Assembly: GCA_036273915.1 (NCBI GenBank)
Contig: DASUGR010000015.1
Coordinates: 1 to 63,829, forward strand
Origin: Planctomycetota bacterium
GTDB lineage: Bacteria; Planctomycetota; PLA2
Reading direction: 5' to 3'
Length of the DNA stretch: 63,829 bases
How positions within the stretch are numbered: the stretch's first letter is position 1; the number at the start of each line of letters is the position of its first letter. The notes beneath the pieces were generated by a model. The model was not told the DNA's origin, ran no database searches, and worked only from the letters and a program-made list of their open reading frames with translations. The position numbers and the translations under genes are program-made. This document shows, in pieces, positions 1-63,829 of the stretch.

Positions 1-2022
1 CTCCACCGTGGCCCAGTCGCCGTCCGCGATGCCGAGCCGTTCCGCGAGCCGGGGATGCATCTCGACCCTCGGCTCCGGGTACTGCTCCACGAGCGGTCCG
101 ATCCGCCGCGTCTGGGTCCCGGAGAGGTACTGGCTCACGACGCGTCCCGTCGTGAGCAGCAGCGGGTACTCGGCGTCGGCGTCCTCGGTCGGCGGCGCGT
201 ACCGGGCGACGTGGAAGCGCGCCTTGCCGTCGGGGAAGTAGAAGGGGCCGGCACCCTTCGCGACCGGGTTCCACGAGCCCTCCTCGAAGAGGCGCGGCGT
301 GCCCGGATGATCCTCCGCGGGGCACGGCCAGAACATGCCGTACTCGCGCTCCACCCTCTCCCAGGTGATGCCGGAGTAGTCCGCGATCCCCCCCGCGCTC
401 GCGCGGCGCAGCTCGTCGAAGATCTCCCGGGGGGACCCGAACGTGAACCCGCGTTCGCGGCCCAGGGCCTTGGCGAGGTCCTGGATGACGCGCCAGTCCT
501 CGCGCGCCTCGCCCGGCGGATCGACGGCGCGCCGGATCCGGACCACGCGGCCCTCCGCCTGCGTCACCGTGCCCTCGTCCTCCTCCTGGAGCGAGCCGGG
601 AAGGACGACGTCGGCGTGCCGCGCGGTCTCGCTGAGGAAGAAGTCGATCGCGACGTAGAAGTCGAGCTTCTCGAGCATCCTCCGGACGAAGGCGTTGTCG
701 GGCAGCGAGACGACCGGGTTGAAGCAGATGCTCAAGAGCCCCCGGACCCCCCCCGCTTCCACCCTGCGGAAGATCTCGTAGGCGTCCACGCCCGGCCCGG
801 GCAGGTCGTCGGGCGCGATCCCCCAGACCTTCGCCACGTGCGCGCGAGCCGCCGGATCGGCGAGATCCCGGGCTCCGGGTAGCTGGTCGCACTTCTGGCC
901 GTGCTCCCGCCCCCCTTGCCCGTTCGCCTGCCCCGTGATCGTCGCGTATCCGCAGCCGGGCCGGCCGATGCGTCCCGACGCGAGCACGATGTCGATCGCG
1001 CCGAGGACGTTCTGGACGCCGTGGCTCGAGTGCTCGATGCCGCGCGCGTGGAGGAGGAAGCTCGTCTTCGCCGTGCCCCACCACTCCGCCGCCTGCCGGA
1101 TCCCCTTCTCGGCGATCCCGGTCACCTCGGCGGTGCGGCGTGGCGTCCACTCCCGGACGTGCGCGGCTACGTCCTCGAACCCGACCGTGTGCGCGCCGAC
1201 GAAGGAGCGGTCGATCCAGCCGTTCTCGATCATCAGGTGGAGAATGCCGTTGAAGAGGGCGACGTCGCGGCCCGGGCGGATCGGCAGGAAGAGATCCGCG
1301 GTCCGGGCGATCGGCGTCATGCGCGGGTCGACGACGATGACGCGGGCGCCCCGCTCGCGCGCCTGCCAGACGTAGTCTGTCGTGATCGGCGCGCACTCGG
1401 CGACGTTCGCCCCGCTGATCCAGACGACCCCCGCGTCGAGGATGTCCGACCACGGGTTCGCCGCGCGGTCGATGCCGAAGGCCTTCTTGTTCCCGGCCGC
1501 GGCGCTCACCATGCAGAGGCGGCCGTTGTAGTCGATGTTGCTCGTCTTGAGGCACACCCGGGCGAACTTGCCCATGAGGTAGGCCTTCTCGTTGGTGAGG
1601 CTCGCTCCCGTGAGGACCGCGACGGCGTCCGGGCCGTGCTCACGCTGGATGCGCGCGATGCCCTCGGCGGCGAGGCGGATCCCTTCCTCGTAGCCGACGG
1701 CTCGGAAGCCGTTGGGGCCTCCCTCGTCCCGGACGAGGGCATGGAGCAGCCGGTCCGGATGCGATCCCTGGAGATAGCGCCGCACGCCCTTCGGGCAGAG
1801 GAGGCCGTGGTTGAACGGGAACTCCTCCCAGGGCTCGAACCCGATCACGCGGTTGTCCTTCACCTTGAGCTGGATCCCGCACTGCTGCCCGCAGAAGCAG
1901 CAATGCGTCTTCACGACCCGGTCCGGCTCCACGCCGCGGTCGAGCCGATCGCCCTCGGGGAACGAGACGTGCGGGCCGTAGCCGCGGATGATCTCGAGGT
2001 CGCCCTTCGGTTGTCGCGCCAC
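1..2022 (-). CDS. Molybdopterin-dependent oxidoreductase, NasA/NarB (assimilatory nitrate reductase)-like catalytic subunit. The 3' end runs off the window.
   Basis: Absent from the ORF track because there is no stop inside the window. The reverse frame ending at nt 1 reads open for 674 codons from GTG at 2022, with GGAGG about 10 nt upstream and the upstream gene's stop 2 nt before. My translation begins [18 protein letters not shown]. It contains the N-terminal Fe-S motif [17 protein letters not shown]...LCPKG and [28 protein letters not shown], both typical of this superfamily. No twin-arginine signal is visible. Confidence 0.88.
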
Positions 2023-2024
2023 CG

Positions 2025-3086
2025 TCAGATCTCCTCCGTCCCCTGCCCCGCGAAGCGCCGCCCCTGCGCCGCCGCCACGAGCCCGCGCCGGCATCTCGGG
2101 CAGATCCTCTGGTAGTGGTCGACCGTGCCCGCGCGGCCGGAGTCCAGCTCGTAGCGGTAGCCGAGCTTCCCCTCCACCTCGATCAGATCCTCCACCTGCA
2201 TCAGCGATGCGTACGGCTCTTGGCAGCGGGCGCATCGCGCGGGCTCGCCGCGGGCGCCGGCGTCCTTGTAGAAAGCCGCGCCGAGCTGCGCCGGGCGCTG
2301 GAAGATGTGGAAGAACTTCCCGAACGGCAGCCAGAGCAGCGCCAGGATGACGGTCACGGCGTGGAGGATCGAGAGGAACTCGTAGGCGTAGCCGCGCATC
2401 CATTCGTAGCTCACGACGAGCATGAGGCCGGTCACGGAGATGGCGAAGAGGAGGATCAGCGGAAGGAAGTCCTCGCCGAGCCGCTGGAGCGCCGCGGCGT
2501 CGCGGTCCCGCATGCGGCGGCGCATGGCGAGCATCACGCCGGCGATCACCAGGAACGAGGCCCAGGCGAGGCCGTGGAAGACGAAGGCCGCGGCGAGCGA
2601 GTCCACGGGGAACGAGAGCGTCCGCACGCCGAACACGTAGGTGACGTACCGGTCGAGCTGCCCCGGCGCGGACTCGAAGTGGATCCAGCCGAAGACGAGG
2701 GGGAACGTGATGAGCGCGGCAAGGATGCATCCGGCCATGATGAGCCAGTGGGCCGCGCCGCGCGCGACGTGGCGGCGCCAGATGAACCGGTTGAGCGCGA
2801 AGACGACGAGGAGACGCCGCCCGAACAGCGCCAGGTTGCGGAGGAGGAAGCGCGGCCGGAGGAAGAGCTGCCAGCCGCGTCTCCAGAGGAGCGCCGTGGG
2901 CGGGCGCTGGAGCCACATCGCGTAGCGGTACGCGATGCCGAACGTGGCGAAGAGCGTCGCGAAGGTGTAGGCGACGAGCGCCGCGTCGAAGTGGGAGAGG
3001 CGCCTCGATCCGACGAGGATCAGGCATCCGAGTGTCGCCGTCGCAAAGACGCCGCACCCGACCGAGCGACGGGTCGCGCGTTCCAA
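2025..3086 (-). CDS. Polytopic membrane protein, NarI/DsrM-like (putative haem-b quinol-oxidising subunit), with a C-terminal Cys4 ribbon
   Basis: ORF track, 353 aa. It has multiple hydrophobic helices with embedded His residues. The motif [15 protein letters not shown] resembles the nitrate-reductase gamma family. The C-terminus reads CARCQ...CPRCR. Its TGA stop lies 2 nt upstream of the oxidoreductase GTG. Confidence 0.7.
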
Positions 3087-3169
3087 GGGCGACTACACTC
3101 GATACCATCAGGTTCAAGGACCTGCAGACCACCACGCCGCGGAATCGGGGGGGCTCCGGGGGCGGACCG

Positions 3170-4363
3170 TCACTTCCCGGGCGGGCGCACGTCGATCTGG
3201 GGCAGGTAGGCGGCTCGCGTCATCGCGCATTTCAGCCGCTCGCTCCCGCGCGCGAGGTCGAGGGTCACGGTCTCGTGCGGCGCCAGGCATTCGAAGAACG
3301 CGGTGACAGAACCCGCCGCGGCGGCGCCCCCGATCCCTTCCACACGATCCTGCGCTCGAATCCCGGCCCGCTCAGCGGGGCTGGAGGGAAGGACCCGCTG
3401 TACCGTCAGCCCGCCCTCACGACAAAGGACGTCGAGCCCCCATCCGGACCGGGTCTCGGGGCGGACTCGCCGGACGCCGATCCTCTGGTGCGCGTAGTCA
3501 ATGGTGAGCCTGCAGTCGGCGAAGAACCCGGAGCCGACCCGGTTCTCAAGCTGCGTCGCCTGCTCGATCACCTCCAAGCGCACGTTCTCCCAGCGGATCC
3601 GTCCGGTCTCGACGAGGCGGGCCGACCCGACCCTGGCGGTGTCCTTCCCGACCGCGAGACGCGGAAGATCCTGTCGATTCGTGATGCGGCCCTTCAACCT
3701 GCTCCACGGACCGACACACAGCGGCCAGCCCATCCCGGTGTCCAGGATGAAGATGTCCGCCCCCACGTGGCAGACGTTGGCCTCGATCAACGGCTGCCCC
3801 TCGAGGAGAACGATCGGGAGGTACTCCGTTCCGGGCTCCCCCTCCTCCTCCGCAGCCTGCTCGAACGTCAGGGTGCCCGCGACGTAGTCCAGGGTCACGA
3901 CCCCGGCGTGAAAGAGCGGCGCGCCCAAGACACCGTCGACATGAGTGCCCGTCTCGCGGCTGAATCTGTCGAGCAACTCGATCACGGTGCCGTTCTTGCC
4001 ATGCAGCACGATGTTCCCGACCGTGACATCGGGAAGGGGAAACTCGACGGTCTTTACGTCCCCGGTCTGAACGGTGATGTCGACTTCGCGGCTGTCCGCC
4101 GTCGGGAGAACCCCGGCAAGTCGCTTGCTCACGCCGATGTCGGGGCAGCCGGTATCGACGAGAAACAGGACCTCGTGGTCGCCCACGCTGCCCGCTACGC
4201 ACGGATAGATCGTGTCGTCCCCCAAGCGGAGGACCCGCATGAGTATCCGCGTGGTCGGCGCGCGTGTCGGCGCGACCTTCGTGTCCGCCGAGCGACATGA
4301 CGCGAGCGTGCAGGCCAGGAGAAGGAGGACTCCGCTTCCGCTGCCCCCGAAGCCCCCTCTCAT
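3170..4363 (-). CDS. Lipoprotein with a retropepsin-like aspartyl protease domain and a C-terminal PDZ domain
   Basis: Starts at an internal ATG at 4363 of listed ORF 3170..5056; the upstream part of that ORF has Arg/Ala-rich antisense-type composition. N-terminus [23 protein letters not shown] carries a lipobox. There are two D-T-G motifs ([17 protein letters not shown]). A PDZ-like segment reads [27 protein letters not shown]. The start overlaps the upstream stop as ATGA. Confidence 0.85.
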
Positions 4364-5118
4364 CGCCGGCCCCGGGGGATGAGCCGCGCGACGAGGACCG
4401 GCGGGATCCCGCGGGGCCAGCTCGAACCCGTGCGGCCCTCCGCAGGGAACGGCGGCTCCTCCAGACGGTCGAGCACGAAGCCCCTTTCGAACCACGCGTT
4501 GAGCATCGCGCCCAGCGGCCGGTGCAGGTAGACGTGCGGCTCCGGCTGGCCCCGGATGCCCTCCGAGAGCGTCGCCCGCGGCGTCGCGTAGTCGGTGACG
4601 CGCACCGAGCCGTCCGCCTCCATCCGCGCGTCGCCCGAGTTGAACGACGGGTGCGTCACCGAGAACACGAAGCGGCCTTGCGGCTTCAGCAGCTCCGGCA
4701 GCGCCTCCAGCAGCGGGTCCAGGCACGCGATGTCCATGAGCGCCATCGTGCACACCGCCGCGTCGAAGCGTCCGTGCCCCAGCGCGAGCATCGCGTCGCG
4801 GTCGGTCGCGTCGATCCGGTGGTATGCGATCGCCTCGCCCGCCGTCCGCCGCCGCGCGCGCTCGAGGAAGGGTTCGCACCGGTCGAACGCCACCACGCGC
4901 GCGCCGCGGGCGGCCATCCGGCGCGCGAACCGGCCCGCGCCGCACGCGACGTCGAGCACCGTCTCGCCCGGCGCGAGCGCGAGCAGCCGCTCCTGCGCGG
5001 GCTCGACGAGGAGGTCCTGCGTGGCGTTGCCGTCGCCGATCCGGTCGTCCCACCACGCGGCGATCCGGTCCCAGACGCGTCCCGCCTCGTCGGCTCGCTC
5101 CGGGAACTCGAGCGTCAT
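4360..5118 (-). CDS. Class I SAM-dependent methyltransferase
   Basis: Starts at an internal ATG ([11 protein letters not shown]) of ORF 4360..5484. Motif I reads VLDVACGAGRFARRMA, with post-I VVAFD. ATGA overlaps occur at both ends. Confidence 0.85.
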   Translation of the reverse strand: MTLEFPERADEAGRVWDRIAAWWDDRIGDGNATQDLLVEPAQERLLALAPGETVLDVACGAGRFARRMAARGARVVAFDRCEPFLERARRRTAGEAIAYHRIDATDRDAMLALGHGRFDAAVCTMALMDIACLDPLLEALPELLKPQGRFVFSVTHPSFNSGDARMEADGSVRVTDYATPRATLSEGIRGQPEPHVYLHRPLGAMLNAWFERGFVLDRLEEPPFPAEGRTGSSWPRGIPPVLVARLIPRGRR

Positions 5119-6275
5119 CGCGGGAACGTCCGCGCGAACGCCTGCGCCAGGTCCTCCCGCAGGTCGTCCTTGTGCTCGATGCCGACCGACAGCCGGATGA
5201 GGCCGTCCAGAAAACCCGCCTTCCGCCGCTCCTCCGCGGGGACGGACGCGTGCGTCATCGACGCGGGGTGCTCGATCAGCGACTCGACGCCGCCGAGGCT
5301 CTCCGCGAGGCTGAACACCTTCGTCGCCGCGCAGAAGCGCTTGCCGTCGTCGACGCTGCCGTCGAGCTCGAGCGAGAGCATCCCGCCCGGCCGCGCCATC
5401 TGGCGCTTCGCGACCTCGTGGTTCGGGTGGGTCGCGAGCCCCGGGTACCAGACGCGCTTCACGCGCGGGTGCTCGGCGAGCCACGCCGCGAGGTGCTCCG
5501 CGTTGTCGCAGTGGCGGTCCATCCGGACGTGCAGCGTCTTCAGCCCGCGCAGCACGAGGAACGACGTCAGCGGCGCCGCGACCGGGCCGGTCCAGTTTGC
5601 GAGCTTCATGTAGCGGTCGGCGCGCGCGGTGTCGCTCGTGAGCACGGCGCCGGCGATGAGGTCGCTGTGCCCGCCGAGGTACTTCGTCATCGAGTGGACC
5701 ACCACGTCGGCGCCCAGCTCGAGCGGCCGCTGCAGGTAGGGCGATGCGAAGGTGTTGTCCACGAGCACCGGCACGCCGCGGGCGCGGGCGATCTGGACCG
5801 CGCCGCGGATGTCGGTGATCTTAAGCAGGGGGTTCGTGGGGGATTCGAGCCAGAGGAGGTCGGCCCTCCTCGCGAGCGCCTTCTCGACGTTGCCGAGGTC
5901 GCTCGTGTCGGCGTACTCGAAGTCGAGGCCGAGCTTCCGGAAGACGCGCTCGAAGAGGCGGTAGGTGCCTCCGTAGAGGTCGTTGCCCGCGACCACGCGC
6001 GCGCCCGCGCCGAGGTCGGTCAAGACGATCGTTTCCGCCGCGAGGCCCGACGCGGTCGCCGTACAGTGCTTCGCGCCCTCGAGCGACGCGAGGCAGCCCT
6101 CGAGCGCCCGGCGCGTCGGGTTGTCGCCGCGCGCGTAGACGTACCCCTTGTGCTCCGCGGGCGCCTGCTGCACGTAGGTGGACGTCAGGTAGACGGGCGT
6201 CATGATCGCGCCCGTGGCTTCGTCGGGCGCCTGTCCGGCGTGGATGGCGCGGGTGTCGAACCGGTGCTCCGTCAT
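5115..6275 (-). CDS. Cystathionine gamma-lyase/gamma-synthase family PLP enzyme
   Basis: C-terminal 386 aa of listed ORF 5115..8201, starting [14 protein letters not shown]. It contains the PLP-lysine region [14 protein letters not shown], the Cys/Met-metabolism family signature. The start overlaps the CBS stop as ATGA. Confidence 0.9.
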
Positions 6276-7639
6276 CGTGCGCTCGCGTGGATGAGGTCGA
6301 ATTTCGTGAGGACGGCGAGCTCGCCCTTGCCCTTGTCGACGAGCACCGCCTTCGTGCCGCGCGAGAGCAGCGAGGCGATCTCCTCCGCCGGGGTGTCGCC
6401 GGGCAGCACGGGGAGCGGCGGCCCCATCACGGCGTCGATGCGCAGCGTGGCGAGGTCCTTCCGGTGGAAGAGCAGGTCGATCGCCTGGTTCTCGCTGATG
6501 CAGCCCACGATCGCGTCCCCGCGCCGGACCGGGAGCTGCGAGAGGTCGCGCTTGCGCATGAGATCGATGGCGTCGCGCACCGTGGCGTCGGCGGGGACGC
6601 TCACGAGCGCCTCCCCCTCGCGCCGCCGCTGGCCGATGATGCCCGCGGCCGTGAGATTCGGCGCGTCCTCGAGGAACTGGTTGTCGCGCATCCAGTCGTC
6701 GTTCCACTGCTTCGAGAGGTAGCGCTCGCCGAGGTCGCAGACGAGCGTCAGGACGGTCGCCCCGGGCGGGAGCCCGCGGGCGACCTCGAGCGCCGCGGCG
6801 ACGTTCACGCCCGTGGAGCCGCCCGCGAAGATCCCCTCCTCGCGCGCGAGCCGCCGCGCCATCTGGAACGCGGCGCGGTCCGGGACCGTGATGCAGTCGT
6901 CGAGCAGCGACGGATCGCACGTGCCCGGCACGTAGTCGTGCCCGATCCCCTCGACCTTGTAGACGTGGGTTTCCCCCGGCTTCCCATTTCGCACGATCGA
7001 GGTGTAGATCGAACCCTCCGGGTCCGCCCCCACGATCTTCAATCCTCTGATCTTCTCCTTCAGGAACCGCCCCGCCCCCGACAGCGTACCGCCCGTGCCC
7101 ATCGAGACCACGAACGCGTCGAGCTTGCCGCCCGTCTGTCGGAGGATCTCCGGGCCCGTGTTCGTGTAGTGCGCCTCGGGGTTGTCGGGGTTGTTGAACT
7201 GGTCGATGTAGAAGGCGTTCGGCGTCTCCTTCGCGATGCGCTTCGCCGTCTGCACGTAGTGGCGCGGGTCGTCGTAGGGGACCGCCGTCGGCGTGACGAC
7301 CACCTTGGCGCCGAGGCCGCGCAGCAGGTTGATCTTCTCCTGGCTCATCTTGTCCGGCATCGTGCAGATGAGCCGGTACCCCTTGACCGCGCAGGCGACG
7401 GCGAGGCCGACGCCCGTGTTGCCCGACGTGGACTCGACGATCGTGCCGCCGGGCCGGAGCTTCCCCGCCTTCTCGGCCTTCCCGATCATGTAGGCGCCGA
7501 TGCGGTCCTTGAGCGACCCGCCGGGGTTCATGCTCTCGAGCTTGACGTAGACCTTGCAGGCGATGCCCTCGGTGACCCGCCGCAGCCGGATGAGGGGGGT
7601 ATCCCCGATGACCTCGAGGACGCTCTCGTGGAACTCCAT
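6272..7639 (-). CDS. Cystathionine beta-synthase-type enzyme: cysteine-synthase fold plus a C-terminal CBS-domain pair
   Basis: ORF track 6272..7648, which starts at TTG; I prefer the ATG at 7639 (MEFHESVLEVIGDTPLIRL). It has the PLP-fold motifs KLESMNPGGSLKDR and ESTSGNTG. The C-terminal roughly 120 aa look like tandem CBS domains. Confidence 0.9.
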   Translation of the reverse strand: MEFHESVLEVIGDTPLIRLRRVTEGIACKVYVKLESMNPGGSLKDRIGAYMIGKAEKAGKLRPGGTIVESTSGNTGVGLAVACAVKGYRLICTMPDKMSQEKINLLRGLGAKVVVTPTAVPYDDPRHYVQTAKRIAKETPNAFYIDQFNNPDNPEAHYTNTGPEILRQTGGKLDAFVVSMGTGGTLSGAGRFLKEKIRGLKIVGADPEGSIYTSIVRNGKPGETHVYKVEGIGHDYVPGTCDPSLLDDCITVPDRAAFQMARRLAREEGIFAGGSTGVNVAAALEVARGLPPGATVLTLVCDLGERYLSKQWNDDWMRDNQFLEDAPNLTAAGIIGQRRREGEALVSVPADATVRDAIDLMRKRDLSQLPVRRGDAIVGCISENQAIDLLFHRKDLATLRIDAVMGPPLPVLPGDTPAEEIASLLSRGTKAVLVDKGKGELAVLTKFDLIHASAR

Positions 7640-7657
7640 CGGGGGCAAGTGTACCTT

Positions 7658-8512
7658 TCAGAGGTTCCCAATCTCCCCGGGAGGTGAGGGGGCGTGGGGG
7701 AGCGGGCGCAGGAGGCCGCGGAACGCGCGCACGCCGAGGAGCACGAGGCCCGCAGCGACGATCGCGTAGAGCGCGAGCCAGAGCGGCCTTCCCGTGGGCT
7801 TTCGCGCGCCGGCCTCGTCGAGCGACCAGTCCCAAGGCCTGAAGGAGATCCGCCAGGCGGTCGTCCGCAGCGACCGCGCGACGTCCTCCCTGTCCGCCGG
7901 CATGTGGTCCGCGAGGAATGCCTGCAGCGGCTCGAAGTCGCCCTTGTACCAGCGGAAGAGCATCGAGATCTCCGCCTCGAGCTGCGCGTAGGCGAAGCGG
8001 TTCCTCGTGCCGTCGGCGAGGTAGGCGCGGGTCTGCTGCGCGAGCGCCTCCGCGAGGTCCGCGCCGCGGTAGGGCACGGGGGAGAGCGGGGGCGAGCTCC
8101 GCGCCGCCCGGTAGAGCGCGAACCGCACGAGCGGCCCGCCCGCGTCCCGCGCGAGGTCCGCCATGTCGTCGAGCGTCGCGTCGCGGAGCGCGACCCTCCA
8201 CTTGGGCCCGAAGAACACCGCGCGGTCGACGGTGCCCGGGCGCGTGTCGAGCATGAGCCGGAGCACGAACGCGTTGTGCGCGTTGATCCAGAACGCGGCG
8301 CGGTCCGCGGGCGCGGCGCCGGGGTCCGCGGCCGCGAGCGAGGCCACGAAGCGGTCGAGGGCATCGCGCCCGCGCGCCAGCTCCTCGTAGTCGACACCGT
8401 CCTCCCTGACGGTCTGGGCAAGAAGCACGGCGAAGTCACCCGCGGGATCCGCCCGGACCGGCAGGGCGAGAAGGAGCAGGAGGGTGCCGATGCGCGCCAC
8501 GCCGCGGCCCAT
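7658..8512 (-). CDS. DUF547-like protein with an N-terminal signal peptide and a C-terminal transmembrane helix
   Basis: Internal ATG at 8512 gives MGRGVARIGTLLLLLALPVRA. AAFWINAHNAFVLRLML is characteristic of DUF547. The C-terminus has a hydrophobic helix, LWLALYAIVAAGLVLLGV. Confidence 0.75.
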   Translation of the reverse strand: MGRGVARIGTLLLLLALPVRADPAGDFAVLLAQTVREDGVDYEELARGRDALDRFVASLAAADPGAAPADRAAFWINAHNAFVLRLMLDTRPGTVDRAVFFGPKWRVALRDATLDDMADLARDAGGPLVRFALYRAARSSPPLSPVPYRGADLAEALAQQTRAYLADGTRNRFAYAQLEAEISMLFRWYKGDFEPLQAFLADHMPADREDVARSLRTTAWRISFRPWDWSLDEAGARKPTGRPLWLALYAIVAAGLVLLGVRAFRGLLRPLPHAPSPPGEIGNL

Positions 8513-8781
8513 TAGACCCGCGCCGTCGCGGGATCGGGCCCTTCCGCGCCCGCCGGGGCTGATCGGCGTTTGCGATGGTTCCCGTGCCCCACACGGCAAT
8601 CCGACCATGTGCCCAGCTCGCCGTGCCGCCCTTGAGACGGCGCTGTTGCACGGCCGCGCGCCACGGGCACGCGGCGGTGACTCCTCCGTATCGGAAAGAC
8701 GTCGTATCCCAGACCGCAAGTGCGGCCCCGTCTTTGCGTATCCTCCTCCTTTGGCGCGCTGATCCCCCGCTCGGAGGTCTC

Positions 8782-10059
8782 ATGAATCGTGTGGTCCTTG
8801 CCCTTGTCGTCGTCTTGGCGTTCGTCGCGGCGCGCGAGGTCGCTGCCGCGGAGTCGGTGAACCCGTCGCTGCAGAAGGAGGTCGACACCTACCTCGCGGA
8901 GACGGCCCCGGCCGCGGGCGGGGACAACACGTTCAAGGCGTTCTTCAAGAACGGCCTCCAGTTCGAGACGGCGGACAAGGCGTTCACCGCGCACATCGGG
9001 GGGCGCATCCTCTTCGACACCGCCTACTTCGGCAGCGACGACTACGGCGGCGCGCAGAAGCAGGACAGCTGGTTCATGCGCCAGCTCTGGTTCCAGGCCG
9101 ACGGCACGCTCTACACCAACGCCTTCTACCAGTTGTCGATCGACTTCGCGTCGGGGTCGGCCGTGCTGCGCTGGGCCTACATGGGGCTCAGGAACCTCGG
9201 CCCGGTGGGCACCTTCGCGGGCGGCCTCTTCAAGCAGCCCTTCAGCCTCGGCGCGCTCACGAGCACGCGCTTCCTCACGTTCATGGAGCGTGCTGCGTCC
9301 ACGACGGTCTTCTCGCCGGCCGCCCAGGACGGGTTCATGGTGTCGAACAACTTCCTCGAGGAGAAGCGGCTCCTCGTGGCGCTCAGCGTCTACAAGGCGA
9401 CGACCAACGGGACTGCGACGGACAACGGCGGCTACGCCGTGGCGGCGCGCGTCGCGGCCTTCTTCCTCGAGGACAAGGACTCGAACCGCATCCTCCACGT
9501 CGGACTCTCCTACGCCTTCGCCGACACGCCGAACGGGACGAAGCAGTACCTGGCCCGCCCCGACATCGGGACCGGCGCGCGGTTCGTCGACACGGGCACG
9601 ATCGCCGTCGAGGACGAGACGCTCTACTGCTTCGAGGTCCTCTTCACGTGGCGCCGGCTCCACGCCCAGGCGGAGTACTACTGGACGGACGTGAACGGCG
9701 GCACGGACCCGAGTTTCTCGGGCTTCTACGTGGAGGTCGGCTACTTCCTCAAGGGCGGACGCATCAACTACAGCAAGGAGAAGAAGTTCGTCGAGCGTCC
9801 GCAGATCGACGACAGGTTCCACGCCGGCGGCGGCGGCTGCGGCGCGTGGCAGGTCGCGATCCGCTACGACAGCCTCGACCTCTCCGACTCCGGCGTGGCG
9901 GGGGGCCTGCAGGACGCGATCACGTTCGGCGTGAACTGGTACTGGAACCCGAGCATGCGTTTCATGTTCAACGTGATCTGGACAGACATCAGCGAAGGCG
10001 CGCCCCTCGGCGACGGCAACCTCACGGTTTTCGCCACGCGCCTGCAGGTCGACTTCTAG
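8782..10059 (+). CDS. Outer-membrane porin, phosphate-selective porin O/P (OprO/OprP)-like
   Basis: Internal ATG at 8782 gives MNRVVLALVVVLAFVAAREVAAAES, a signal peptide. The body has an alternating beta-strand pattern and ends in an aromatic residue (LQVDF). An intrinsic terminator follows the gene. Confidence 0.78.
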   Translation: MNRVVLALVVVLAFVAAREVAAAESVNPSLQKEVDTYLAETAPAAGGDNTFKAFFKNGLQFETADKAFTAHIGGRILFDTAYFGSDDYGGAQKQDSWFMRQLWFQADGTLYTNAFYQLSIDFASGSAVLRWAYMGLRNLGPVGTFAGGLFKQPFSLGALTSTRFLTFMERAASTTVFSPAAQDGFMVSNNFLEEKRLLVALSVYKATTNGTATDNGGYAVAARVAAFFLEDKDSNRILHVGLSYAFADTPNGTKQYLARPDIGTGARFVDTGTIAVEDETLYCFEVLFTWRRLHAQAEYYWTDVNGGTDPSFSGFYVEVGYFLKGGRINYSKEKKFVERPQIDDRFHAGGGGCGAWQVAIRYDSLDLSDSGVAGGLQDAITFGVNWYWNPSMRFMFNVIWTDISEGAPLGDGNLTVFATRLQVDF

Positions 10060-10118
10060 CCCTGGGCTAGAGCGCTTCCCGCCGGGGCGCCAATGCCCCG
10101 GAGAAGCACCGCTTGTGC

Positions 10119-10158
10119 CCCGGGGGCGGCCCCTGTCGCCCCCGGGACTTTCTCTTCG
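10119..10158 (+). terminator. Intrinsic terminator downstream of the O/P porin
   Basis: An 8-bp G/C stem, CCCGGGGG (10119-10126) paired with CCCCCGGG (10139-10146), has a 12-nt loop and is followed by ACTTTCTCTTC. A second 6-bp hairpin lies at 10082-10101. Confidence 0.55.
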
Positions 10159-10253
10159 GAGTGCTGCTACCCGCCCGGGACGTGCGGTGGTCCCGCTCCG
10201 TTACATGTGCGCGCGCCTCACCGCGCGTTCCGTAGCCCGGGCGGCACGAAACG

Positions 10254-10838
10254 GTGCCGGCACGGCGTTCGCGCTCCGGTGTCGCCGTGAGCCAGGTGCG
10301 CGCCGCCCTTCGGAAGCCGGTCGCCGATGCGACGAGCGATTCGCCGCCGTCCGTCTCCGGCGCTTCGCGCGCGACCTGGCGGGCGGTCCTCGCCGAGGCG
10401 ATCGGGCCGGCGCGACACGTCGTCGACCTCGAGGGCGCGACCGGCGAGTGGCGCCATCTCCTCGAGCAGAACGGGTGCTTCCTGCTCGAGCCGACGCACG
10501 CCCTCCGCGGGCCCGTGCACGGGGCGCTGATCGCGCGCCACCTGCTGAGCCGCGCACGCGAGCCGGAGCGGCTGCCGGCCGTGTGGCTCGATCTGCTGGA
10601 GCCGGGCGGCCGGATCATCCTGCTCGAGAGCACGCATCGCGGCCTGTTCCGAAAGCGCCGGGGCCTCTTCGCGCCGAAGCGGCCGACGGACCCCCTCGCC
10701 CCCTACCGGCGGGGTCTCGCGCCCGCCGACGCGGCCCTGCTGCTCGAGGCGTCGGGCTACGTCGGCATCCGGGCGTTCGCGCTCCCCGTCCCCGCGTCCG
10801 CGAGCGCCCACTACCTGATGTCTGCGCGGAAACGCTAG
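10254..10838 (+). CDS. Methyltransferase-fold protein with degenerate SAM motifs
   Basis: ORF track, 194 aa. VVDLEGATGEW, FLLEP and LLEPGGRIILLE resemble class I methyltransferase motifs. The start is uncertain; an alternative GTG lies at 10287. Its stop overlaps the convergent NifU-like stop within the sequence CTAG. Confidence 0.55.
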   Translation: MPARRSRSGVAVSQVRAALRKPVADATSDSPPSVSGASRATWRAVLAEAIGPARHVVDLEGATGEWRHLLEQNGCFLLEPTHALRGPVHGALIARHLLSRAREPERLPAVWLDLLEPGGRIILLESTHRGLFRKRRGLFAPKRPTDPLAPYRRGLAPADAALLLEASGYVGIRAFALPVPASASAHYLMSARKR

Positions 10839-11098
10839 GGCTCGGCCGCCCCTCCCCCCGCGCCCCCCGCCGTCGCCACCACCGACTTGATCTCGGGGAC
10901 CTCCTCGGTGATCGCGCTCTCGAGGCCGTAGCGGAGCGTGATGTCCGATCCCGGGCATCCGATGCAGGCCCCGGTGAGGCGGACGTACGCGGTCGTCCCC
11001 TCGACCCGGTCGAGCTCGACGCCGCCGCCGTCCACGGCGAGGGAGGGACCGATCCGGCGGAGCACCTCGCGCACGCGTTCCTCGAGCGTCGCCTCCAT
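10835..11098 (-). CDS. NifU C-terminal domain (Nfu-type) Fe-S cluster scaffold/carrier protein
   Basis: Internal ATG at 11098 gives an 87-aa product beginning MEATLEERVREVLRRIGPSLAVDGGGVEL. It contains the CIGCPGS (CxxC) motif. Confidence 0.85.
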   Translation of the reverse strand: MEATLEERVREVLRRIGPSLAVDGGGVELDRVEGTTAYVRLTGACIGCPGSDITLRYGLESAITEEVPEIKSVVATAGGAGGGAAEP

Positions 11099-11183
11099 CT
11101 CGCGAAGTCTACCCGAGGGGAAGGAGGGGGGCCGGGGGGGGAGGGAACCGAATCCGGAAGGGACCGGGTGCTTACACTCTTGA

Positions 11184-13364
11184 ATGGGGATGAGCGACAA
11201 CCCGCCGCCCGACGAGGCGTTCCACCTGACGGGCGACCGGCTGGGCAAGTTCATGGTCCTCTCGGAGCTCGGGCGTGGGTCCATGGGGGTCGTCTACGAG
11301 GCATTCCAGGAGGACCTGAAGAGGAAGGTCGCCCTGAAGATCCTCCCCGCCAACATCACGCTGGACGCGAAGCAGGTCCGGCGCTTCCACCGGGAGGCGG
11401 AGTCCGTCGCCCGCCTCCGCCACGACAACGTGATCCAGATCTACGAGGTCGGGCAGATCGATACGACCCACTACTTCGCGATGGAGCTCGTGGACGGCAA
11501 GCCGCTCGACCCCGAGCAGCCCCGCGACCGTGAGGCGGTCCTCCGCGCGGCCCGGATCGCCCGGGACGCGGCGCGCGGCCTCGCCCACGCCCACGAGCGG
11601 GGCGTGATCCACCGGGACGTGAAGCCCGGGAACCTCCTCGTGGACCGGGGCGGCCGGGTCGTGGTCACCGACTTCGGGCTCGCACGGCTCACCGACTCGG
11701 CGAGCCTCACCTCGACGGACGCGATCGTCGGGACGCCGAAGTACATGAGCCCCGAGCAGATCCTCGCGCACGCGCAGCGCCCCGTCGACGGGAGGACGGA
11801 CGTCTACTCGCTCGGCGCCACGCTCTACCACGTGGTCGCGGGCCGCCCCCCCTTCGACGCCCCCACCGTCCAGGGGTTCATCAAGGCGATCCTCGAGGAG
11901 CGCCCCCCGTCCCCCCGCCGCTTCAACCGGCACATCCCGCACGACCTCGCGACGATCATCCGCCGCTGCCTCGAGAAGAACCCCGGCGACCGGTACGCGT
12001 CGGCCACGGAGCTCGCGGACGACCTCGACCGCCTGCTCGCCGGCGAGCGGATCCTCGCGAAGCCGAAGGGGACGCTCGCGCTCGCGGCGGAGGGCATCCG
12101 CCGCCACCGGGTCATCGCGGCCACGAGCGCGGTCGCCGTGATCGCGGTGTTTCTCATGCTCGTCCTCGGCGGCAGGGCGGCGGAGTCGTCGCGGCAGGCG
12201 GAGCTGAGCCGGATCCTCGCGAACGGCGACTACGACGCGGCGGTCTCCGACATCGAGGGCTTCTGCGCGCGGTACCCGGACGACGCCGCGGCGAGGCGGG
12301 CGCGCGCGACCATCTATCGCAACCGGGCGATGGAGCTCGTGAACCGCGCCCTGTTCGATGACGCGATCAAGGACCTGGAGAAGGCGGGCGAGCAGGGATC
12401 CTTCTGGTACCTCACGGCCCTGATCGAGACCGGCCGGCTCGACGAGGCGGCGGCGGAGGCGGAGGCGCTCCCCAAGGACCGGCCCGGCCGCGCGCTCGCC
12501 CTCGCGCGCGTGGCGGCCGCGCAGGGCCGCTACGCCGACGCGATCGGGCTGCTCGAGGGCCCGGTCCCCCCGCCCGAGAGCGACGAGGCCTCGGTCCTGC
12601 GCGCGCTCACGCTCGGCCCCGCCCATCGGGCCATCGGGCACGGCGCCGAGGCCCTCCGCTGCTTCAAGGAGGCGAACGACCGGGCCGCCGGGATCGGCAT
12701 GCCGTGGCTCCGGAGCCGCGCCACCGCCGCGTTCCTCGAGGGGGGCGGGGACGTGAGCGACCTGCTCGCCTCGCTCAACCGGACGGGTGCCGAGGTGCTG
12801 CGCGTGTTCAACGTCTTCAAGGACAGGCTCGCGAGCGCCGAGATCCCCGTGGCCCAGCACCTCGTCGACGGCGTCCTGAGGATCGCGAAGCAGCCGCCCG
12901 TCCCCCCCACGACCCTCGAGGCCATCGCGCAGAAGCGCCTCGAGGGCGCCGAGGGGGAGGAGCGCGCGATCGCCCTCCTCCTGCTCGCGATCGCGCGCCT
13001 GAACATGGACAAGCGCGGGCCCGCGCTCGCGGCGCTCGACGAGGCGGAGCCGATCGCCGCGCCCGAGATCGAGCCGTACGTCTACTGGACGCGCGCACTC
13101 GCCCTGCGCCTGCAGGGGAACGTCTCGCAGGCGGTCCAGTCGGCGCAGCAGGCGATCGAGCTCGCGCTCGCGCGCGCCGACGACTTCCCCGACCTCAGAT
13201 ACCTCTGCGAGCACGTGGCACTCCTCGCCCAGGACGCGCCGGAGGACCAGGCGAAGCGGACCTCGAGGTTCCTGCGCGAGCAGCTCGAGGCGATGCCCGA
13301 GGGCGTCGAGTGGGTCAACGCCCTGCTGCAGCGGCTTTCCGTTTCCGAAGCTCCTCCTCGCTGA
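11184..13364 (+). CDS. Ser/Thr protein kinase with one transmembrane helix and C-terminal TPR-like repeats
   Basis: ORF track, 726 aa. Hanks kinase motifs are present: GRGSMGVVYEA, VALKIL, HRDVKPGNLLV, DFGLA and GTPKYMSPE. A hydrophobic helix (VIAATSAVAVIAVFLMLVL) is followed by a helical repeat region. Confidence 0.92.
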   Translation: MGMSDNPPPDEAFHLTGDRLGKFMVLSELGRGSMGVVYEAFQEDLKRKVALKILPANITLDAKQVRRFHREAESVARLRHDNVIQIYEVGQIDTTHYFAMELVDGKPLDPEQPRDREAVLRAARIARDAARGLAHAHERGVIHRDVKPGNLLVDRGGRVVVTDFGLARLTDSASLTSTDAIVGTPKYMSPEQILAHAQRPVDGRTDVYSLGATLYHVVAGRPPFDAPTVQGFIKAILEERPPSPRRFNRHIPHDLATIIRRCLEKNPGDRYASATELADDLDRLLAGERILAKPKGTLALAAEGIRRHRVIAATSAVAVIAVFLMLVLGGRAAESSRQAELSRILANGDYDAAVSDIEGFCARYPDDAAARRARATIYRNRAMELVNRALFDDAIKDLEKAGEQGSFWYLTALIETGRLDEAAAEAEALPKDRPGRALALARVAAAQGRYADAIGLLEGPVPPPESDEASVLRALTLGPAHRAIGHGAEALRCFKEANDRAAGIGMPWLRSRATAAFLEGGGDVSDLLASLNRTGAEVLRVFNVFKDRLASAEIPVAQHLVDGVLRIAKQPPVPPTTLEAIAQKRLEGAEGEERAIALLLLAIARLNMDKRGPALAALDEAEPIAAPEIEPYVYWTRALALRLQGNVSQAVQSAQQAIELALARADDFPDLRYLCEHVALLAQDAPEDQAKRTSRFLREQLEAMPEGVEWVNALLQRLSVSEAPPR

Positions 13365-15537
13365 TCCGCTCGGGCGCCCCGAGATCGGTCGCGAGGACCG
13401 TGATGAGGCCGTCGGCGCCGTTCGGGTAGCCGTGGAGGAGGATGCCGCCCTCGCCCTTCGGGCCCAGGTAGACGTAACGCTTGCCGTCGCAGCCGGGCAC
13501 GACGAAGGTCTGGGGGTCCATCCAGTCCGCGTCGACGTCCTCGATGCGGTCCGGCAGCCGGCCCTTCTCCTTCTTGTAGTGCTGCAAGCGGGCCCGCAGC
13601 GTGCGGACGTGGTGGCGGCAGACCTGCCCGTCGTCCGTCGTGACCGCGCCCTTCACCGGCGCCGCCGCCTGCACCTCCATGTGGCGGTCATGCCCGGCGC
13701 GGACGAAGTAGAGCGCGAGGCTCGCGCCCGCGAGCGCGGAGAGCGTGAAGCTGCTCGTGTCCACCGAGGCGTAGGACTCCCAGCGGAGCCCGCGCTCGTC
13801 CGACGTGCGCCACGCGACCCTGCCGAAGAGGTGCTGGGAGAGCGTCTCCACGTCGGGGAACTCGTAGAGCTGCGCCGGCGTTGCGCCGCCCGACATCGCC
13901 TGCGCGAACGGCACGAACGTGTCGTAGAAGAGCTCGAAGATCCGCACGAGGTCGAGGTAGGACACGCCCTGCGCGTCGGCGGGCACGACCTGTCGCAGCT
14001 TGCCGAACTCGCGGTTCGTCTCGATCGACGGGCGGTCGCCGCGCTTCACGGCCAGGATGCGCTGGAAGGCGAGCGGGTAGGGGGCCACGACGAGGCGGCC
14101 GTCGACGACGCCGAACGTCGGGGCGAGGGGGACATTGCCGAGGCGCGGATCGCCGAGCGCCATCGCGTGCACGGTGACGTCGCGCAGCTGGAAGGTCTTG
14201 AGCCCCTGGCCCTCGGGCCACGGCAGGCGGGAGAAGAGCTGCACCAGATTCCGCTCGAGCCGGGCGGGGTCCTTGCTCTCGCACACGAGCGCCAGGTCCG
14301 GGATGAGGCCGTGGTTCGGCGCGACGAGGAACGTCATCTCCGGGCCGAGGAGGTCGCAGAGGTCCTCCTTGAGCTTCAGCCCGAAGTCGCGCTCGAGCGG
14401 GACCGCCAGCGCCATCGCCAGCTGGAACCCGCCGAGGTCCATCGCCGTCCGGTGGAGGCCGGGCACGTCCACGTTCCCGCAGGTGACGTAGATGGCGTCC
14501 TGGGGCGCGTACGCGAGGCCGCCGAAGGAGGGCGGGGGACCGCCCTTCTCGAAGAGGCGACCGAGCCCGCCCCGCCGCTCGGCCGGCGCGAAAACGACCG
14601 ACGTGCACGCGCGCGAGCCCTCGCCGGAGACGCGCGCGACGGTCGTCAGGCTCTCGAGGTCGCGGAGCCCGACCTGCGTGAGCATCTGCTGGGCGAACAT
14701 GCCGATCTGGGGGTGCGTCGCCTGCAGCTTCCGGAGGCCGCGATCGACGTGGATCGCGATCTGGGTCGTGGGCGTGCCGTCCCCCGGCACGCTCGCGAGC
14801 ATCTGGAGGTGCCGCGGGTCCGTGGCAAGCGAGTCCGTTACCCGGCCGGCGCGGCGGTCGAGCACGTCGCGGAGCCGCGCCTCGCCGGTCGTGAGCACGA
14901 TCATGTCCCCGACCGGCGCGAGGCAGATCCGCAGCGGCCCGATATCGGCCCACGAGTAGGAGACGCCGGCGTACTCGCCATGCTGGACGAGACGCGCGAG
15001 CTCCTCGTCGATGTCGCCCTCCTCGTCGCGCGCGGCGAGCGAGGCGGCGGCCGCGATGCGCTCGATCGTGGTCACGGCGTCCTTCGCGTCGCCGTCGGTC
15101 TGGAACGCCGCCACGGCATCGACGGGAAGGCGCCCCGCCGGGAAGTCCACGACCGCCACCGCCGCGCGGTTCCGCACCCGGAACGACCGCTCCCCCTTCG
15201 CGTCGCCGTAGGAGACGTCGAGGAAGATGTCGTCCGCCGAGAGCGGCTCGCTGCGGATCGCGAGGAACGCGTCGCCGATCGGGACCTTCATCGACGAGAA
15301 CGAGCTGTCCTTGCCGCGCGACCGCTCGATGAGGGCGCGCATCCGGGGGTCGCTGAAGACCTTGGCCATGGCGAGGGACTTCATCTCCTCGCCCGTGGGC
15401 GTCCGGATCTCCACGTAGACGGGCGTGTCCGGCGGGAGGCACCCGGCGAGGAGGGAATCCTCCGCGGCGGACGCCGCGGCGAGGACGAGCAGGAACGGAA
15501 GGGCGCGGCGCATGGCTGGCATCACACCATCACACAT
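13315..15537 (-). CDS. Secreted hypothetical protein (about 740 aa) with a C-terminal pseudopilin (GspG)-like module
   Basis: ORF track. The signal peptide reads MRRALPFLLVLAAASAAED, and alternative ATG starts exist at 15522 and 15513. The C-terminal 144 aa begin FTLSALAGASLALYFV. They contain LRARLQHYKKEKGRLP and CDGKRYVYLGPKGEGG...GADG, which are reminiscent of T2SS GspG. Confidence 0.7.
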   Translation of the reverse strand: MCDGVMPAMRRALPFLLVLAAASAAEDSLLAGCLPPDTPVYVEIRTPTGEEMKSLAMAKVFSDPRMRALIERSRGKDSSFSSMKVPIGDAFLAIRSEPLSADDIFLDVSYGDAKGERSFRVRNRAAVAVVDFPAGRLPVDAVAAFQTDGDAKDAVTTIERIAAAASLAARDEEGDIDEELARLVQHGEYAGVSYSWADIGPLRICLAPVGDMIVLTTGEARLRDVLDRRAGRVTDSLATDPRHLQMLASVPGDGTPTTQIAIHVDRGLRKLQATHPQIGMFAQQMLTQVGLRDLESLTTVARVSGEGSRACTSVVFAPAERRGGLGRLFEKGGPPPSFGGLAYAPQDAIYVTCGNVDVPGLHRTAMDLGGFQLAMALAVPLERDFGLKLKEDLCDLLGPEMTFLVAPNHGLIPDLALVCESKDPARLERNLVQLFSRLPWPEGQGLKTFQLRDVTVHAMALGDPRLGNVPLAPTFGVVDGRLVVAPYPLAFQRILAVKRGDRPSIETNREFGKLRQVVPADAQGVSYLDLVRIFELFYDTFVPFAQAMSGGATPAQLYEFPDVETLSQHLFGRVAWRTSDERGLRWESYASVDTSSFTLSALAGASLALYFVRAGHDRHMEVQAAAPVKGAVTTDDGQVCRHHVRTLRARLQHYKKEKGRLPDRIEDVDADWMDPQTFVVPGCDGKRYVYLGPKGEGGILLHGYPNGADGLITVLATDLGAPERISEEELRKRKAAAAGR

Positions 15538-15686
15538 CGTGCCGGGCGCCGCCTCCCCCGCGCCCCATCCAACTCCTTACGGCAACACGGGTTACGATCG
15601 AGGAGCACGTGTGCCCGAACGTAAGCGCCCGACACGGTGCGCGAGATCCATACACTCACAATCGGGGGGGTCCCGGGGGCCGCGGG

Positions 15687-17309
<1,623 letters not shown>

Positions 17310-17323
17310 GACCGTTCCCTAAT

Positions 17324-17339
17324 TGCACAGCGGTGTGCA
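17324..17339 (-). promoter_or_regulatory. Perfect inverted repeat TGCACA-N4-TGTGCA, 15-30 nt upstream of the sigma-54 activator start codon
   Basis: Read directly: TGCACAGCGGTGTGCA. It could be an operator or a 5'-UTR hairpin next to the AGGGA Shine-Dalgarno-like element. Confidence 0.3.
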
Positions 17340-17412
17340 TACTCGCAACCCGACCCCTAGGGCGCCAGCAGAAAAACGTGCCCCGGGGGGTCGCGCGACG
17401 TTCCGAAAGACC

Positions 17413-18330
17413 CTAGCCCGTGGCTTTGATGGCCAAGGTCCGGAAGGCCTTGGCCGCCGGGCTCAGCAGCTCCTCCGCCCGGCTGACCAGATGGAAGGAC
17501 CGGCGAACGTCGAACCCCCGGACCCGCAGGGCGACGAGGTTGCCGCGCGAGAGATCGTCCCTGATCGCGAGGTTCGACACGAACGCGAGACCGAGACCCT
17601 CCCGGACCGCCGCCTTCTGCGCCTCGGCGGAGCCGACCTCGCAGGCGATCGCGAGCTTCGCCATCCCCTCCGGCCCGAGGAGCTTCCGGAGCGCCTGCGT
17701 CGTCGCCGCGCGCGTGCCCGACCCCTCCTCGCGCATGACCATCGCGTACTGGAGCAGGTCGGCCGCCTGCACCTGGACTCGCCCGGCCAGCGGATGGTCG
17801 ATCCCCGCGACGAGCGTGAGGCTGTCCTCCCCGATCTTCGTGCTGCGAACGTCCGACGCGTCGGGCGCCGAGCCGATCATGCCGATCTCGATGGTCGCGT
17901 GCCGCACCTGCTCGAGCACGTCGCGCGAGTCGCCGGTGAGCAGGCGGAGACTCACGCCGGGGTGCTCCTTGTGGAACCGCCCGAAGAGCGCGGGGAGGAT
18001 GTAGGAGGCGGGGATCGTCGATCCGCCCACGACGAGCGCTCCCCGGAGGAGCCCCGACAGCTCCTGCACCGCCATGCGCGCGCCCCGTTCGGCCTGGAGT
18101 GCCTGCCGTGCGGGCACCAGGAGGGCGCGGCCGGCGGGCGTCGGGCGGACGCCGCTTCTCTCGCGCTCCACGAGCCGGACCCCGAGGCGGCGCTCGAGAT
18201 CGGCCATGTGCCCGCTCACCGTGGACTGGCTGAGCACGAGGTGGCGGGCGGCTCTGGTGAAGGAGCCCTTCTCCACGAGCGCGACGAAGACCTCAAGCTG
18301 GCGGATGGAAAGCGGATCGTTGACCGACAT
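17413..18330 (-). CDS. LysR-family transcriptional regulator
   Basis: ORF track, 305 aa. The N-terminal wHTH reads IRQLEVFVALVEKGSFTRAARHLVLSQSTVSGHMADLERRLGVRL, followed by a LysR substrate-binding region. Confidence 0.93.
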   Translation of the reverse strand: MSVNDPLSIRQLEVFVALVEKGSFTRAARHLVLSQSTVSGHMADLERRLGVRLVERERSGVRPTPAGRALLVPARQALQAERGARMAVQELSGLLRGALVVGGSTIPASYILPALFGRFHKEHPGVSLRLLTGDSRDVLEQVRHATIEIGMIGSAPDASDVRSTKIGEDSLTLVAGIDHPLAGRVQVQAADLLQYAMVMREEGSGTRAATTQALRKLLGPEGMAKLAIACEVGSAEAQKAAVREGLGLAFVSNLAIRDDLSRGNLVALRVRGFDVRRSFHLVSRAEELLSPAAKAFRTLAIKATG

Positions 18331-18331
18331 G

Positions 18332-18366
18332 AAAAAACCGGGGCCGCCCCGAACAGGCGGCCCCGG
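18332..18366 (-). terminator. Intrinsic terminator of the upstream (18406..) gene, directly abutting the LysR start codon
   Basis: A perfect 11-bp stem, CCGGGGCCGCC (18338-18348) paired with GGCGGCCCCGG (18356-18366), has a 7-nt loop. On the minus strand it is followed by TTTTTT (18332-18337) and then the LysR ATG. Confidence 0.75.
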
Positions 18367-18405
18367 TGTAGCACGTCTTCGTGCAGCTGAAAAGATCAGC
18401 TCCGG

Positions 18406-19077
18406 TCAGGCCTCCGTGCCGTCGGCGGGCTTCTCTTCCTCTCCCTTGGCCTTCAGCTGCTTGATCTTGTTTTCCTTGGCCTCGAAGGCCTCCATCTCGG
18501 CCTTGTACTCTTCCTCGTCGCGGGCGATCTTCTTTTCCTTCGACTTGTTCGGCTTCTCCGCGACCCGGCGCTTCTGGTCCTCGATCGCCGCCTTCTTGCT
18601 CTCGAGCCGATCGAGGTCGTTGAGCAGGCTGATGTAGTCGCGCACCATCGTGTCGAAGTTCGTCTCGTACTCCTGGCGCACGACCATCTGCATCGCCTTC
18701 ACGATCCCGCCGCCCGAGAGCTCGTTGCCCTCGAGAACGGTGACGACCGTGTAGTCGCGCTTCATGAAGATGATCCGCGGGATCTGCTTGCCCGCCTCCT
18801 TGGTCATGCGGTCCTGCGCCGCGTCGCCGGCGGTCATCTTGAAGCACTCGAAGAACTTCGAGCCGATGCCCACCTGCTCCTTGGCGAACGCGACCGAGTC
18901 GAGCTTCCGCGTGGCGCTGTCCGTCGGGTCGTCCGACATGACGTACACCATCATCGGGTGCTCCGCGAAGCGTCCGCGCACTTCCTTGGCATCGGCGGCG
19001 GCCTCCGACTCCCCGGTGGTCACGGCCGTCGGCGCGATCGCCGAGGCGCTCTTCCAGTCAATCCCGAGGCGCGCCAA
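18406..19077 (-). CDS. Thioredoxin-fold-like domain (no CxxC) with a Lys/Glu-rich coiled-coil tail. The N-terminus appears cut off from its signal peptide by an in-frame TGA.
   Basis: ORF track, 223 aa, TTG start. The beta-alpha-beta pattern MMVYVMSDD...FECFKMT...IPRIIFMKRDYTVVTVLEG resembles a redox-inactive thioredoxin fold. The C-terminus reads KKAAIEDQKRRVAEKPNKSKEKKIARDEEEYKAEMEAFEAKENKIKQLK. Confidence 0.7.
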   Translation of the reverse strand: MARLGIDWKSASAIAPTAVTTGESEAAADAKEVRGRFAEHPMMVYVMSDDPTDSATRKLDSVAFAKEQVGIGSKFFECFKMTAGDAAQDRMTKEAGKQIPRIIFMKRDYTVVTVLEGNELSGGGIVKAMQMVVRQEYETNFDTMVRDYISLLNDLDRLESKKAAIEDQKRRVAEKPNKSKEKKIARDEEEYKAEMEAFEAKENKIKQLKAKGEEEKPADGTEA

Positions 19078-19098
19078 ACTGGCGGCGGAACGGGGGCA

Positions 19099-19173
19099 TC
19101 ACCCGGCGTCCGCAGGCCGAACGAGGGCCGCGATGACGACCAAGGCGGGAGCGAATGCGAGAAGGCGGGACAT
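19099..19173 (-). CDS. 24-codon ORF encoding only a Sec-type signal peptide, in frame with CDS 18406..19077 across one TGA
   Basis: GGAGGAACGAATC precedes the ATG at 19173. The product is MSRLLAFAPALVVIAALVRPADAG, followed by TGA at 19099-19101. Seven in-frame codons (CPRSAAS) separate the TGA from the TTG listed as the start of the downstream ORF. Confidence 0.35.
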   Translation of the reverse strand: MSRLLAFAPALVVIAALVRPADAG

Positions 19174-19402
19174 GATTCGTTCCTCCTACGACCAAGTGGC
19201 CCCGGCGGAAGCCGATACCCCCGGGTGCTGTCTATAGGAGTTTACGACCAAAGTGCCACCCTTTCTAAGGGTTTTTCGCTGCGGGGGCGCTCGGGGACGT
19301 CGAATTTCACAAGCCATTACCCAGTATTGACTTATGTCCACGGATTCCCCCGCCGGGGTGGAGGACGGAGCGCGCGGGGGCGTGGACGGACATCCGGCCA
19401 GT

Positions 19403-20476
19403 CTAGGCTGCGGCCGCGGCAGGGGTCGTCGCCGGCGGCGCGGCGGAGAGCTCGTCGCGCTGGGTGAAGAGGAAGGTGTCGTAGTAGTAGTGCGTGAGGA
19501 GCAGGCCCTTCCCGATCATGTAGTAGATCAGGAGCTCGGACACGATGGGCCGGCCGTCGGCGCCCCTCGGGACGATGGCCGCGACCCCGAAGACGATGCC
19601 GATGATGAGAACCGTCCCCGCCACGGCGGAGAGGTAGTACCGGAGGAACCCCGGCACCCCCCGCGCGGAGATCGACCGGACAAATCCCAGCTCGACCTCG
19701 CCGCGGTCCGCCCGTAGGCGGTTGGCGTACCAGATGAGCGCCAAGTACTGGATGCAGTGCCAGCTGTTGATCCCCTGGAAGGCGACGTCGAGGTTCTGGA
19801 ACAGCGGCGTGAAGAACGTGGCGGTGACCGTCGCCGTGAGGAGCGCCGTCTTGCCGTAGTGGAGCGTCCCCCGCAGGTAGCGGCGGACGGTCAGGACGAG
19901 CCAGCCGACGAGGAAGACGCCGAAGACAGCAAACGCCGTGTAGACGAGCCCGGGGCCAAGGATCGCCTCGGGAACGAGCAGTCGCGTTCCGTCCAGCATG
20001 AACGTGCCCTCGACCATCCGCACGGTCGCGAACGGGTAGAGGCAGGAGAAGATGAGGCCGTATTCCGCCCAGCGCTCGAGCGGGGTGGGCGCGATGTCCT
20101 GCCGGCTGCTGTAGCAGTTCGCCACGTAGACGATCTGCTGCAGCACGTGGAGCGACGCCCACGTGAAGAAGACCGTCAGGAAGAGCGGCGTCGCGAGCCA
20201 GGCGAAGGTCGCGGTCAGGAACGGGATCAGGAACGCGAGCCTCGTGTAGATCCGGTGGTTGCGGACGAAGCGCGGGTCCATGTTCGTGCGGGTGAAGGTC
20301 ACGAACACGTGCGGACCGCCGACGAGGAGCATGACGATCATCGCGACGCGTGCGGGCGTCATGCCGAGATGGAAAAGGAGGGGGGCGAGGGGGACGACGA
20401 CGACGCTCCCGATGAGCCACGTCAGGTCCCACTTCGGGCTCTTGATCCAACGGTTCTGCATCGCTTCGGCCAGCAT
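19403..20476 (-). CDS. Polytopic integral membrane protein, function unknown
   Basis: ORF track, 357 aa, with about 9-10 hydrophobic helices and an Ala/Pro-rich tail. I recognise no family. Confidence 0.75.
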   Translation of the reverse strand: MLAEAMQNRWIKSPKWDLTWLIGSVVVVPLAPLLFHLGMTPARVAMIVMLLVGGPHVFVTFTRTNMDPRFVRNHRIYTRLAFLIPFLTATFAWLATPLFLTVFFTWASLHVLQQIVYVANCYSSRQDIAPTPLERWAEYGLIFSCLYPFATVRMVEGTFMLDGTRLLVPEAILGPGLVYTAFAVFGVFLVGWLVLTVRRYLRGTLHYGKTALLTATVTATFFTPLFQNLDVAFQGINSWHCIQYLALIWYANRLRADRGEVELGFVRSISARGVPGFLRYYLSAVAGTVLIIGIVFGVAAIVPRGADGRPIVSELLIYYMIGKGLLLTHYYYDTFLFTQRDELSAAPPATTPAAAAA

Positions 20477-20538
20477 ACATAGGGGGGCCGCCGCTGCAAA
20501 ACCGCGGGTCCGCGGACCGGGCGATCTTCAGGTACGCT

Positions 20539-20880
20539 TTGCGGATGGCCGAGTTCCGGGGCCCCGTCCACCTGGCCGCCGTGGAGATCGAGCGCGCCGT
20601 CCCCGCGGGGACTCCCGGCGCCTTCGCCCTCGGCTTCGCGCGGCCGCAGGAGGGCGCCGTCTTCATCTCGTACGTGGGCCGCTCCGACACGGACCTCCGC
20701 CGCGCCGTGCTGTCCCACGTGGGGAGCCGCTACACGTCCTTCTTCTACCTGCCGCTCCCCTCCGTCGGGGAGGCATACGCGGAGGAGTGCCGGCTCTGGC
20801 ACGAGATGGGCGGCACGGAGCTCGACTCCCCTGACCATCCCGTGCCTCCGGGGGATCACGCGTGCCCGGTCTGCGAGTAG
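20539..20880 (+). CDS. Small hypothetical protein, possibly GIY-YIG-like, ending in a CPxC motif
   Basis: ORF track, 113 aa, TTG start; an alternative ATG lies at 20545. FISYVGRSDTDLRRAVLSH and EAYAEECRLWHE loosely resemble GIY-YIG motifs. The C-terminus is HACPVCE. Confidence 0.55.
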   Translation: MRMAEFRGPVHLAAVEIERAVPAGTPGAFALGFARPQEGAVFISYVGRSDTDLRRAVLSHVGSRYTSFFYLPLPSVGEAYAEECRLWHEMGGTELDSPDHPVPPGDHACPVCE

Positions 20881-22292
20881 CCCTGCTCCTGCTCACGATC
20901 CCCGCGCTGGCAGGCGCGGTCGACGTCCCGCAGGGCGAGCAGCCGAAGGTCGACGGCGTCGTCGAGGACGCGGAGTGGAAGGGGGCCGCGCGCCTCGCGG
21001 CCGGGGACGGCGAGGCCTTCCTCCTCGCCTCGGGGCGCGTCCTGTGCATCGGGATCCGGGTGAAGCGGCCCTACGCGGGCGAGCGGATCGACCTGCAGGC
21101 CGCCGACGAGGCCGGGACGAACTACTCGTCCCACTCCTTCCACCCTGCCTGCACGGTCCCGCCCGTCTCGCTCTACCCGCTCGCGCCCGTGTTCGTGCGG
21201 CGGGCCTCGTACGCGCTGCGCCAGCAGGCCCCCGTCGCCCCCCCCGCTTCCTGTCTCTTCCGCGCGCGCGTTTACACCGATGCGGACTCCTGGTCCGCCG
21301 AGATCGCCGTGGCGCTCGAGGGCCTCGAGGTCTCGCCGGTGACGCCGATCGTGTTCACGCTGGACGTGCTCCACCCCGCCGGGGAGACCCGGCCGATCCC
21401 CTTCGCGCCGCCCAGGGGCGAGGCGCTGAAGGACTGGCAACACCTCGTCGCGACGTGGCCGGAGGGCGCGCCGTCGTTCCTCACGCCCGAGGAGGACAGC
21501 AACCGCGCCTTCGAGCTCTCGCTGTCGCTCGAGACGCTCGCGATCGTCATGCAGCAGGATCCCGAGTCGACGCCGGTGGCCGACGCGGTCCAGGCCCGGA
21601 AGAGCACGAAGAGGATCGACGCGCTGCTCGCGGGGCTCGACGCGTGCGTGGCGCGGGATCCCCTCGACTTCTTCGCCCTCGCGACGCGCGCCTCGCTCCT
21701 GCGGCGCGCGAACCGCCTCGAGGACGCGTGGAAGGCGGAGGAGGAGATCTGGAGGCACGAGCCCGGCCGCCCGAGCCACCTCTTCTCCGGGCTCCGGCGC
21801 ATGATGCTCATCTCGGACCTCAAGTTCGAGGAGGCCGCGGCGATGCCCCTTCCGGGCCGCGACCGCATCACGGTGCTGGCCGAGGCGTGGGCGAGGGAGG
21901 TCGCGGCGCGCGGGCGCGACAAGGGCCTCCCGAGGGTCGCCTTCGACACGAACCGGGGACGCGTCGTCGTCGAGATCTTCGACCGCGACGCGCCCAAGGC
22001 GGCCGCGCGGCTCCTCGCGCTCGTCGGGAAGGGGGCGTTCACGGACGCCGTCTTCGACGAGGTCACCGGCGCAGCGTTCGCGCGCGCGACGCCGAAGCCG
22101 GCGCTGCGCTCGGAGCCCGAGGGCACGCGGCGCGCGTGGCGGGGCACGATCTCGTTCGCGGACTCGGGCGCGCTGCGGTTCCACACCGGGACGGACACGG
22201 CCCCCGCGGTCGGACGCATCGTCGAGGGGATGGACGCGGTGGACGCGCTCGACGCGATGGACCGGATCAAGTCGGCGGAGATCCTCCCCTGA
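20862..22292 (+). CDS. Secreted protein with a degenerate C-terminal cyclophilin-like (PPIase) domain
   Basis: ORF track, 476 aa, GTG start overlapping the upstream gene by 19 nt. The signal peptide reads PGLRVALLLLTIPALAGAVD. The C-terminus (RVAFDTNRGRVVVEIFDRDAPKAAARLL...GRIVEGMDAVDALD) follows the cyclophilin pattern but lacks the FHRV and QGGD catalytic motifs. Confidence 0.7.
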   Translation: MPGLRVALLLLTIPALAGAVDVPQGEQPKVDGVVEDAEWKGAARLAAGDGEAFLLASGRVLCIGIRVKRPYAGERIDLQAADEAGTNYSSHSFHPACTVPPVSLYPLAPVFVRRASYALRQQAPVAPPASCLFRARVYTDADSWSAEIAVALEGLEVSPVTPIVFTLDVLHPAGETRPIPFAPPRGEALKDWQHLVATWPEGAPSFLTPEEDSNRAFELSLSLETLAIVMQQDPESTPVADAVQARKSTKRIDALLAGLDACVARDPLDFFALATRASLLRRANRLEDAWKAEEEIWRHEPGRPSHLFSGLRRMMLISDLKFEEAAAMPLPGRDRITVLAEAWAREVAARGRDKGLPRVAFDTNRGRVVVEIFDRDAPKAAARLLALVGKGAFTDAVFDEVTGAAFARATPKPALRSEPEGTRRAWRGTISFADSGALRFHTGTDTAPAVGRIVEGMDAVDALDAMDRIKSAEILP

Positions 22293-22345
22293 GCCTGCTC
22301 GCCCTGCTCCTCGCTCTCGACATCGTCGCGGGCGGGGAGGCCCGC

Positions 22346-24379
22346 GTGCGCGTGGAGACGGACGGCAGCCCTGCGGCGCGCTACGCGGCGGACGTCGTGC
22401 GGCGCCACGCGGTGCTCCTGACCGGCGTCGCGCTGCCGGAGACCGGCCACGCGCCCGCGCTCCGCTTCGAGCGGTCGGACGACCCCGGCTACGTGATCAC
22501 GCCCAAGGGCCTCGTGCGCGGGAGCGACCTCGCGCGCGCGGCGTGGGACATCCTCGCGTCGTGGGGAGTCCGGCCCCCGGACCCCCCCGTTTCCAGGCGC
22601 GAGGCGCTCGCGATCGAGCCGCGGACGTGGAAGCCCGCCCGCGTGCTCTACACGGAGCGGCTCGATCCCTCGTTCCCGGCGCAGGGGATCGCCGTGCGCG
22701 GCCTCGGCGCGTACCGCCCCAATCCGCTCGCGAGGGACCTCGGCTACGAGGTAAGGGTCGCGAGCACGTCGTTCGACGATTTCCTCTCGCCGGCGCTGTT
22801 CGAGGCGCACCCGGAGTGGTTCGCGAAGCGGGGGGGGGAGCGGGGGCCGCGCGGCAACTTCGCGCTGCTCGACGCGGGCGCGCGCGCCGCCTACCTGGAT
22901 GCGCTCGGCCTATGGCTCGGCGAGCACCCCGAGGTGGACTGCATGGGGATCTGGCCCGAGGTCACGACGGTCTGGGACGAGGACGCGCTCGCGGCCGGCG
23001 CGCCGGAAAGCTACGCGCTCCTCTGGCGCGAGGCCGCCGCGCGCTTCCCGGAGCGGCGGTTCGAGATCCTCGCGACCGGGCTCACGCTGCGGCCGCCCGC
23101 GGAAGGGGCCGTGCCCGGGAACGTCGAGGTGCGGCTCGTGCCGGGCGCGGACGCGAGCGGGCTCCAGGGGGTCGTTGGCCAGCCGATCGAGCAGGTCGCG
23201 CGCGCGTGGGAGACGCGCGGCGCGCGCGTCGTGCTCGAGATCGACGCGCAGCCGGACGCCTTCCTCGGGATGCCGTGGCCGTGCCAAGAGGCGATCCGCG
23301 AGAACGCGCGGCGGTTCGGCGCCGCGGTGCTCAAGGGCGGCGGGCACCTCGAGGCGCGGATCTGGCGCGACCCGGACGCCCCGCTCGACCTGCCGCCGCT
23401 TCTCGCCCGCGCGGCGGAGCGCGCGCGCGGCGTGCGGTCGTCGGGCGACCCGCGGGATGCCGCGGACCTCTTCCTCGAGGAGGACTTCGGGCTCGGCTTC
23501 CGCGTCGGCGCGGTCGAGCGCCTCTACCGGCTCGCGGCGGACGAGGCGGGCGACCCGGCGGGGCGGCGCTCCGCGGCGGCGGACCTCCTCCTCGGCTACG
23601 AGGCCGTGCGGCGAGAGCTCGGACCCGTCGACCGCGCGTCGTACGACCGCCACCGCGGGCGCGAGTACGGAGCGCTCCTCGCGGCGCTCCTGCCGGGCGG
23701 CGTCGAGCGCGCGGTCGGCCCCGCCCGCGTGCGCGAGACGTTCGCGCGGGTCGAGGTGGAGACCGACCGGCTGCTCCTCGGCATCGACCGGCGCTCTGCG
23801 GCCGTCGTTTCGGTCCGGAGGAAGCTCGCGACCGGCTTCGGCGAGGATCTCGCGGGCGGGGAGGGCACGTTCTTCGCCGTGGTTGCGCTGGCCGAGGAGG
23901 CGGACCACGTCGAGAACGAGCTGCGCGTCGAGGCGGTCGAGGACCGCGTGCACGTCGAGCTGTCGGGGCGGCTGCGGCCGGGCGGCCCAAGGTGGCGCTC
24001 GACGCTCGAGCTCGCGAGCGGGTCGGCGACGGTGCGCCAAACGGCGTCGGTCGAGGTGGACGGCGGGATCGCGGCGGGGTGCGCCTGGAAGGGGAAGGCG
24101 TTCGACCGCTGGGTGTGCCCGGCGTACGCCGCCGAGGGCCGGCTGGAAGGGGAGGGGTCCGGGGAACCCCCGCCGAAGAATCTCGCGCTGCCGCAGGGCA
24201 CGCTCCTCTACTGCCGCGCGGGCGAGCGTGGCGCCGGGATCGCGGCGCGGCTGCCGGACGGCGGGATCGTCTCGCTCCTCGTGCGCGACACGACGACGCT
24301 CGTCGTGGGCCACCCGACGGCGCGCACCCTGCGCGCGGACTGGATCGTCTTCACGGACCTCGGCGAGCTCGGGAAGTAG
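22346..24379 (+). CDS. Hypothetical protein of about 677 aa (weak resemblance to the DUF4838 glycosyl-hydrolase-like family). The start is ambiguous.
   Basis: Last part of listed ORF 20975..24379. GTG at 22346 is preceded by GGGGAGG with a 5-nt spacer. The in-frame upstream stretch LSLLALLLALDIVAGGEA looks like a signal-peptide core but has only CTG codons (22289, 22295). The segment FEAHPEWFAKRGG...NFALLDAGARAAYLDALGLWLGEHPEVDCMGIWPE gives a weak family hint. Confidence 0.65.
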   Translation: MRVETDGSPAARYAADVVRRHAVLLTGVALPETGHAPALRFERSDDPGYVITPKGLVRGSDLARAAWDILASWGVRPPDPPVSRREALAIEPRTWKPARVLYTERLDPSFPAQGIAVRGLGAYRPNPLARDLGYEVRVASTSFDDFLSPALFEAHPEWFAKRGGERGPRGNFALLDAGARAAYLDALGLWLGEHPEVDCMGIWPEVTTVWDEDALAAGAPESYALLWREAAARFPERRFEILATGLTLRPPAEGAVPGNVEVRLVPGADASGLQGVVGQPIEQVARAWETRGARVVLEIDAQPDAFLGMPWPCQEAIRENARRFGAAVLKGGGHLEARIWRDPDAPLDLPPLLARAAERARGVRSSGDPRDAADLFLEEDFGLGFRVGAVERLYRLAADEAGDPAGRRSAAADLLLGYEAVRRELGPVDRASYDRHRGREYGALLAALLPGGVERAVGPARVRETFARVEVETDRLLLGIDRRSAAVVSVRRKLATGFGEDLAGGEGTFFAVVALAEEADHVENELRVEAVEDRVHVELSGRLRPGGPRWRSTLELASGSATVRQTASVEVDGGIAAGCAWKGKAFDRWVCPAYAAEGRLEGEGSGEPPPKNLALPQGTLLYCRAGERGAGIAARLPDGGIVSLLVRDTTTLVVGHPTARTLRADWIVFTDLGELGK

Positions 24380-24409
24380 ATGCGGTACGGGGCGTGACGA
24401 TCGGCATCC

Positions 24410-24435
24410 GGGTGCGGACGCCGAGGTCCGCACCC
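24410..24435. terminator. 10-bp perfect hairpin between convergent genes (possible bidirectional terminator)
   Basis: GGGTGCGGAC (24410-24419) pairs with GTCCGCACCC (24426-24435) around a 6-nt loop. No clear U-tract is present on either side. Confidence 0.35.
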
Positions 24436-24475
24436 CATCGCCACAAGTCACATCACGACAACGACTTCCGCTCGC

Positions 24476-27724
<3,249 letters not shown>

Positions 27725-27808
27725 CCTCGTCCGGAGCGTGTTTACACGGTTCGGGGCGGGCGTCAAGCCTCGGGCGCCTTCGCGACGGGCGCACGCCCCG
27801 GGAAAGGC

Positions 27809-28507
27809 TCATGCGGGGGGGGCCGGGGGGCCGCCGCCGCCCCCGCCGCCGCCCGAGCGCCGGCGGCGCCTCCTGCGGCGGCGGCGAGGCGGGGCGCCCT
27901 CCGAGGAGGCATCCTGGGCCGGCGCGGGTTCCTCCCCCCCGGGCCCCCCCGCTTCCGTTTCGGGAGTCTCCGCGGAGCGGAGCGCGACGGCCTCCTGCGC
28001 CTTCTCGACGACGGTCTTGATCCCGAGGCGCGCACGCTCGCGCGCCTTCTCCTCGCGCGTCATCTGCTCGCGGGCCTTCCTCGCCTCCTCCCGCTCGCGG
28101 CGCAGGCCATTGAGCCGCTCCCGCTCGCGCTCGTAGCCCTCCTCGTCCTCGAGGGGCTCGCGGCCTTCGAGCTCCACGGTCGCATAGAAGGCGTAGAGCT
28201 CCTCCCGACGCCGCAGCCACGGGTTGCCGGCGGGCGCGAGGGAGCGGACCCGGTGGTAGTAGGCGCGCGAGAGGTAGTCGTGCATGAGCCGCGAGTGGAT
28301 CTCGTCGGCGGCCACCGCGTCGAGGGCGGCGGGGGGGCCCTCGATCTGCCGGAAGAAGGCGCAGGCGAGCCCGAGCTCCACCGGGCAGTCGAGCATGTGG
28401 ATGAGCCCCGCGGCGCAGGAGCAGACCTGGATCGGCTCGGGCGCTCCGCCCCCGGTGTGCGCGTGCACCTGGTTCGCGCAGCGCGGCGCGGACTCGGCGG
28501 GCTCCAT
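27809..28507 (-). CDS. Hypothetical Cys/His-rich protein with a charged coiled coil and a poly-Arg/poly-Gly tail
   Basis: ORF track, 232 aa. The N-terminal Cys/His cluster reads CANQVHAHT...VCSCAAGLIHMLDCPVELGLAC. The middle is an ERERERL-type helix. The tail reads PPRRRRRRRRRRSGGGGGGGGPPAPPA. Confidence 0.6.
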   Translation of the reverse strand: MEPAESAPRCANQVHAHTGGGAPEPIQVCSCAAGLIHMLDCPVELGLACAFFRQIEGPPAALDAVAADEIHSRLMHDYLSRAYYHRVRSLAPAGNPWLRRREELYAFYATVELEGREPLEDEEGYERERERLNGLRREREEARKAREQMTREEKARERARLGIKTVVEKAQEAVALRSAETPETEAGGPGGEEPAPAQDASSEGAPPRRRRRRRRRRSGGGGGGGGPPAPPA

Positions 28508-28572
28508 GGCCCGACATCCTACCGCGGCGGCGCCGATTGCGCCCCCCGGGGGCTCGTGCTAGCCTCCGCCGC

Positions 28573-29277
28573 ATGGCCGAGACCCCCGCCCGCGAGACGA
28601 CGACCGTCATCGTCCGCCCCTACCCGAAGATCGTCTACCTCTACCTGACCTGGATCGTCTCGCTCCTCTGCGGGATCTTCCAGCCGCAGCTCGGCGTGAG
28701 GGACGTGCTCAACGAGACCATCCTCCGCACGAGCGGGTTCTGGGGCCGCATCTGGCTCTTCGCCTTCGTCTTCAACATCCTCGTGATCTCGTTCGAGTTC
28801 TCGCGGATCCGTTCGGTGGCGATCATCTTCGCGCTCCTCGCCTTCGTGTTCGCGGGGTCCCAGTTCGGGTTCCTCGACGTGGTGGGCGCCTTCCTCGGCC
28901 ACCTCCCGATCCTGATGAACAAGACCTTCTACTTCGCGGTGACCGCGATCTTCACGGTCATCTACCTGCTCGTGTTCATCAACACCCGGTTCAACTACTG
29001 GGAGTTCCAGCCGAACGAGATCCTGCACCACCACGGGTTCCTCGGCGACGTCCAGCGCTACCCGACGCGCGGGCTGCGGATGCAGAAGGAGATCACCGAC
29101 GTCCTCGAGCACATCCTGCTGCGGGCGGGAACGCTCGTCCTCTCGCCGGCCGAGACCGACCGCCCGATCGTGCTCGAGAACGTGATCAACCTGAACGGCG
29201 TCGAGGACAAGATCCAGCGGCTGCTCGGCACGCTCAAGGTGCGTATCGACGAGGGCCAGGTCGGCGGGGCGGACTGA
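28573..29277 (+). CDS. Membrane protein with a bacterial PH (YdbS/YdbT-like) domain
   Basis: Starts at an internal ATG at 28573 (MAETPARETTTVIVRPYPKIVYLYL). It has four hydrophobic helices followed by a bPH-like segment, ITDVLEHILLRAGTLVLSPAETDRPIVLENV. Confidence 0.75.
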   Translation: MAETPARETTTVIVRPYPKIVYLYLTWIVSLLCGIFQPQLGVRDVLNETILRTSGFWGRIWLFAFVFNILVISFEFSRIRSVAIIFALLAFVFAGSQFGFLDVVGAFLGHLPILMNKTFYFAVTAIFTVIYLLVFINTRFNYWEFQPNEILHHHGFLGDVQRYPTRGLRMQKEITDVLEHILLRAGTLVLSPAETDRPIVLENVINLNGVEDKIQRLLGTLKVRIDEGQVGGAD

Positions 29278-29325
29278 CCTAGGCCGAACGACGGCGGTGG
29301 CGCGGGACGGCTTCCGCGTTCGCGC

Positions 29326-29754
29326 CTACCGGCGAACGCCCGTGTAGCTGCCGAGCGGGCCCGTGTCGAAGTTCGTGTCCGAGAAGCCGCAGCAGAACTG
29401 GTTCCCGTCCGGGCTGAACAGGAAACTCACGTCCGCCTCGTAGTCGAGATCGCCGTTGATCGGCACGAGCGTGATGTCGAGCCGGTTCCCGACGATCGTC
29501 GCCGTGCCCTCGAGCTGCCGGTCGTTCGAGTTGACGTAGGTCGTGCCCGTGCACACCACGGTCGTCCCGGTCTGCTGGAAGGTGATCGTCCCGCGCAGGA
29601 AGTACCCGGGGCTGCCCGTGTAGTCGTAGGTGCCGGTCACGTCGACGACCGCGGCGGGCAGCTCCTCGCACGCCCACGCGCCCTCCGGGGCCGGGTCGCC
29701 CGAGGAGCCGCAGGAGGCGAGCAGGAACACGAGGCCGGGGAATCCGACGCGCAT
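29326..29754 (-). CDS. Small lipoprotein, function unknown
   Basis: Internal ATG at 29754 gives MRVGFPGLVFLLASCGSSGD, which carries a lipobox. The product is 142 aa and predicted beta-rich. Confidence 0.75.
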   Translation of the reverse strand: MRVGFPGLVFLLASCGSSGDPAPEGAWACEELPAAVVDVTGTYDYTGSPGYFLRGTITFQQTGTTVVCTGTTYVNSNDRQLEGTATIVGNRLDITLVPINGDLDYEADVSFLFSPDGNQFCCGFSDTNFDTGPLGSYTGVRR

Positions 29755-29788
29755 GCCGTCCGGGAGCTTAGCAGGCGCCGCTCCCGTG

Positions 29789-31348
29789 TCACCGGATCTC
29801 GCGGAAGTCGCCGCGGTTGGCGACGGCGAGCCGGCGAAGGAAATCGACGGCCGTCCCCGACTCGGCGGGCTCGTCGTCCTGGCCTGTCCGGAGCGCAACC
29901 GCGTGGATCCGGACGGCGCGTCCCGGGTTCCCCGCCGCGACCTCCGCGAGGATCTGCTCGGGCTCGGAGTAGGTCTTGCCGCGGTAGGAGCACCGGTAGG
30001 GCGTCCCGTCCGTGAGCAGCACGATCGTGTCGGGCTCGAAGGGGTCCTCGAGCGCCATCATCAACGCCCCGTACGTGTTGGTCGGGCCGCCCGGTTTCTG
30101 GGCGCGGAGGGCCTGCGCCGCGGCGTCCGCCTGCGACCGGTCGCCCGAGGCCATGGACGGCGAGGGCCACGGGCGGACGTCGCCGGAGAAGGCGAACACC
30201 CGGAACCGCGCCCCGGCGGGCAGCGTCCGCACGGCCCGGTCCAGCTCGCGCGCCGCGTAGCCGAGGCGGGAGAGGCCCGTGTCGTCGACCACCCCCATCG
30301 ACGCGGAGACGTCGATCACGAACGTGACCTTGGCGGTCCGGAGGCCCAAGTCGAAGAAGTAGGTCCGCTCCCCCGGCTCCGGCGCTCCTGGCCCGGCCCA
30401 GCCGTCCTGCGCCGCAGCCCACCAGCTCCGCCAGAGATCCGCGTCGGGACCGAAGTCCTTGCCGGTGAGTCCCAGGAGGGCATCGGCGATCGCGAGGCGG
30501 AGCCGCACGTCGGTCTCGTCCGCGAGGCGCTTCACGAGGAGCGCGACCGGCTCGCGGCCGGACCTCGCAGCGAGCCCGCGGATCGCGGCGCCGCGCACGA
30601 GCGCCGAGGGGTCGGCGAGGACCTTCGCCGCCTGCTCCGGCTCGAGCGTCCGCGACCCCGCGGCCGCCGCGCGCAGCCGCTGGTCGGGATCCTCGAGCGC
30701 GTCCTCGAGCGCGGGGTCGTCGATCCCGAGCGACGCCAGCGCGGCGACGGCGGCGGCGCGCACCTGCGGGTCCTCCGCGCGCGCGAGCGGCGCGATCGCG
30801 GGACCGAGCGAGGCGGCGCCGGCGCGGCCGATCCCCTCGAGCGTGAGCGTCACGAGCTCTCGCTCGAGCGGGCCGGCCTCGGCGAGGGTCGCGCGGTCGC
30901 CGCTACCGGAAGAGGGGCCGAGGATGTGCGTCGCGATCCAGGCGAGGTCGTCCGGCCGGCGCACGTTCCCGAGCGCTTCGGGCAGCACCGTGTAGAGGAG
31001 CTCGAAGCGGGCCTTGCTGCCCTCCGCCCCGAAGAGGCCGCGCACCATCGCGGCGAGCGCCTGGGGCGTGCCCACGCGCGCGATCGCGTGCGCCGCCTCC
31101 GCGCGCACCCGGAAGGAACGGTCCTCCTCGACCATCCGCGCGAGCAGGCGGCCGGCCGCCGCGCGCGATGCGTTCTCGAAGGGCAGGTGGGCGAGCTCCC
31201 TGGCGAGCGTCGCGCGCTCGTGGACGGCCTCGGGCGCCTGCCGGGAGGCGAGCTGCTCGTAGCGTTCCGTGATCTCCGTCGCGCGCGCGGCGAGGTACTC
31301 GGCATCCGTCCCGTCCCCGATCAGGAGGAGCAGCAGGAGCGCCATCAT
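29789..31348 (-). CDS. HEAT-repeat plus von Willebrand factor A (VWA) domain protein
   Basis: ORF track, 519 aa. HEAT-like repeats include DPQVRAAAVAALASLG and DPSALVRGAAIRGLA. The C-terminal VWA domain has a MIDAS-like motif, VIDVSASMG...TNTYGAL...LLTDG. Confidence 0.85.
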   Translation of the reverse strand: MMALLLLLLIGDGTDAEYLAARATEITERYEQLASRQAPEAVHERATLARELAHLPFENASRAAAGRLLARMVEEDRSFRVRAEAAHAIARVGTPQALAAMVRGLFGAEGSKARFELLYTVLPEALGNVRRPDDLAWIATHILGPSSGSGDRATLAEAGPLERELVTLTLEGIGRAGAASLGPAIAPLARAEDPQVRAAAVAALASLGIDDPALEDALEDPDQRLRAAAAGSRTLEPEQAAKVLADPSALVRGAAIRGLAARSGREPVALLVKRLADETDVRLRLAIADALLGLTGKDFGPDADLWRSWWAAAQDGWAGPGAPEPGERTYFFDLGLRTAKVTFVIDVSASMGVVDDTGLSRLGYAARELDRAVRTLPAGARFRVFAFSGDVRPWPSPSMASGDRSQADAAAQALRAQKPGGPTNTYGALMMALEDPFEPDTIVLLTDGTPYRCSYRGKTYSEPEQILAEVAAGNPGRAVRIHAVALRTGQDDEPAESGTAVDFLRRLAVANRGDFREIR

Positions 31349-31950
31349 GCATCCGAACGCAGCTCGGGCGGCAGATGGGACACGTCTCCCAGGACCTCCG
31401 CCCGGAATCGCCCTCCCTCCCCCACGAGCACGGTGCGGCAGGCCTGCGGCTGCGCGATCCCCCAGACCCCCTTCGAATCCCGGCCCAAGGCGCGCGCGAT
31501 CACGACGCGATTCGCCGCCTTGTGCCCCACGGCGAGGACCCGCTCCCCCGCCTTCGCCAAGACGCCAAGCGCCCGGCCCGCGCGCTCCCAGAGGTCGCCG
31601 AACGCCTCGCCCCCGGGCATTGCAAGCCCGTTCGGGTCTTCGTACCAGCTCCGGTGGAGCGCGGGATCACGCAGGCGGATCGCCCCGGAGTCGAGGCCCT
31701 CCCACGTCCCGCGGTCGATCTCGATGAGGTCGGGAAGGAGCTCCGGCTCGTGGCCGAGCAGCCGCGCCGTCTCGATCGCGCGGGAGAGCGGGCTCGAGAA
31801 GACGCGGTCGAAGCGCTCGCCCGAGAGCGCCGCGCGCAGGCACTCCGCCTGCCGGCGCCCGGTCGCGGAGAGCGGGACGTCCGTGCGGCCGAGGAAGCGG
31901 CCGCCCTCGTTCCATCCGGTCGCGCCGTGCCGGACGAGCAGGAGCCTCAC
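31345..31950 (-). CDS. Histidine phosphatase family protein (phosphoglycerate mutase/CobC-like)
   Basis: ORF track, 201 aa. It has the RHG motif (LLLVRHGATGWN) and SSPLSRAIETA. Its stop overlaps the downstream start as ATGA. Confidence 0.9.
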   Translation of the reverse strand: MRLLLVRHGATGWNEGGRFLGRTDVPLSATGRRQAECLRAALSGERFDRVFSSPLSRAIETARLLGHEPELLPDLIEIDRGTWEGLDSGAIRLRDPALHRSWYEDPNGLAMPGGEAFGDLWERAGRALGVLAKAGERVLAVGHKAANRVVIARALGRDSKGVWGIAQPQACRTVLVGEGGRFRAEVLGDVSHLPPELRSDA

Positions 31951-31981
31951 GACCCCATGCTACGCGTTTTGCCCGCGCGGA

Positions 31982-33268
31982 TCAGAACGGCACGTGGATC
32001 CGCAGCCCGAGCAGGTAGAGGTTGTCGCCGTTCGCGAACGTCCCGCCGCCCGGATCGATGATGAACTGCGCCTCGGGCGACACCTGGATCTTCCCGTTCG
32101 CCATCATGTAGGTGTAGTAGATCTCGATGACCGCCTCGTGGTTCTTCGGGGCGCCGGGGATGATCGCGTCGATCGGCCCCTTGATGTAGCCGACGGCGAC
32201 GCCCGCCTGGTCGTCGGGCCGGCTCGGGATCGGGCCGAAGAAGGCGAGGCCGACCTGCCAGTCGGACTCGATCTGGTTCGGGTGGTTGTCCGCGCCGGGC
32301 TGGTTGTCCTTGACCGTGGCCCGGGCGAAGACGCCGATCTTGTCCGTCACGTACCAGTCGAAGGAGAGGCCGAAGCCTCCCGCGGGGCTGTCCGGCGCCG
32401 TGTTGAGCTGCGCGTACGCGCGGAGGTGGAAGTCGCGGTCGCGCAGCTTCTCGTGCCAGGCAAACTCCACGAGCAGGATCCCGTGGTTGAACCACTGGCC
32501 GGGGGTGTTGAACCAGCCCACGTCGACGCTGTACTGGCTCTTCTCCCCGAACTGCGTGAAGAAGCGCAGGCCGTAGATCGAGGTGCCGGTGGCGTTGGTC
32601 GGCCAGTCGATCGCCGGCGGGTCGTCGAAGAGGTTGTTCAGGAACTGCGTGCGCGCGTTCCCGGCGAAGGCGTTCGTCGCGTAGTAGTCGCGGGGGTCGA
32701 TGAGGCCCCCCATCACGTCGACCGCGTGGTCGCCGACGAAGAAGGTCCAGGTGGCGCCCCACTGGTAGGCCGCGATGTCGCCCGGCGCGACCGAGACCGT
32801 GCCGTCGACGCCGATGCCGTCCACGAGGCCGGACAGCGTCGCGCCGGCGGCGCCGGCGATCGAGCCGAACTGGGACGGGAACGCGGACGCGTTGCTGTTC
32901 GCGACGAGGTCGACGAAGAGGTGCAGGTTCTCCGTCACCATGATGTCGAAATCGAGCTCGGCATCGCCGTGCACGGAGTGCGTGTCCGACGGGTCGGAGC
33001 CGACCGTAGCGAGGATCACGGCGGTGATGCTCGCGTTGAGCGTCACCCCCTGGAGCCCCCCGCCGCCGCCTTGCGCGCCCGTCTCGGGAGCGACATCGGC
33101 GAGATAGCGCGCCACGTCCTTTCGCAGGAGGACCTTCTGCCGGGCCTCGAGCGCGTCGGCGCGACGCATGAGGTCAACGGCCTCCGCGCGCAGGTCGCCG
33201 TCCGTGTCGGCGCGGGCGGGCCGCGCGAGGAATGCCGCCAGGAGGAGGAGGACGATCGCTGCTCTCAT
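31982..33268 (-). CDS. OprB-like (carbohydrate-selective) outer-membrane porin with an N-terminal coiled coil, paralogue 1
   Basis: ORF track, 428 aa, with a signal peptide MRAAIVLLLLAAFLARPARA. It shares blocks with its neighbours: GWFNTPGQWFNHG, SRPDDQ, EIYY and the C-terminus HVPF. Confidence 0.78.
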   Translation of the reverse strand: MRAAIVLLLLAAFLARPARADTDGDLRAEAVDLMRRADALEARQKVLLRKDVARYLADVAPETGAQGGGGGLQGVTLNASITAVILATVGSDPSDTHSVHGDAELDFDIMVTENLHLFVDLVANSNASAFPSQFGSIAGAAGATLSGLVDGIGVDGTVSVAPGDIAAYQWGATWTFFVGDHAVDVMGGLIDPRDYYATNAFAGNARTQFLNNLFDDPPAIDWPTNATGTSIYGLRFFTQFGEKSQYSVDVGWFNTPGQWFNHGILLVEFAWHEKLRDRDFHLRAYAQLNTAPDSPAGGFGLSFDWYVTDKIGVFARATVKDNQPGADNHPNQIESDWQVGLAFFGPIPSRPDDQAGVAVGYIKGPIDAIIPGAPKNHEAVIEIYYTYMMANGKIQVSPEAQFIIDPGGGTFANGDNLYLLGLRIHVPF

Positions 33269-33280
33269 CTCGGGCGCCCC

Positions 33281-34612
33281 TCAGAAGGGGACGTGGACGC
33301 GCACGCCCAGGATGAAGAGGACGTCGTCCTGCCACGGCGGGAGCCCGCCGCCCGGATCCAGGACGATCATCAGGTCGGGGGTGATCTGCAGCTTGCCCCC
33401 CTCGAGCATCAGCTTGTAGTAGATCTCGATCGTGACCTCGGTGTCCTCGGGGATGCCCGGGAGCACGGTCGTGTTCGCCGAGATGAACCCGAGGGCCGCG
33501 CCGACCTGGTCGTCGGGCCGCCGGGCGAACGGGCCGTTCCACACGGCGCCGAACGAGTAGTCCGCCTCCACGGGGTTCGCGTCGCCGCCGTTCACGGCGA
33601 TGCGCGCCCAGAGGCCGACCTTGTCGGTGACGAACCAGTCCCAGGACACGCCGCCGCCGGAGGAGCCGTCGCCCGAGGCGTCGCGGAAGAAGGACTGGAC
33701 CCAGGCGAGGACGCGCACGTTCATCACGTGCCCCCCGACCTCGCCCTTCCATCCGCCCTGGATGTAGAACTGCCCGTGGTTGAACCACTGGCCGGGCGTG
33801 TTGAACCAGCCGTAGCTGATCGTCCACTCCCCGTTCGAGCCGAGGTTGAGCCAGCCGTAGTACGCGTAGCTCGTCCGCCCCGTGGCGTCGGTGAGCCACT
33901 CGACGGCCGGCGGGTTGGCGAAGAGGTCGTTCAGGTACTGCGTCTTCGCGTCGTCCGCGATGTCGTTCTGGAGGAATCGCGTGCGCGGGTCCAGCTCGCC
34001 GAACTCGTGGTGCAGCGTGGTCTCGCCGACGCGGCACGTGAACCGGAATCCCGCCTCGTACATCGTCGCGACGCCGGGAGCCGTGGGCGTGTTGCCGTTC
34101 ACGCCGATGCCGTCGAAGAGGCCCGAGAGCGTCGGGCCGGCGATCGGGTTGAACGTCTGCGGGGGCGATCCGACGACGACCGTGCCGAACTGCGACGGGA
34201 ACGTGCCGTCCGATCCGCCCTCGTCGAACCCGTTCCCGACCATGTGCAGGAAGAGCGACAGGTCGTCCGTGACCTGGAAGTCGAAGTCGAGGCTGTAGTC
34301 GCCGCCCACGACGGAACGGTTCGACGGGTCGAGGCCGACCGTTCCCTGGAACACGCCGGTCACCGCCGCGTGGATCGTGATCCGGTCCTGGTTCTCGCCG
34401 CCCTGCGCGCCGCGAAGGGGGCTCTGGCTGGCGAGGTACTCCTCGACCTCGTCCGCGATCAGCGTGGTCTGCTGGGCCTCGAGCGCCTCGACCTTCTCCC
34501 GGAGCCTCTCGACCTCTTCGCGGAGATCCGCGTCGCCGGCCAGGAGCGGAGCAGCAAGGACGAGGAGCATCGCGCAGGCTGCCCATAGGGCCTCGATGCG
34601 ATGCATCGGCAA
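33281..34612 (-). CDS. OprB-like porin with an N-terminal coiled coil, paralogue 2
   Basis: ORF track, 443 aa. The TTG start at 34612 has AAGGAGG with a 5-nt spacer; an ATG follows two codons later. The coiled coil reads DLREEVERLREKVEALEAQQ. It ends VRVHVPF. Only 12 nt separate it from paralogue 1. Confidence 0.78.
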   Translation of the reverse strand: MPMHRIEALWAACAMLLVLAAPLLAGDADLREEVERLREKVEALEAQQTTLIADEVEEYLASQSPLRGAQGGENQDRITIHAAVTGVFQGTVGLDPSNRSVVGGDYSLDFDFQVTDDLSLFLHMVGNGFDEGGSDGTFPSQFGTVVVGSPPQTFNPIAGPTLSGLFDGIGVNGNTPTAPGVATMYEAGFRFTCRVGETTLHHEFGELDPRTRFLQNDIADDAKTQYLNDLFANPPAVEWLTDATGRTSYAYYGWLNLGSNGEWTISYGWFNTPGQWFNHGQFYIQGGWKGEVGGHVMNVRVLAWVQSFFRDASGDGSSGGGVSWDWFVTDKVGLWARIAVNGGDANPVEADYSFGAVWNGPFARRPDDQVGAALGFISANTTVLPGIPEDTEVTIEIYYKLMLEGGKLQITPDLMIVLDPGGGLPPWQDDVLFILGVRVHVPF

Positions 34613-34913
34613 GTGAACCTCCTTGCGCCCCCCCGCAAGGGGCGCATACCCCGGTTAGATCGGCCGGCTGCGGCTTCGTCGCTAGGCTTTGCCTGAGAAG
34701 TCGCCGTCAGGACCGAGACCGAGCGAGGACAAGCCGGACAAGGAGCGCCGACGAAGCCGTACTGACGGAGAAGTACTGCGAGGAGGCGCGACGCAGGGCC
34801 GGCGGCCGCAGCCGGTCGAATCCAGGCGACTTTGCCGGAGGGCCGACCCCGCCGGGATTCGCGCGCGTCCGCGAGGGGAGAAAGGGGGGCCCGGGGGGGG
34901 AGGAGGGGCGCGC

Positions 34914-34949
34914 GGAAAGAAAGAGGCGGCGCCCCAAGGGCGCCGCCTC
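34914..34949 (-). terminator. Intrinsic terminator of porin paralogue 3
   Basis: A perfect 12-bp stem, GAGGCGGCGCCC (34923-34934) paired with GGGCGCCGCCTC (34938-34949), has a 3-nt loop. On the minus strand it is followed by TTTCTTTCC. Confidence 0.8.
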
Positions 34950-34972
34950 CGATTCACACGAGTCGAGAGAAC

Positions 34973-36304
34973 CTAGAACGGGACGTAGACGCGGACGCCC
35001 ATGATGAACAGGGAGTCATCCGCCCAGCTGCCGCCGTCCGCGAACGCGCCGCCACCCGGATTCATCACGAAGAGGAAGTTCGGGGTGACCCAGATCTTGC
35101 CGTTCGCCATCGCGAACCTGTAGTAGAGCTCGAACGCGAACTCCGTGTCCTCCGGAGGAGTGCCCACGACGTCCTCGTCGAGGTGCGTCCACACGAGACC
35201 CGCGCCGAACTGATCGTCCGGACGGCTGGAGATCATGTTCTGGAAGATGAAGCCGACCGCGAAGTCGTAGTCGACCGGGTTCGTGTCCTCGACGTTGAAG
35301 CCGCCGGTGAAGAACACGCCCACCTTCTCGGTGATCCACCAGTCCCACATCCAGCCGATCATGAAGCCCGTGTCGTCGACCGCGAAGGCCGAGCCGGGGC
35401 CCGCGCCGTTCGCGCCGTTGTAGCCGTCGATGTTGAAGAGGAACTTCACGTCCATCTCGCGGCCCTTGACCTCGCCCTTCCAGGCGACCTCGACGTACAG
35501 CTGGCCGTGGTCGAACCACGCGCCGGCCGTGTTGAACCAGCCCCAGCTGACCTTGAACTGCTTCTGGTCGCCGAGCTCGAGCCACATGTAGAGGCCGAGG
35601 GAGGTCGTGCCGGCCGACGTGGTGATCCACTCGACCGAGGCCGGGTCGCTGAACGAGTTGTGGATGAACGTCTTGTTGTTGTCCGCGAACGCGCTGGTGA
35701 TGAACCGGTTGCGCGGATCGATCTCGCCCATCTCCCAGTGCAGGGAGGTGTCGCCGAGGTGCGTGATCGCACGCACGCCGACCTCGTTCGTGGTCACCGC
35801 GCCCGGATTCGTCGGAACGGTGCCGTTCACGCCGATGCCGTCCGTGATGCCCGCGTTCGTGGCGAACGGGAACGCCAGGGCGATCCCCGCCGGGCCGAAG
35901 GCGCCGGGGAACGCGTCCCCGCTGAAGGCGCCCGCGCTCGTGTTCGCGGTCATGTAGCAGAAGAGGGAGACCTCGTCGCTGACCGCAAATTCGAAGTTCA
36001 GGTCGAACTCGCCGCCCACCACGCCGACGTCGGCGCCGTCGCTGCCGATGACGCCCTGGTAGACGCTGGTGAGAGCCGCATGGAGCGTCACGCCCTTGAG
36101 CGAGTCGCCGCCCTGCGCGCCTTCGAAGGCCTTGGTCTCCGCCAGGAAGGCGCTCACGTCCTGTTGCAGCTGGGCTGCCTTCAGGTTCTGATTCTCCTGT
36201 CGGAGCCGTTCGAGCTCGCCCTGCTGGTCTTCGGCGCCCGCGAACGGGGCCGCAAGACAAAGGGCCATGCAGGACACGAATCCTGCGCAAACAAAGCGTC
36301 CCAT
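34973..36304 (-). CDS. OprB-like porin with an N-terminal coiled coil, paralogue 3
   Basis: Starts at an internal ATG at 36304 (MGRFVCAGFVSCMALCLAAPFAGA), with GGAGG 9 nt upstream. The coiled coil reads GELERLRQENQNLKAAQLQQ. It ends VRVYVPF. Confidence 0.8.
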   Translation of the reverse strand: MGRFVCAGFVSCMALCLAAPFAGAEDQQGELERLRQENQNLKAAQLQQDVSAFLAETKAFEGAQGGDSLKGVTLHAALTSVYQGVIGSDGADVGVVGGEFDLNFEFAVSDEVSLFCYMTANTSAGAFSGDAFPGAFGPAGIALAFPFATNAGITDGIGVNGTVPTNPGAVTTNEVGVRAITHLGDTSLHWEMGEIDPRNRFITSAFADNNKTFIHNSFSDPASVEWITTSAGTTSLGLYMWLELGDQKQFKVSWGWFNTAGAWFDHGQLYVEVAWKGEVKGREMDVKFLFNIDGYNGANGAGPGSAFAVDDTGFMIGWMWDWWITEKVGVFFTGGFNVEDTNPVDYDFAVGFIFQNMISSRPDDQFGAGLVWTHLDEDVVGTPPEDTEFAFELYYRFAMANGKIWVTPNFLFVMNPGGGAFADGGSWADDSLFIMGVRVYVPF

Positions 36305-36598
36305 GAATGAAACCTCCGTAATCTCCACCGCTTCTGCGGAATGTTGCCCTTCGACAGGGACTAGATTCAAGCTGCCAATAATAATTCGGGGGAAAAGGAT
36401 TCAAGGCGCAGGGGGCGTCCGAAAAATTGGGTCCTCATGAGCCGGAAAGCAGTACCACGCGGTTCCCTCAAAGGAGTCCGTGTAACCGTTTTGCTCGTTC
36501 AATGGACACAAGCTGCTCCATGACGACACAGAGGCGCCCATCCACCTAACGGATGTAAGGCCAACGGCCGTTCGGACCCGCGCGGAAAGGGCGGGCGC

Positions 36599-36997
36599 TC
36601 AGGAGGCGAGGAGTCCGAGGAGCGCCATCTCCTTGAAGGAGAGGCGCTTGTCGAACTTGCAGCCGAGGCCGATCTCGCGCGTCTTGCCGGTCGAGATCTC
36701 GAACCGCGTGATCGTCGCGTCCTTGATGAGGCTCCGCACCTTCTCGTACTTGAGCTCGATCACGACGCGCGTGTTCATCTTGGAGAGGATCTTCTGCGCC
36801 AGCTCGACGAGGTTCTTCTCGTTCTCGACCTCGGGGCCGAAGATCCGCTCGATGTCCTTGCTCGAGAAGAAGATGCCGCTCGCGCTGATGTTCTCGGCCT
36901 TGGACACGAACATGATGTCCTGGGACCCGTTGCGCATCATGGAAACGGCGCAATCGAAGGTGGCAGGCTTTCGGGTCGAGTTGCGGCGGCTCGGCAT
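36599..36997 (-). CDS. PilZ-domain protein (putative c-di-GMP receptor)
   Basis: ORF track, 132 aa. The N-terminus reads RRNSTRKP, followed by D-x-S-x-x-G (ENISASGIFF), which together form the PilZ signature. The gene is visibly lower in GC than its neighbours. Confidence 0.8.
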   Translation of the reverse strand: MPSRRNSTRKPATFDCAVSMMRNGSQDIMFVSKAENISASGIFFSSKDIERIFGPEVENEKNLVELAQKILSKMNTRVVIELKYEKVRSLIKDATITRFEISTGKTREIGLGCKFDKRLSFKEMALLGLLAS

Positions 36998-37083
36998 CCC
37001 TTGGCGTTATCGGTCGGCTCCGGGACGGAATTGAGGGGGCTCCGGGGCTTCGGCGGGCAAGCCGGGAGCCGTTCGCTCCCATC

Positions 37084-38838
37084 CTACTCCCCGGCGGGCT
37101 CGTAGGTGGCCCTCGACTCCACGGGGGGGACCCGCGGCTCCAGCCCGTTCACGAGGATGCTCTCGAGCGGCGCCGCCCCCCCGGCGATGATCTCCTGCAG
37201 GTCGAACCCGTGGACGGGCTCGATCACGTCCTGGATCACCGAGGCGTAGTCCTTGATGGCCCGCGACACATCCGAGGAGAGGACGGCGTCCGGCGCCCGG
37301 CTCTCGACCGCGAGGACCCCGGCCACCCGCAGCTCCGCCCGGCCCCCCCTGCCCCCCCCGATCCGGAAGATGGGAACCGCGTAGCAGGACCTCCGGGTGG
37401 GATCGAGGAGCCTCCAGGTCCGCTCGGGAACGCGGAGGTGCCTCTCGTAGAGTTCGCGATACGCATCCCCCCCGAACCGCGGCACGCTGTGGAGGATCAC
37501 GGAGGTCCTGGCCCGGGCCGCGATGCCGACCACCCCCGAGCCCTCCTCGAAGGTGAGCGCACGGAAGTCCCGGCGATGCCCCTCCGAGACGTAGCGGGGC
37601 CGGTAGCGGGACGAGCGGCCCCGCCAGACGTCCGGCCGGTAGTAGAGGACGTGGAACCCGCCCTCCTTGAGGATGCGGTTGAGCCTCGCGGCCAGCGCCT
37701 TCACGACGATCGCCACCGGGTGGCGGTCCGGCGGGTGGGAGAGCGCGGACCAGAGCTTGCTCGTGACGAGCGAGCCCGCGAGCAGCGCCCCGATCGGCGG
37801 CGAACGCTGCCACACGACCGGAAGCAGCGCCACGCCGAGCACGAAGAGCGCGTAGTCGAAGACCCAGCGCACGAGCGCCGCGAGCCAGCGCCGGCGCGTG
37901 GCCGCGGCGACGACGTCCTCCTTCTCGAGGCGCGCGTGGGAGCTGACGTTCGGGCGGATCCGGGTCGACTCCTGGAAGTCCTTGAGCACCTTGATCACGC
38001 TCTCCGCGCTCGAGAAGCGGAGGTTCGGGTCCTCCTGCACGAGGCGCTTCAGGAGCTCGTCCAGGTACTTGAGCGCGGCGGCCTTGCTGGCGAAGACGCC
38101 CGCGCGGCTGCGCGTGAAGTCGACGTGGTCGACGAGGTCCGCGAAGATCCGTCCGACCGCGTAGATGTCGGAGGAGGCCGTCGCCGCGCGCGCGCCCTGG
38201 TAGTAGAGCTCGGGCGCGATGTACTCCTGCGATCCGAAGAGCTCGTCCACCCCCGTGAGGTCGGAGTCCGGGATCTTCGCGAGCCCGAAGTCGACGATGC
38301 GGCAGCATCCCTGCGCGTCCACGAGCACGTTCCAGGGCTTCAGGTCGCGGTGGATGATGCCGCGCTCGTGCACGTGGCGCAGCCCGGCGAGGATCTGCGA
38401 CACGAGGTAGACGACCTCCTCCATCTTCATGTCGCGCTGGCGCGCGTACGCGTAGAGGGTCACCGGCGCGCCGCCGTCCCCCTCCACGAGCTCCATCACG
38501 TAGTAGTAGCAGGGGGTCGGGAGACCCGGCGGCTCGTACCGCCCGTGCTCGAAGACCTTGACGATGTTCCTGTGGTCCGCCTGCTCGAGGATCCGCGCCT
38601 CGCGGACGAACCGCTCGACGTAGCGGCGATCGCGGGCCGCGAGGTCGGGGTCGAGCACCTTGACCGCGTACTTCGCGCGATCGTCGCTCGCGTGGCGCGC
38701 CTCGAACACGGCGCCCATCGCGCCGAAGTCGATCAGGCGCTCGAGCTGGTAGCGCCCGCCCACGGCGCCGCCCACGAGGGAGCGGTAGAAGGACCGCTTG
38801 CGTTCGAGACTAGCGTCCGCGGGGCGCTCGGCTTCCAT
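37084..38838 (-). CDS. Ser/Thr protein kinase with transmembrane segments and a C-terminal GAF-like domain
   Basis: ORF track, 584 aa. Kinase motifs are present: YAVKVL, HRDLKPWNVLV, DFGLAK and APE. Hydrophobic helices lie around aa 330-370. The C-terminal roughly 200 aa look GAF-like (GVVGIAARARTSVIL...YAVPIF...AGVLAVES). Confidence 0.88.
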   Translation of the reverse strand: MEAERPADASLERKRSFYRSLVGGAVGGRYQLERLIDFGAMGAVFEARHASDDRAKYAVKVLDPDLAARDRRYVERFVREARILEQADHRNIVKVFEHGRYEPPGLPTPCYYYVMELVEGDGGAPVTLYAYARQRDMKMEEVVYLVSQILAGLRHVHERGIIHRDLKPWNVLVDAQGCCRIVDFGLAKIPDSDLTGVDELFGSQEYIAPELYYQGARAATASSDIYAVGRIFADLVDHVDFTRSRAGVFASKAAALKYLDELLKRLVQEDPNLRFSSAESVIKVLKDFQESTRIRPNVSSHARLEKEDVVAAATRRRWLAALVRWVFDYALFVLGVALLPVVWQRSPPIGALLAGSLVTSKLWSALSHPPDRHPVAIVVKALAARLNRILKEGGFHVLYYRPDVWRGRSSRYRPRYVSEGHRRDFRALTFEEGSGVVGIAARARTSVILHSVPRFGGDAYRELYERHLRVPERTWRLLDPTRRSCYAVPIFRIGGGRGGRAELRVAGVLAVESRAPDAVLSSDVSRAIKDYASVIQDVIEPVHGFDLQEIIAGGAAPLESILVNGLEPRVPPVESRATYEPAGE

Positions 38839-38877
38839 GGCAAGCCGACCCTCCGCGGCGCGGCGCGGTCCGGAGAC

Positions 38878-39210
38878 CTAGGCGTCGCCCCAGTCGAAGT
38901 CCTCTTCCCGCTCCTCGAAGTCGGTCGCGAAGCGGCGCCAGTTGGCGAGGATCTTGCTCGCCGGGTGTTCGTCGAGGAGCGCGCTCACGCGGCGGAACCA
39001 GGCGGGCGCGCGGTCGTAGCGCTCCTCGAGAAGCTCCTCGAAGGACAGGGCCTTGTAGTGGGGCTCCTTCAGCCAGGAGCGGGTCTCCTGCACCTTGCGG
39101 AGCTGGGTCGCGGTCTCGATGTGGCGCTTCAGGTCCGAACGGACCATGAACTCGATCGGCGACATCGGCTTGAGGTCGGAGGTGTCGGAGGCGTGGCTGT
39201 GGCTGGACAA
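38878..39210 (-). CDS. Small acidic hypothetical protein
   Basis: C-terminal part of listed ORF 38878..39693. A TTG start at 39210 is preceded by GGGGGAG; an alternative ATG lies at 39165 (MSPIEFMVRSDLKRH). The rest of the listed ORF is antisense to the adenosyltransferase gene. Confidence 0.55.
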   Translation of the reverse strand: MSSHSHASDTSDLKPMSPIEFMVRSDLKRHIETATQLRKVQETRSWLKEPHYKALSFEELLEERYDRAPAWFRRVSALLDEHPASKILANWRRFATDFEEREEDFDWGDA

Positions 39211-39309
39211 AATCTCCCCCTTGGCGGCACTTGGAGCCCTACGACTCACAGGACCGCCATTATACGCCCAAAGCGGCCTGGTGCCAAGGCGGGCGGGCAG
39301 GGGCTTACA

Positions 39310-39870
39310 ATGGCGCCGGTGCCGATCTACACGGGCGGAGGAGACCGGGGCGAGACGGGCCTCTTCGGCGGCGGGCGGGTGAGCAAGGACGACCTCCGGG
39401 TGGAGGCGTATGGGGCCGTGGACGAGCTGAATGCCGCCCTGGGCTGCGCGCGCGCCACCGACCTCCCCGGGGAGCTCGAGACCCTGCTCGCGAGGATCCA
39501 GGAGGATCTTTTCGTGCTGGGCGCCGACCTCGCGACGCCGCCGGACGCGACGGTCCGGGCCGACCGCGTGGTGCGGCTGCAGCCCGGCGCCGCGAGGGCG
39601 CTCGAGCCCGAGATCGACCGCCTCGACGCGGCGCTCCCGCCGCTCAAGACGTTCATCCTCCCCGGCGGCTCGCCTGCTGGCGCGGCGCTCCACCTCGCGC
39701 GCACCGTGTGCCGGCGCGCGGAGCGCCGGGTCGTGACGCTTGCCCGGAATGGCGACGTTTCCGGCGAAGCCATCGTGTACCTGAACCGCCTCTCCGATCT
39801 GCTGTTCGTGATGGCCCGCTCGGCGAACGCCCGCGCAGGAGTCCCGGAGGCGCCGTGGAACCCGCGGTGA
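39310..39870 (+). CDS. ATP:cob(I)alamin adenosyltransferase, PduO type
   Basis: C-terminal 186 aa of listed ORF 37210..39870, starting MAPVPIYTGGGDRGETGL. It contains the family motifs RVEAYGAVDELNAALG and FILPGG. Confidence 0.88.
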   Translation: MAPVPIYTGGGDRGETGLFGGGRVSKDDLRVEAYGAVDELNAALGCARATDLPGELETLLARIQEDLFVLGADLATPPDATVRADRVVRLQPGAARALEPEIDRLDAALPPLKTFILPGGSPAGAALHLARTVCRRAERRVVTLARNGDVSGEAIVYLNRLSDLLFVMARSANARAGVPEAPWNPR

Positions 39871-40229
39871 AGGCGCCGCGGAGCCGCGCGCTCTGTACGA
39901 CGTTCGCGGGGACCGGCTTCCTCCTGATGATCATCGGGATCACCTACTTTGCCATGCTCGCCATCTCGGTCCGCTTCGGCGGCGACCAGGGCGAGCGCGC
40001 CGCGTCGTACGTCGAGCTCGGCCGGTTCCTGACGGGCGAGATGGAGTGGTACAAGGACGCGCGCATCTACGGGGCCGTCTCGCTCATGGCGGCGCTCACG
40101 TCGCTCCTCTTCGGCGTGAGCCCGCTCGCGCGCATCACGATCCCGGTGGCCGGGACCTGCTACGTGCTCCTCGTCTTCTTCGGGCACCAGATCGCCAAGC
40201 TCATCGAGGGCTGGGCGAGCCTCGGTTGA
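39867..40229 (+). CDS. Small membrane protein (3 transmembrane helices), unknown function
   Basis: The GTG start at 39867 overlaps the upstream stop as GTGA. The product is 120 aa with hydrophobic helices such as FLLMIIGITYFAMLAISV. Confidence 0.6.
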   Translation: MKAPRSRALCTTFAGTGFLLMIIGITYFAMLAISVRFGGDQGERAASYVELGRFLTGEMEWYKDARIYGAVSLMAALTSLLFGVSPLARITIPVAGTCYVLLVFFGHQIAKLIEGWASLG

Positions 40230-40317
40230 TCCGTCGTCGCGCCAGGCCCCTGGCCGCGTCGGTGGCCCGCTCCGCCCGCCTTCGCGCCCCCGGCGTTTCG
40301 GCGAGGCCGCACGTCGG

Positions 40318-42297
40318 CTACGCCGACGGGCGGAACATCCCCTCCTCGTAGGCGACGATCCTGCCCTCGATCGCGGAGGCCGCGACCGTCAGGGGCGACG
40401 CGAGGTAGAGGCGACCGGGGCCGGAGCGGCCCGTGTAGTTCCGGTTGATCGCGCTGACCGTCACCTGGTCGGGCCGCTCGGAGACGCCCGGGCCGCAGCC
40501 GATGCACGCGCCGCAGCCGGGATCGAGGAGCGTCGCGCCCGCCTTCCGGAAGATCTCCGTGAGCCCCGCCTTCTCGCAGTGGCGCTTCACCTCAAGCGAT
40601 CCGTACTGCACGAAGAACAGAACGCCCGGGGCGACGCGGCGGCCCGCCGCCACGGCCTCGCGCAGGACGCGCGCGTACATCTCGAGGTCGTCGATCTTGC
40701 CGGCCGTGCACGACCCGGCGTAGGCGATGTCGATCTTCACGTCGCCGATCTCGTCGACGTAGGCGCCGTTCGTCGGATCGCTCGGGACCCCGTTGTCGGG
40801 ATCCCCGGGGTGCGCGACCATCGGCCGCAGCGAGGAGAGGTCGATCGTGTGCACGCCGCCGTCGTACTTCGCGCCGGGGTCGGGCGCGACGGCGCGGGCG
40901 CGCAGCGCGGCGACGTCGGTGCCGGGCCGCTCCGCCGCGATCCAGCGGAACGTATCCTCGTCCGCCTCGACCATGCCGGCGCGCGCCGAGCACTCGGTGG
41001 CCATGTTCGCGAGCGTCGCGCGCTCGTCCATCGACAGCGACCTGAGGCCAGGCCCGCCGAACTCCATCGCGCGGTTGAGCGTGAGGCCGCGGCGCACGAA
41101 GGTCATGAGGAGGAAGAGCATCACGTCCTTCGCCGTGCACCCCGGCTTCAGCTCGCCCTTGAGCTCGAAGCGGATCGACTCCGGGACGGTGAGCGGCGTG
41201 AACCCGGCGTGGATCAGGTTCGCGTATTCGGTCGCCCCGACGCCGTAGGCGTACGCGTTGTTGCCGCCGCCCATCGTCGTGTGGCTGTCGGTCGCGAGGA
41301 TCAGGTCGCCCGGCTCGATGAACTGCTCGCGCGCGACCTCGTGGCAGATGCCGGGCGACACGCCGTCCTTGACCGAGTAGTCGCGCTGGCCGGTGTGCCT
41401 CTGGTAGACGCGCTGGATCTCGCGCAGCGTCGCGATCTTCTTCGCGAACGGCATCATCTTCCTCACGCCGTCCGCGTAGTGCAGGTGGTCCTCGAAGACC
41501 GCGAACTTCTGCGGGTTCGCGATGCCGTAGTCCTTGCCGTACTCCTCCTCGAGGAAGGCGTGCACCTGCGCGGAGGTGAACTCGTGGCTGTAGCCGCCGT
41601 CCACGTCGGCGAGCACGGCGTCGCCCGGCTTGACAGGGCCCTCGCCGCCGACGAGGTGGCGCGCGATGACCTTCTCCGCCATCGTCATCGGGCGCTTGCC
41701 CGTCGAGGGGCGCGGGATCCTCACCCTCTTCTCGGCGAGCGCCTTGCTGAACGCGAAGAGCCCGCCGTGCTCGATCACGAGCTTCGTGATCGGGTCGTGT
41801 CCCGCGGTGAACTCCGACAGCGGCACCTTCTCGCCCGCCTGGAGCCGGCGCAGGATGTCGTAGCCGCACATGAGCACGCCCTGGTTGATGTTGTTCTTCG
41901 CGTGGATCGGCGCGAAGCTCGCGGCGACCGTGATGCGGATGCCGCACCACTTCTCCGCCTGCACCGCGGTCTCGCGCGACGACCCGACGCCCTTGCGCTC
42001 GCCGGCGACGATCACCTCGAAGTTCCCGTCGAGGAGCGCGCGCTCCGGGATCACGCGACTGCCCGCCTCCATGAGCCCCGCATAGGCGTTCTTCGCGATC
42101 TCGCCGGGCATGTAGTCGAAGCAGACCCACGCGGGCGTCATCACGTCCGTGTTGATGTCGTCGAGCAGGTCCTCCGGCCGCACGTCGTCGAGCGTCAAGG
42201 AGATCTCGCCCGCGAGCTGCCTCCGGATCAGCCCGAAGTCCTTGGTGAGAAACAGGATGCGCTTGCCGGGCGTGAGGGAGACGGTGGGCTCTGCCAT
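40318..42297 (-). CDS. Aconitase/isopropylmalate-isomerase family hydro-lyase with the swivel (small-subunit-like) domain at the N-terminus
   Basis: Starts at an internal ATG at 42297 (MAEPTVSLTPGKRILFL), giving 659 aa. The N-terminal LeuD-like region contains GERKGVGSSRE. The LeuC-like region follows, with DSHTTMGG, GSCTAGK and CGACIGCG as Fe-S ligand motifs. Confidence 0.85.
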   Translation of the reverse strand: MAEPTVSLTPGKRILFLTKDFGLIRRQLAGEISLTLDDVRPEDLLDDINTDVMTPAWVCFDYMPGEIAKNAYAGLMEAGSRVIPERALLDGNFEVIVAGERKGVGSSRETAVQAEKWCGIRITVAASFAPIHAKNNINQGVLMCGYDILRRLQAGEKVPLSEFTAGHDPITKLVIEHGGLFAFSKALAEKRVRIPRPSTGKRPMTMAEKVIARHLVGGEGPVKPGDAVLADVDGGYSHEFTSAQVHAFLEEEYGKDYGIANPQKFAVFEDHLHYADGVRKMMPFAKKIATLREIQRVYQRHTGQRDYSVKDGVSPGICHEVAREQFIEPGDLILATDSHTTMGGGNNAYAYGVGATEYANLIHAGFTPLTVPESIRFELKGELKPGCTAKDVMLFLLMTFVRRGLTLNRAMEFGGPGLRSLSMDERATLANMATECSARAGMVEADEDTFRWIAAERPGTDVAALRARAVAPDPGAKYDGGVHTIDLSSLRPMVAHPGDPDNGVPSDPTNGAYVDEIGDVKIDIAYAGSCTAGKIDDLEMYARVLREAVAAGRRVAPGVLFFVQYGSLEVKRHCEKAGLTEIFRKAGATLLDPGCGACIGCGPGVSERPDQVTVSAINRNYTGRSGPGRLYLASPLTVAASAIEGRIVAYEEGMFRPSA

Positions 42298-42343
42298 GGT
42301 TTCATTCGTATTGTAGGACGGTGTCCCAGCCCGACGAGGCAAA

Positions 42344-42356
42344 GGGGGTCCGGGGG
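42344..42356 (+). repeat. Exact copy of the 13-mer GGGGGTCCGGGGG (intergenic)
   Basis: Read directly, 47 nt upstream of the aconitase-family start codon. Confidence 0.9.
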
Positions 42357-42477
42357 AGGAGCCTCCAATAAACCGGCATCCGCGCTCCGCCGCAAGGGCA
42401 TGCACGCGGCGCGCGTCTCAAACCGGGGCCCGTGCCGGAAGCGCGGGGACGGCGGTCGGCCGTGCCCGGCGCGTGCC

Positions 42478-45195
42478 TCACCCGAGCGGGATCAGGAGCC
42501 GCACGGTCTCCGTCGGCTTCACCTCGACGGGGAACGAGCGCGGGCCGTCCGGCGCGAGCACGTGGAGCACGTAGCTCCCGGGGGCGAGGAACCCCGACTC
42601 CAGCCGGTCGCCGTCGACCTCCCAGACCACGGCCTCGGCGGGGAGCTTCGCCGCCCGCGGATCCACGCTCCCCTCGACCCACACGTCGGGAAGCGGCCCG
42701 GCCACGTTGAGGAAGCGGACGGAGATCCTCCCGCAGGCGAAGACGTCGAGCCGGAGCTCCGCGGTCTCCCCCCGCTTGAGCGTCACGCGGCCGGAGGCGG
42801 GCAGGAACATCCCGACGGGCGTCGCGACCACGGAGTAGACGTCGGGCTCGAGGTCCTCGAGGACGAACCGCCCGTCTTCCACGATCGCCTTCCTCTGCGA
42901 CGGGAAGCCGCGGTCCGGCCCGAGGTCGAACGAGCAGACGGCCGGAAGCGCCACGCCATCCTCGGAGCGGAGCGCGACCCGGAGCGTGGCGAACCGCGGC
43001 TCGTGCTGGAGATCGAAGGCCACCTCCCCCGTGGTCGCGACGATGTCGCGCATCTCGGGCGCGAACCCCGGACCCGATGCGACGAGGGAGAGCGCCTCGC
43101 CCGGGCGCGCGAGGAGGACCACGCGACCCCCCGGCGCGCGGAGCGACGGCGACGACCCGTCTTCGCGCCGCACGTCGACGACGGCGCCGCCGATCAGCAC
43201 GCCGTCGCCGCGCACGGAGACCGCGATGCGCGCCACCGGCTCCGCGAACGCCGCGACGCCCGGCGCCACCACGTCGATCGCCTCGTACGGCGGCGCGGTG
43301 CCGTCGGAGAGCGCCTCGACCTCCACGCGGTACGTGCGCGCGGAGAGGCCCGCGAGCGCGAAGCGGCCGTCGCCGGCCGTCTCGGCGCTGACGCTCTTCC
43401 ACGCGATGCCGGCCGCCTCGACGGAAAGCGTCGGCCCGTCGGCCCCGAGCGAGAGCGTGCGGCCCGCCTCCACGAGGAGCGACGCGCGCACCCTCGCGCG
43501 CGAGGCCGGCGCGTCCGCGACGTGCACGCTCCCCTCGATCGGGACGCCGGCGCGCAGCACCAGCGACGGGATCTCCGCGTCCCCGACCGCGACCGCGACG
43601 GCCCCCGCGGGCGCGTACGCGGGCGCGGCGGCCGCGACCAGGTAGGACCCGCCGCGGTCGACCGGGATCCGGTACCGGCCCGCCGCGTCCGTGCGCGCGG
43701 CGGCCACGGGCCGGTCGCCGGCCGAGGGGAAGACGGCCACGGTGGCGTCCGCGGCGGGGCCGTACCCCTCGAGCTCGACCACGCCCTCGAGGTACGCGAC
43801 GGCGACGAGGTCGATCTCCACGAACGGCAGCACGGGCGCGCCGGTCGCGGGATCGAAGAGCACCGCGACGCCGGTCTCCCGCGGCGCGGCGTCGGGGTGC
43901 GACGCGCGCACGCGCAGCTCCTCCGGCATCGGGTCAAGGAGCAGCGCCGCGACGTCGAGCGAGAAGGGTTCGCCGCCGCGCGCGAGCGTCCGCGCGCGCG
44001 CGCCGCCCGGCCGCCACGCCTCGACGAGCACCGACGCATTGGACGCGCCCCCCGGCAGCCGCACGACGCCCTCGAGCGGGACGCCCGCCGCGGCCGCGCG
44101 GCCCGCCCTCCTCCCCTCCCCCGGAGCCCCTTCCCCTCCGTCCGCGAGGGGCTCGCGATCCTCCGCGGCGCGCTCCGCGAGGAGATCCTCCTCCGGCACG
44201 AGCGCACGGCGGCGCAGCGCGACCTCCATGCGGCCGGGCACGGTCGCGACCTCCTCGCGGGGCTCCGATTCGGGGTGCTCGATGCGCACGCGGACGAGGC
44301 CCTGCCGCGCGATGCGCGAGAGGTCGATCGCGAACGGCTGGTCCCCCGGCACGACCGCGACGGGCCCGCCGTCGAACGCCAGGCGGACGGTGCGCTCGAC
44401 CGCGCCCCCGGGCAGGTGCACGATGCCGTCGAGGACGAGCGCCGCCTCGCCGGACGGCGCGGGCGGCGCGACCGCGCCGGCGGGAAGCATGAGGGCGACC
44501 CCGGGCGCGGGTCGCGGGGCGCGCGGTCCGCCCGCGTTCGCGCGCGCCTCGGGCGTGGTGCGGAGGGGGCTCGGGGGAGGGGTGCGCGCGAGGAGCGCGG
44601 CCACGGCGAGCAGCGCCGCGATGCCCGCCGCGCGCAGGAGGCCCTTCGACGGGCGCGGCGCGGCGATCGCGAGCAGCGTCGCGGCCGAGAAGGCGTGGCC
44701 GTTCCCGTTGCCGTCCTCGAGCCGCGCGCGGATCCGCGCGAGCCCGCGCTGGATGCGCGTGCGCACGGTCGAGCCGGGGAGCGCGAGGCGGTCGGCGATC
44801 GATCTCGGGGAGAGCCCGTCGTAGTAGCGGAGGAGCAGGGGCTCCCGGTAGATGTCCGGCAGCGCGACGACGAGCTCGGCGATGCGGCGGCGGAGCGCGC
44901 GCTCGGCGACGAGTTCGTCCGTCGCGACGACGGCGTCCGTGCGCGCGGCGGTGCGCTCGCGGCGCGCGCGGCGCTCGTGGTCGCGGCGCGCTCGCCGCAC
45001 GAGGTTCTTCACGATGCCCGCGAGCCAGCCCGCGCGCACCTCCTCGGGACGCTTCGCGCTCCGGAGCGCGACGAGCCAAGCCTCCTGCACGACGTCGTCC
45101 GCCGCCACGTCGTCGCCGAGGAGCCGGCGCGCCAGCGCGCGAAGGAACGAATCGTGCTCGAGAAGACCCTCGACCTGCGGGTTCGTCATCCCCAC
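42478..45195 (-). CDS. Single-polypeptide fusion of an ECF sigma factor (regions 2 and 4), one transmembrane helix and a roughly 700-aa CarboxypepD_reg-like beta-sandwich array
   Basis: ORF track, 905 aa. The N-terminus reads LLEHDSFLRALARRLLGDDVAADDVVQEAWLVAL (sigma region 2). Region 4 reads YREPLLLRYYDGLSPRSIADRLALPGSTVRTRIQRGLARIRARL. The hydrophobic helix is LLRAAGIAALLAVAALLA. Repeats of the type TDAAGRYRI and TAGDGRFAL follow. Confidence 0.85.
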   Translation of the reverse strand: MGMTNPQVEGLLEHDSFLRALARRLLGDDVAADDVVQEAWLVALRSAKRPEEVRAGWLAGIVKNLVRRARRDHERRARRERTAARTDAVVATDELVAERALRRRIAELVVALPDIYREPLLLRYYDGLSPRSIADRLALPGSTVRTRIQRGLARIRARLEDGNGNGHAFSAATLLAIAAPRPSKGLLRAAGIAALLAVAALLARTPPPSPLRTTPEARANAGGPRAPRPAPGVALMLPAGAVAPPAPSGEAALVLDGIVHLPGGAVERTVRLAFDGGPVAVVPGDQPFAIDLSRIARQGLVRVRIEHPESEPREEVATVPGRMEVALRRRALVPEEDLLAERAAEDREPLADGGEGAPGEGRRAGRAAAAGVPLEGVVRLPGGASNASVLVEAWRPGGARARTLARGGEPFSLDVAALLLDPMPEELRVRASHPDAAPRETGVAVLFDPATGAPVLPFVEIDLVAVAYLEGVVELEGYGPAADATVAVFPSAGDRPVAAARTDAAGRYRIPVDRGGSYLVAAAAPAYAPAGAVAVAVGDAEIPSLVLRAGVPIEGSVHVADAPASRARVRASLLVEAGRTLSLGADGPTLSVEAAGIAWKSVSAETAGDGRFALAGLSARTYRVEVEALSDGTAPPYEAIDVVAPGVAAFAEPVARIAVSVRGDGVLIGGAVVDVRREDGSSPSLRAPGGRVVLLARPGEALSLVASGPGFAPEMRDIVATTGEVAFDLQHEPRFATLRVALRSEDGVALPAVCSFDLGPDRGFPSQRKAIVEDGRFVLEDLEPDVYSVVATPVGMFLPASGRVTLKRGETAELRLDVFACGRISVRFLNVAGPLPDVWVEGSVDPRAAKLPAEAVVWEVDGDRLESGFLAPGSYVLHVLAPDGPRSFPVEVKPTETVRLLIPLG

Positions 45196-45416
45196 CTGCC
45201 AAGAGTGCCCCCGTCGGTACCCTCAGGGGAGTATACGCGGCCGTGCGGCGCTTGCGGACGTGCGTTTTTCGCCAAAATGCGTGCACGTACCCATGCGACG
45301 GAACGGCCCCCCGCGGGCATGATGGGAATCGGGTTCGGTCCCGAATCCTGTCGACTCCTGTCGCGCGCGCGAGGACGCGACGGGAGCCCGCGCGCCGGAC
45401 ATACTGGGGTGGACGG

Positions 45417-45432
45417 CGGCACGTTCGCCGCC
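45417..45432 (+). promoter_or_regulatory. Weak sigma-54-like element (CGGCACG-N4-CCGC) upstream of the lipoprotein/IPT operon
   Basis: GG and GC are correctly spaced by 10 nt and GGCACG matches the consensus. Both T residues of the -12 TTGC are replaced by C. The element lies about 85 nt upstream of the ATG at 45516. Confidence 0.2.
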
Positions 45433-45515
45433 ACGCGGGCGCGCGCGGCGCGCACGCGGATCCACATGGAATACCGGCTCGCGATCCGACACGCGGGCAC
45501 GATGGAGGTAGGGAC

Positions 45516-45911
45516 ATGAGAAGGCTCCTCGCGATCGGCGCGTCCGTCGCGCTCGCCCTCGTGGCGGGCTGCGGCGGCGACGGCGCCTCCCCGGGTGGCG
45601 GGCAACCCCCGCTCCAGGCGCTCGACCAGCAGACGCTCGTCGTGCAGATGGACCAGAACGGGGACAACGAGCTCGACCTCGTCACGCTCGACATGAGCGA
45701 GAGCCCGTTCGTCATCCTCGAGTGCCTCTACGGCATGCCGGGCGGCGACTTCGAGGACGTGACGGGAACCGTCAAGGGCCGTTCGATCGACCCGGCGGTG
45801 TCCGGGGCGCTCGCGACTTTCATGGGCGGCTCCTTCGGCGTCGCGGACCGCACCGAGCTGGATGTCACGAACTCGAACGGCGACCCGATGCGGGTCGTCG
45901 TCTTCGAATAG
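45516..45911 (+). CDS. Small lipoprotein, unknown function
   Basis: Internal ATG at 45516 has GGAGG 7 nt upstream. MRRLLAIGASVALALVAGCGGDG carries a lipobox. The product is 131 aa. Confidence 0.8.
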   Translation: MRRLLAIGASVALALVAGCGGDGASPGGGQPPLQALDQQTLVVQMDQNGDNELDLVTLDMSESPFVILECLYGMPGGDFEDVTGTVKGRSIDPAVSGALATFMGGSFGVADRTELDVTNSNGDPMRVVVFE

Positions 45912-45921
45912 GAGGCGGGCG

Positions 45922-47565
45922 ATGAGAACCCTTCTGACCCCGCTCCTTTCCGTGCTGCTCCTCGCGGCGGGCGCGTTCGCGCAGTCGATCGACGAGGTGA
46001 AGCCCGCGTGCGCCGCCCCCGGCGACGCCATCCTCCTCAAGGGCAGCGGCTTCTCCGGGTCGCCGGCCGTCCACTTCGGCGCCGCCGAGGCGGAGATCCT
46101 GCGCAGCAGCGAGAGCCGCATCATCTGCCGCGTGCCCGAGGGGCTCGCGGAAGGCGACGTGACCGTCGACGCCGACGGCGCCAAGGCCTCCTTCCACGTC
46201 CTCGCGGAGGGCGCGCCGGCCATCGTCCACGTGAGCGCCGGCACCGCGACGCCCGGCATGCTCGTGTTCTTCGTCGGCGCCCGCCTCAAGGGCGCGGAGG
46301 CCGCGTTCGTGGACGGTGACGACGCGACCGTCGCGACGGTGGAGCTCAAGGGCGGATGGCGAGCCGCGTACCTGAAGGTGCCGGGCGATCTCGCGCCGGG
46401 TACCTACACGGTCGTGATCTCGAACGAGGCCGGCGACTCCGGCCCCTGCTCGCCGACGCTCGTGGTCGTCGAGGAGGGCGAGCCGACCCTCGCGTCGATC
46501 GAGCCGTCGGAGCAGCTGCCCGGACGGCCGGTCCTCTGCAAGGGCACCGACCTCGGCCCGGTGGGGTTCTGCTTCCTCACGTGGACCGACGGGGACGGCA
46601 ACGGACTCTACACGTACGGGTTCACGAACGGCTACGACACGATCCACACGTGGGTGCCGTGGGACGCCGCGGCCGGGGCGACCTACGACGTGACGATCGA
46701 CTTCGCCGACGGATCCTCGACCGAGGGCACGGGCGCGCTCGCGTACACGGTCGGCGTCCCGGAGCCCCCCGAGATCGTCGATCTCGAGTACGAGGAGGGC
46801 CCGCCGGGCAGCCTCGTCACGATCTTCGGGACGAACCTCGTCGGCAGCGGCTTCGCCTGGCCGAGCGTGCTCTTCACGCGCGACGGCAGTTCGACCGAGG
46901 CGCTCGTCTACTACGCGTTCGGAAGCTACCCGGGCGGCGGCCTCGGCGGCGATCCCCTCCACGGCAACGGCGGGCCGAACGCGCTCCAGGGACTCGGCGG
47001 CGACGGCCTCGACCAGATCCTCGTCGAGGTCCCGCGGAGCCTCGAGGATGGGGACTACGACGTCACCGTGACCGTGAACGGGCAGACGTCGGACGCCAAG
47101 GTGTTCACGGTCGTCGACCTGCCGCTCACGGTGACCTCCATGAGCCCGGACAGCCAGGGGCCGTGGGGACCCGAGGGCGTGGTCGTGATCGAGGGCACGG
47201 GCTTCGGCGTGCCGGACTTCGACTTCGTCATCGCCGACGGCAGCGCGGCGAACGGCGTCGCCGGCGACCCGTCCGGCGTCCCGTTCCAACCCTCCTTCAA
47301 GGTGAAGGTGACGTGGCAAAAGGGCGGCGGCGACCCGCTCACGGGCGAGGTGCTCTGGCACCACGACCGCGAGATCCTCGTGATCCCGCCGGGGGGTTGG
47401 GAGCACCCGCTGGCGGTCGGCACCTACACGGTCTACGTCACCGTCGAGCACGACGACGAGAGCACGGAGACCGTCGAGGCCGGCACCTACACCGTCCACG
47501 AGAAGCAGGACGACGGCGGCAGCAACGGCTTCCCGGGCGATCCGGGCGGCATCCTCCGCAAATAG
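45922..47565 (+). CDS. Secreted protein built of IPT/TIG-like Ig-fold repeats
   Basis: Internal ATG at 45922 has AGGAGG upstream. The signal peptide reads MRTLLTPLLSVLLLAAGAFAQS. Repeated units have the form PGDAILLKGSGFSGSP...DVTV, GTYTVVISN and GDYDVTVTVNG. Confidence 0.8.
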   Translation: MRTLLTPLLSVLLLAAGAFAQSIDEVKPACAAPGDAILLKGSGFSGSPAVHFGAAEAEILRSSESRIICRVPEGLAEGDVTVDADGAKASFHVLAEGAPAIVHVSAGTATPGMLVFFVGARLKGAEAAFVDGDDATVATVELKGGWRAAYLKVPGDLAPGTYTVVISNEAGDSGPCSPTLVVVEEGEPTLASIEPSEQLPGRPVLCKGTDLGPVGFCFLTWTDGDGNGLYTYGFTNGYDTIHTWVPWDAAAGATYDVTIDFADGSSTEGTGALAYTVGVPEPPEIVDLEYEEGPPGSLVTIFGTNLVGSGFAWPSVLFTRDGSSTEALVYYAFGSYPGGGLGGDPLHGNGGPNALQGLGGDGLDQILVEVPRSLEDGDYDVTVTVNGQTSDAKVFTVVDLPLTVTSMSPDSQGPWGPEGVVVIEGTGFGVPDFDFVIADGSAANGVAGDPSGVPFQPSFKVKVTWQKGGGDPLTGEVLWHHDREILVIPPGGWEHPLAVGTYTVYVTVEHDDESTETVEAGTYTVHEKQDDGGSNGFPGDPGGILRK

Positions 47566-47580
47566 GCCTCCCGACTCGGA

Positions 47581-47620
47581 CCGGAGGGGGACCGCGCGTG
47601 CGGGACCCCTCCGGCTCCCG
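47581..47620 (+). terminator. Hairpin/terminator after the IPT/TIG gene
   Basis: CCGGAGGGG (47581-47589) pairs with CCCCTCCGG (47606-47614), with an inner 4-bp CCGC/GCGG stem. It is followed by CTCCCGTTCC, a weak U-tract. Confidence 0.45.
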
Positions 47621-47701
47621 TTCCGCCCCCCGGCCCCCTCTTCTTCGCAGGCGTGCGCGCCCCGGGCGGAACGACGGCGCGCGGATCTCGTCCAACCGGG
47701 C

Positions 47702-48430
47702 ATGATCCGGCACGCCGCGCTCCTCCTCCTCCTTGCCGCGCTCCCCCTCCTCGCCGGCGAGCTCGACCCGCTCCTCGGCAAGCTCAAGGACCCCGCCACG
47801 CGCGAGGAGGCCGCGCGCGCGCTCGTCGAGAAGGGCACGCCGACGCTCAAGGAGCTGAAGGAGGCCGCGCGCGACCCCGCGCTCAAGGAGCAGGTCGAGG
47901 CGATCGCGAAGGAGATCGAGGCGCGCGAGCCCAGGGGCCTCCGGTTCCACGTGAGCCTGCCCGAGACGCGGCTCTCGCTCGCGCACGTGAACGGCGAGGA
48001 CATGAAGGTCGCGATCGGCGTCGAGAACCGGGGAACGGAGACGATCGTGCTGTGGCCCTACCTCTCCCTGCGGATCCTCGACGCGAAAGGCCAGGAGGTG
48101 AAGCGCTGCCTCCACATCGGGCGCTGGGGCCGCGGCCGGTCGAAGCGCTGGCTCGAGGATCTCAAGTACATCGAGCTCGCGCCCGGCGCCAATTGGGTGA
48201 CGCTGACGCCGCTCTCGCGCTTCATGCTCGACGAGAGTTTCATCGAAGGCTGGGAGGTCCCGGAACCCGGCGTCTTTACGATCGAGGTCACGTACCGCTT
48301 CGACCGCGCGAAGGTGAAAAGGACCTGCGACCCGCGGTGGGACGCGCTGGACGACCCGCGACAGCCGTGGAACCGGGCGCTCGAAATGACGCACGTGTTC
48401 ACGGCGGAGATGACCGTCGCGGAGCGGTAG
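47702..48430 (+). CDS. Secreted hypothetical protein
   Basis: ORF track, 242 aa. The signal peptide reads MIRHAALLLLLAALPLLAGE. A HEAT-like helical N-terminus is followed by a beta-rich domain. I recognise no family. Confidence 0.75.
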   Translation: MIRHAALLLLLAALPLLAGELDPLLGKLKDPATREEAARALVEKGTPTLKELKEAARDPALKEQVEAIAKEIEAREPRGLRFHVSLPETRLSLAHVNGEDMKVAIGVENRGTETIVLWPYLSLRILDAKGQEVKRCLHIGRWGRGRSKRWLEDLKYIELAPGANWVTLTPLSRFMLDESFIEGWEVPEPGVFTIEVTYRFDRAKVKRTCDPRWDALDDPRQPWNRALEMTHVFTAEMTVAER

Positions 48431-48465
48431 CGTTCCGCGCTGACAGGGGCCCCGCGTCGCACGCG

Positions 48466-48478
48466 TGTCAATCTGACA
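48466..48478 (+). promoter_or_regulatory. Inverted repeat TGTCA-N3-TGACA upstream of the sigma-54 promoter (candidate activator site)
   Basis: TGTCAATCTGACA is read directly, and a further TGACA half-site lies at 48441-48445. The repeat sits about 35-45 nt upstream of the -24 element. Confidence 0.25.
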
Positions 48479-48510
48479 AGCCGGCGGCCTTTCCGGCGCG
48501 CGTGGCGTGC

Positions 48511-48526
48511 TGGCACACGCGTTGCA
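48511..48526 (+). promoter_or_regulatory. Sigma-54 (RpoN) promoter of the Hsp20 gene
   Basis: TGGCACACGCGTTGCA matches the TGGCAC-N5-TTGCA consensus exactly, with GG and GC spaced by 10 nt. It lies 80-95 nt upstream of the Hsp20 start codons. Confidence 0.72.
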
Positions 48527-48605
48527 TTCGAGCCCTCCGTGCGGCGCGCCGGGGAGCGGTTCCCCGGCCGGGGCCGCGACGTTTCCCCATGGGAGGTGAA
48601 TGCCA

Positions 48606-49055
48606 ATGGCCAACCTGATCCGTCTGACCGGGCTCGAGGGCCTCGCCGCCCTCGAGGACCGCATGAACCGGCTCGTCGAGGAGGTCTTCGGCGGCGAGCG
48701 GGCGCTCGCCCGGGGCGCCGAGGGCGGCTTCGTGCCGGTCGTGGACATGTTCGAGACGGCCGAGTCCGTCGTCGTGAAGCTCGAGGCGCCGGGCGTCGAT
48801 CCTGCGAAGATCAACGTCGCCGTCACCGGCGACCACCTCGAGGTGAGCGGCGAGAAGGCCGCGGAGGAGCCGCCGAAGGAGAGCCGCTGGTTCCGCTTCG
48901 AGCGGCGCACCGGCCCGTTCCACCGCCGGATCCCGCTTCCCTTCCCCGTCGACGCGAGCAAGATCGACGCGACCGCGAGAAACGGCCTCGTCACGATCCA
49001 GCTCCCGAAGAAGGCCGAGATCCTTCCGAAGCGCATCGCCGTCAAGCCGGCGTAG
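48606..49055 (+). CDS. Small heat-shock protein, Hsp20/alpha-crystallin family
   Basis: ORF track 48600..49055. I prefer the second ATG at 48606 because the GGAGG spacer is 9 nt rather than 3 nt. The alpha-crystallin domain reads VDMFETAESVVVKLEAPGVDPAKINVAVTGDHLEVSGEK...FERRIPLP...ATARNGLVTIQLPK. Confidence 0.9.
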   Translation: MANLIRLTGLEGLAALEDRMNRLVEEVFGGERALARGAEGGFVPVVDMFETAESVVVKLEAPGVDPAKINVAVTGDHLEVSGEKAAEEPPKESRWFRFERRTGPFHRRIPLPFPVDASKIDATARNGLVTIQLPKKAEILPKRIAVKPA

Positions 49056-49063
49056 CCCTCAGC

Positions 49064-49090
49064 GGGGGGCCCCCGGGCCCCCCCTCTTCC
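49064..49090 (+). terminator. G/C hairpin after Hsp20 (G6 C5 G3 C7) followed by CTCTTCCCTT
   Basis: G6 (49064-49069) can pair with C6 (49079-84). The hairpin starts 9 nt after the stop codon. It also belongs to the G-run motif family. Confidence 0.4.
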
Positions 49091-49258
49091 CTTGGTCGTC
49101 GTGCAAGAACAACTGCTACATTCGGCCGGCTGCGACGACGCGATACTCTTTCGCTCCTCCTCCGCCTATCGCTCCGCGGATACGCGTCGTCGTCCCTCCT
49201 TGCCTCGCGCCGTCCCGCTCGGCCTCGGTGTTTGACGCATTTGTTCTCGCACGACTCC

Positions 49259-50809
49259 TTACCGTCTGCGCGCGCGGTCGATCGCCTGCTGCGCCTCCGC
49301 GAGCAGGTCGGCGCACGCGCCCGGCCATTCCTTCGCCCTGTTCGTGGCGTCGAGGAACGCCTCGAGCGCATCGTCGACGCGTCCGGCCGCGGCGAGCGAC
49401 ATCGACCGGTGGGCGGGCCAGTCGGGCCGCCCCGGCTCGAGCGCCGCCGCCGCGGCGTAGAGCGTGGCGGCCTCGCCGTAGCGCCCCGCCGCGTGCGCCG
49501 CGAGCGCGAGGTCCCCGGCGGTGCGCGCGCCGCCTCCGTCGAGCGCGACCGCCGCCCACGGACGGTCGCGGAACGCGGGCGACGCGATGTTCCCCCAAGC
49601 CCCGCACAGCACCGCGACCAGGATCACGAGGGCGAAGAGGCCGAGGGTTGCCGCGCGCGAAGGCGGCTTCGGGCGCGGGTAGGGCGGCGGCGCTCCGAGC
49701 GCGACGAGCCGGTCGTAGAGGTGCGGGTGCGTCGCGCCGCGGAAGACGACGGGGACGAGGTTCAGGCGGTAGAGGTCCGCGAGCGCCTCGGCGTAGACGC
49801 CCGGCGCCGGCTCGCACGCCTTCGCGCCCTCGTCCGCGCGCGTCTCGAAGGCGCGGAGCCTCCCGGTGGCGAGCTTCCCCACGAGGACGATGAGCACGAC
49901 CGCGAGGAGCGCGACCGCGAGCCCGCCCGCCGCGACGAGCGGCTTCAGGAGCAGCAGCGGCGAGAGCGCGAGCATCGCCACGAGGCGGGTGCGGCGCGCC
50001 CCCGCCGGCTCGCCCAGGTGCGTGAGCTCGTGCCCCCCGATCGCGAGGATGCTCTTGCGCTCGAGCTTTTCGAGCGCCGAGCGCGTGAAGCCGAGCCGCG
50101 ACGCGAACGGCAGCGCGTACGCGTTCGCCTCCGGCAGCTCGATGATGTGCACGCCAAGGAGCGGGATCCCGGCGCGCGAAGCGGCCGCATGGAGCTCGTC
50201 CGCGATCTCGGGGGGTGCAGGGGGCGCGAGACCGGGCACGCGCGCCATGCGGAAGCCGCCGCCACGCGCGAGCCAGACGAGGACGGGCATCGAGACCGCG
50301 AACAGCGCGGCGCCGTCGACGCCGAAGCGGAAGGGCATCGCGAACGCCACGACGACCATCAGCCACAGGTGCGGATACATGACGAGCACGCGCGTCGCCA
50401 TCCCGAGGAGCGCGCGGCGGAACGTCCAGGCGCTGCCGACGAGCAGGCGCGCGAGCCGGCGGCGCCAGAACACCGCGGCGAGAAGCGACGCGAGCGCCGC
50501 CGCCGCGGCGACGACGCCGTCGCCGCCCAGGAGCCCGCCCCTCGCCCGCGGCACGGTCACGACGAGCGTGGCCGGCAGGGCGATGCTCGCGATCACGAGT
50601 GCTGCGCGCGACGGGTAGAGGGCGCGCGCGCGGACGTGCCACGGCGCGCGGAGCGCGTCGGCGCGGCGCGCGAGCAGGAAGAGCAGCCCGCACAGCGCGA
50701 ACGTGGCGAGGAACGCGACGGCCGCGTAGAGGGCGACGGCTGCCGGAAGCACCCATCCCGGAACGAACCTGTGCACCGCCTCGATCCCCACGGGGCGGGA
50801 TCGTAGCAA
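49259..50809 (-). CDS. Polytopic membrane zinc metallopeptidase (M48/M56-like, HExxH) with a C-terminal TPR-like region
   Basis: ORF track, 516 aa, TTG start; alternative GTG starts lie at 50791 and 50776. It has several transmembrane helices. The motif is AIGGHELTHLGE, and the C-terminal helical repeats read AAHAAGRYGEAATLYAAAAALEP. Confidence 0.75.
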   Translation of the reverse strand: MLRSRPVGIEAVHRFVPGWVLPAAVALYAAVAFLATFALCGLLFLLARRADALRAPWHVRARALYPSRAALVIASIALPATLVVTVPRARGGLLGGDGVVAAAAALASLLAAVFWRRRLARLLVGSAWTFRRALLGMATRVLVMYPHLWLMVVVAFAMPFRFGVDGAALFAVSMPVLVWLARGGGFRMARVPGLAPPAPPEIADELHAAASRAGIPLLGVHIIELPEANAYALPFASRLGFTRSALEKLERKSILAIGGHELTHLGEPAGARRTRLVAMLALSPLLLLKPLVAAGGLAVALLAVVLIVLVGKLATGRLRAFETRADEGAKACEPAPGVYAEALADLYRLNLVPVVFRGATHPHLYDRLVALGAPPPYPRPKPPSRAATLGLFALVILVAVLCGAWGNIASPAFRDRPWAAVALDGGGARTAGDLALAAHAAGRYGEAATLYAAAAALEPGRPDWPAHRSMSLAAAGRVDDALEAFLDATNRAKEWPGACADLLAEAQQAIDRARRR

Positions 50810-50826
50810 CGGGGTTCGACCGCGCT

Positions 50827-51612
50827 ATGCTGCGCGGCGTGATCGAATTCGACGCCGCCGTGCCGGCGGGGGAGCGGCCGCTCGTGGCGGGGCTCCTCGG
50901 CAACGCGGCGTTCCTCGCGGAGACGCTCCGGAACGTGCTCGGGGCCGCCCGCGCCACCTCGCTCCGCGTGCGCCCGCTCGGCGGGGATCCCGGGGACAAC
51001 AAGGTCCTCTACCGGGTCGACACGGACGCGGGGCCGTTCGTGCTGAAGCATGCGCTCCGGAAGGGCTTCCTCTGGTTCCGGCCGCGCGGCACCTTCAAGT
51101 GGAAGGAGATCGAGCGGTTGAAGGCGCTCTCCGGCAACGGCGTGACCCCGCGCTTCGGCGCGCACACGGCGACCGCCGGCCGCGAGGCGTACACGGAGGA
51201 GCTGATCGAGGGCGTGAGCGGCGCCGCGGCGAGGGACCCGGAGCAGGTGCGCGCGCTCGCGCGGATGTGGCTGAGGGTCGCGAAGCTGCTCGGCAACGTC
51301 GGCCCCTTCTGGCGCGTGCCGGGCAGCACGATGGGGCCGGGCAACGCGATGTTCCCGAGGGGCGGCGGCGCGCCGGTGGTGGTCGACGTCGGGAGGACGC
51401 GGTTGAGGACGCCCGGCCGGATCGTGACGAAGCTCGTCAGGACGCACGGCCACGCGGATGCGGTCCTTCAAGGCATCGAGGAGGCGCTGGGGGGTCCGGG
51501 GGCGCGGCGCTTCTTCCGCGCGGCACTCCGGCAGGTGAAGGACGACGCGCTCGCCGCGGCGCTGCGCGCGCACGCCGCTTCCTTGCAGCGTGCGGGATCC
51601 TCGACGCCGTGA
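50827..51612 (+). CDS. Kinase-fold-like (APH/LPS-kinase-like) hypothetical protein; the catalytic HxD is apparently not conserved
   Basis: Starts at an internal ATG at 50827 (MLRGVIEFDAAVPAG) of ORF 50599..51612. VLYRVDTDAGPFVLKHALRKG resembles a nucleotide-binding lobe. GPGNAMFPRGGGAPVVVDVG occupies the position of the catalytic loop. Confidence 0.5.
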   Translation: MLRGVIEFDAAVPAGERPLVAGLLGNAAFLAETLRNVLGAARATSLRVRPLGGDPGDNKVLYRVDTDAGPFVLKHALRKGFLWFRPRGTFKWKEIERLKALSGNGVTPRFGAHTATAGREAYTEELIEGVSGAAARDPEQVRALARMWLRVAKLLGNVGPFWRVPGSTMGPGNAMFPRGGGAPVVVDVGRTRLRTPGRIVTKLVRTHGHADAVLQGIEEALGGPGARRFFRAALRQVKDDALAAALRAHAASLQRAGSSTP

Positions 51613-52256
51613 CCGACGCGTGGCAGCAGCGCTCCAACCAGCGATTTCGCGGCGAGGGGTACGCGGCCTACTACGAGGGGCGCTACCGGAGCTTCCTCAA
51701 GGGCACGCTCAAGCACCGGCTGCGCTGCGCGGTCCTCAGGCGCGCGTTCCGCGACGTGCCGGCGGGGAGCCTCGTCCTCGACGTGCCGTGCGGGACCGGG
51801 CGGTTCACGGGGTTCCTGCTCGGCCGCGAGTACCGCGTGTTCGGCACCGACATCGCACCCGAGATGATCCGAATCGCGAAGGGGAAGGCGGGCGAGATCC
51901 CGGGGATCCTCGGCTGGGCGTCGGCGGACGCGACGCGGATGCCGCTTCCGGACAAGAGCGTGGACTCGGTGCTCACGATGCGCCTTTTCCACCTCGTGCC
52001 GGCCGAGGTGCGCCCGGCGATCTACAGGGAGCTCGCGCGGGTGTGCCGGGGCCAGCTCGTGCTCTGCTTCAACTGCAACAAGTGGGCGCTGAAGCATCTC
52101 GGCAAACGATTGCGCGGCGAGGCGCCGGAGTACCTGAAGACGAAGAGCGAGCTCAAGCGCGAGCTCCTTGACGCGGGCCTCCGCGTGGAGCGCATCCACA
52201 CGAAGGGGTTCGGCCCCTTCTCGACGCTCTGGGCCGTCGTCTGCCGCCCGGCGTGA
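51609..52256 (+). CDS. Class I SAM-dependent methyltransferase
   Basis: The GTG start at 51609 overlaps the upstream stop as GTGA. Motif I is VLDVPCGTGRFTGFLL, followed by VFGTDIAPEMI and a Methyltransf_11-like core. Confidence 0.85.
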   Translation: MTDAWQQRSNQRFRGEGYAAYYEGRYRSFLKGTLKHRLRCAVLRRAFRDVPAGSLVLDVPCGTGRFTGFLLGREYRVFGTDIAPEMIRIAKGKAGEIPGILGWASADATRMPLPDKSVDSVLTMRLFHLVPAEVRPAIYRELARVCRGQLVLCFNCNKWALKHLGKRLRGEAPEYLKTKSELKRELLDAGLRVERIHTKGFGPFSTLWAVVCRPA

Positions 52257-52283
52257 CGTATCATCGGGCGCGGAGGTGCGCCG

Positions 52284-52676
52284 ATGACGGAGACGAAGCG
52301 GGTTCCCACGGAGCTGGAAACGAGGGCGCTCCTGCGCACCGTCGCGAGCAGGATGAAGGACGACGAGGTCATCGGCGAATACGCGTCGGCGTCCGCGCGG
52401 GTGCGGGCCAGCCGCGTGGTCTTCCCGGTCGTCTTTTTCGCAGGATTGACCCTTGCCCCGTTCCTCGACCGATCGGTGCCGTTCGCGGCCTGGGCGGCGC
52501 TGACCGCGCTGCTCGCGCTGGTTGCCGACCAAGCCGTCACCATCGCGCGGCTCACGAGGGCCACCGGCGCGCTCGCGCGCACGGCGCAACGCGCGCGGCC
52601 GGCGGAGCCCCTCCCCCGCGCCCCCTTCCCTTCGCCCCAGCGAGGAAACCGCCCAGCGGGCGGCGAGCCGGCGTAG
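52284..52676 (+). CDS. Small membrane protein (2 transmembrane helices), unknown function
   Basis: ORF track, 130 aa, with GGAGG 8 nt upstream. The helices are VVFPVVFFAGLTLAPFL and FAAWAALTALLALVA. Confidence 0.65.
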   Translation: MTETKRVPTELETRALLRTVASRMKDDEVIGEYASASARVRASRVVFPVVFFAGLTLAPFLDRSVPFAAWAALTALLALVADQAVTIARLTRATGALARTAQRARPAEPLPRAPFPSPQRGNRPAGGEPA

Positions 52677-52688
52677 GGGGTCCGGGGG
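52676..52688 (+). repeat. Exact copy of GGGGGTCCGGGGG, overlapping the last base of the stop codon at 52674-52676
   Basis: Read directly. It forms an inverted pair with 52769..52781. Confidence 0.9.
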
Positions 52689-52768
52689 CGTGGCAACCAT
52701 GTCACCGCCCCCGAGGAACGGCGACCCTCATGTGATGCCGACTGCTCGCGAGGGCTCGACGGTCCCCT

Positions 52769-52781
52769 CCCCCGGACCCCC
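52769..52781 (-). repeat. Reverse-complement copy (CCCCCGGACCCCC) of the 13-mer
   Basis: Read directly, 80 nt downstream of the forward copy in the same spacer. Confidence 0.9.
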
Positions 52782-52841
52782 TCCCCTCGCTTCCCGACAC
52801 TTCTGGCGGGCGGCGAAGGCGATCGCTATCCTCGCCGATCT

Positions 52842-53135
52842 ATGCGCCAGACCATCGCCTGCCTCTCCCTCGTCGCGTTCCTCATCGCCGGCTGCGGCGG
52901 CGGCGGCGTCGAGGGCGACCTCAAGAAGTCGGGAGACACCCTCCGCAAGGACGCCGAGGGCATGAGCGTCTCCGATCTCGAAGCGAAGATGAAGGAGATC
53001 GAGGAGTACAGCAAGAAGATGCAGAAGGAGATGGGCGACGGCGAGCCCACCCAGGCTCAGATGGAGAAGATGACCAAGCTGATGGAGGTCACGGGCATCT
53101 ACGCAACCGCCCTCATGCAGAAGAAGATGAAGTAG
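52842..53135 (+). CDS. Small lipoprotein with a Lys/Glu/Met-rich helical body
   Basis: ORF track, 97 aa. MRQTIACLSLVAFLIAGCGGGG carries a lipobox. Confidence 0.75.
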   Translation: MRQTIACLSLVAFLIAGCGGGGVEGDLKKSGDTLRKDAEGMSVSDLEAKMKEIEEYSKKMQKEMGDGEPTQAQMEKMTKLMEVTGIYATALMQKKMK

Positions 53136-53142
53136 CCGCGCG

Positions 53143-54609
53143 CTACTGCAGCGACTGGATCACGGACTTCACCTCGGTGTAGTGCTCGAGCGCCGCGGAG
53201 CCGAGCTCGCGGCCGAAGCCGCTCCGCTTGTAGCCGCCGAACGGCGCCGCCGGGTCGTACACGTTGTACGTGTTGACCCACACCGTGCCCGCCTTGAGCC
53301 CGCGGGCGACGCGGTGCGCGCGGCCGACGTCGCGCGTCCACACGCCCGACGCGAGGCCGAACTCCGTGTCGTTCGCGATCTTGAGCGCCTCCGCCTCGTC
53401 CTTGAACGCGATCACGCTCGCGACGGGGCCGAAGATCTCCTCGCGCGCGATCGTCATGTCGTTCTTGACCCGGTCGAAGATCGTCGGCTCGACGAAGTAG
53501 CCCTTGCCGTTGACCGGCACGTGGCGGCCGCCCTGGACGAGCCGCGCGCCGTCCTCGCGGCCGCGCGCGACGTACTTGAGCACGGTGTCGAGCTGCGCCT
53601 TCGACGCCTGCGGGCCGAGGCGCGTCTTCGGGTCGAGCGGGTCGCCGTGCGACATCTTCGCCGCGCGCGCCTTGAGCATCTCGACGAAGTCGTTGACGAC
53701 CTTCTCCTCGACGAGGATGCGCGAGCCGGCGGCGCAGACCTCCCCCTTGTTGTAGAAGACGCCCGCGATGGCGCCCTTCACGGCCGACTCGAGGTCGGCG
53801 TCGGCGAAGACGATGTTCGGCGACTTGCCGCCGAGCTCCATCGTGACGCGCTTCATGGTCGCGGCGGCCTCGCGAAGGATGCCCTGGCCGGTCTTCGTCT
53901 CGCCGGTGAACGCGATCTTGTCGACCGCGGGGTGGCGCACGAGCGCGTTGCCGACGGCGCCGCCGGGGCCGGTGACGACGTTCAAGGCGCCCTTCGGCAC
54001 GCCGGCCTCGACGAGGATCTCGGCGAGGAGCAGTGCGGAGTGCGGCGTGAGCGACGCGGGCTTGACGACGCACGTGCAGCCGACGGCGAGCGCGGGCGCG
54101 AGCTTCCACGACAGGAGGAGCATCGGGAAGTTCCACGGCGTGATCATGCCGACGACGCCGACGGGCTCGCGCAGGGTGTGGACGAAGAAGCCGGGGATGC
54201 CGGGGAGCGTCTCGCCCGCGACCTTCGTGGCCCAGCCGGCGTAATACTCGAAGAGGTCGGCGGTGAAGGGGACGTCGATCGCCTTGCCCTCGCTGACGGG
54301 CTTCCCCATGTCGAGCGCCTCGCAGCGCGCGAGGTCCTCGGCGCGCTCGCGCATGCGGGTGGCGGCGCGCCAGAGGATGCGGGCGCGCTCGGCCGGCGCC
54401 ATGCGCGGCCAGGGCCCCTCGTCGAAGGCCTTCCGCGCCGCGAGCGCCGCGCGGTCGACGTCGGCCTCGCCGGCCTTGGCCAGGACGCCGCTCGTGTCCT
54501 CGGTGGCGGGGTTGGTGGTGGTGAAGGTCTCGCCGCTCTGCGCGGGGACCCATTCGCCGTCGATGAGGAGATTTCGGTCCGGCAGCTTCGTCGTCATAGC
54601 GCGAAGCAT
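53143..54609 (-). CDS. NAD(P)-dependent aldehyde dehydrogenase
   Basis: ORF track, 488 aa; an alternative ATG lies at 54597 (MTTKLPDRNLLIDGEWV). ALDH signatures are present: FTGETKTG, ELGGKSP and the catalytic Cys region FYNKGEVCAAGSR. Confidence 0.93.
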   Translation of the reverse strand: MLRAMTTKLPDRNLLIDGEWVPAQSGETFTTTNPATEDTSGVLAKAGEADVDRAALAARKAFDEGPWPRMAPAERARILWRAATRMRERAEDLARCEALDMGKPVSEGKAIDVPFTADLFEYYAGWATKVAGETLPGIPGFFVHTLREPVGVVGMITPWNFPMLLLSWKLAPALAVGCTCVVKPASLTPHSALLLAEILVEAGVPKGALNVVTGPGGAVGNALVRHPAVDKIAFTGETKTGQGILREAAATMKRVTMELGGKSPNIVFADADLESAVKGAIAGVFYNKGEVCAAGSRILVEEKVVNDFVEMLKARAAKMSHGDPLDPKTRLGPQASKAQLDTVLKYVARGREDGARLVQGGRHVPVNGKGYFVEPTIFDRVKNDMTIAREEIFGPVASVIAFKDEAEALKIANDTEFGLASGVWTRDVGRAHRVARGLKAGTVWVNTYNVYDPAAPFGGYKRSGFGRELGSAALEHYTEVKSVIQSLQ

Positions 54610-54674
54610 AACTGGAACCGGAAGCAGGGGGGGCCGGGGGGCGGATCGGGCAACCCGCGCGGGCCCCCGGCGCT

Positions 54675-55394
54675 ATGATCTCGTGCGTGGTGACGACGAA
54701 GGCCAGGACGGCCGATCCACGCGAAGTGCCCATCTATCCGGTGGCGCTGGCCGCGTTCTGCCTCCACGGGATCCCGCAGAGCACGCTGCGGGCGTGGGTG
54801 TTCGGCCAGGGCAACTTCCGGTCCGTGATCACGCCCCACGACAAGTCCGGGCGCCTGCTCTCGTTCGTCAACCTCGTGGAGGCGCACGTCCTCGCCGCGA
54901 TGCGTCGCACGCTCGGCCTCAACATGCCGAAGGTGCGCCTCGCGATCCGGAACGTGTCGCGCGAGCTCGGGATCGAGCGGCCGCTCGCGAACGCGAGGTT
55001 CCGGACGGACGGCGTGGATCTCTTCGTCGAGGAGCTCGGCCAGGTGAAGCTCGCGTCGGGCGACTTCCGGCAGACCCTGCTCACGGACATCGGGGCTTTC
55101 CTCAAACGCGTGGAGTGGGACGCGCACGACCTGGCCAAGAGACTGTTCCCCTTCCCGCGGCACCTCGACCTCGCCGGAATCCGCGAGGCCGACCCGCCGA
55201 GGCTCATCTCGATCGACCCGCGGGTCCAGTTCGGCCAGCCGGTGCTCGCGGGAACGCGCATCCCGACGGCGACGATCGCCGAGCGGTTCTTCGCCAACGA
55301 ACCGATGGCGGCGATCGCCGGGGACTACGGCATCTCCCTTGATCTCGTCGAGGCGGCCATCCGTTGGGAGCAGCCGAGGGAGAAGGCAGCGTAG
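54675..55394 (+). CDS. DUF433-domain protein with an extended N-terminal domain (putative antitoxin)
   Basis: ORF track, 239 aa. The C-terminus (IDPRVQFGQPVLAGTRIPTATIAERFFANEPMAAIAGDYGISLDLVEAAIRWE) matches the DUF433 pattern. The N-terminal roughly 170 aa are additional. Confidence 0.75.
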   Translation: MISCVVTTKARTADPREVPIYPVALAAFCLHGIPQSTLRAWVFGQGNFRSVITPHDKSGRLLSFVNLVEAHVLAAMRRTLGLNMPKVRLAIRNVSRELGIERPLANARFRTDGVDLFVEELGQVKLASGDFRQTLLTDIGAFLKRVEWDAHDLAKRLFPFPRHLDLAGIREADPPRLISIDPRVQFGQPVLAGTRIPTATIAERFFANEPMAAIAGDYGISLDLVEAAIRWEQPREKAA

Positions 55395-55804
55395 GGCCGG
55401 TCTTCTTCGTCGAGGCCGGTCTCGGCGCCTACCGCGTCCCCGACGGGCTCGAGGCTGCGGGGGCGCACGTCGAGCGCCACCGCACCCACCTGCCCCAGGG
55501 AGCGCCGGACGCCGACTGGATCAATCTCGCGGCGAAACGCGGCTGGGTCGCGCTCACGAAGGACCGCTTCCACATGAGGAAGGGGGACCGGCTCGAGCGC
55601 GAGGCGATCCACGCGTCTGGCCTGCGCGTGTTCGTTTTGCGATCCGCGAATCTCACGGGCGACGAGATGGCGAAGGCGTTCGAGCGGGCGCTGCCTCGGA
55701 TGAAGGCCATGGCGGCCGCACATCCGGGCCCGTTCATCGCGCGCGTCCACAAGGACGGCCGCGTCACGATGTGGCGCGAAGGCGACGGCCTGCTCCGACC
55801 GTAG
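55364..55804 (+). CDS. DUF5615/Mut7-C PIN-like protein (putative toxin partner of DUF433)
   Basis: ORF track, 146 aa. The TTG start overlaps the upstream gene by 31 nt. FFVEAGLG...DADWINLAAKRGWVALTKD resembles the DUF5615 family that typically follows DUF433 genes. Confidence 0.65.
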   Translation: MGAAEGEGSVGPVFFVEAGLGAYRVPDGLEAAGAHVERHRTHLPQGAPDADWINLAAKRGWVALTKDRFHMRKGDRLEREAIHASGLRVFVLRSANLTGDEMAKAFERALPRMKAMAAAHPGPFIARVHKDGRVTMWREGDGLLRP

Positions 55805-55811
55805 CTCGGTG

Positions 55812-58800
55812 TCACTTCGGCCGCTTCATGGCGATCGTCGCCTCGCCGGCGGCGACGCGGTGGGTGAGCGATCCGTAGAGGCCAGTGCGGTCCCGCGCGG
55901 AGAGCGCCGCCGATTCGAGGTCCTCGGGCACGAGGATCTCGAACCTGCCCTGCGCGTCCGAGAAGGCCTCGTACGACAGGCGGGACTCGTCCGCCGCGGA
56001 GACCCGCGCGCCGGACACGGGCTTGCCGTCCGGGCCCACGACGGTGCCGCGAAGCGGGATGCCCGTCCGGCACCGCATCTCGATCTCCTGGCCGTTGGCC
56101 GTGACGCGTTGCGACTTCGGCCCGACGAACCCCAGCGCGCGGGAATCGACCTGGCACCACACGAGGATCTCCTCGTCCGGCGCGTTCGCGATCGACACGC
56201 GGCCGTCGGCGCCGGTCTCGACCGATCCATCGGGAAGCGACGGGGAACAGCCGACGCTTGCCCCCTCGAGCGGCGTCCCGTCGGGCGCCAGCACGCGGAC
56301 GGTGATCTTCCTGTCGTACGGTCGAGGCTCCACGCGGATGACGACGTCCCGCGCCCCAGCCAGGACGTCGCGCACCTCGCCATGGATGTCAGCTCTTTGG
56401 ACCAGCGTTCCGCCCGCGGCCTGCGAAGGCTTGTACCTGGCCGTCACGTGGATGTCCGCGACGCTACCGGGAGGGACAACGAGGCGGAATCGTCCGTGCC
56501 CGTCCGTGGTAACGAACTCCGAGACCCCGGGCTCCCGGCGCCCCTCGACGACCGCCTTGGAGATCGGCGTCCCGTCCGCGTCCGTGACCATGCCGCGGAT
56601 CTCCTCCCAGCGCGGGAGGACGAACCGCGCCTCAGTCGCGTCCTCCGGAAGATCGGTGATGGGGCTCACATGTCCGTACGGCGAGGCCTGGGGCCCGTGC
56701 ACCTTCTCGATCCGGCCGGAGACTCCGGCCTCCGCGCGGCCGAACGCGTCGGAGCGCGCGAAGGACGCGCCGCCCGCATGGTCGATGCAGATCTGTGCGC
56801 CCGTGACGGGCGCCTCCGCATCGTCCGTGACCCAGACGACGAACGTCCGTTCCACGGGGAACATGAACCGGACGTCGAGCACGTCCTCGTCGCCGACGCG
56901 GACGGTTTGCGAGGCTCGCTTGTCGGTGCCTCGCGAGACCGAGAGGCGGTACGTTCCCGGCGAGACGTCCGGGAACTGGAACCGTCCGAGGTCGTCCGTG
57001 AAGCGGCCCTCGCCGCGGAAGAAGGCCCGGTCCGCGAGGAGCAACACGAACGCGCGCGCGACCGGGGAGCCGGCGGTGTCCTGCGCAACCCCCGCAATGC
57101 GAAGGCCCCGCGGCAACACGATGTCGCCGACCTGGGTGGTCCCGTTCGCCGTTTCGAAGTTGATGACGTGCAGCCCGTGGTCCCGCGCCTGCACGACGAG
57201 CGAGTGCGGTGTCTTGGCCTCGAGCGGCGTCAGCCGGAACGTCCCGTCGCTGCCACTGGTCGCATGCGCACGACTGAGCGGCACTGCCGGCGAGCCCCTT
57301 TTGTCACCGAGCGCCGAGAGTGCGGCACCGGCCACCGGCCGGCCGTCCGCGTCGAGAACTCGCCCGTAGGCGTCGATCCCCTTCTGGAGCGAGAAGTCGT
57401 GCTCGGTGGCCGCGCCCAACCTGGCCCACGCCATGACGTAGCCGTCGGCTACGGCGTAGATGGTCTCGTCCTCGCCCGTCCACCCGTTGAGACGGTACGT
57501 TCCATGGGCATCCGTTCGGGTGTCGGGGGAGAGGCGCTGGCCGATCCCGACCTGCGCGGCGGCGATGGGGCGTCCGGTCGCGGCGTCCACGACACGTCCC
57601 GTTCGCATCCGTCCCGCCGGAAGCACGTACTCGACCTCGGCTCCCGCGCGGGTCTCGATCCAGAAGCCGCTCCCATAGTCAGGATGGACGGCATTGACCA
57701 TCACGAGCGTGTCCTCGGGGAAGCGATCGAACGTCGCCCGGCCCTGCGCGTCTGAGTACGCGGTCCGCTCGATCTCAATGTCGCGGGTCCCCTTGACATC
57801 GACCTCCGCGGCCTCAACCGGGCTGCCGGATTGGTCTGTGACTCGGACGACGAGAACGCCCGGCCGTGGAAGCACGACGCGAACGCGCCCGCCCGCCTGG
57901 AGACGGGGGATCTCGATCGTCGCGCAGCCCCTGGCGGACGCGCGGAGCCACACCTCCTGCGCAGGCTCGAGCCGAATCCGGAACGTCCCGTCCTCCGCGC
58001 TCCTGGTGCCCGGACCGTCGATGCCGGCGTCGGCCTCCGGACGATACATGGCCACGCGGCGGTACGGATACGAGACCGTCCGCAGCTCCGCGCCCGCGAT
58101 GGGACTGCCCGCGCGGTCCACCACGATGCCGTGCAGGTCGCGCTCGCGGTCCACCGCGTTGAAGTCCACCGGGTCAGGCAACGCCGGCGCCGGCGGGAGC
58201 GATGCCTCGGCCTCGCGCGGTGCCGGCGCACGCGCGGTTTCCGCGCGCGGCGGCGGGCCGCTGCCCCCGGAGCCCCCCCACTTCACGGCCGCAAGGGTAA
58301 GAAGAATGCAAACGACGGCCGCCACCGCGACCTTGGCTTTCGCGCTCATCAACGCCACCCCCGCCACGGACACCTTGCGCGGGTCCATGGCCAACAATGC
58401 CAACAGGGGAAGCCATGAGCGGTTGCCGCCGCATTGGGCGTCGAGCCGCGCGCGCAGCATCGCGAGCCCGCGCTTGAGCCGCGTGCGCGCGGTCTCCTGC
58501 GGCACCCGCAGCCGCGCCGCCAGCTCGCGGACGGAGAGGTCGTGGAAGTAGTGCAGCACGATCGCCGTCCGGTAGGGCTCGTCGAGCGCCCGCACCGCCT
58601 CGACGACCCGCCGCTGCACCTCGATCAGCTGGAGCGCCTCGTCCGCCGGGCCCACCGCCTCCGGCCGCGCCGCGCGGAGCTCGCGCTCCCTGCGGCGCCG
58701 CTCGCCGCGGCGCGCCATCCGCGACAGGTTCCGCGCCACCGCGCCGAGCCAGCCGCGCAGATTCGGGCCCTCCGGCGGCCGTTCCATCGCGGCCAGCAGC

Positions 58801-58913
58801 GCCTCCTGCACGACGTCCTCCGCGGCGTCGTCGTCGCGGAGGAGCCCCTTCGCGATCGCGCGCAGGAAGGCGCGGTGCTCGAGCAGCGCCTCGGGCTCCG
58901 GCATCTCCGCCAT
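55812..58913 (-). CDS. Second ECF sigma factor / transmembrane helix / CarboxypepD_reg-like array fusion (paralogue of 42478..45195)
   Basis: ORF track, 1033 aa. Sigma region 2 reads LLEHRAFLRAIAKGLLRDDDAAEDVVQEALLAAM. Region 4 reads YRTAIVLHYFHDLSVRELAARLRVPQETARTRLKRGLAMLRARL. The transmembrane helix is VAVAAVVCILLTLAAV. About 820 aa of repeats follow (SAEDGTFRI, DAQGRATF, DAHGTYRL, GSDGTFRL, DGHGRFRL, DAQGRFEI). Confidence 0.87.
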   Translation of the reverse strand: MAEMPEPEALLEHRAFLRAIAKGLLRDDDAAEDVVQEALLAAMERPPEGPNLRGWLGAVARNLSRMARRGERRRRERELRAARPEAVGPADEALQLIEVQRRVVEAVRALDEPYRTAIVLHYFHDLSVRELAARLRVPQETARTRLKRGLAMLRARLDAQCGGNRSWLPLLALLAMDPRKVSVAGVALMSAKAKVAVAAVVCILLTLAAVKWGGSGGSGPPPRAETARAPAPREAEASLPPAPALPDPVDFNAVDRERDLHGIVVDRAGSPIAGAELRTVSYPYRRVAMYRPEADAGIDGPGTRSAEDGTFRIRLEPAQEVWLRASARGCATIEIPRLQAGGRVRVVLPRPGVLVVRVTDQSGSPVEAAEVDVKGTRDIEIERTAYSDAQGRATFDRFPEDTLVMVNAVHPDYGSGFWIETRAGAEVEYVLPAGRMRTGRVVDAATGRPIAAAQVGIGQRLSPDTRTDAHGTYRLNGWTGEDETIYAVADGYVMAWARLGAATEHDFSLQKGIDAYGRVLDADGRPVAGAALSALGDKRGSPAVPLSRAHATSGSDGTFRLTPLEAKTPHSLVVQARDHGLHVINFETANGTTQVGDIVLPRGLRIAGVAQDTAGSPVARAFVLLLADRAFFRGEGRFTDDLGRFQFPDVSPGTYRLSVSRGTDKRASQTVRVGDEDVLDVRFMFPVERTFVVWVTDDAEAPVTGAQICIDHAGGASFARSDAFGRAEAGVSGRIEKVHGPQASPYGHVSPITDLPEDATEARFVLPRWEEIRGMVTDADGTPISKAVVEGRREPGVSEFVTTDGHGRFRLVVPPGSVADIHVTARYKPSQAAGGTLVQRADIHGEVRDVLAGARDVVIRVEPRPYDRKITVRVLAPDGTPLEGASVGCSPSLPDGSVETGADGRVSIANAPDEEILVWCQVDSRALGFVGPKSQRVTANGQEIEMRCRTGIPLRGTVVGPDGKPVSGARVSAADESRLSYEAFSDAQGRFEILVPEDLESAALSARDRTGLYGSLTHRVAAGEATIAMKRPK

Positions 58914-58981
58914 GGCTTCTACCCCTTCCTTGCCGCCGGCGCCATCGGGGGGTTCGGACGGCGGGGCGCGCGAACGCTAGA

Positions 58982-61099
58982 ATGCCCCCCGTGCGGAAGG
59001 CGGTCGGGCTCCTCGTCCTCGCGACGCTCGCGAGGGGGGGCGGCGATCCCGAGGCCTTCGCGAAGGGCCTCGCCGGCATCCGAGACCTCCTCGCCGACGG
59101 CAAGTGCGCGCGCGCCCAGAAGGTGCTCGACGACCTCCTCCAGGAACACGCGAAGGCGCCCTACGCGGTCGGCCGGCGCGTCGAGATCGAGGAGATGGCG
59201 AAGCAGATCGTCTTCGGGACCACGGTCGAGCCGCCCGACCCGAAGAAGCTGGTTTCCGGCAACCTCGAGCAGTACGACGCGCGGACGGGCACGCTGCGCA
59301 TCCGCTACACGCCGTCCACGATGAAGGACTGGACCTTGGTGAAGCACCTGTGGGTCCACCCCGCGACCTTCAACGGCTCCCACTCGATCACGATCAAGGG
59401 GGAGGAGAACGCGAGCAGCGGGATGATCCTCGTCTGTCTCAACAACCAGGAGGGGATGATCGCCCACCTCTGCAGAGGCGCGGAGGAGCGGGCTTCGATC
59501 TCGCGCATCTATCCTGAGGGAATGGCCATGCTGGCGAGCGCGCCGTCGACCTTCGCGGAGGGCGCGAGCTACACGGCGAAGGTCTCTGTCAACCGCACGT
59601 CGGTCCAGCTCCTCTCCGGCGGCCGCGCCCTCGTGCGCGCGCCGAAGAAGGCCGACGAGTGGGGCATGCTCGCGGTCAGCGCGTTCAAGTTCGAGGAGAT
59701 CCTGATCGCCGGGAAGGCGGAGCCCTCGTGGATCCAGGGGCTCGTCGACGCCGAACGCCAACGCCTCCTCGCGGAGTTCGGGAAGAGGTGGGACCCGAAG
59801 GGCCACCTGCCCCCCTGGCTCTACGGGGCGCCCGCCGCCGCGCCGGCGCTCGCGCTCGCGCGGCCGGACGCTCGCGAGTGGCCTGTTCTCCTCGATGCCG
59901 AGGCGGGTGCGATCGTCGACCGGGTCGTCGCGCTGAGCGGGAAGGGCGAGGCGGCCGCTGCGCTCCGGCTCCTCGCCGAGTCGCGGACCGAGGCCATCCC
60001 CGCCGCCTCCCTGCACTACCTCCGCGGGCTGCTTCTCGAGCAGCTGGGGCATCACGAGGAGGCGATCGCCGCGTGCCGTGCGGTGAGGGAGGCCGAGCCT
60101 GACTTCGCCCCCGTCGTCCCGATCGAGGCGAGCGCGCTCTTCGCGCTCGGCCGCGCGGAGGAGGCGATCGTCCTCTACCGCGCGTTGCTCGGGCGCTTCC
60201 CCGGAAGCCCCGAGCTGCACGCGCAGGCCGCCCTCTTCCTCGGCGCGGCCGGCAAGTGGGACGAGGCCGAGATGATGCTGCGCGGCGCCGCGCGCGCCGG
60301 CGTCACGTCCGACGAGCTCGACGTCGTGGGCCGGCAGGTGCACAAGGCGCTGCACGGCCCCGCGTGGCAGCGCCGGCACGACTACCAGACGTCGCACTAT
60401 CTCGTGCTCTCCGACATGGACCCGAAGGTCTGTTTTGAGGCGTCGCAGATCCTCGAACAGGCGTATGCCGTCTTCGTCTCGCGCCTTGAGCGCGCGCCCT
60501 CGACGACGGAGCGGTTCAGGGTGTTCCTCTTCTCGGGCCAGGCCGGCTACCAGGACCACGTCAAGGACCTGTTCGGATCGACGGCGCCCCACACAGCGGG
60601 GCTCTACGCGCCGCCGCTGCGCCAGCTCTTCATCTGGAACCTCCCCGAGCGGGAGGACATGATGCGGACCGTCCGGCACGAGGGGTTCCACCAGTACCTC
60701 CACCGGATCATGGACGACCCCCCGCTCTGGTTCAACGAGGGGCTCGCGGAGTACTTCGAGGAGGCGAGGGTCGTCCGCGGCGTCTGGACGACGGGGGATC
60801 CGCGCCACGACCACCTCGCGCTGCTGGTCGCCCCCCAGCCCCTGAAGGACTTCCTGTTCCTCGACCGCGGCGCGTTCATGCGGCGCGCGTTCGTGAACTA
60901 CGCGCAGGCCTGGGCGTTCATCCACTTCCTCCTCCACTCGACCCGGGAGAACCGCCAGTTGTTCGACCGCTTCTGGGACTCCTTCAAGCGGATCCCGTCG
61001 AACGCCGACGCCATCCGCGACGCGCTCGGCGATCGCCCGATCGACTCTGTCGACGGGGAGTTCCGGGTGCACGTGGAGGCTTTGCGGAGGCTCCGGTAG
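58982..61099 (+). CDS. Secreted TPR-containing protein with a C-terminal DUF1570-like HExxH (putative metallopeptidase) domain
   Basis: ORF track, 705 aa, with a signal-like N-terminus VRKAVGLLVLATLARG. TPR-like helices occupy the middle. The C-terminus reads VRHEGFHQYLH...WFNEGLAEYFE, resembling DUF1570 and MA-clan peptidases. Confidence 0.75.
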   Translation: MPPVRKAVGLLVLATLARGGGDPEAFAKGLAGIRDLLADGKCARAQKVLDDLLQEHAKAPYAVGRRVEIEEMAKQIVFGTTVEPPDPKKLVSGNLEQYDARTGTLRIRYTPSTMKDWTLVKHLWVHPATFNGSHSITIKGEENASSGMILVCLNNQEGMIAHLCRGAEERASISRIYPEGMAMLASAPSTFAEGASYTAKVSVNRTSVQLLSGGRALVRAPKKADEWGMLAVSAFKFEEILIAGKAEPSWIQGLVDAERQRLLAEFGKRWDPKGHLPPWLYGAPAAAPALALARPDAREWPVLLDAEAGAIVDRVVALSGKGEAAAALRLLAESRTEAIPAASLHYLRGLLLEQLGHHEEAIAACRAVREAEPDFAPVVPIEASALFALGRAEEAIVLYRALLGRFPGSPELHAQAALFLGAAGKWDEAEMMLRGAARAGVTSDELDVVGRQVHKALHGPAWQRRHDYQTSHYLVLSDMDPKVCFEASQILEQAYAVFVSRLERAPSTTERFRVFLFSGQAGYQDHVKDLFGSTAPHTAGLYAPPLRQLFIWNLPEREDMMRTVRHEGFHQYLHRIMDDPPLWFNEGLAEYFEEARVVRGVWTTGDPRHDHLALLVAPQPLKDFLFLDRGAFMRRAFVNYAQAWAFIHFLLHSTRENRQLFDRFWDSFKRIPSNADAIRDALGDRPIDSVDGEFRVHVEALRRLR

Positions 61100-61120
61100 G
61101 CTCCGCGCCCGGGAGCCGGG

Positions 61121-61133
61121 GGGGGTCCGGGGG
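61121..61133 (+). repeat. Exact copy of GGGGGTCCGGGGG in a convergent spacer (within a longer G8-TCC-G5 element starting at 61118)
   Basis: Read directly, between the stops at 61099 and 61153. Confidence 0.9.
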
Positions 61134-61152
61134 CGCGCATCGGATGACCACG

Positions 61153-63829
61153 CTACTTCGCGGGCTGCGGCTGGTTCTTCTCGAGCACGATCGACACGCC
61201 GTCGGCGCCCGCGGCGGCCTGGACCGTTGCGGGCTTGTACTCGTTGCCGGGGACCCAGACCTGGAGCGTCACGGTCGCGCCCGTCGGCAGGCCGCGCAGC
61301 TCGAAGCTCCCGTCGTCGCCGACCATCGCGCCCGAGATCCACTGGTTCTCGCCGAGGCGTGCGTTGACGTACACGCGCTGGCCCGCCTGCAGCGTGATCG
61401 GCCGGCCCGACGCGTCGGTCACGCGGCCGCGGATCGTCAGCGCGCGCTCGTAGCGGAGCGTCTGCGGCGGCATCCCGGTCCGGACCAGAGTCTGCGGCAG
61501 CACCTCGTCCTTCTGCTGCTGCGCCTGGAGGAGGTACTCGCCGGGGAGCAGCGACCCGAAGCGGAACTTCCCCTCGCCGTCGGTCACGGCGCTGTTCATG
61601 CTCCAGCCGCCGAGGTAGTTCCACGCCTGGCCGCCCCGCTGCTGCCAGTCCCGGATCTTGTCCTGCGTCTCCTTGCTCGTGGGCTGCACCGAGACCCAGA
61701 GCCGCGGCCCCGGCGTCCCGTCCGCCTTGAGCAGCTTGCCCTCGATCACCTCGCCCGCGGAGAGGCGGATGGTCGCCGGCGCCCCGCCCGCGACCGCGCG
61801 CTGCGACCCCGGCGTGTAGCCCGCCGCGATCGCCATCACCTCGACCTCCCCGTCGCCGACGCCCTTGATCTCGAACTCGCCGCGCCCGTTCGTCGTCGCC
61901 GACGGCGCGGACTGCTGCCCCGCCTGCTGGTAGGGCTGCCCTCCCTGCGCGGGCTTTTGCGGCTTCACCTCGAGCGGCATCGCGATCACGCCCGCGCCGG
62001 GCACGGGCCTCCCGCGCTCGTCCTCGACCTTCCCCCGGAGCCCCTTTCCTTCCGTCACGACGATCCTGAGATCCTCGGTGCCGGCCGCGACGGCCTCGAC
62101 GCGCTTCTTCTCGAAGCCGGTGCCCTGGTTCCAGTACTGCTGCGTGTTGGGCTCGACCTCCACGGCGTAGGAGCCCGCGGCGATCTGCCCGATCCGGAAC
62201 CGCCCGTTCGACTGCGTCTGGCCCCGCTGCGGCTGCTCGCCGCGCTCCTTCGGGATGATCACCGAGACCTGCGCGTTCGCGACGGGGCTCCCGCTCTCGG
62301 TCACGACGACGCCCGCGATCGCGAGCGCCGGCTCGATCACGATCTTCACGCCCTCCGCGCCGGCTCGCACCTCCTGGCTCTCGACCTTGCCCTCCGGGTG
62401 GTAGGCGAAGATCACGTACACGCCGTCGCCGACGCCGGAGATCTCGAAGCTCCCGTCGAAGCCGGAGTAGGTCGTCTGCGAGGCGCGCGTCTCGAGCGTC
62501 GGCTGCCCCTGCTGCTTCTGCTCCGTCTTCGGCGCGAGCGTGACCGGAGCGTTGATCGCCGGTCCGCCGCTCGCGAACTCGACGCGGCCGCGCACGAAGC
62601 CGCCCTGCGCGAGCACGAGCCGGAGGTCCGGCGACGGCATGCCCTCCTTCGGCAGGTCGAACGGGTCGCCGATCGAGACCGAGAACCCCTGCTTCACCGC
62701 GACCGCCACGAACTTCTGGCTCGCCCAGTAGTCGCCGGTCCAGTTGCCGGCGGAAGCGCTGAAGCGGCCCTGCTCGTCGGTCGTCGCGCCGCCCCACGCG
62801 CTGCCCCGCGTGTACTGCTGGAGCTGCTGCTCGAGCTGGTTCTGCGGGAGGAGATAGACGCGGGCGCGCGCCACCGGGTTGCCCTTCTCGTCCTCGACGA
62901 CGCCGGTGACGCCCTGCTTCTTGGCGTCGAGGTCGACCTCCGCGATCTTGCCCGCCTCGATGCGGAACGGGTCCGACTTCGCCTGCGGGTTGTTCGACTG
63001 GAGGACGGTGTCCTCCATCGGCGGCACGTTGGTCAGCTCGAACGCGCCGAGGTCGTCCACGATGCCGTTGACCCAGTTCGTGCCGACCTGGAGGTAGACG
63101 TTCGGCCGCTGGTACGGCTCCGGTTCCCCCACGCCGAGGATCCGCCCCCGGACCCCCCCCGTGGCCAGGAGCTCGAGGCGCTGCTCGGGCACCGCGGTCT
63201 CGCCGTCCACGAAGAAGTCGATCGTGACGGGCTGGTTCCCCTGCGCGTACCGCGTCGCGAGCCGCGCGCCGTTCTCGCCCTTCGCCTCGAGCGCGTACGT
63301 TCCCTCCGTCACGAAGGCGAACTCGAAGCGGCCGGCGTCGTCCGTCCGCACGGCGTCGACGTCGGACATCCCGCGCCACTGGCGCTGCATCCGGAGCAGC
63401 GCGATGCTCGCGCCCTTCGCCGGCTCCTGCGTGTCCGCGTAGACCGCGATGCCGCGCACCGCGATGCCCTTCGGGAGCCTGATGTCGTACCGGATCTCCT
63501 TGCCGGTCTCGACGAGCGCCGTCGGGAGGTCGAACGTGTCCGGGCCCGCGACCTGGCGCCCGCACTGCGGGTGCTCGACGGCGGCGGTCTGCACGCCGCC
63601 GGGGTAGACCTCGAGCCGGTACGCGCCGTTCTCGTCCGCCTCGCCCTTCGCGACGCCGCCGATGCCGCCGCGCTCCCATGCGCTGGTCGAGACCATGACG
63701 CGCGCGCCCGCGAGGGGCGCGCCGCCGGCGTCGACGACCGTGCCGAGGATGATCCCCGCCGGCCGCAGCTCCAGGCGCACGAACTTCTGCGCGGGCACCT
63801 GGGCCCAATGGCGCGCCTCCGGGTAGCCC
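61153..63829 (-). CDS. Very large CarboxypepD_reg-like beta-sandwich repeat protein. The 5' end runs off the window.
   Basis: The ORF track lists 61153..63798, but the frame stays open to the window edge (GYPEARHWAQ precedes the listed start). It has at least nine repeats of about 85-95 aa containing G-x-V/I-x-D, for example DENGAYRL, DDAGRFEF, DEQGRFSA, SNGRFRI, NGRGEFEI, DGEGKFRF and DDGSFEL. Confidence 0.85.
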   Translation of the reverse strand, partial: GYPEARHWAQVPAQKFVRLELRPAGIILGTVVDAGGAPLAGARVMVSTSAWERGGIGGVAKGEADENGAYRLEVYPGGVQTAAVEHPQCGRQVAGPDTFDLPTALVETGKEIRYDIRLPKGIAVRGIAVYADTQEPAKGASIALLRMQRQWRGMSDVDAVRTDDAGRFEFAFVTEGTYALEAKGENGARLATRYAQGNQPVTIDFFVDGETAVPEQRLELLATGGVRGRILGVGEPEPYQRPNVYLQVGTNWVNGIVDDLGAFELTNVPPMEDTVLQSNNPQAKSDPFRIEAGKIAEVDLDAKKQGVTGVVEDEKGNPVARARVYLLPQNQLEQQLQQYTRGSAWGGATTDEQGRFSASAGNWTGDYWASQKFVAVAVKQGFSVSIGDPFDLPKEGMPSPDLRLVLAQGGFVRGRVEFASGGPAINAPVTLAPKTEQKQQGQPTLETRASQTTYSGFDGSFEISGVGDGVYVIFAYHPEGKVESQEVRAGAEGVKIVIEPALAIAGVVVTESGSPVANAQVSVIIPKERGEQPQRGQTQSNGRFRIGQIAAGSYAVEVEPNTQQYWNQGTGFEKKRVEAVAAGTEDLRIVVTEGKGLRGKVEDERGRPVPGAGVIAMPLEVKPQKPAQGGQPYQQAGQQSAPSATTNGRGEFEIKGVGDGEVEVMAIAAGYTPGSQRAVAGGAPATIRLSAGEVIEGKLLKADGTPGPRLWVSVQPTSKETQDKIRDWQQRGGQAWNYLGGWSMNSAVTDGEGKFRFGSLLPGEYLLQAQQQKDEVLPQTLVRTGMPPQTLRYERALTIRGRVTDASGRPITLQAGQRVYVNARLGENQWISGAMVGDDGSFELRGLPTGATVTLQVWVPGNEYKPATVQAAAGADGVSIVLEKNQPQPAK
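63145..63157 (-). repeat. Reverse-complement copy (CCCCCGGACCCCC) of the 13-mer; the only exact copy inside a CDS
   Basis: Read directly; it encodes part of GGVRGRILG in the repeat protein. Confidence 0.85.

Follow-up and report, generated by a model that had tools for sequence, protein, structure and literature searches.

A family of planctomycetal ECF sigma factors with a predicted membrane tether and a beta-sandwich ectodomain

Introduction

Genomes of Planctomycetota encode dozens of ECF sigma factors, and to our knowledge the mode of control has been worked out for only a minority of them. The window analysed here, a stretch of 63,829 nucleotides of planctomycetal DNA, contains a gene (locus 1) whose product combines an ECF sigma factor, a transmembrane (TM) helix and a large ectodomain in one polypeptide. 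This raises the question of how a sigma factor that carries its own membrane anchor could be kept inactive and then put to use. The family to which it belongs would be one whose sigma factor acts as its own membrane receptor, has no detectable anti-sigma domain and comes with two conserved partners and a putative promoter. With it, one can test whether tethering by itself does the work of an anti-sigma factor; it also offers a candidate orthogonal sigma/promoter pair for use in synthetic biology and a lead on how Planctomycetota monitor their unusually structured cell envelope.

An earlier note on this DNA, made from the sequence alone, knew of no characterised member with such an ectodomain. 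This overstated the novelty, since existing catalogues contain ECFs tethered to the membrane (IutY, ECF48/52/53) as well as planctomycetal ECFs whose C-terminal extensions are large and variable (PMC8999054, PMC7671368, PMC7826278). Newly found are a conserved three-gene module, the bipartite motif TGCCCG-N13-CGTC and a family-wide juxtamembrane motif.

Results

Table 1. Features of the window, by position on the forward strand; residue numbers of the two sigma regions follow the 905-aa translation
Feature	Position	Strand	Details
Fusion gene: ECF sigma, TM helix and beta-sandwich ectodomain	42478..45189	(-)	903 aa + stop
Ectodomain, aa 251-903, 7-8 predicted tandem beta-sandwiches	42481..44439	(-)	AF2; ~650 aa; disordered insert aa 339-368
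Pro/Ala-rich disordered periplasmic linker, aa 202-250	44440..44586	(-)	pLDDT 26-40
Single transmembrane helix, aa 183-201	44587..44643	(-)	Kyte-Doolittle 19-mer score 2.14; AF2 helix 188-201
Cytoplasmic juxtamembrane segment, aa 160-182	44644..44712	(-)	degenerate copy of family motif GGDRRxW-xxALLPLA ... GG-LM-K-K
Sigma region 4, aa 103-155	44731..44889	(-)	Pfam Sigma70_r4_2, 44.6 bits, E 1.2e-11, model 2-54 of 54
Sigma region 2, aa 14-76	44968..45156	(-)	Pfam Sigma70_r2, 41.7 bits, E 1e-10, model positions 5-71 of 71
Proximal ECF-type promoter-like motif tcATGCCCG-N13-CGTCgca	45294..45322	(-)	about 105-130 nt upstream of the fusion ATG
Distal copy gTATGTCCG-N13-CGTCgcg	45376..45404	(-)	same orientation as the proximal copy
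Divergent lipoprotein, 131 aa	45516..45911	(+)	lipobox LVAG/C (cleavage before C); invariant VVQxDxNGDxxxDxxTLD loop (Ca-loop)
Secreted multi-IPT/TIG protein	45922..47565	(+)	signal peptide MRTLL...AFA/QS; Pfam TIG E 2.7e-16; 11 nt after the lipoprotein gene
Polytopic M48 metallopeptidase, C-terminal TPR	49259..50809	(-)	Pfam; HELTH at aa 260
Second sigma-TM-CarboxypepD_reg fusion (locus 2), 1033 aa, paralogue	55812..58913	(-)	Pfam sigma r2/r4 + 8 CarboxypepD_reg stretches
Locus-2 divergent partner, secreted TPR + DUF1570 protein	58982..61099	(+)	Pfam; HEGFH...NEGLAEY (HExxH plus E)
Third CarboxypepD_reg array, >891 aa	61153..63828	(-)	PF13620, 8 stretches; N-terminus cut by contig end

Extent and integrity of the fusion gene

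The open reading frame reported earlier (42478..45195, minus strand, 905-aa translation) is a real single gene, but its start was corrected to the ATG at 45189. This start agrees with the NCBI record and with all orthologues, which begin with 'MTN/MTK', and the locus-1 protein is a 100% match to the 903-aa NCBI entry 'RNA polymerase sigma factor [Planctomycetota bacterium]'. The G+C content is very high here and long spurious frames are common, such as a 1646-aa antisense frame (40579..45519, plus strand) that overlaps the fusion gene and was rejected as a high-GC artefact. An assembly or frameshift error that wrongly joined an ordinary sigma gene to a membrane anti-sigma or array gene was therefore considered. 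Against such an error, GC3 in the locus-1 frame remains at 0.88-1.00 (about 0.96) over the full length, with no change of coding phase at the sigma/TM junction. The same continuous frame, coding for orthologues of 887-996 aa, was observed in 8 independent loci and assemblies (NCBI, JGI, ENA), none of them split by a stop or frameshift into sigma and anti-sigma genes, and hundreds of metagenomic relatives have the same architecture. A split pair of sigma and array genes was not seen among the neighbours. The view that the fusion is no assembly artefact is thus borne out, and the opposite reading, to which we assign a negligible chance, is effectively refuted.

The sigma core

The N-terminal part corresponds to an ECF (group 4) sigma factor: sigma2 and sigma4 are present, sigma3 and sigma1.1 are absent, and TIGR02937 (ECF) is matched over aa 13-159 with 65.1 bits (cutoff 42.9). 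At E<=0.1, no Pfam match to sigma3, region 1 or anti-sigma families was obtained in the locus-1 protein. The nearest solved structures to the sigma core are SigW, SigK, SigE and SigL, and cysteine is absent from aa 1-250. These searches bear out the description of residues 1 to ~170 as a complete ECF sigma factor without an anti-sigma domain between region 4 and the membrane; a separate anti-sigma gene, also said to be missing, is not found adjacent to the fusion gene.

The ectodomain resembles adhesin and pilin stalks and shows a higher rate of evolution than the other parts, which would suit a structural or adhesive envelope protein whose sigma-like N-terminus is degenerate, nonfunctional as a sigma factor and retained as a cytoplasmic anchor. 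We consider this very improbable. The most conserved part of the protein is the sigma core (56-91% identity across orthologues, dN/dS 0.20-0.26), the Sigma70_r2 and r4_2 models are matched over their full length, and positions for core binding and DNA binding are invariant, with DxxQ and W55 kept across the family. Furthermore, a promoter-like motif co-evolves upstream of the fusion gene.

Membrane segment, tether and ectodomain

Only one hydrophobic 19-mer (aa 183-201) was detected in the locus-1 protein, and the hydrophobicity scan and AlphaFold2 (AF2) together confirm the single TM helix proposed before. The short linker that was said to precede it turned out differently: the ~25 aa between sigma4 and the helix are a degenerate copy of a motif conserved throughout the family rather than a mere linker. 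In the alignment of 289 members, its conserved positions are G (83%), R (73%), W (79%), L (85%), P (71%) and A (81%), followed by a G (75%), and AF2 places a helix of low pLDDT at aa 164-176. This conservation hints at a regulatory layer that a simple tether-and-release model leaves unexplained.

A single TM helix in the same place was found in 281 of the 289 relatives, with a second strongly hydrophobic segment in only 4. The net charge in these relatives is +1.3 before the helix and -0.4 after it. From this flanking charge, and from ectodomain domain types that are typical of extracytoplasmic proteins, the predicted topology is that of a single-pass inner-membrane protein with the sigma N-terminus in the cytoplasm (N-in) and a beta-sandwich rod in the periplasm (C-out). 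The linker that follows the helix has a dN/dS of ~1.0, compared with 0.2 for the sigma core, and the fraction of P/A/G/S/T in the 60 aa after the helix is 0.55 family-wide. Because it is predicted to be disordered (pLDDT below 40) and has a dN/dS of about 1, this tether reads as a protease substrate, which suggests a protease-accessible segment that evolves neutrally.

AF2 returned a low-confidence stretch at aa 160-248 and an all-beta region at aa 252-901 (pLDDT 85-93). CarboxypepD_reg (PF13620) was matched in 3 stretches with 65.6 bits against a cutoff of 32.3, and the strict motif D[AG]xGR[YF]x[IL] occurs once in locus 1; for the remaining units, the beta-sandwich fold comes from structure prediction only. 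The array of roughly 700 aa described earlier therefore stands as a large beta-sandwich ectodomain, but one of ~650 aa in which only ~3 units carry the signature. Foldseek matched it to tandem Ig/transthyretin-like arrays (TIE protein, pilins, SdrD B and alpha-2-macroglobulin MG domains), with no enzyme folds among the matches. The ectodomain is kept down to 31% identity among orthologues and is, as modelled, real and folded.

The family

The sigma-only search of 1.84 billion representatives recovered at least 222 clusters (50% identity) at E<1e-30. Among 140 new sigma-only matches, a hydrophobic helix lies at aa 150-300 in 131, and 110 are 600 aa or longer; the short family matches stop within the TM helix and are thus regarded as contig-end fragments. 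CarboxypepD_reg arrays are present in 49 of 52 sampled relatives and a PQQ_2 propeller in one, and anti-sigma families are absent from the top 25 Pfam families of this sample. No alignment column of the sigma core contains cysteine in more than 8% of the 289 relatives, and 201 of them have no cysteine in the first 165 aa. Judged from these sequences, the sigma-TM-array architecture defines a clade. The family is large, mostly planctomycetal and uncharacterised, often with several copies per genome.

Neighbouring genes and the upstream motif

The divergent lipoprotein/IPT-TIG operon noted before is supported by the translations, by the Pfam TIG match and by its recurrence in 8 loci. The lipoprotein adjoins the fusion gene in all of these and is 71-91% identical where the fusion is 52-73%, while the IPT/TIG protein is kept at 48-80% identity. 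The three genes form a module that persists down to 32% identity, whereas the other neighbours all change. The genes flanking the fusion gene all encode exported or membrane proteins. The membrane HExxH peptidase pointed out nearby is present and belongs to M48; it is kept in L001 and L002 only (L092 has a non-orthologous M48), and since conservation is confined to close relatives, its link to the fusion is weak evidence. Among the 8 loci, no protease is conserved with the module beyond close relatives. No site-2 protease (M50) gene was found within the 64-kb window, and no TonB-dependent receptor among the locus-1 neighbours.

In the intergenic region between the fusion gene and the lipoprotein operon, two copies of TGCCCG-N13-CGTC were identified in each of the 8 orthologous loci, the proximal one at a constant relative position. 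The spacer is fixed at 13 nt and its sequence is not conserved. In the held-out locus L092 both copies are present, with CGTC changed to TGTC in both. Position weight matrix matches of at least 17 bits were absent elsewhere in the window and in about 110 kb of loci, and a loosened regular expression gave only 9 matches outside the intergenic regions in about 837 kb on two strands. A further conserved dyad was not found in the intergenic region. The -35 of ECF promoters is conserved and usually AAC, the -10 contains CGT, and such promoters are often autoregulatory. Their described hallmark features include a long -35 and a short GTC-containing -10 (PMC8103513). When read on the fusion strand, the -10 block and the spacing are canonical (xGC-N16-CGT), but the -35 is atypical and lacks AAC. 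Both candidate copies likely point at the fusion gene rather than at the lipoprotein operon. The earlier note had suggested a search for a -35/-10 motif common to the fusion genes and their divergent partners; a conserved -35/-10-like motif is present at locus 1, and locus 2 lacks it.

Discussion

Comparison with known systems

Pinto and da Fonseca (2020) described duplicated clusters of planctomycetal ECFs. These clusters and ECF01-Gob/ECF57 likewise have long, variable C-terminal extensions and several paralogues per genome, with no separate anti-sigma (PMC7671368; PMC7826278, PMC8999054). ECF57 members are described as carrying WD40-like repeats and two conserved cysteines that link sigma2 and sigma4 (PMC8999054). 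The locus-1 family differs from this description in that it has no conserved cysteine and its extensions are nearly always CarboxypepD_reg arrays; these are conserved, folded domains and not fortuitous read-through. In the locus-1 protein, Pfam detected neither WD40/beta-propeller repeats nor a SnoaL-like or TPR extension of the ECF41/42/56 type, in place of which a TM helix is present.

The closest studied topology is that of IutY from Pseudomonas putida, a 374-aa sigma/anti-sigma hybrid of the FecI-like group ECF243 that was described as unique (PMC5411451). IutY is inactive until Prc and RseP release its sigma domain (PMC5411451; PMC8999054). Both proteins have a cytosolic ECF sigma factor, a single TM helix directly behind sigma4 and a periplasmic domain, with no cytoplasmic anti-sigma domain. 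In IutY, the periplasmic domain is of the FecR type and works with the TonB-dependent transducer IutA, whereas locus 1 has a 650-aa beta-sandwich array with lipoprotein and IPT/TIG partners; FecR or DUF4880/4974 gave no Pfam match in the locus-1 protein at E<=0.1. The sigma clades also differ, and the locus-1 family has hundreds of members and several copies per genome. Actinobacterial ECF48, ECF52 and ECF53 (e.g. SCO4117) have a C-terminal extension with TM helices, an extracytoplasmic Pro-rich region and a binding domain, and proteolytic activation has been proposed for them (PMC5826349, PMC8999054). These carry a zinc-finger anti-sigma domain (ZAS-type, HxxxCxxC) between sigma4 and the membrane, which is absent from the locus-1 protein: Pfam gave no zf-HC2 or RskA match, and only ~25 aa separate sigma4 from the TM helix.

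The RpoE-RseA system with DegS/RseP and the FecI-FecR-FecA system follow the same logic, in which a periplasmic signal leads through site-1 and site-2 proteolysis to a free sigma factor. In contrast to RpoE-RseA and FecI-FecR, the locus-1 sigma factor itself would be the substrate of proteolysis, and inhibition would occur by tethering alone. Pro-sigmaK of Bacillus subtilis is a membrane-associated sigma factor activated directly by the site-2-type intramembrane metalloprotease SpoIVFB; a short N-terminal pro-sequence on this group-3 sigma associates with the membrane, and there is no extracytoplasmic sensor domain. It resembles the locus-1 proposal in that the sigma factor itself is membrane-associated and differs in lacking the sensor. 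ToxR and CadC, winged-helix activators that work while anchored, resemble the locus-1 protein in layout, with a DNA-binding module at the cytoplasmic N-terminus, a single TM helix and a sensor in the periplasm. Periplasmic partners such as RseB may shield a sensor from proteolysis, and so may TonB-dependent transducers (PMC11637429).

Proposed mechanism and alternatives

By analogy with IutY, a tethered, inactive and proteolytically released sigma factor is plausible, and we favour, at somewhat better than an even chance, a model in which the membrane sequesters the sigma factor until regulated intramembrane proteolysis sets it free, with autoregulation. While anchored, the sigma domain would have no access to core RNA polymerase or to promoters. 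The array, acting with the lipoprotein and/or the IPT/TIG protein, would sense a signal in the periplasm, and the tether would then become exposed to a site-1 protease, after which an RseP-type site-2 protease would cut within the TM helix. The freed sigma factor of about 20 kDa could then bind core RNA polymerase and transcribe from the two motifs before its own gene, in a positive feedback, and from other targets. Counting against this model are the lack of an M50 gene in the 64-kb window, the lack of any protease kept with the module outside close relatives, the atypical -35 of the motif, and the juxtamembrane conservation that simple release does not account for.

Release could also proceed in this manner while the motifs serve the opposite gene. 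On the other strand the motifs read TGGGACG-N13-CGGGCATA and would be sigma-dependent promoters of the lipoprotein/IPT-TIG operon. This operon would then be the system's output, with no autoregulation of the sigma gene. The operon is the sole conserved neighbour, a usual hallmark of ECF targets; the upstream block GGGAC resembles the canonical GGAAC, with A-tracts just upstream of it in L004, L006 and L007, and the lack of any other conserved dyad in the intergenic region also speaks for this assignment. We nevertheless judge it rather unlikely, because its -10 block would be 8 nt long without CGT or GTC, its GAC-to-CGG spacing would be 14 rather than 16-17, and it is the fusion strand that has the canonical geometry, in which the -35 is long and the -10 is short and includes GTC. 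The distances agree with this, as the proximal copy stays 104-130 nt from the fusion ATG, while the copy nearest the lipoprotein varies between 33 and 129 nt from the lipoprotein start.

Alternatively, the sigma factor might work unreleased. It would recruit core RNA polymerase to promoters that stay close to the membrane because the neighbouring envelope proteins are inserted co-translationally; it would be a one-component regulator like ToxR/CadC made from a sigma factor, modulated by the periplasmic array allosterically or through oligomerisation. Several observations fit such a role: no motif copies were detectable other than those right next to the fusion gene, the flanking products are exported or membrane proteins, no protease is conserved with the module, and the family-wide conservation of the cytoplasmic juxtamembrane segment of 25-40 aa suits a working connector better than a dispensable tether. 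In addition, the C-terminus of sigma4 tolerates extensions in the holoenzyme, as in ECF41/42 (PMC7826278). Anchored action nonetheless appears improbable, since IutY, the one studied protein of the same topology, strictly needs RseP cleavage (PMC5411451). With a connector of 25 aa, a holoenzyme of ~400 kDa would be short of space at the membrane surface, and the disordered, neutrally evolving periplasmic tether resembles a protease substrate. We also know of no sigma factor that acts while anchored in the membrane. Slightly more improbable again is the specific version in which the sigma factor stays anchored throughout, forms holoenzyme on the inner side of the membrane and fires only the promoter pair beside its own gene, the locus being held at the membrane by co-translational insertion of the module's exported proteins and the juxtamembrane motif (GGDRRxW-ALLPLA) being the switch that couples the rod to sigma activity. 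If the sigma factor did act anchored, this would add a new mode to those by which bacteria initiate transcription.

Further arrays in the window

Near the end of the window, the third CarboxypepD_reg array shows no sigma match in the part that remains inside the window, its N-terminus running off the contig. The second copy of the sigma-TM-array architecture, already recognised at locus 2 in the earlier note, was confirmed by Pfam and by its sigma core, which is 45% identical to that of locus 1 (E 1e-30). Its CarboxypepD_reg matches total 223.5 bits in 8 stretches, and 160 relatives were found at E<=1e-30. The pairing of this fusion with the TPR + DUF1570 protein recurs in L089 and probably in L093.

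Gene reality and domain architecture of the locus-1 fusion

The complete 63.8-kb contig, from a Planctomycetota MAG, has a G+C content of ~71%, at which long ORFs occur in several frames, and the coding phase of locus 1 was therefore checked first. The frame at 42478..45195(-) maintained a GC3 of 0.88-1.00 in all 50-codon windows from the first to the last codon, and no phase switch was detected in these windows at the sigma/TM junction. A 1646-aa ORF (40579..45519(+)), which runs opposite the genes for aconitase and the sigma fusion, was rejected as a high-GC artefact, as codon-position G+C indicated that the minus strand codes. The start was assigned to the ATG at 45189, two codons into the ORF, giving a protein of 903 aa, in agreement with the public record and all orthologues.

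The description of locus 1 as a sigma factor, a TM helix and a beta-sandwich array in a single polypeptide proved correct by Pfam, TIGR02937, a single hydrophobic 19-mer and structure prediction (see table). The ECF model TIGR02937 (NCBIfam) scored 65.1 against a cutoff of 42.9, and the closest solved structures were SigW, SigK, SigE and SigL. Neither a sigma3 nor an anti-sigma family was found by Pfam at E<=0.1, and we agree with the earlier note that the protein contains no recognisable anti-sigma domain. An AlphaFold2 model built with 20 orthologues as input (mean pLDDT 76.9) showed the sigma helices, a low-confidence region (160-248) that includes two helices (164-176 and 188-201), and an all-beta region (aa 252-901, pLDDT 85-93) of 7-8 sandwiches with a disordered insert at 339-368. 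The proposed CarboxypepD_reg-like array stands as a predicted beta-sandwich array, with the sequence signature itself present in only ~3 units. In Foldseek, the full-length fusion retrieved only generic tandem stalks of the Ig/transthyretin-like type, namely the TIE protein, pilins of Gram-positive bacteria, SdrD B repeats and the MG domains of macroglobulins; neither an enzyme nor a defined ligand-binding fold was matched.

Positions of features at locus 1 and beside locus 2
Feature	Position	Strand	Remarks
Locus-1 fusion gene	42478..45189	-
Sigma70_r2	aa 14-76		locus-1 fusion; Pfam
Sigma70_r4_2	aa 103-155		locus-1 fusion; Pfam
Hydrophobic 19-mer, single	aa 183-201		locus-1 fusion
CarboxypepD_reg	three stretches		locus-1 fusion; Pfam, 65.6 bits (cutoff 32.3)
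Promoter-like motif copies	45294..45322 and 45376..45404	-	window, locus-1 intergenic region
Lipoprotein	45516..45911	+	lipobox LVAG|C; 125-136 aa across eight loci
IPT/TIG protein	45922..47565	+	signal peptide and IPT/TIG domains; 486-548 aa across eight loci
Locus-2 fusion gene	55812..58913	-	paralogue of locus 1
Secreted TPR and DUF1570 protein	58982..61099	+	divergent from locus 2; HEGFH...NEGLAEY (HExxH plus downstream Glu, gluzincin-like)

A family of sigma-TM fusions

The architecture of locus 1 is a family trait, neither an oddity nor an artefact. When the full-length protein was used as query, 62 proteins were retrieved, nearly all from Planctomycetota and one from Kofleriaceae, and the fused architecture was kept throughout, with sigma domains, CarboxypepD_reg and a hydrophobic segment shortly after sigma4 in 62/62. 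To avoid bias from the ectodomain, a sigma-only query (aa 1-213) was also run against 1.84 billion representative proteins, yielding 222 clusters at E<1e-30. Among its 140 new top matches, 110 had a length of 600 aa or more and 131 carried the hydrophobic helix at aa 150-300; the short matches mostly stop within the TM helix and are therefore contig-end fragments. Pfam identified CarboxypepD_reg in 49 of 52 sampled long members, rarer extensions including a PQQ_2 propeller and, in one locus-2 relative, an FGE-sulfatase domain, while no anti-sigma family was among the top 25 Pfam families of these 52 proteins. A further scan of GTDB genomes with a sigma-core alignment did not help the promoter analysis and was set aside, as its back-translated pattern amounted to a generic region-2.2 motif and retrieved mostly unrelated ECFs of Actinomycetota and Bacillota; only a handful of true relatives emerged (L009, L010 and L035).

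Exactly one TM helix was observed at the family position in 281 of 289 relatives (median start aa 199), with another strongly hydrophobic segment in only 4. The net charge across relatives is +1.3 before this helix and -0.4 after it, a bias that fits an N-in, C-out topology. Between sigma4 and the helix, the 289 members share the pattern LRxRLD-(H)GG(D)RRxW-xxALLPLA...P...GG-LM-K-K, with single positions conserved at 71-85% and the terminal Trp of the TM helix at 85%. Judged from the alignment, this segment represents a conserved motif rather than a random linker. It is ~40 aa or less, below the size of a class I anti-sigma domain. The copy in the locus-1 clade is degenerate (GNGHAFSAATLLAIAAPRPSK), and AlphaFold2 confidence over the juxtamembrane segment of locus 1 is low. 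As a GC3 of ~0.96 makes absolute dN/dS values unreliable, regions were ranked only relatively, at ~1.0 for the periplasmic tether, 0.45-0.69 for the ectodomain and 0.2 for the sigma core; on this relative scale, the tether appears to evolve neutrally.

The second copy of the architecture in the window is a paralogue whose sigma core is 45% identical to that of locus 1; the two ectodomains are otherwise unrelated in sequence. Locus 2 in turn has its own set of 160 relatives (E<=1e-30). Its divergent neighbour, a DUF1570 protein with a gluzincin-like motif, also accompanies the fusion in the locus-2 orthologue L089 (57% identity; DUF1570 gene at 2414-4630) and probably in L093; it is a candidate periplasmic protease partner of locus 2.

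A third CarboxypepD_reg array in the window (61153..63828(-), >891 aa, 8 Pfam stretches) runs past the contig end, its N-terminus lying outside the window. Fusions also cluster in other planctomycetal genomes: three members lie within 13 kb in L090 (1-12036), and two stand in tandem, 71 nt apart, in L094 (1-7219). Sigma domains with other extensions were also observed near family members, one of 581 aa without a Pfam match (L006:2087-3832) and one of 695 aa with a faint SQHop_cyclase_C match (L091:8566-10653).

Conserved neighbours of locus 1

Eight independent loci with orthologues ranging from 73% to 32% identity were compared (the window, L001, L002/3, L004/5, L006, L007, L008 and L092). 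Only two neighbours were constant in 8/8 loci, the lipoprotein and the IPT/TIG gene, both always divergent from the fusion gene. Identity of the window to L001 was 91% for the sigma core, 88% for the lipoprotein, 80% for the TIG protein and 70% for the ectodomain, and to L008 it was 56, 45, 48 and 31%, respectively, which places the sigma core first in apparent conservation, the lipoprotein and TIG protein next and the ectodomain last. The lipoprotein contains an invariant loop (VVQxDxNGDxxxDxxTLD) that resembles an FG-GAP/EF-hand Ca2+ site; its AlphaFold2 model (pLDDT 65.5) gave no Foldseek match in the PDB at E<=0.001. Compared with the whole adjoining sigma fusion (52-73% identity), the lipoprotein is far better conserved (71-91%).

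The aconitase, HSP20, M48 peptidase and methyltransferase genes stand beside the module of fusion, lipoprotein and IPT/TIG gene in the closest relatives only, and the remaining neighbours vary. The membrane HExxH peptidase that the earlier note had placed near locus 1 is not firmly tied to it: this M48 peptidase was considered as a conserved site-1 protease and rejected as firm evidence, being kept in L001 and L002 only. The M48 peptidase encoded directly after the TIG gene in L092 is not an orthologue, with just 29% identity across the catalytic region. The window M48 is polytopic (HELTH, 49259..50809(-)), carries a C-terminal TPR and adjoins the HSP20 gene (48600..49055(+)), and the two occur as a pair by the module in the same two relatives.

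A bipartite promoter-like motif

When seven intergenic regions were aligned, a bipartite element, (G)TATG(C/T)CCG-N13-CGTC(C/G)CA, became apparent in two copies per region, with a spacer of constant length and unconserved sequence. Unbiased dyad enumeration recovered this element alone, and the intergenic regions yielded no further conserved dyad as a candidate for the lipoprotein operon. The PWM gave no other site of at least 17 bits across the 64-kb window and ~110 kb of orthologous loci. A loosened regular expression gave 9 matches outside these regions in ~837 kb on two strands, corresponding to ~0.003 expected per 278-nt spacer, where two were observed. Both copies were also present in the held-out L092, the most divergent of the loci compared (4301 and 4401, +), each with TGTC for CGTC, i.e., with the first -10 base changed; this parallel change suggests co-variation with the sigma factor. 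Searches for sigma-70-type promoters and terminators in 42300..45700 gave no matches, nor did an Rfam search of the locus-1 intergenic region.

The two copies probably represent tandem autoregulatory promoters of the fusion gene, because their orientation is constant (fusion-gene strand in 8/8 loci), the proximal copy lies at a steady 104-130 nt from the fusion ATG, and the geometry on this strand (xGC-N16-CGT, in which the -35 block is long and the -10 block is short and contains GTC) reads as canonical for ECF promoters, whose hallmarks are summarised in PMC8103513. A less probable reading places the promoters on the opposite strand, as TGGGACG-N13-CGGGCATA, from where they would drive the lipoprotein operon; its upstream block resembles GGAAC and is preceded by A-tracts in three loci.

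The shared -35/-10 motif envisaged by the earlier note was recovered in part, as it is conserved upstream of the locus-1 fusion and missing at locus 2. Nothing convincing related to it was found upstream of locus 2 or the other paralogues, and the short intergenic regions of locus 2 and L089 (57-68 nt) share common blocks without a clear ECF dyad. A weaker match (TGTCCG-N13-CGTCGC) lies antisense within the methyltransferase gene at orthologous positions (window 51954(-), L001:1403(+)) and probably reflects coding-sequence conservation.

Proposed mechanism

The established elements from which a mechanism may be proposed are the architecture, the family, the conserved partners and motif, the disordered tether and the lack of any anti-sigma domain that could be detected. 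The array is likely periplasmic and the sigma domain cytoplasmic. The membrane anchor would hold the sigma domain inactive until a periplasmic event, sensed via the rod and the partner proteins, causes the ectodomain to be trimmed; cleavage within the TM helix by a site-2 protease of the RseP type would follow, and the freed sigma would transcribe its own gene plus further targets. This model is favoured because IutY of Pseudomonas putida has the same topology and is activated by Prc and RseP: its sigma domain is cytosolic and is joined through one TM segment to a periplasmic domain, and truncation of the protein leads to constitutive activity (PMC5411451; review, PMC8999054). Partner proteins in cell-surface signalling shield the sensor against proteolysis as long as the signal is absent (PMC11637429), and by analogy the lipoprotein and TIG protein could be protective partners of the sensor. 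We speculate that the rod of 7-8 sandwiches, long enough to span the periplasm, could serve in envelope-spacing or surface-contact sensing.

The main alternative is that the sigma acts while anchored to the membrane. A motif restricted to its own locus and a conserved juxtamembrane connector would both suit such anchored action, whereas the IutY precedent and the protease-accessible tether argue against it.

Comparison with known systems

The general kind, an ECF with a C-terminal extension or a sigma/TM fusion, is already known; the architecture is confirmed here, and the mechanism is one that we infer. Among ECF regulatory modes, the use of a C-terminal extension ranks second in frequency and occurs in 19 groups (PMC7826278), and fused sigma/TM proteins include IutY and ECF48/52/53 (PMC8999054, PMC5826349). 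Planctomycetal ECFs with large variable extensions and multiple paralogues are also on record (PMC7671368), and ECF57 has a mean of 5.3 copies per planctomycetal genome (bioRxiv 10.1101/2019.12.11.873521). Unlike IutY, the locus-1 family has neither a FecR domain nor IutY's TonB-dependent partner; it also lacks the ZAS domain of ECF52-type proteins and the two conserved cysteines reported for ECF57. In contrast to the 'fortuitous insertion' extensions that Pinto & da Fonseca proposed, the locus-1 ectodomain is a conserved array of confidently folded domains. In the literature searched, we found no description of this family, of ECF sigma factors with CarboxypepD_reg arrays, of the lipoprotein/IPT-TIG module or of the bipartite motif; the group may already be included in the ECF Hub.

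Other genes of the contig

Within 39231..40319(+), codon-position G+C changes phase near 39800, perhaps owing to a frameshift, a pseudogene or an overlap of two short genes. Porins of the OprB family are encoded by three tandem genes at 31985..36400(-), and L001 and L002 have the same OprB pair downstream of the module. Signalling genes are abundant on the contig, with two Ser/Thr kinases, one of them with TPR, and a GAF-sigma54 activator (11184..13361(+), 37087..38877(-) and 15690..17318(-)); a Ser/Thr kinase near the module was also observed in L001, L002 and L004.

Follow-up and report, generated by a model that had tools for sequence, protein, structure and literature searches.

In the window, a 63,829-nucleotide stretch of a metagenome-derived Planctomycetota genome, a single gene codes for an ECF sigma factor fused to a membrane anchor and a long extracytoplasmic rod. 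The protein (55812..58913, minus strand; 1033 amino acids) consists, in this order, of an ECF sigma factor, a 33-residue juxtamembrane segment, one transmembrane (TM) helix, a Pro/Ala-rich linker, and about nine beta-sandwich domains. We propose, with a probability of roughly 0.6, that it is a type II membrane-tethered ECF sigma factor with a CarboxypepD_reg rod that would be released by regulated proteolysis, by analogy with IutY and SCO4117. In bacteria, ECF sigma factors constitute the third major route of signal transduction; a planctomycete genome encodes tens of them, with regulation that is largely uncharacterized. The locus stands for a very large clade of about 1,800 clusters, in which a sigma factor is wired through the membrane to a beta-sandwich rod without an anti-sigma domain. 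The architecture, the topology signals, the conservation, and the size of this family are direct results of our analysis.

The first-pass annotation had described an ECF-sigma/TM/beta-sandwich fusion at 55812-58913, and this fusion proved genuine by Pfam, NCBIfam, a single TM peak, and fused homologues. The ORF list contains one unbroken reading frame with exactly these coordinates, running from an ATG at 58913 (an alternative ATG four codons in, at 58904, is possible) to a stop codon at 55812-55814. An assembly or frameshift artifact merging two genes, one for a sigma factor and a downstream one for a membrane protein, is conceivable for a metagenome contig whose very high GC content (71%) makes long spurious ORFs in other frames, but it is effectively refuted by several lines of evidence. 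The coding signature is uniform, with codon-position GC even along the whole ORF, junction included (about 0.73 at position 1, about 0.5 at position 2, and 0.80 to 0.99 at position 3), and this GC3 periodicity supports a complete CDS. The region near 58330-58430, where the earlier reading had placed a possible break, corresponds to residues 161-194, the linker between sigma4 and the TM helix, and it is contiguous in five independent assemblies with 81-86% identity (L004, L005, L006, L009, and L010). Full-length homologues show 54-57% identity at 100% coverage, and fused homologues number in the hundreds, more than 100 of them full-length proteins of 800-1600 amino acids. Homologues elsewhere are fused and not split, as would have spoken against the fusion, and the few short matches are contig-cut fragments. 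Since the junction is intact in five assemblies and many long homologues are fused, we conclude that 55812..58913 is one real gene and not an assembly artifact.

By domain content, the N terminus amounts to an entire ECF (group 4) sigma factor, predicted to be functional. Region 2 spans residues 7-81 (58671..58895, minus strand) and region 4 residues 90-161 (58431..58646, minus strand); Pfam places Sigma70_r2 at residues 12-74 (39.0 bits; cutoff, 24) and Sigma70_r4_2 at residues 101-153 (41.2 bits; cutoff, 25.7), and the NCBIfam model TIGR02937 (sigma70-ECF) reaches 73.9 bits (cutoff, 42.9). Pfam matches to Sigma70_r3 and r1 are absent from the fusion protein, and two planctomycete-specific NCBIfam sigma subfamilies stay below their cutoffs, namely, TIGR02984 Sig-70_plancto1 (38.6 versus 183.75 bits) and TIGR02989 Sig-70_gvs1 (44.1 versus 124.55 bits). 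In the AF2 model, residues 7-81 are helical with a pLDDT of >90 and further helices occupy residues 90-161; sigma2 ends at residue 81 and sigma4 begins at residue 90, which is the ECF layout with a short linker, here bearing the family-conserved motif AARPE (residues 81-85). The best structural matches of this part in Foldseek are the ECF sigma factors SigL, SigE, AlgU, and SigW. When residue conservation of the sigma core was scored across 63-113 homologues, D33, Q36, and W55 of region 2, which also contains the motif DVVQE, were invariant in the family, and L110, P113, R115, and R148 of region 4 were invariant or nearly so. Given the retention of D33, Q36, W55, R115, and R148 and the ECF fold match, the sigma part looks functional, and the alignments indicate strong purifying selection on its core residues. 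Residues 1-160 contain no cysteine, the first being C161; among 141 relatives, the sigma core has no cysteine in 110 and one in 31.

Between sigma4 and the membrane lies a cytoplasmic juxtamembrane segment (residues 162-194; 58332..58430, minus strand), delimited by conservation in 113 homologues and by AF2. It carries the motif GG(D)RxAW..ALLPL(A), followed by some 10 variable positions and then by G185..M-S-x-K-x-K. In the 113 aligned homologues, W167 is kept in 92, L171 in 96, G185 in 93, K192 in 61, and K194 in 65. A short helix is predicted at residues 168-175 (pLDDT, 63-78), and the segment has a pLDDT of 36-48 in the full-length model. For residues 162-194, Pfam and NCBIfam gave no match and the HxxxCxxC motif is absent; a search of both databases for a FecR-type or ZAS zinc finger anti-sigma domain between sigma4 and the TM helix found none, and at about 33 residues, the segment is too short for such a domain.

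The TM helix (residues 195-213; 58275..58331, minus strand) is the single hydrophobic peak of the protein (Kyte-Doolittle 19-residue window, 2.24). It is rich in Ala, Val, and Leu and ends in the conserved W212, and the AF2 helix spans residues 187-213. About 115 of 120 homologues, and 122 of 132 representatives, show this peak at the same place, directly after sigma4. The helix is also Ala/Gly-rich; at positions 206 and 208 of the alignment, about 30 of the 113 homologues have Gly, and helix-destabilizing residues appear to be only moderately frequent. Under the positive-inside rule, the sequence fits a single-pass, N-in/C-out (type II) topology, because the sigma factor must be cytoplasmic, K192 and K194 precede the helix, and W212 and the Pro-rich linker follow it. 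This extracytoplasmic linker, rich in Pro, Ala, and Gly (residues 214-249; 58167..58274, minus strand), has conserved prolines in the family alignment and is predicted to be disordered, with a pLDDT of <50 over residues 214-228 and 206-238 in two AF2 models. Model and alignment together make it a candidate site-1 cleavage region.

The single hydrophobic peak at residues 195-213 sets an extracytoplasmic part of 820 residues (214-1033), in agreement with the original estimate of about 820. Its folded portion (residues 250-1033; 55815..58166, minus strand) opens with the conserved motif PxPVDxxxxDRERDLHGxVVD and comprises about nine tandem CarboxypepD_reg/transthyretin-like beta-sandwiches. Pfam detects eight stretches of CarboxypepD_reg (PF13620; E value, 2.7e-67), and AF2 predicts an all-beta array of about nine domains with a pLDDT of mostly 85-97 and a pTM of 0.63. 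Foldseek matches it to tandem CnaB/prealbumin-like arrays of pilins, a TIE protein, SdrD B repeats, and macroglobulin MG domains, and in the model the ectodomain looks like a rod of structural beta-sandwiches. The first-pass annotation had seen a family of one-component TM sigma factors whose sensing specificity has diversified. The family stands, with many fused relatives; the diversified sensing is presumptive, and Foldseek recognized no ligand-binding or enzymatic domain in the ectodomain.

That family is indeed large, as a count suggested earlier has now established. With the N-terminal 215 residues as the query, 1,792 cluster representatives were found at an E value of ≤1e-30 (clusters at 50% identity). 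The top-scoring ones are, by a wide majority, long proteins in which sigma4 is directly followed by a TM helix; among the new top matches, 115 of 141 have at least 500 residues. Arrays of CarboxypepD_reg domains occur in 50 of 59 sampled relatives (85%), and a minority carries other ectodomains, namely, FGE-sulfatase and beta-lactamase, on the same sigma-TM module. Ectodomain length and repeat number vary, with a range of 570-1640 amino acids across the family. Its hallmarks, in Planctomycetota, are the sigma core, the AARPE linker, the sequence GGDRxAW..LLPL ... G..MSxKxK, and one TM helix. The retention of the sigma-TM module in about 1,800 clusters and its pairing with CarboxypepD_reg domains in 85% of those sampled argue for long-term selection of this pairing.

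A second member, locus 1, lies in the same window (42478..45195, minus strand; 905 amino acids) and by Pfam, hydrophobicity, and alignment has the same sigma-TM-CarboxypepD_reg plan, with Sigma70_r2/r4_2 and a TM helix at residues 185-203. The claim that the present gene (locus 2) is its diverged paralogue held up in pairwise alignment. The two share the motif LLEH..FLRA.A..LL.D..A.DVVQEA, by which they had been linked, and are 43% identical over the N-terminal ~200 residues of the sigma module (E value, 1e-28), while the ectodomains are barely alignable (weak local matches, 26% over 174 residues; E value, 0.007). The suggested variation in ectodomain repeat number was likewise evident, with three CarboxypepD_reg stretches in locus 1 versus eight in locus 2. 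Over the N-terminal 330 residues, identity falls to 34%, and most relatives from other organisms are nearer (35-49%). Judged from these alignments, locus 1 is a true but old paralogue, and we rejected a local duplication as the source of the two copies, since locus 1 is more distant than most relatives from other organisms.

Among previously described sigma factors, the ECF01-Gob group also has extensions that contain a TM segment. ECF57 averages 5.3 members per genome. These groups, like the duplicated clusters that Pinto and da Fonseca described in 2020, resemble our family in phylum, in the many paralogues, and in the lack of an anti-sigma gene, and our two loci repeat the planctomycete ECF pattern of conserved sigma2 and sigma4 with large, poorly conserved C-terminal extensions (PMC7671368, PMC7826278). 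However, ECF57 is described as having WD40-like repeats along with a conserved pair of cysteines that links sigma2 to sigma4 (PMC8999054), whereas the fusion protein has no WD40 match in Pfam and its family no conserved sigma-core cysteine, which sets it apart from ECF57/ECF01-Gob by their published description. Closer in topology is IutY of Pseudomonas putida (ECF243), which also has an N-terminal cytoplasmic ECF sigma factor, a single TM helix, an extracytoplasmic C terminus, and no separate anti-sigma factor, and which provides the experimental precedent for sigma release by sequential proteolysis (PMC5411451, PMC8999054). Unlike the fusion protein, IutY contains a FecR-type anti-sigma/sigma-regulator domain and receives its signal from a TonB-dependent receptor; where it has the FecR periplasmic domain, the fusion protein has a 780-residue beta-sandwich array. 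The actinobacterial groups ECF52 (SCO4117), ECF48, and ECF53 similarly combine an ECF core with a membrane-spanning C-terminal extension that includes a long extracytoplasmic tail, and proteolytic activation has been proposed for them, but they differ in their bacterial phylum and in having a ZAS anti-sigma segment and one to two TM helices (reviewed in PMC8999054). By analogy only, SigI/RsgI of Clostridium thermocellum and Bacillus (RsgI in PMC9732909) comprise multiple paralogous membrane sensors with varied extracellular modules, which control alternative sigma factors and whose action involves regulated intramembrane proteolysis; there, sigma factor and sensor are separate, and the sensor has an anti-sigma domain and carbohydrate-binding or IDR modules. 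Stand-alone carboxypeptidase regulatory-like proteins of Planctomycetota share the type II N-terminal TM anchor, the low-complexity linker, and the CarboxypepD_reg array, but their cytoplasmic tail measures only some 5-20 residues and a sigma domain is lacking. Both ECF sigma factors with regulatory or membrane-spanning C-terminal extensions and planctomycete paralogues with unrelated large extensions have been published (PMC7671368, PMC7826278, PMC8999054). The fusion concept is therefore not new; the family is a large uncharacterized variant within a class already known, that of sigma factors with a sensor extension of their own, and the locus extends this class rather than opening a new one.

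Considering these features, we infer inhibition by tethering, proteolytic release, a signal, and a regulon, and we propose the following model. In the intact protein, the sigma domain would be held at the membrane, away from productive use by RNA polymerase. As the protein has no anti-sigma domain, tethering itself would be the inhibitory principle, possibly with help from the conserved helix of the juxtamembrane segment. A site-1 cut, within the disordered linker or close to it, would be permitted by an event at the ectodomain, after which a site-2 intramembrane protease would cut the Ala/Gly-rich TM helix and free a sigma domain of about 20 kDa. This domain could then switch on a regulon, maybe including its own gene and neighboring envelope genes. 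The disordered 35-residue linker on the membrane side fits this scheme, being the kind of region that is trimmed before a site-2 protease acts; IutY is processed by Prc and RseP and trimmed to about 50 periplasmic residues (PMC5411451). Against the model, the characterized precedents all carry an anti-sigma domain, which the fusion protein does not, the ectodomain has no recognized ligand-binding or enzymatic domain, helix-destabilizing residues in the TM helix are only moderately frequent, conserved synteny links no site-1 or site-2 protease to the gene, and a neighboring DUF1570 gene is kept among close orthologues only. If proteolytic release is confirmed, no simpler way of controlling a sigma factor across the membrane would be known; the protein would be a bacterial counterpart of membrane-tethered transcription factors of the SREBP, ATF6, and Notch type, and it would help to show what planctomycetes detect at their unusual envelope.

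Proteolysis would be dispensable if the sigma factor were active while tethered, in the manner of ToxR or CadC, with RNA polymerase recruited to membrane-proximal DNA and the ectodomain modulating activity by way of oligomerization or conformation. We regard this as unlikely, even though neither an anti-sigma domain nor a linked protease was found and the strongly conserved juxtamembrane segment could pass conformational signals. A sigma factor must enter the RNA polymerase holoenzyme and travel with the open complex, and the link between sigma4 and the membrane measures only about 33 residues; to our knowledge, no sigma factor active in the tethered state has been documented. ECF sigma factors of the planctomycete Tuwongella immobilis were found in detergent-soluble rather than cytosolic fractions (PMC8567305), as such a mode would allow, but every characterized fused membrane ECF sigma factor is released by proteolysis (PMC5411451, PMC8999054). 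A further reading places the control signal within the juxtamembrane segment, whose helix W167..LLPL might be a minimal anti-sigma element packing on sigma4/sigma2 and freed by a conformational change, as in ECF41 or ECF238, while the membrane anchor would do no more than position the sensor. Conservation of this motif is high, its short helix (168-175) is predicted with moderate confidence, and the C-terminal extensions of ECF41 and ECF42 touch the sigma core (PMC7826278, PMC8999054). Nevertheless, about 12 hydrophobic residues stand against the roughly 80-90 of a class I anti-sigma domain, and the low pLDDT in the full-length model points the same way, so we hold this version to be very unlikely as a full account; it need not conflict with the proteolysis model and could hold alongside it.

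The architecture could also be an evolutionary by-product, in which a duplicated sigma module landed on the N terminus of a type II membrane-anchored CarboxypepD_reg surface protein whose ectodomain is structural or adhesive and does not signal; the sigma factor would then be controlled solely by its own expression level or be functionally inert. Such an origin matches the "fortuitous insertion" model of Pinto and da Fonseca for planctomycete ECF extensions (PMC7671368), the structural look of the ectodomain, and the existence of sigma-less ectodomain homologues with the same N-terminal TM anchor (P0027, P0029, and P0264), the first two of which have no sigma gene upstream. The retention of the sigma-TM module and juxtamembrane motif across the family, mostly with CarboxypepD_reg domains, and the purifying selection on the sigma core argue against it, and we consider it improbable. 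Our preferred reading therefore remains a tethered sigma factor released by proteolysis.

No co-transcribed anti-sigma gene was found, the neighbors of the fusion gene being convergent or divergent, and no site-1 or site-2 protease is tied to it by conserved synteny. A divergent intergenic region of 68 bp (58914..58981, no strand assigned) separates it from the next gene and, in an alignment of four orthologous upstream regions, holds a conserved element, CGAACCCC-N14-GGCAAGGAAGGGGTAGAAGCC, just ahead of the sigma ATG. Within the window, the composite pattern occurs this one time, against 0 occurrences expected by chance, and it may be a promoter or 5' leader. The element lacks the classic ECF signature GGAAC-N16-CGT and has no second copy in the window, so that neither autoregulation nor a regulon finds support. 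The divergently transcribed gene (58982..61099, plus strand) encodes a 705-residue TPR-DUF1570 protein with a signal-peptide-like N terminus, TPR repeats, and a metalloprotease-like DUF1570 domain (HEGFH...NEGLAEYFE). It is syntenic with the fusion gene in the close orthologous loci L004, L006, and L009, with HExxH kept in L004, and missing beside the more distant homologues P0006 and P0007; its candidacy as a target gene product or site-1 protease is speculative. The CarboxypepD_reg ORF that follows (61153..>63829) was considered as a third fusion and rejected, as it is of the stand-alone type without a sigma domain; its orthologues, P0264 among them, are sigma-less, with an N-terminal TM anchor and a CarboxypepD_reg array. 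In a distant genome (L002), a 1027-residue sigma-less CarboxypepD_reg paralogue likewise adjoins the fusion gene, after P0006. From these adjoining paralogues, one may draw a more elaborate scenario, which we judge quite unlikely: an undescribed ECF group with a direct tether, in which the rod would monitor a surface structure formed by the sigma-less paralogues, and failure of that structure or strain in it would expose the linker to a periplasmic protease (the TPR-DUF1570 HExxH protein being a candidate), leading to S2P release as a self-monitoring checkpoint of the envelope or of surface assembly.

Locus 2 (55812..58913, minus strand) is a real, well-conserved gene: its ORF of 1,033 codons, which starts with ATG in the ORF listing, is exactly the one that the first-pass annotation had delimited, and the description given there of the locus held in every particular. 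It carries the codon-position signature of the window's real genes (GC3 of 0.80 to 0.99, GC2 of about 0.5), unbroken over its full length and through the sigma/transmembrane (TM) junction. Because the window has a G+C content of 71%, many long spurious ORFs arise in other frames. Three very long ones (up to 1,646 aa), at 58919..63808 (minus strand, 1,629 aa), 40579..45519 (plus strand) and 55809..57755 (plus strand), are superimposed on real genes in another frame or strand and were rejected as Arg/Gly/Ala/Pro-rich artefacts of this base composition.

Pfam assigns Sigma70_r2 to residues 12 to 74 of the product and Sigma70_r4_2 to residues 101 to 153, followed by eight CarboxypepD_reg stretches (E = 2.7e-67). 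The protein passes the general ECF model of NCBIfam, TIGR02937, with 73.9 bits against a cutoff of 42.9, and it scores far under the cutoffs of all specific NCBIfam subfamily models. One hydrophobic segment, at residues 195 to 213, follows sigma4. AlphaFold2 models of residues 1 to 330 (63-sequence alignment, mean pLDDT 84.7) and of the full-length protein (34 sequences, pLDDT 84.5, pTM 0.63) resolve sigma2 helices (residues 7 to 81), sigma4 helices (90 to 161), a short helix (164/168 to 175) with a poorly defined stretch after it, the TM helix (187 to 213), a disordered Pro/Ala-rich linker (about 214 to 249) and an all-beta ectodomain (250 to 1033). The ectodomain parses as about nine sandwiches of ~85 residues, a count that we took from the model, as a regular-expression count of repeats was too crude. 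In Foldseek searches, the N-terminal model matched the solved ECF sigma factors SigL, SigE and SigH of M. tuberculosis, AlgU, SigW and E. coli sigmaE, and ECF sigma factors are matched at the sequence level too. The full-length model matched tandem CnaB/prealbumin-like arrays, namely, those of Gram-positive pilins, of the B. anthracis TIE protein, of SdrD B repeats and of macroglobulin MG domains, all of them structural stalks rather than enzymes or modules known to bind ligands. Since lysines precede the TM helix and the sigma domain must be cytoplasmic, the predicted topology is N-in/C-out (type II). Only about 33 residues lie between sigma4 and the membrane, a stretch far too short to hold a class I anti-sigma domain, with no match in Pfam or NCBIfam.

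The fusion itself is genuine. In a tblastn search with residues 1 to 215, five independent assemblies showed a contiguous junction, at 81 to 86% identity. They comprise a metagenome contig from JGI (L004), a MAG from NCBI (L005), an assembly from Logan (L006), the MAG Planctomycetaceae bacterium PLA2 (L009) and Planctomycetota MAG.302 (L010), in which the contig end is reached at residue 207. A word-indexed search returned 257 homologues. In nearly every one of the 120 listed, Sigma70_r2/r4_2 and CarboxypepD_reg occur together in a protein of 800 to 1600 aa, and about 115 of these 120 have their hydrophobic peak at residues 185 to 230, directly after sigma4. Those that are named carry the title 'sigma-70 family RNA polymerase sigma factor [Planctomycetota bacterium]'. 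With the junction supported in five assemblies and homologues fused elsewhere, an assembly artefact that joined a sigma gene to a membrane-protein gene is effectively excluded. Homologues of the ectodomain without a sigma domain do occur (proteins P0027 and P0029); for P0029, the interpretation as a split gene with the sigma gene upstream was rejected, as it has no adjacent sigma gene.

The family signature emerges from 113 homologues aligned over their first ~290 residues and was confirmed in further alignments. The canonical sigma residues D33, Q36, W55, R61, N62, L110, P113, R115 and R148 are invariant or nearly so, and AARPE is conserved within the sigma2-sigma4 linker, a normally variable region. 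Past sigma4, a motif is conserved that reads (H)GG(D)RxAW..ALLPL(A), in which 92/113 sequences have W167 and 96/113 have L171. After it come about 10 variable residues, G185 (93/113), M-S/T-x-K-x-K, the TM helix and W212 (84/113); PxPVDxxxxDRERDLHGxVVD opens the ectodomain. An exhaustive phmmer search with residues 1 to 215 only, against 1.84 billion representatives at 50% identity, gave 54,241 matches at E ≤ 1e-3 (generic ECFs), 12,891 at 1e-10 and 1,792 at 1e-30. Among the best 150 matches were 141 new proteins, 115 of them of at least 500 aa; in the 132 that reach at least 270 aa, a TM peak directly follows sigma4 in 122 and the W..hhPh motif is found in 102. The short matches inspected end within or just past the TM helix and are thus fragments cut by contig ends. 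Pfam found the sigma domains in all of 59 of these proteins, picked by N-terminal similarity alone, and CarboxypepD_reg in 50, with FGE-sulfatase in three and beta-lactamase in one; P0070 likewise joins this sigma-TM module to FGE-sulfatase. A family with the architecture of locus 2 exists, as the first-pass annotation had proposed, and the search and the sample together indicate that the sigma-TM module has been co-inherited with its beta-sandwich array across long evolutionary distances, with occasional replacement of the ectodomain. Array length ranges from about 570 to 1640 aa, a wide variation. One MAG, GCA_021776735.1, has at least four paralogues composed of sigma, TM and an extension on the two contigs examined, including 11566..13653 of contig L007 and 3695..6295 of contig L002 (both minus strand). 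The extension of one paralogue from this MAG, of 695 aa, faintly matches SQHop_cyclase_C, a prenyltransferase-like repeat, and not CarboxypepD_reg.

Locus 1 (42478..45195, minus strand) follows the same plan in 905 aa, with a TM helix at residues 185 to 203 and three CarboxypepD_reg stretches. Its N-terminal ~200 residues are 43% identical to those of locus 2 (E = 1e-28), which agrees with the homology of the sigma parts seen at first pass, and the ectodomains have diverged to marginal local matches. Full-length, composition-adjusted BLASTP did not align the sigma parts, whereas the N-terminal ~215 aa alone did align. Over the first 330 residues, locus 1 is 34% identical to locus 2, whereas most members of the family in other organisms are closer to it (35 to 49%); the two copies in the window are thus old paralogues and not the result of a local duplication. 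Orthologues of locus 2 share 81 to 86% identity in the first 215 residues and 54 to 57% overall, which by arithmetic implies roughly 50% in the ectodomain; the part outside the membrane therefore evolves far more quickly than the sigma core.

Among ECFs fused to a membrane segment, IutY alone has been characterised: experiments have established that Prc trims it to about 50 periplasmic residues before RseP cleaves it (PMC5411451). The same proteolytic route has been proposed for SCO4117/ECF52, ECF48 and ECF53 (PMC8999054). Control through a C-terminal extension ranks second in frequency among the types of ECF regulation (19/157 groups), and a planctomycete genome has 5.3 copies of ECF57 on average (PMC7826278). 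Planctomycetes have many ECF paralogues, with conserved sigma2 and sigma4 and large unrelated extensions (PMC7671368). The locus 2 family may work like the IutY/ECF52 class, but it lacks the anti-sigma domain that defines that class. With ECF57/ECF01-Gob it shares phylum and lifestyle. The extensions of ECF01-Gob are said, by Jogler et al. in 2012, to include a TM segment as well. Compared by description, however, ECF57/ECF01-Gob has WD40 repeats and two conserved cysteines (PMC8999054), both absent from the locus 2 family. Our literature search found no paper linking CarboxypepD_reg with sigma factors, and the word 'carboxypeptidase' is absent from two ECF classification papers. Locus 2 belongs to a known class, of which it is an uncharacterised variant, and the literature already contains the concept. 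The structural reading made at first pass was right, with the ECF sigma, TM and beta-sandwich domains and the family all found; the functional one, a diversification of sensing, is plausible.

The protein almost certainly consists of a complete, conserved ECF sigma factor, a single TM helix directly after it, no anti-sigma domain and a long beta-sandwich rod, with the disordered juxtamembrane linker outside the membrane and a cytoplasmic juxtamembrane segment that is strongly conserved across the family. From this architecture, the absent anti-sigma domain, the linker and the juxtamembrane conservation, we infer a tethered, inactive sigma factor that is released by proteolysis. In this scenario, tethering would keep sigma inactive, possibly with help from the conserved W..LLPL helix; regulated proteolysis would begin with a site-1 cut within or close to the linker, and intramembrane cleavage by an S2P protease would then free sigma. 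We give this overall explanation a probability of roughly 0.6; the proteolytic step, argued by analogy, is about an even bet.

There are also competing explanations. The sigma factor might act while still tethered, in a ToxR-like manner, or a built-in anti-sigma helix might restrain it in a purely conformational way. According to the model of Pinto and da Fonseca (PMC7671368), the fusion would be a by-product and the ectodomain would not signal, a view that is weakened by the long-term co-inheritance of the sigma-TM module with its array (the 1,792 representatives and 50/59 sampled proteins).

Before the start of locus 2, at 58914..58956 (minus strand), lies a conserved non-coding element, CGAACCCC-N14-GGCAAGGAAGGGGTAGAAGCC-ATG, which is common to four orthologous loci (the window, L004, L005 and L006); the composite CGAACCCC-N14-GGCAAGGAAGGGGTAGAAGCC occurs once in the window. 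The element has a GAACC-like box, and we found in it neither the canonical ECF -10 CGT nor a match to the classic GGAAC-N16-CGT. An ECF-type autoregulated promoter found no support, given the missing CGT -10 box, and as the element and its 9-mer core show no meaningful recurrence in the window, there is no evidence for a regulon.

By its layout, locus 2 appears monocistronic, and no anti-sigma-like gene is co-transcribed with it among its neighbours. Converging on its 3' end is an overlapping DUF433 (HTH)/PIN_10 pair (54675..55394 and 55364..55804, plus strand), a probable type II toxin-antitoxin module. Divergent from it, at a distance of 68 bp, is a gene for a 705-aa TPR and DUF1570 protein (58982..61099, plus strand), predicted to be a secreted zinc metalloprotease from its signal-peptide-like N terminus and the conserved metalloprotease-like motif HEGFH...NEGLAEYFE. 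The block DUF1570, fusion, PIN_10 and DUF433 is syntenic in L004 (57% protein identity), and the DUF1570 gene adjoins the fusion also in L006 and L009. A conserved protease linkage was rejected, the DUF1570/TPR gene being syntenic in close orthologues only and absent beside the homologues P0006 and P0007 (37 to 40% identical) of the MAG GCA_021776735.1. Beyond the DUF1570 gene, a CarboxypepD_reg ORF with six or more repeats (61153..>63829, minus strand) runs into the contig end and lacks its N terminus. It was rejected as a third sigma fusion, because a sigma domain is missing from its full-length orthologues (about 1,110 to 1,145 aa, e.g., P0264). At their start, a short cytoplasmic tail leads into a TM anchor and then a low-complexity linker, so that they match the design of the fusion's ectodomain without the sigma part. 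In L002, P0006 is followed by a similar array protein of 1027 aa, again lacking a sigma domain. Between locus 1 and locus 2 lies a gene for a 516-aa Peptidase_M48 and TPR protein (49259..50809, minus strand), a BepA/HtpX-like envelope metalloprotease. An IPT/TIG-repeat surface protein (45862..47565, plus strand) adjoins locus 1, and two Ser/Thr protein kinases, one with TPR, are encoded at 11184..13364 (plus strand) and 37084..38838 (minus strand); such kinases and surface proteins are typical of planctomycete signalling and surface gene content.
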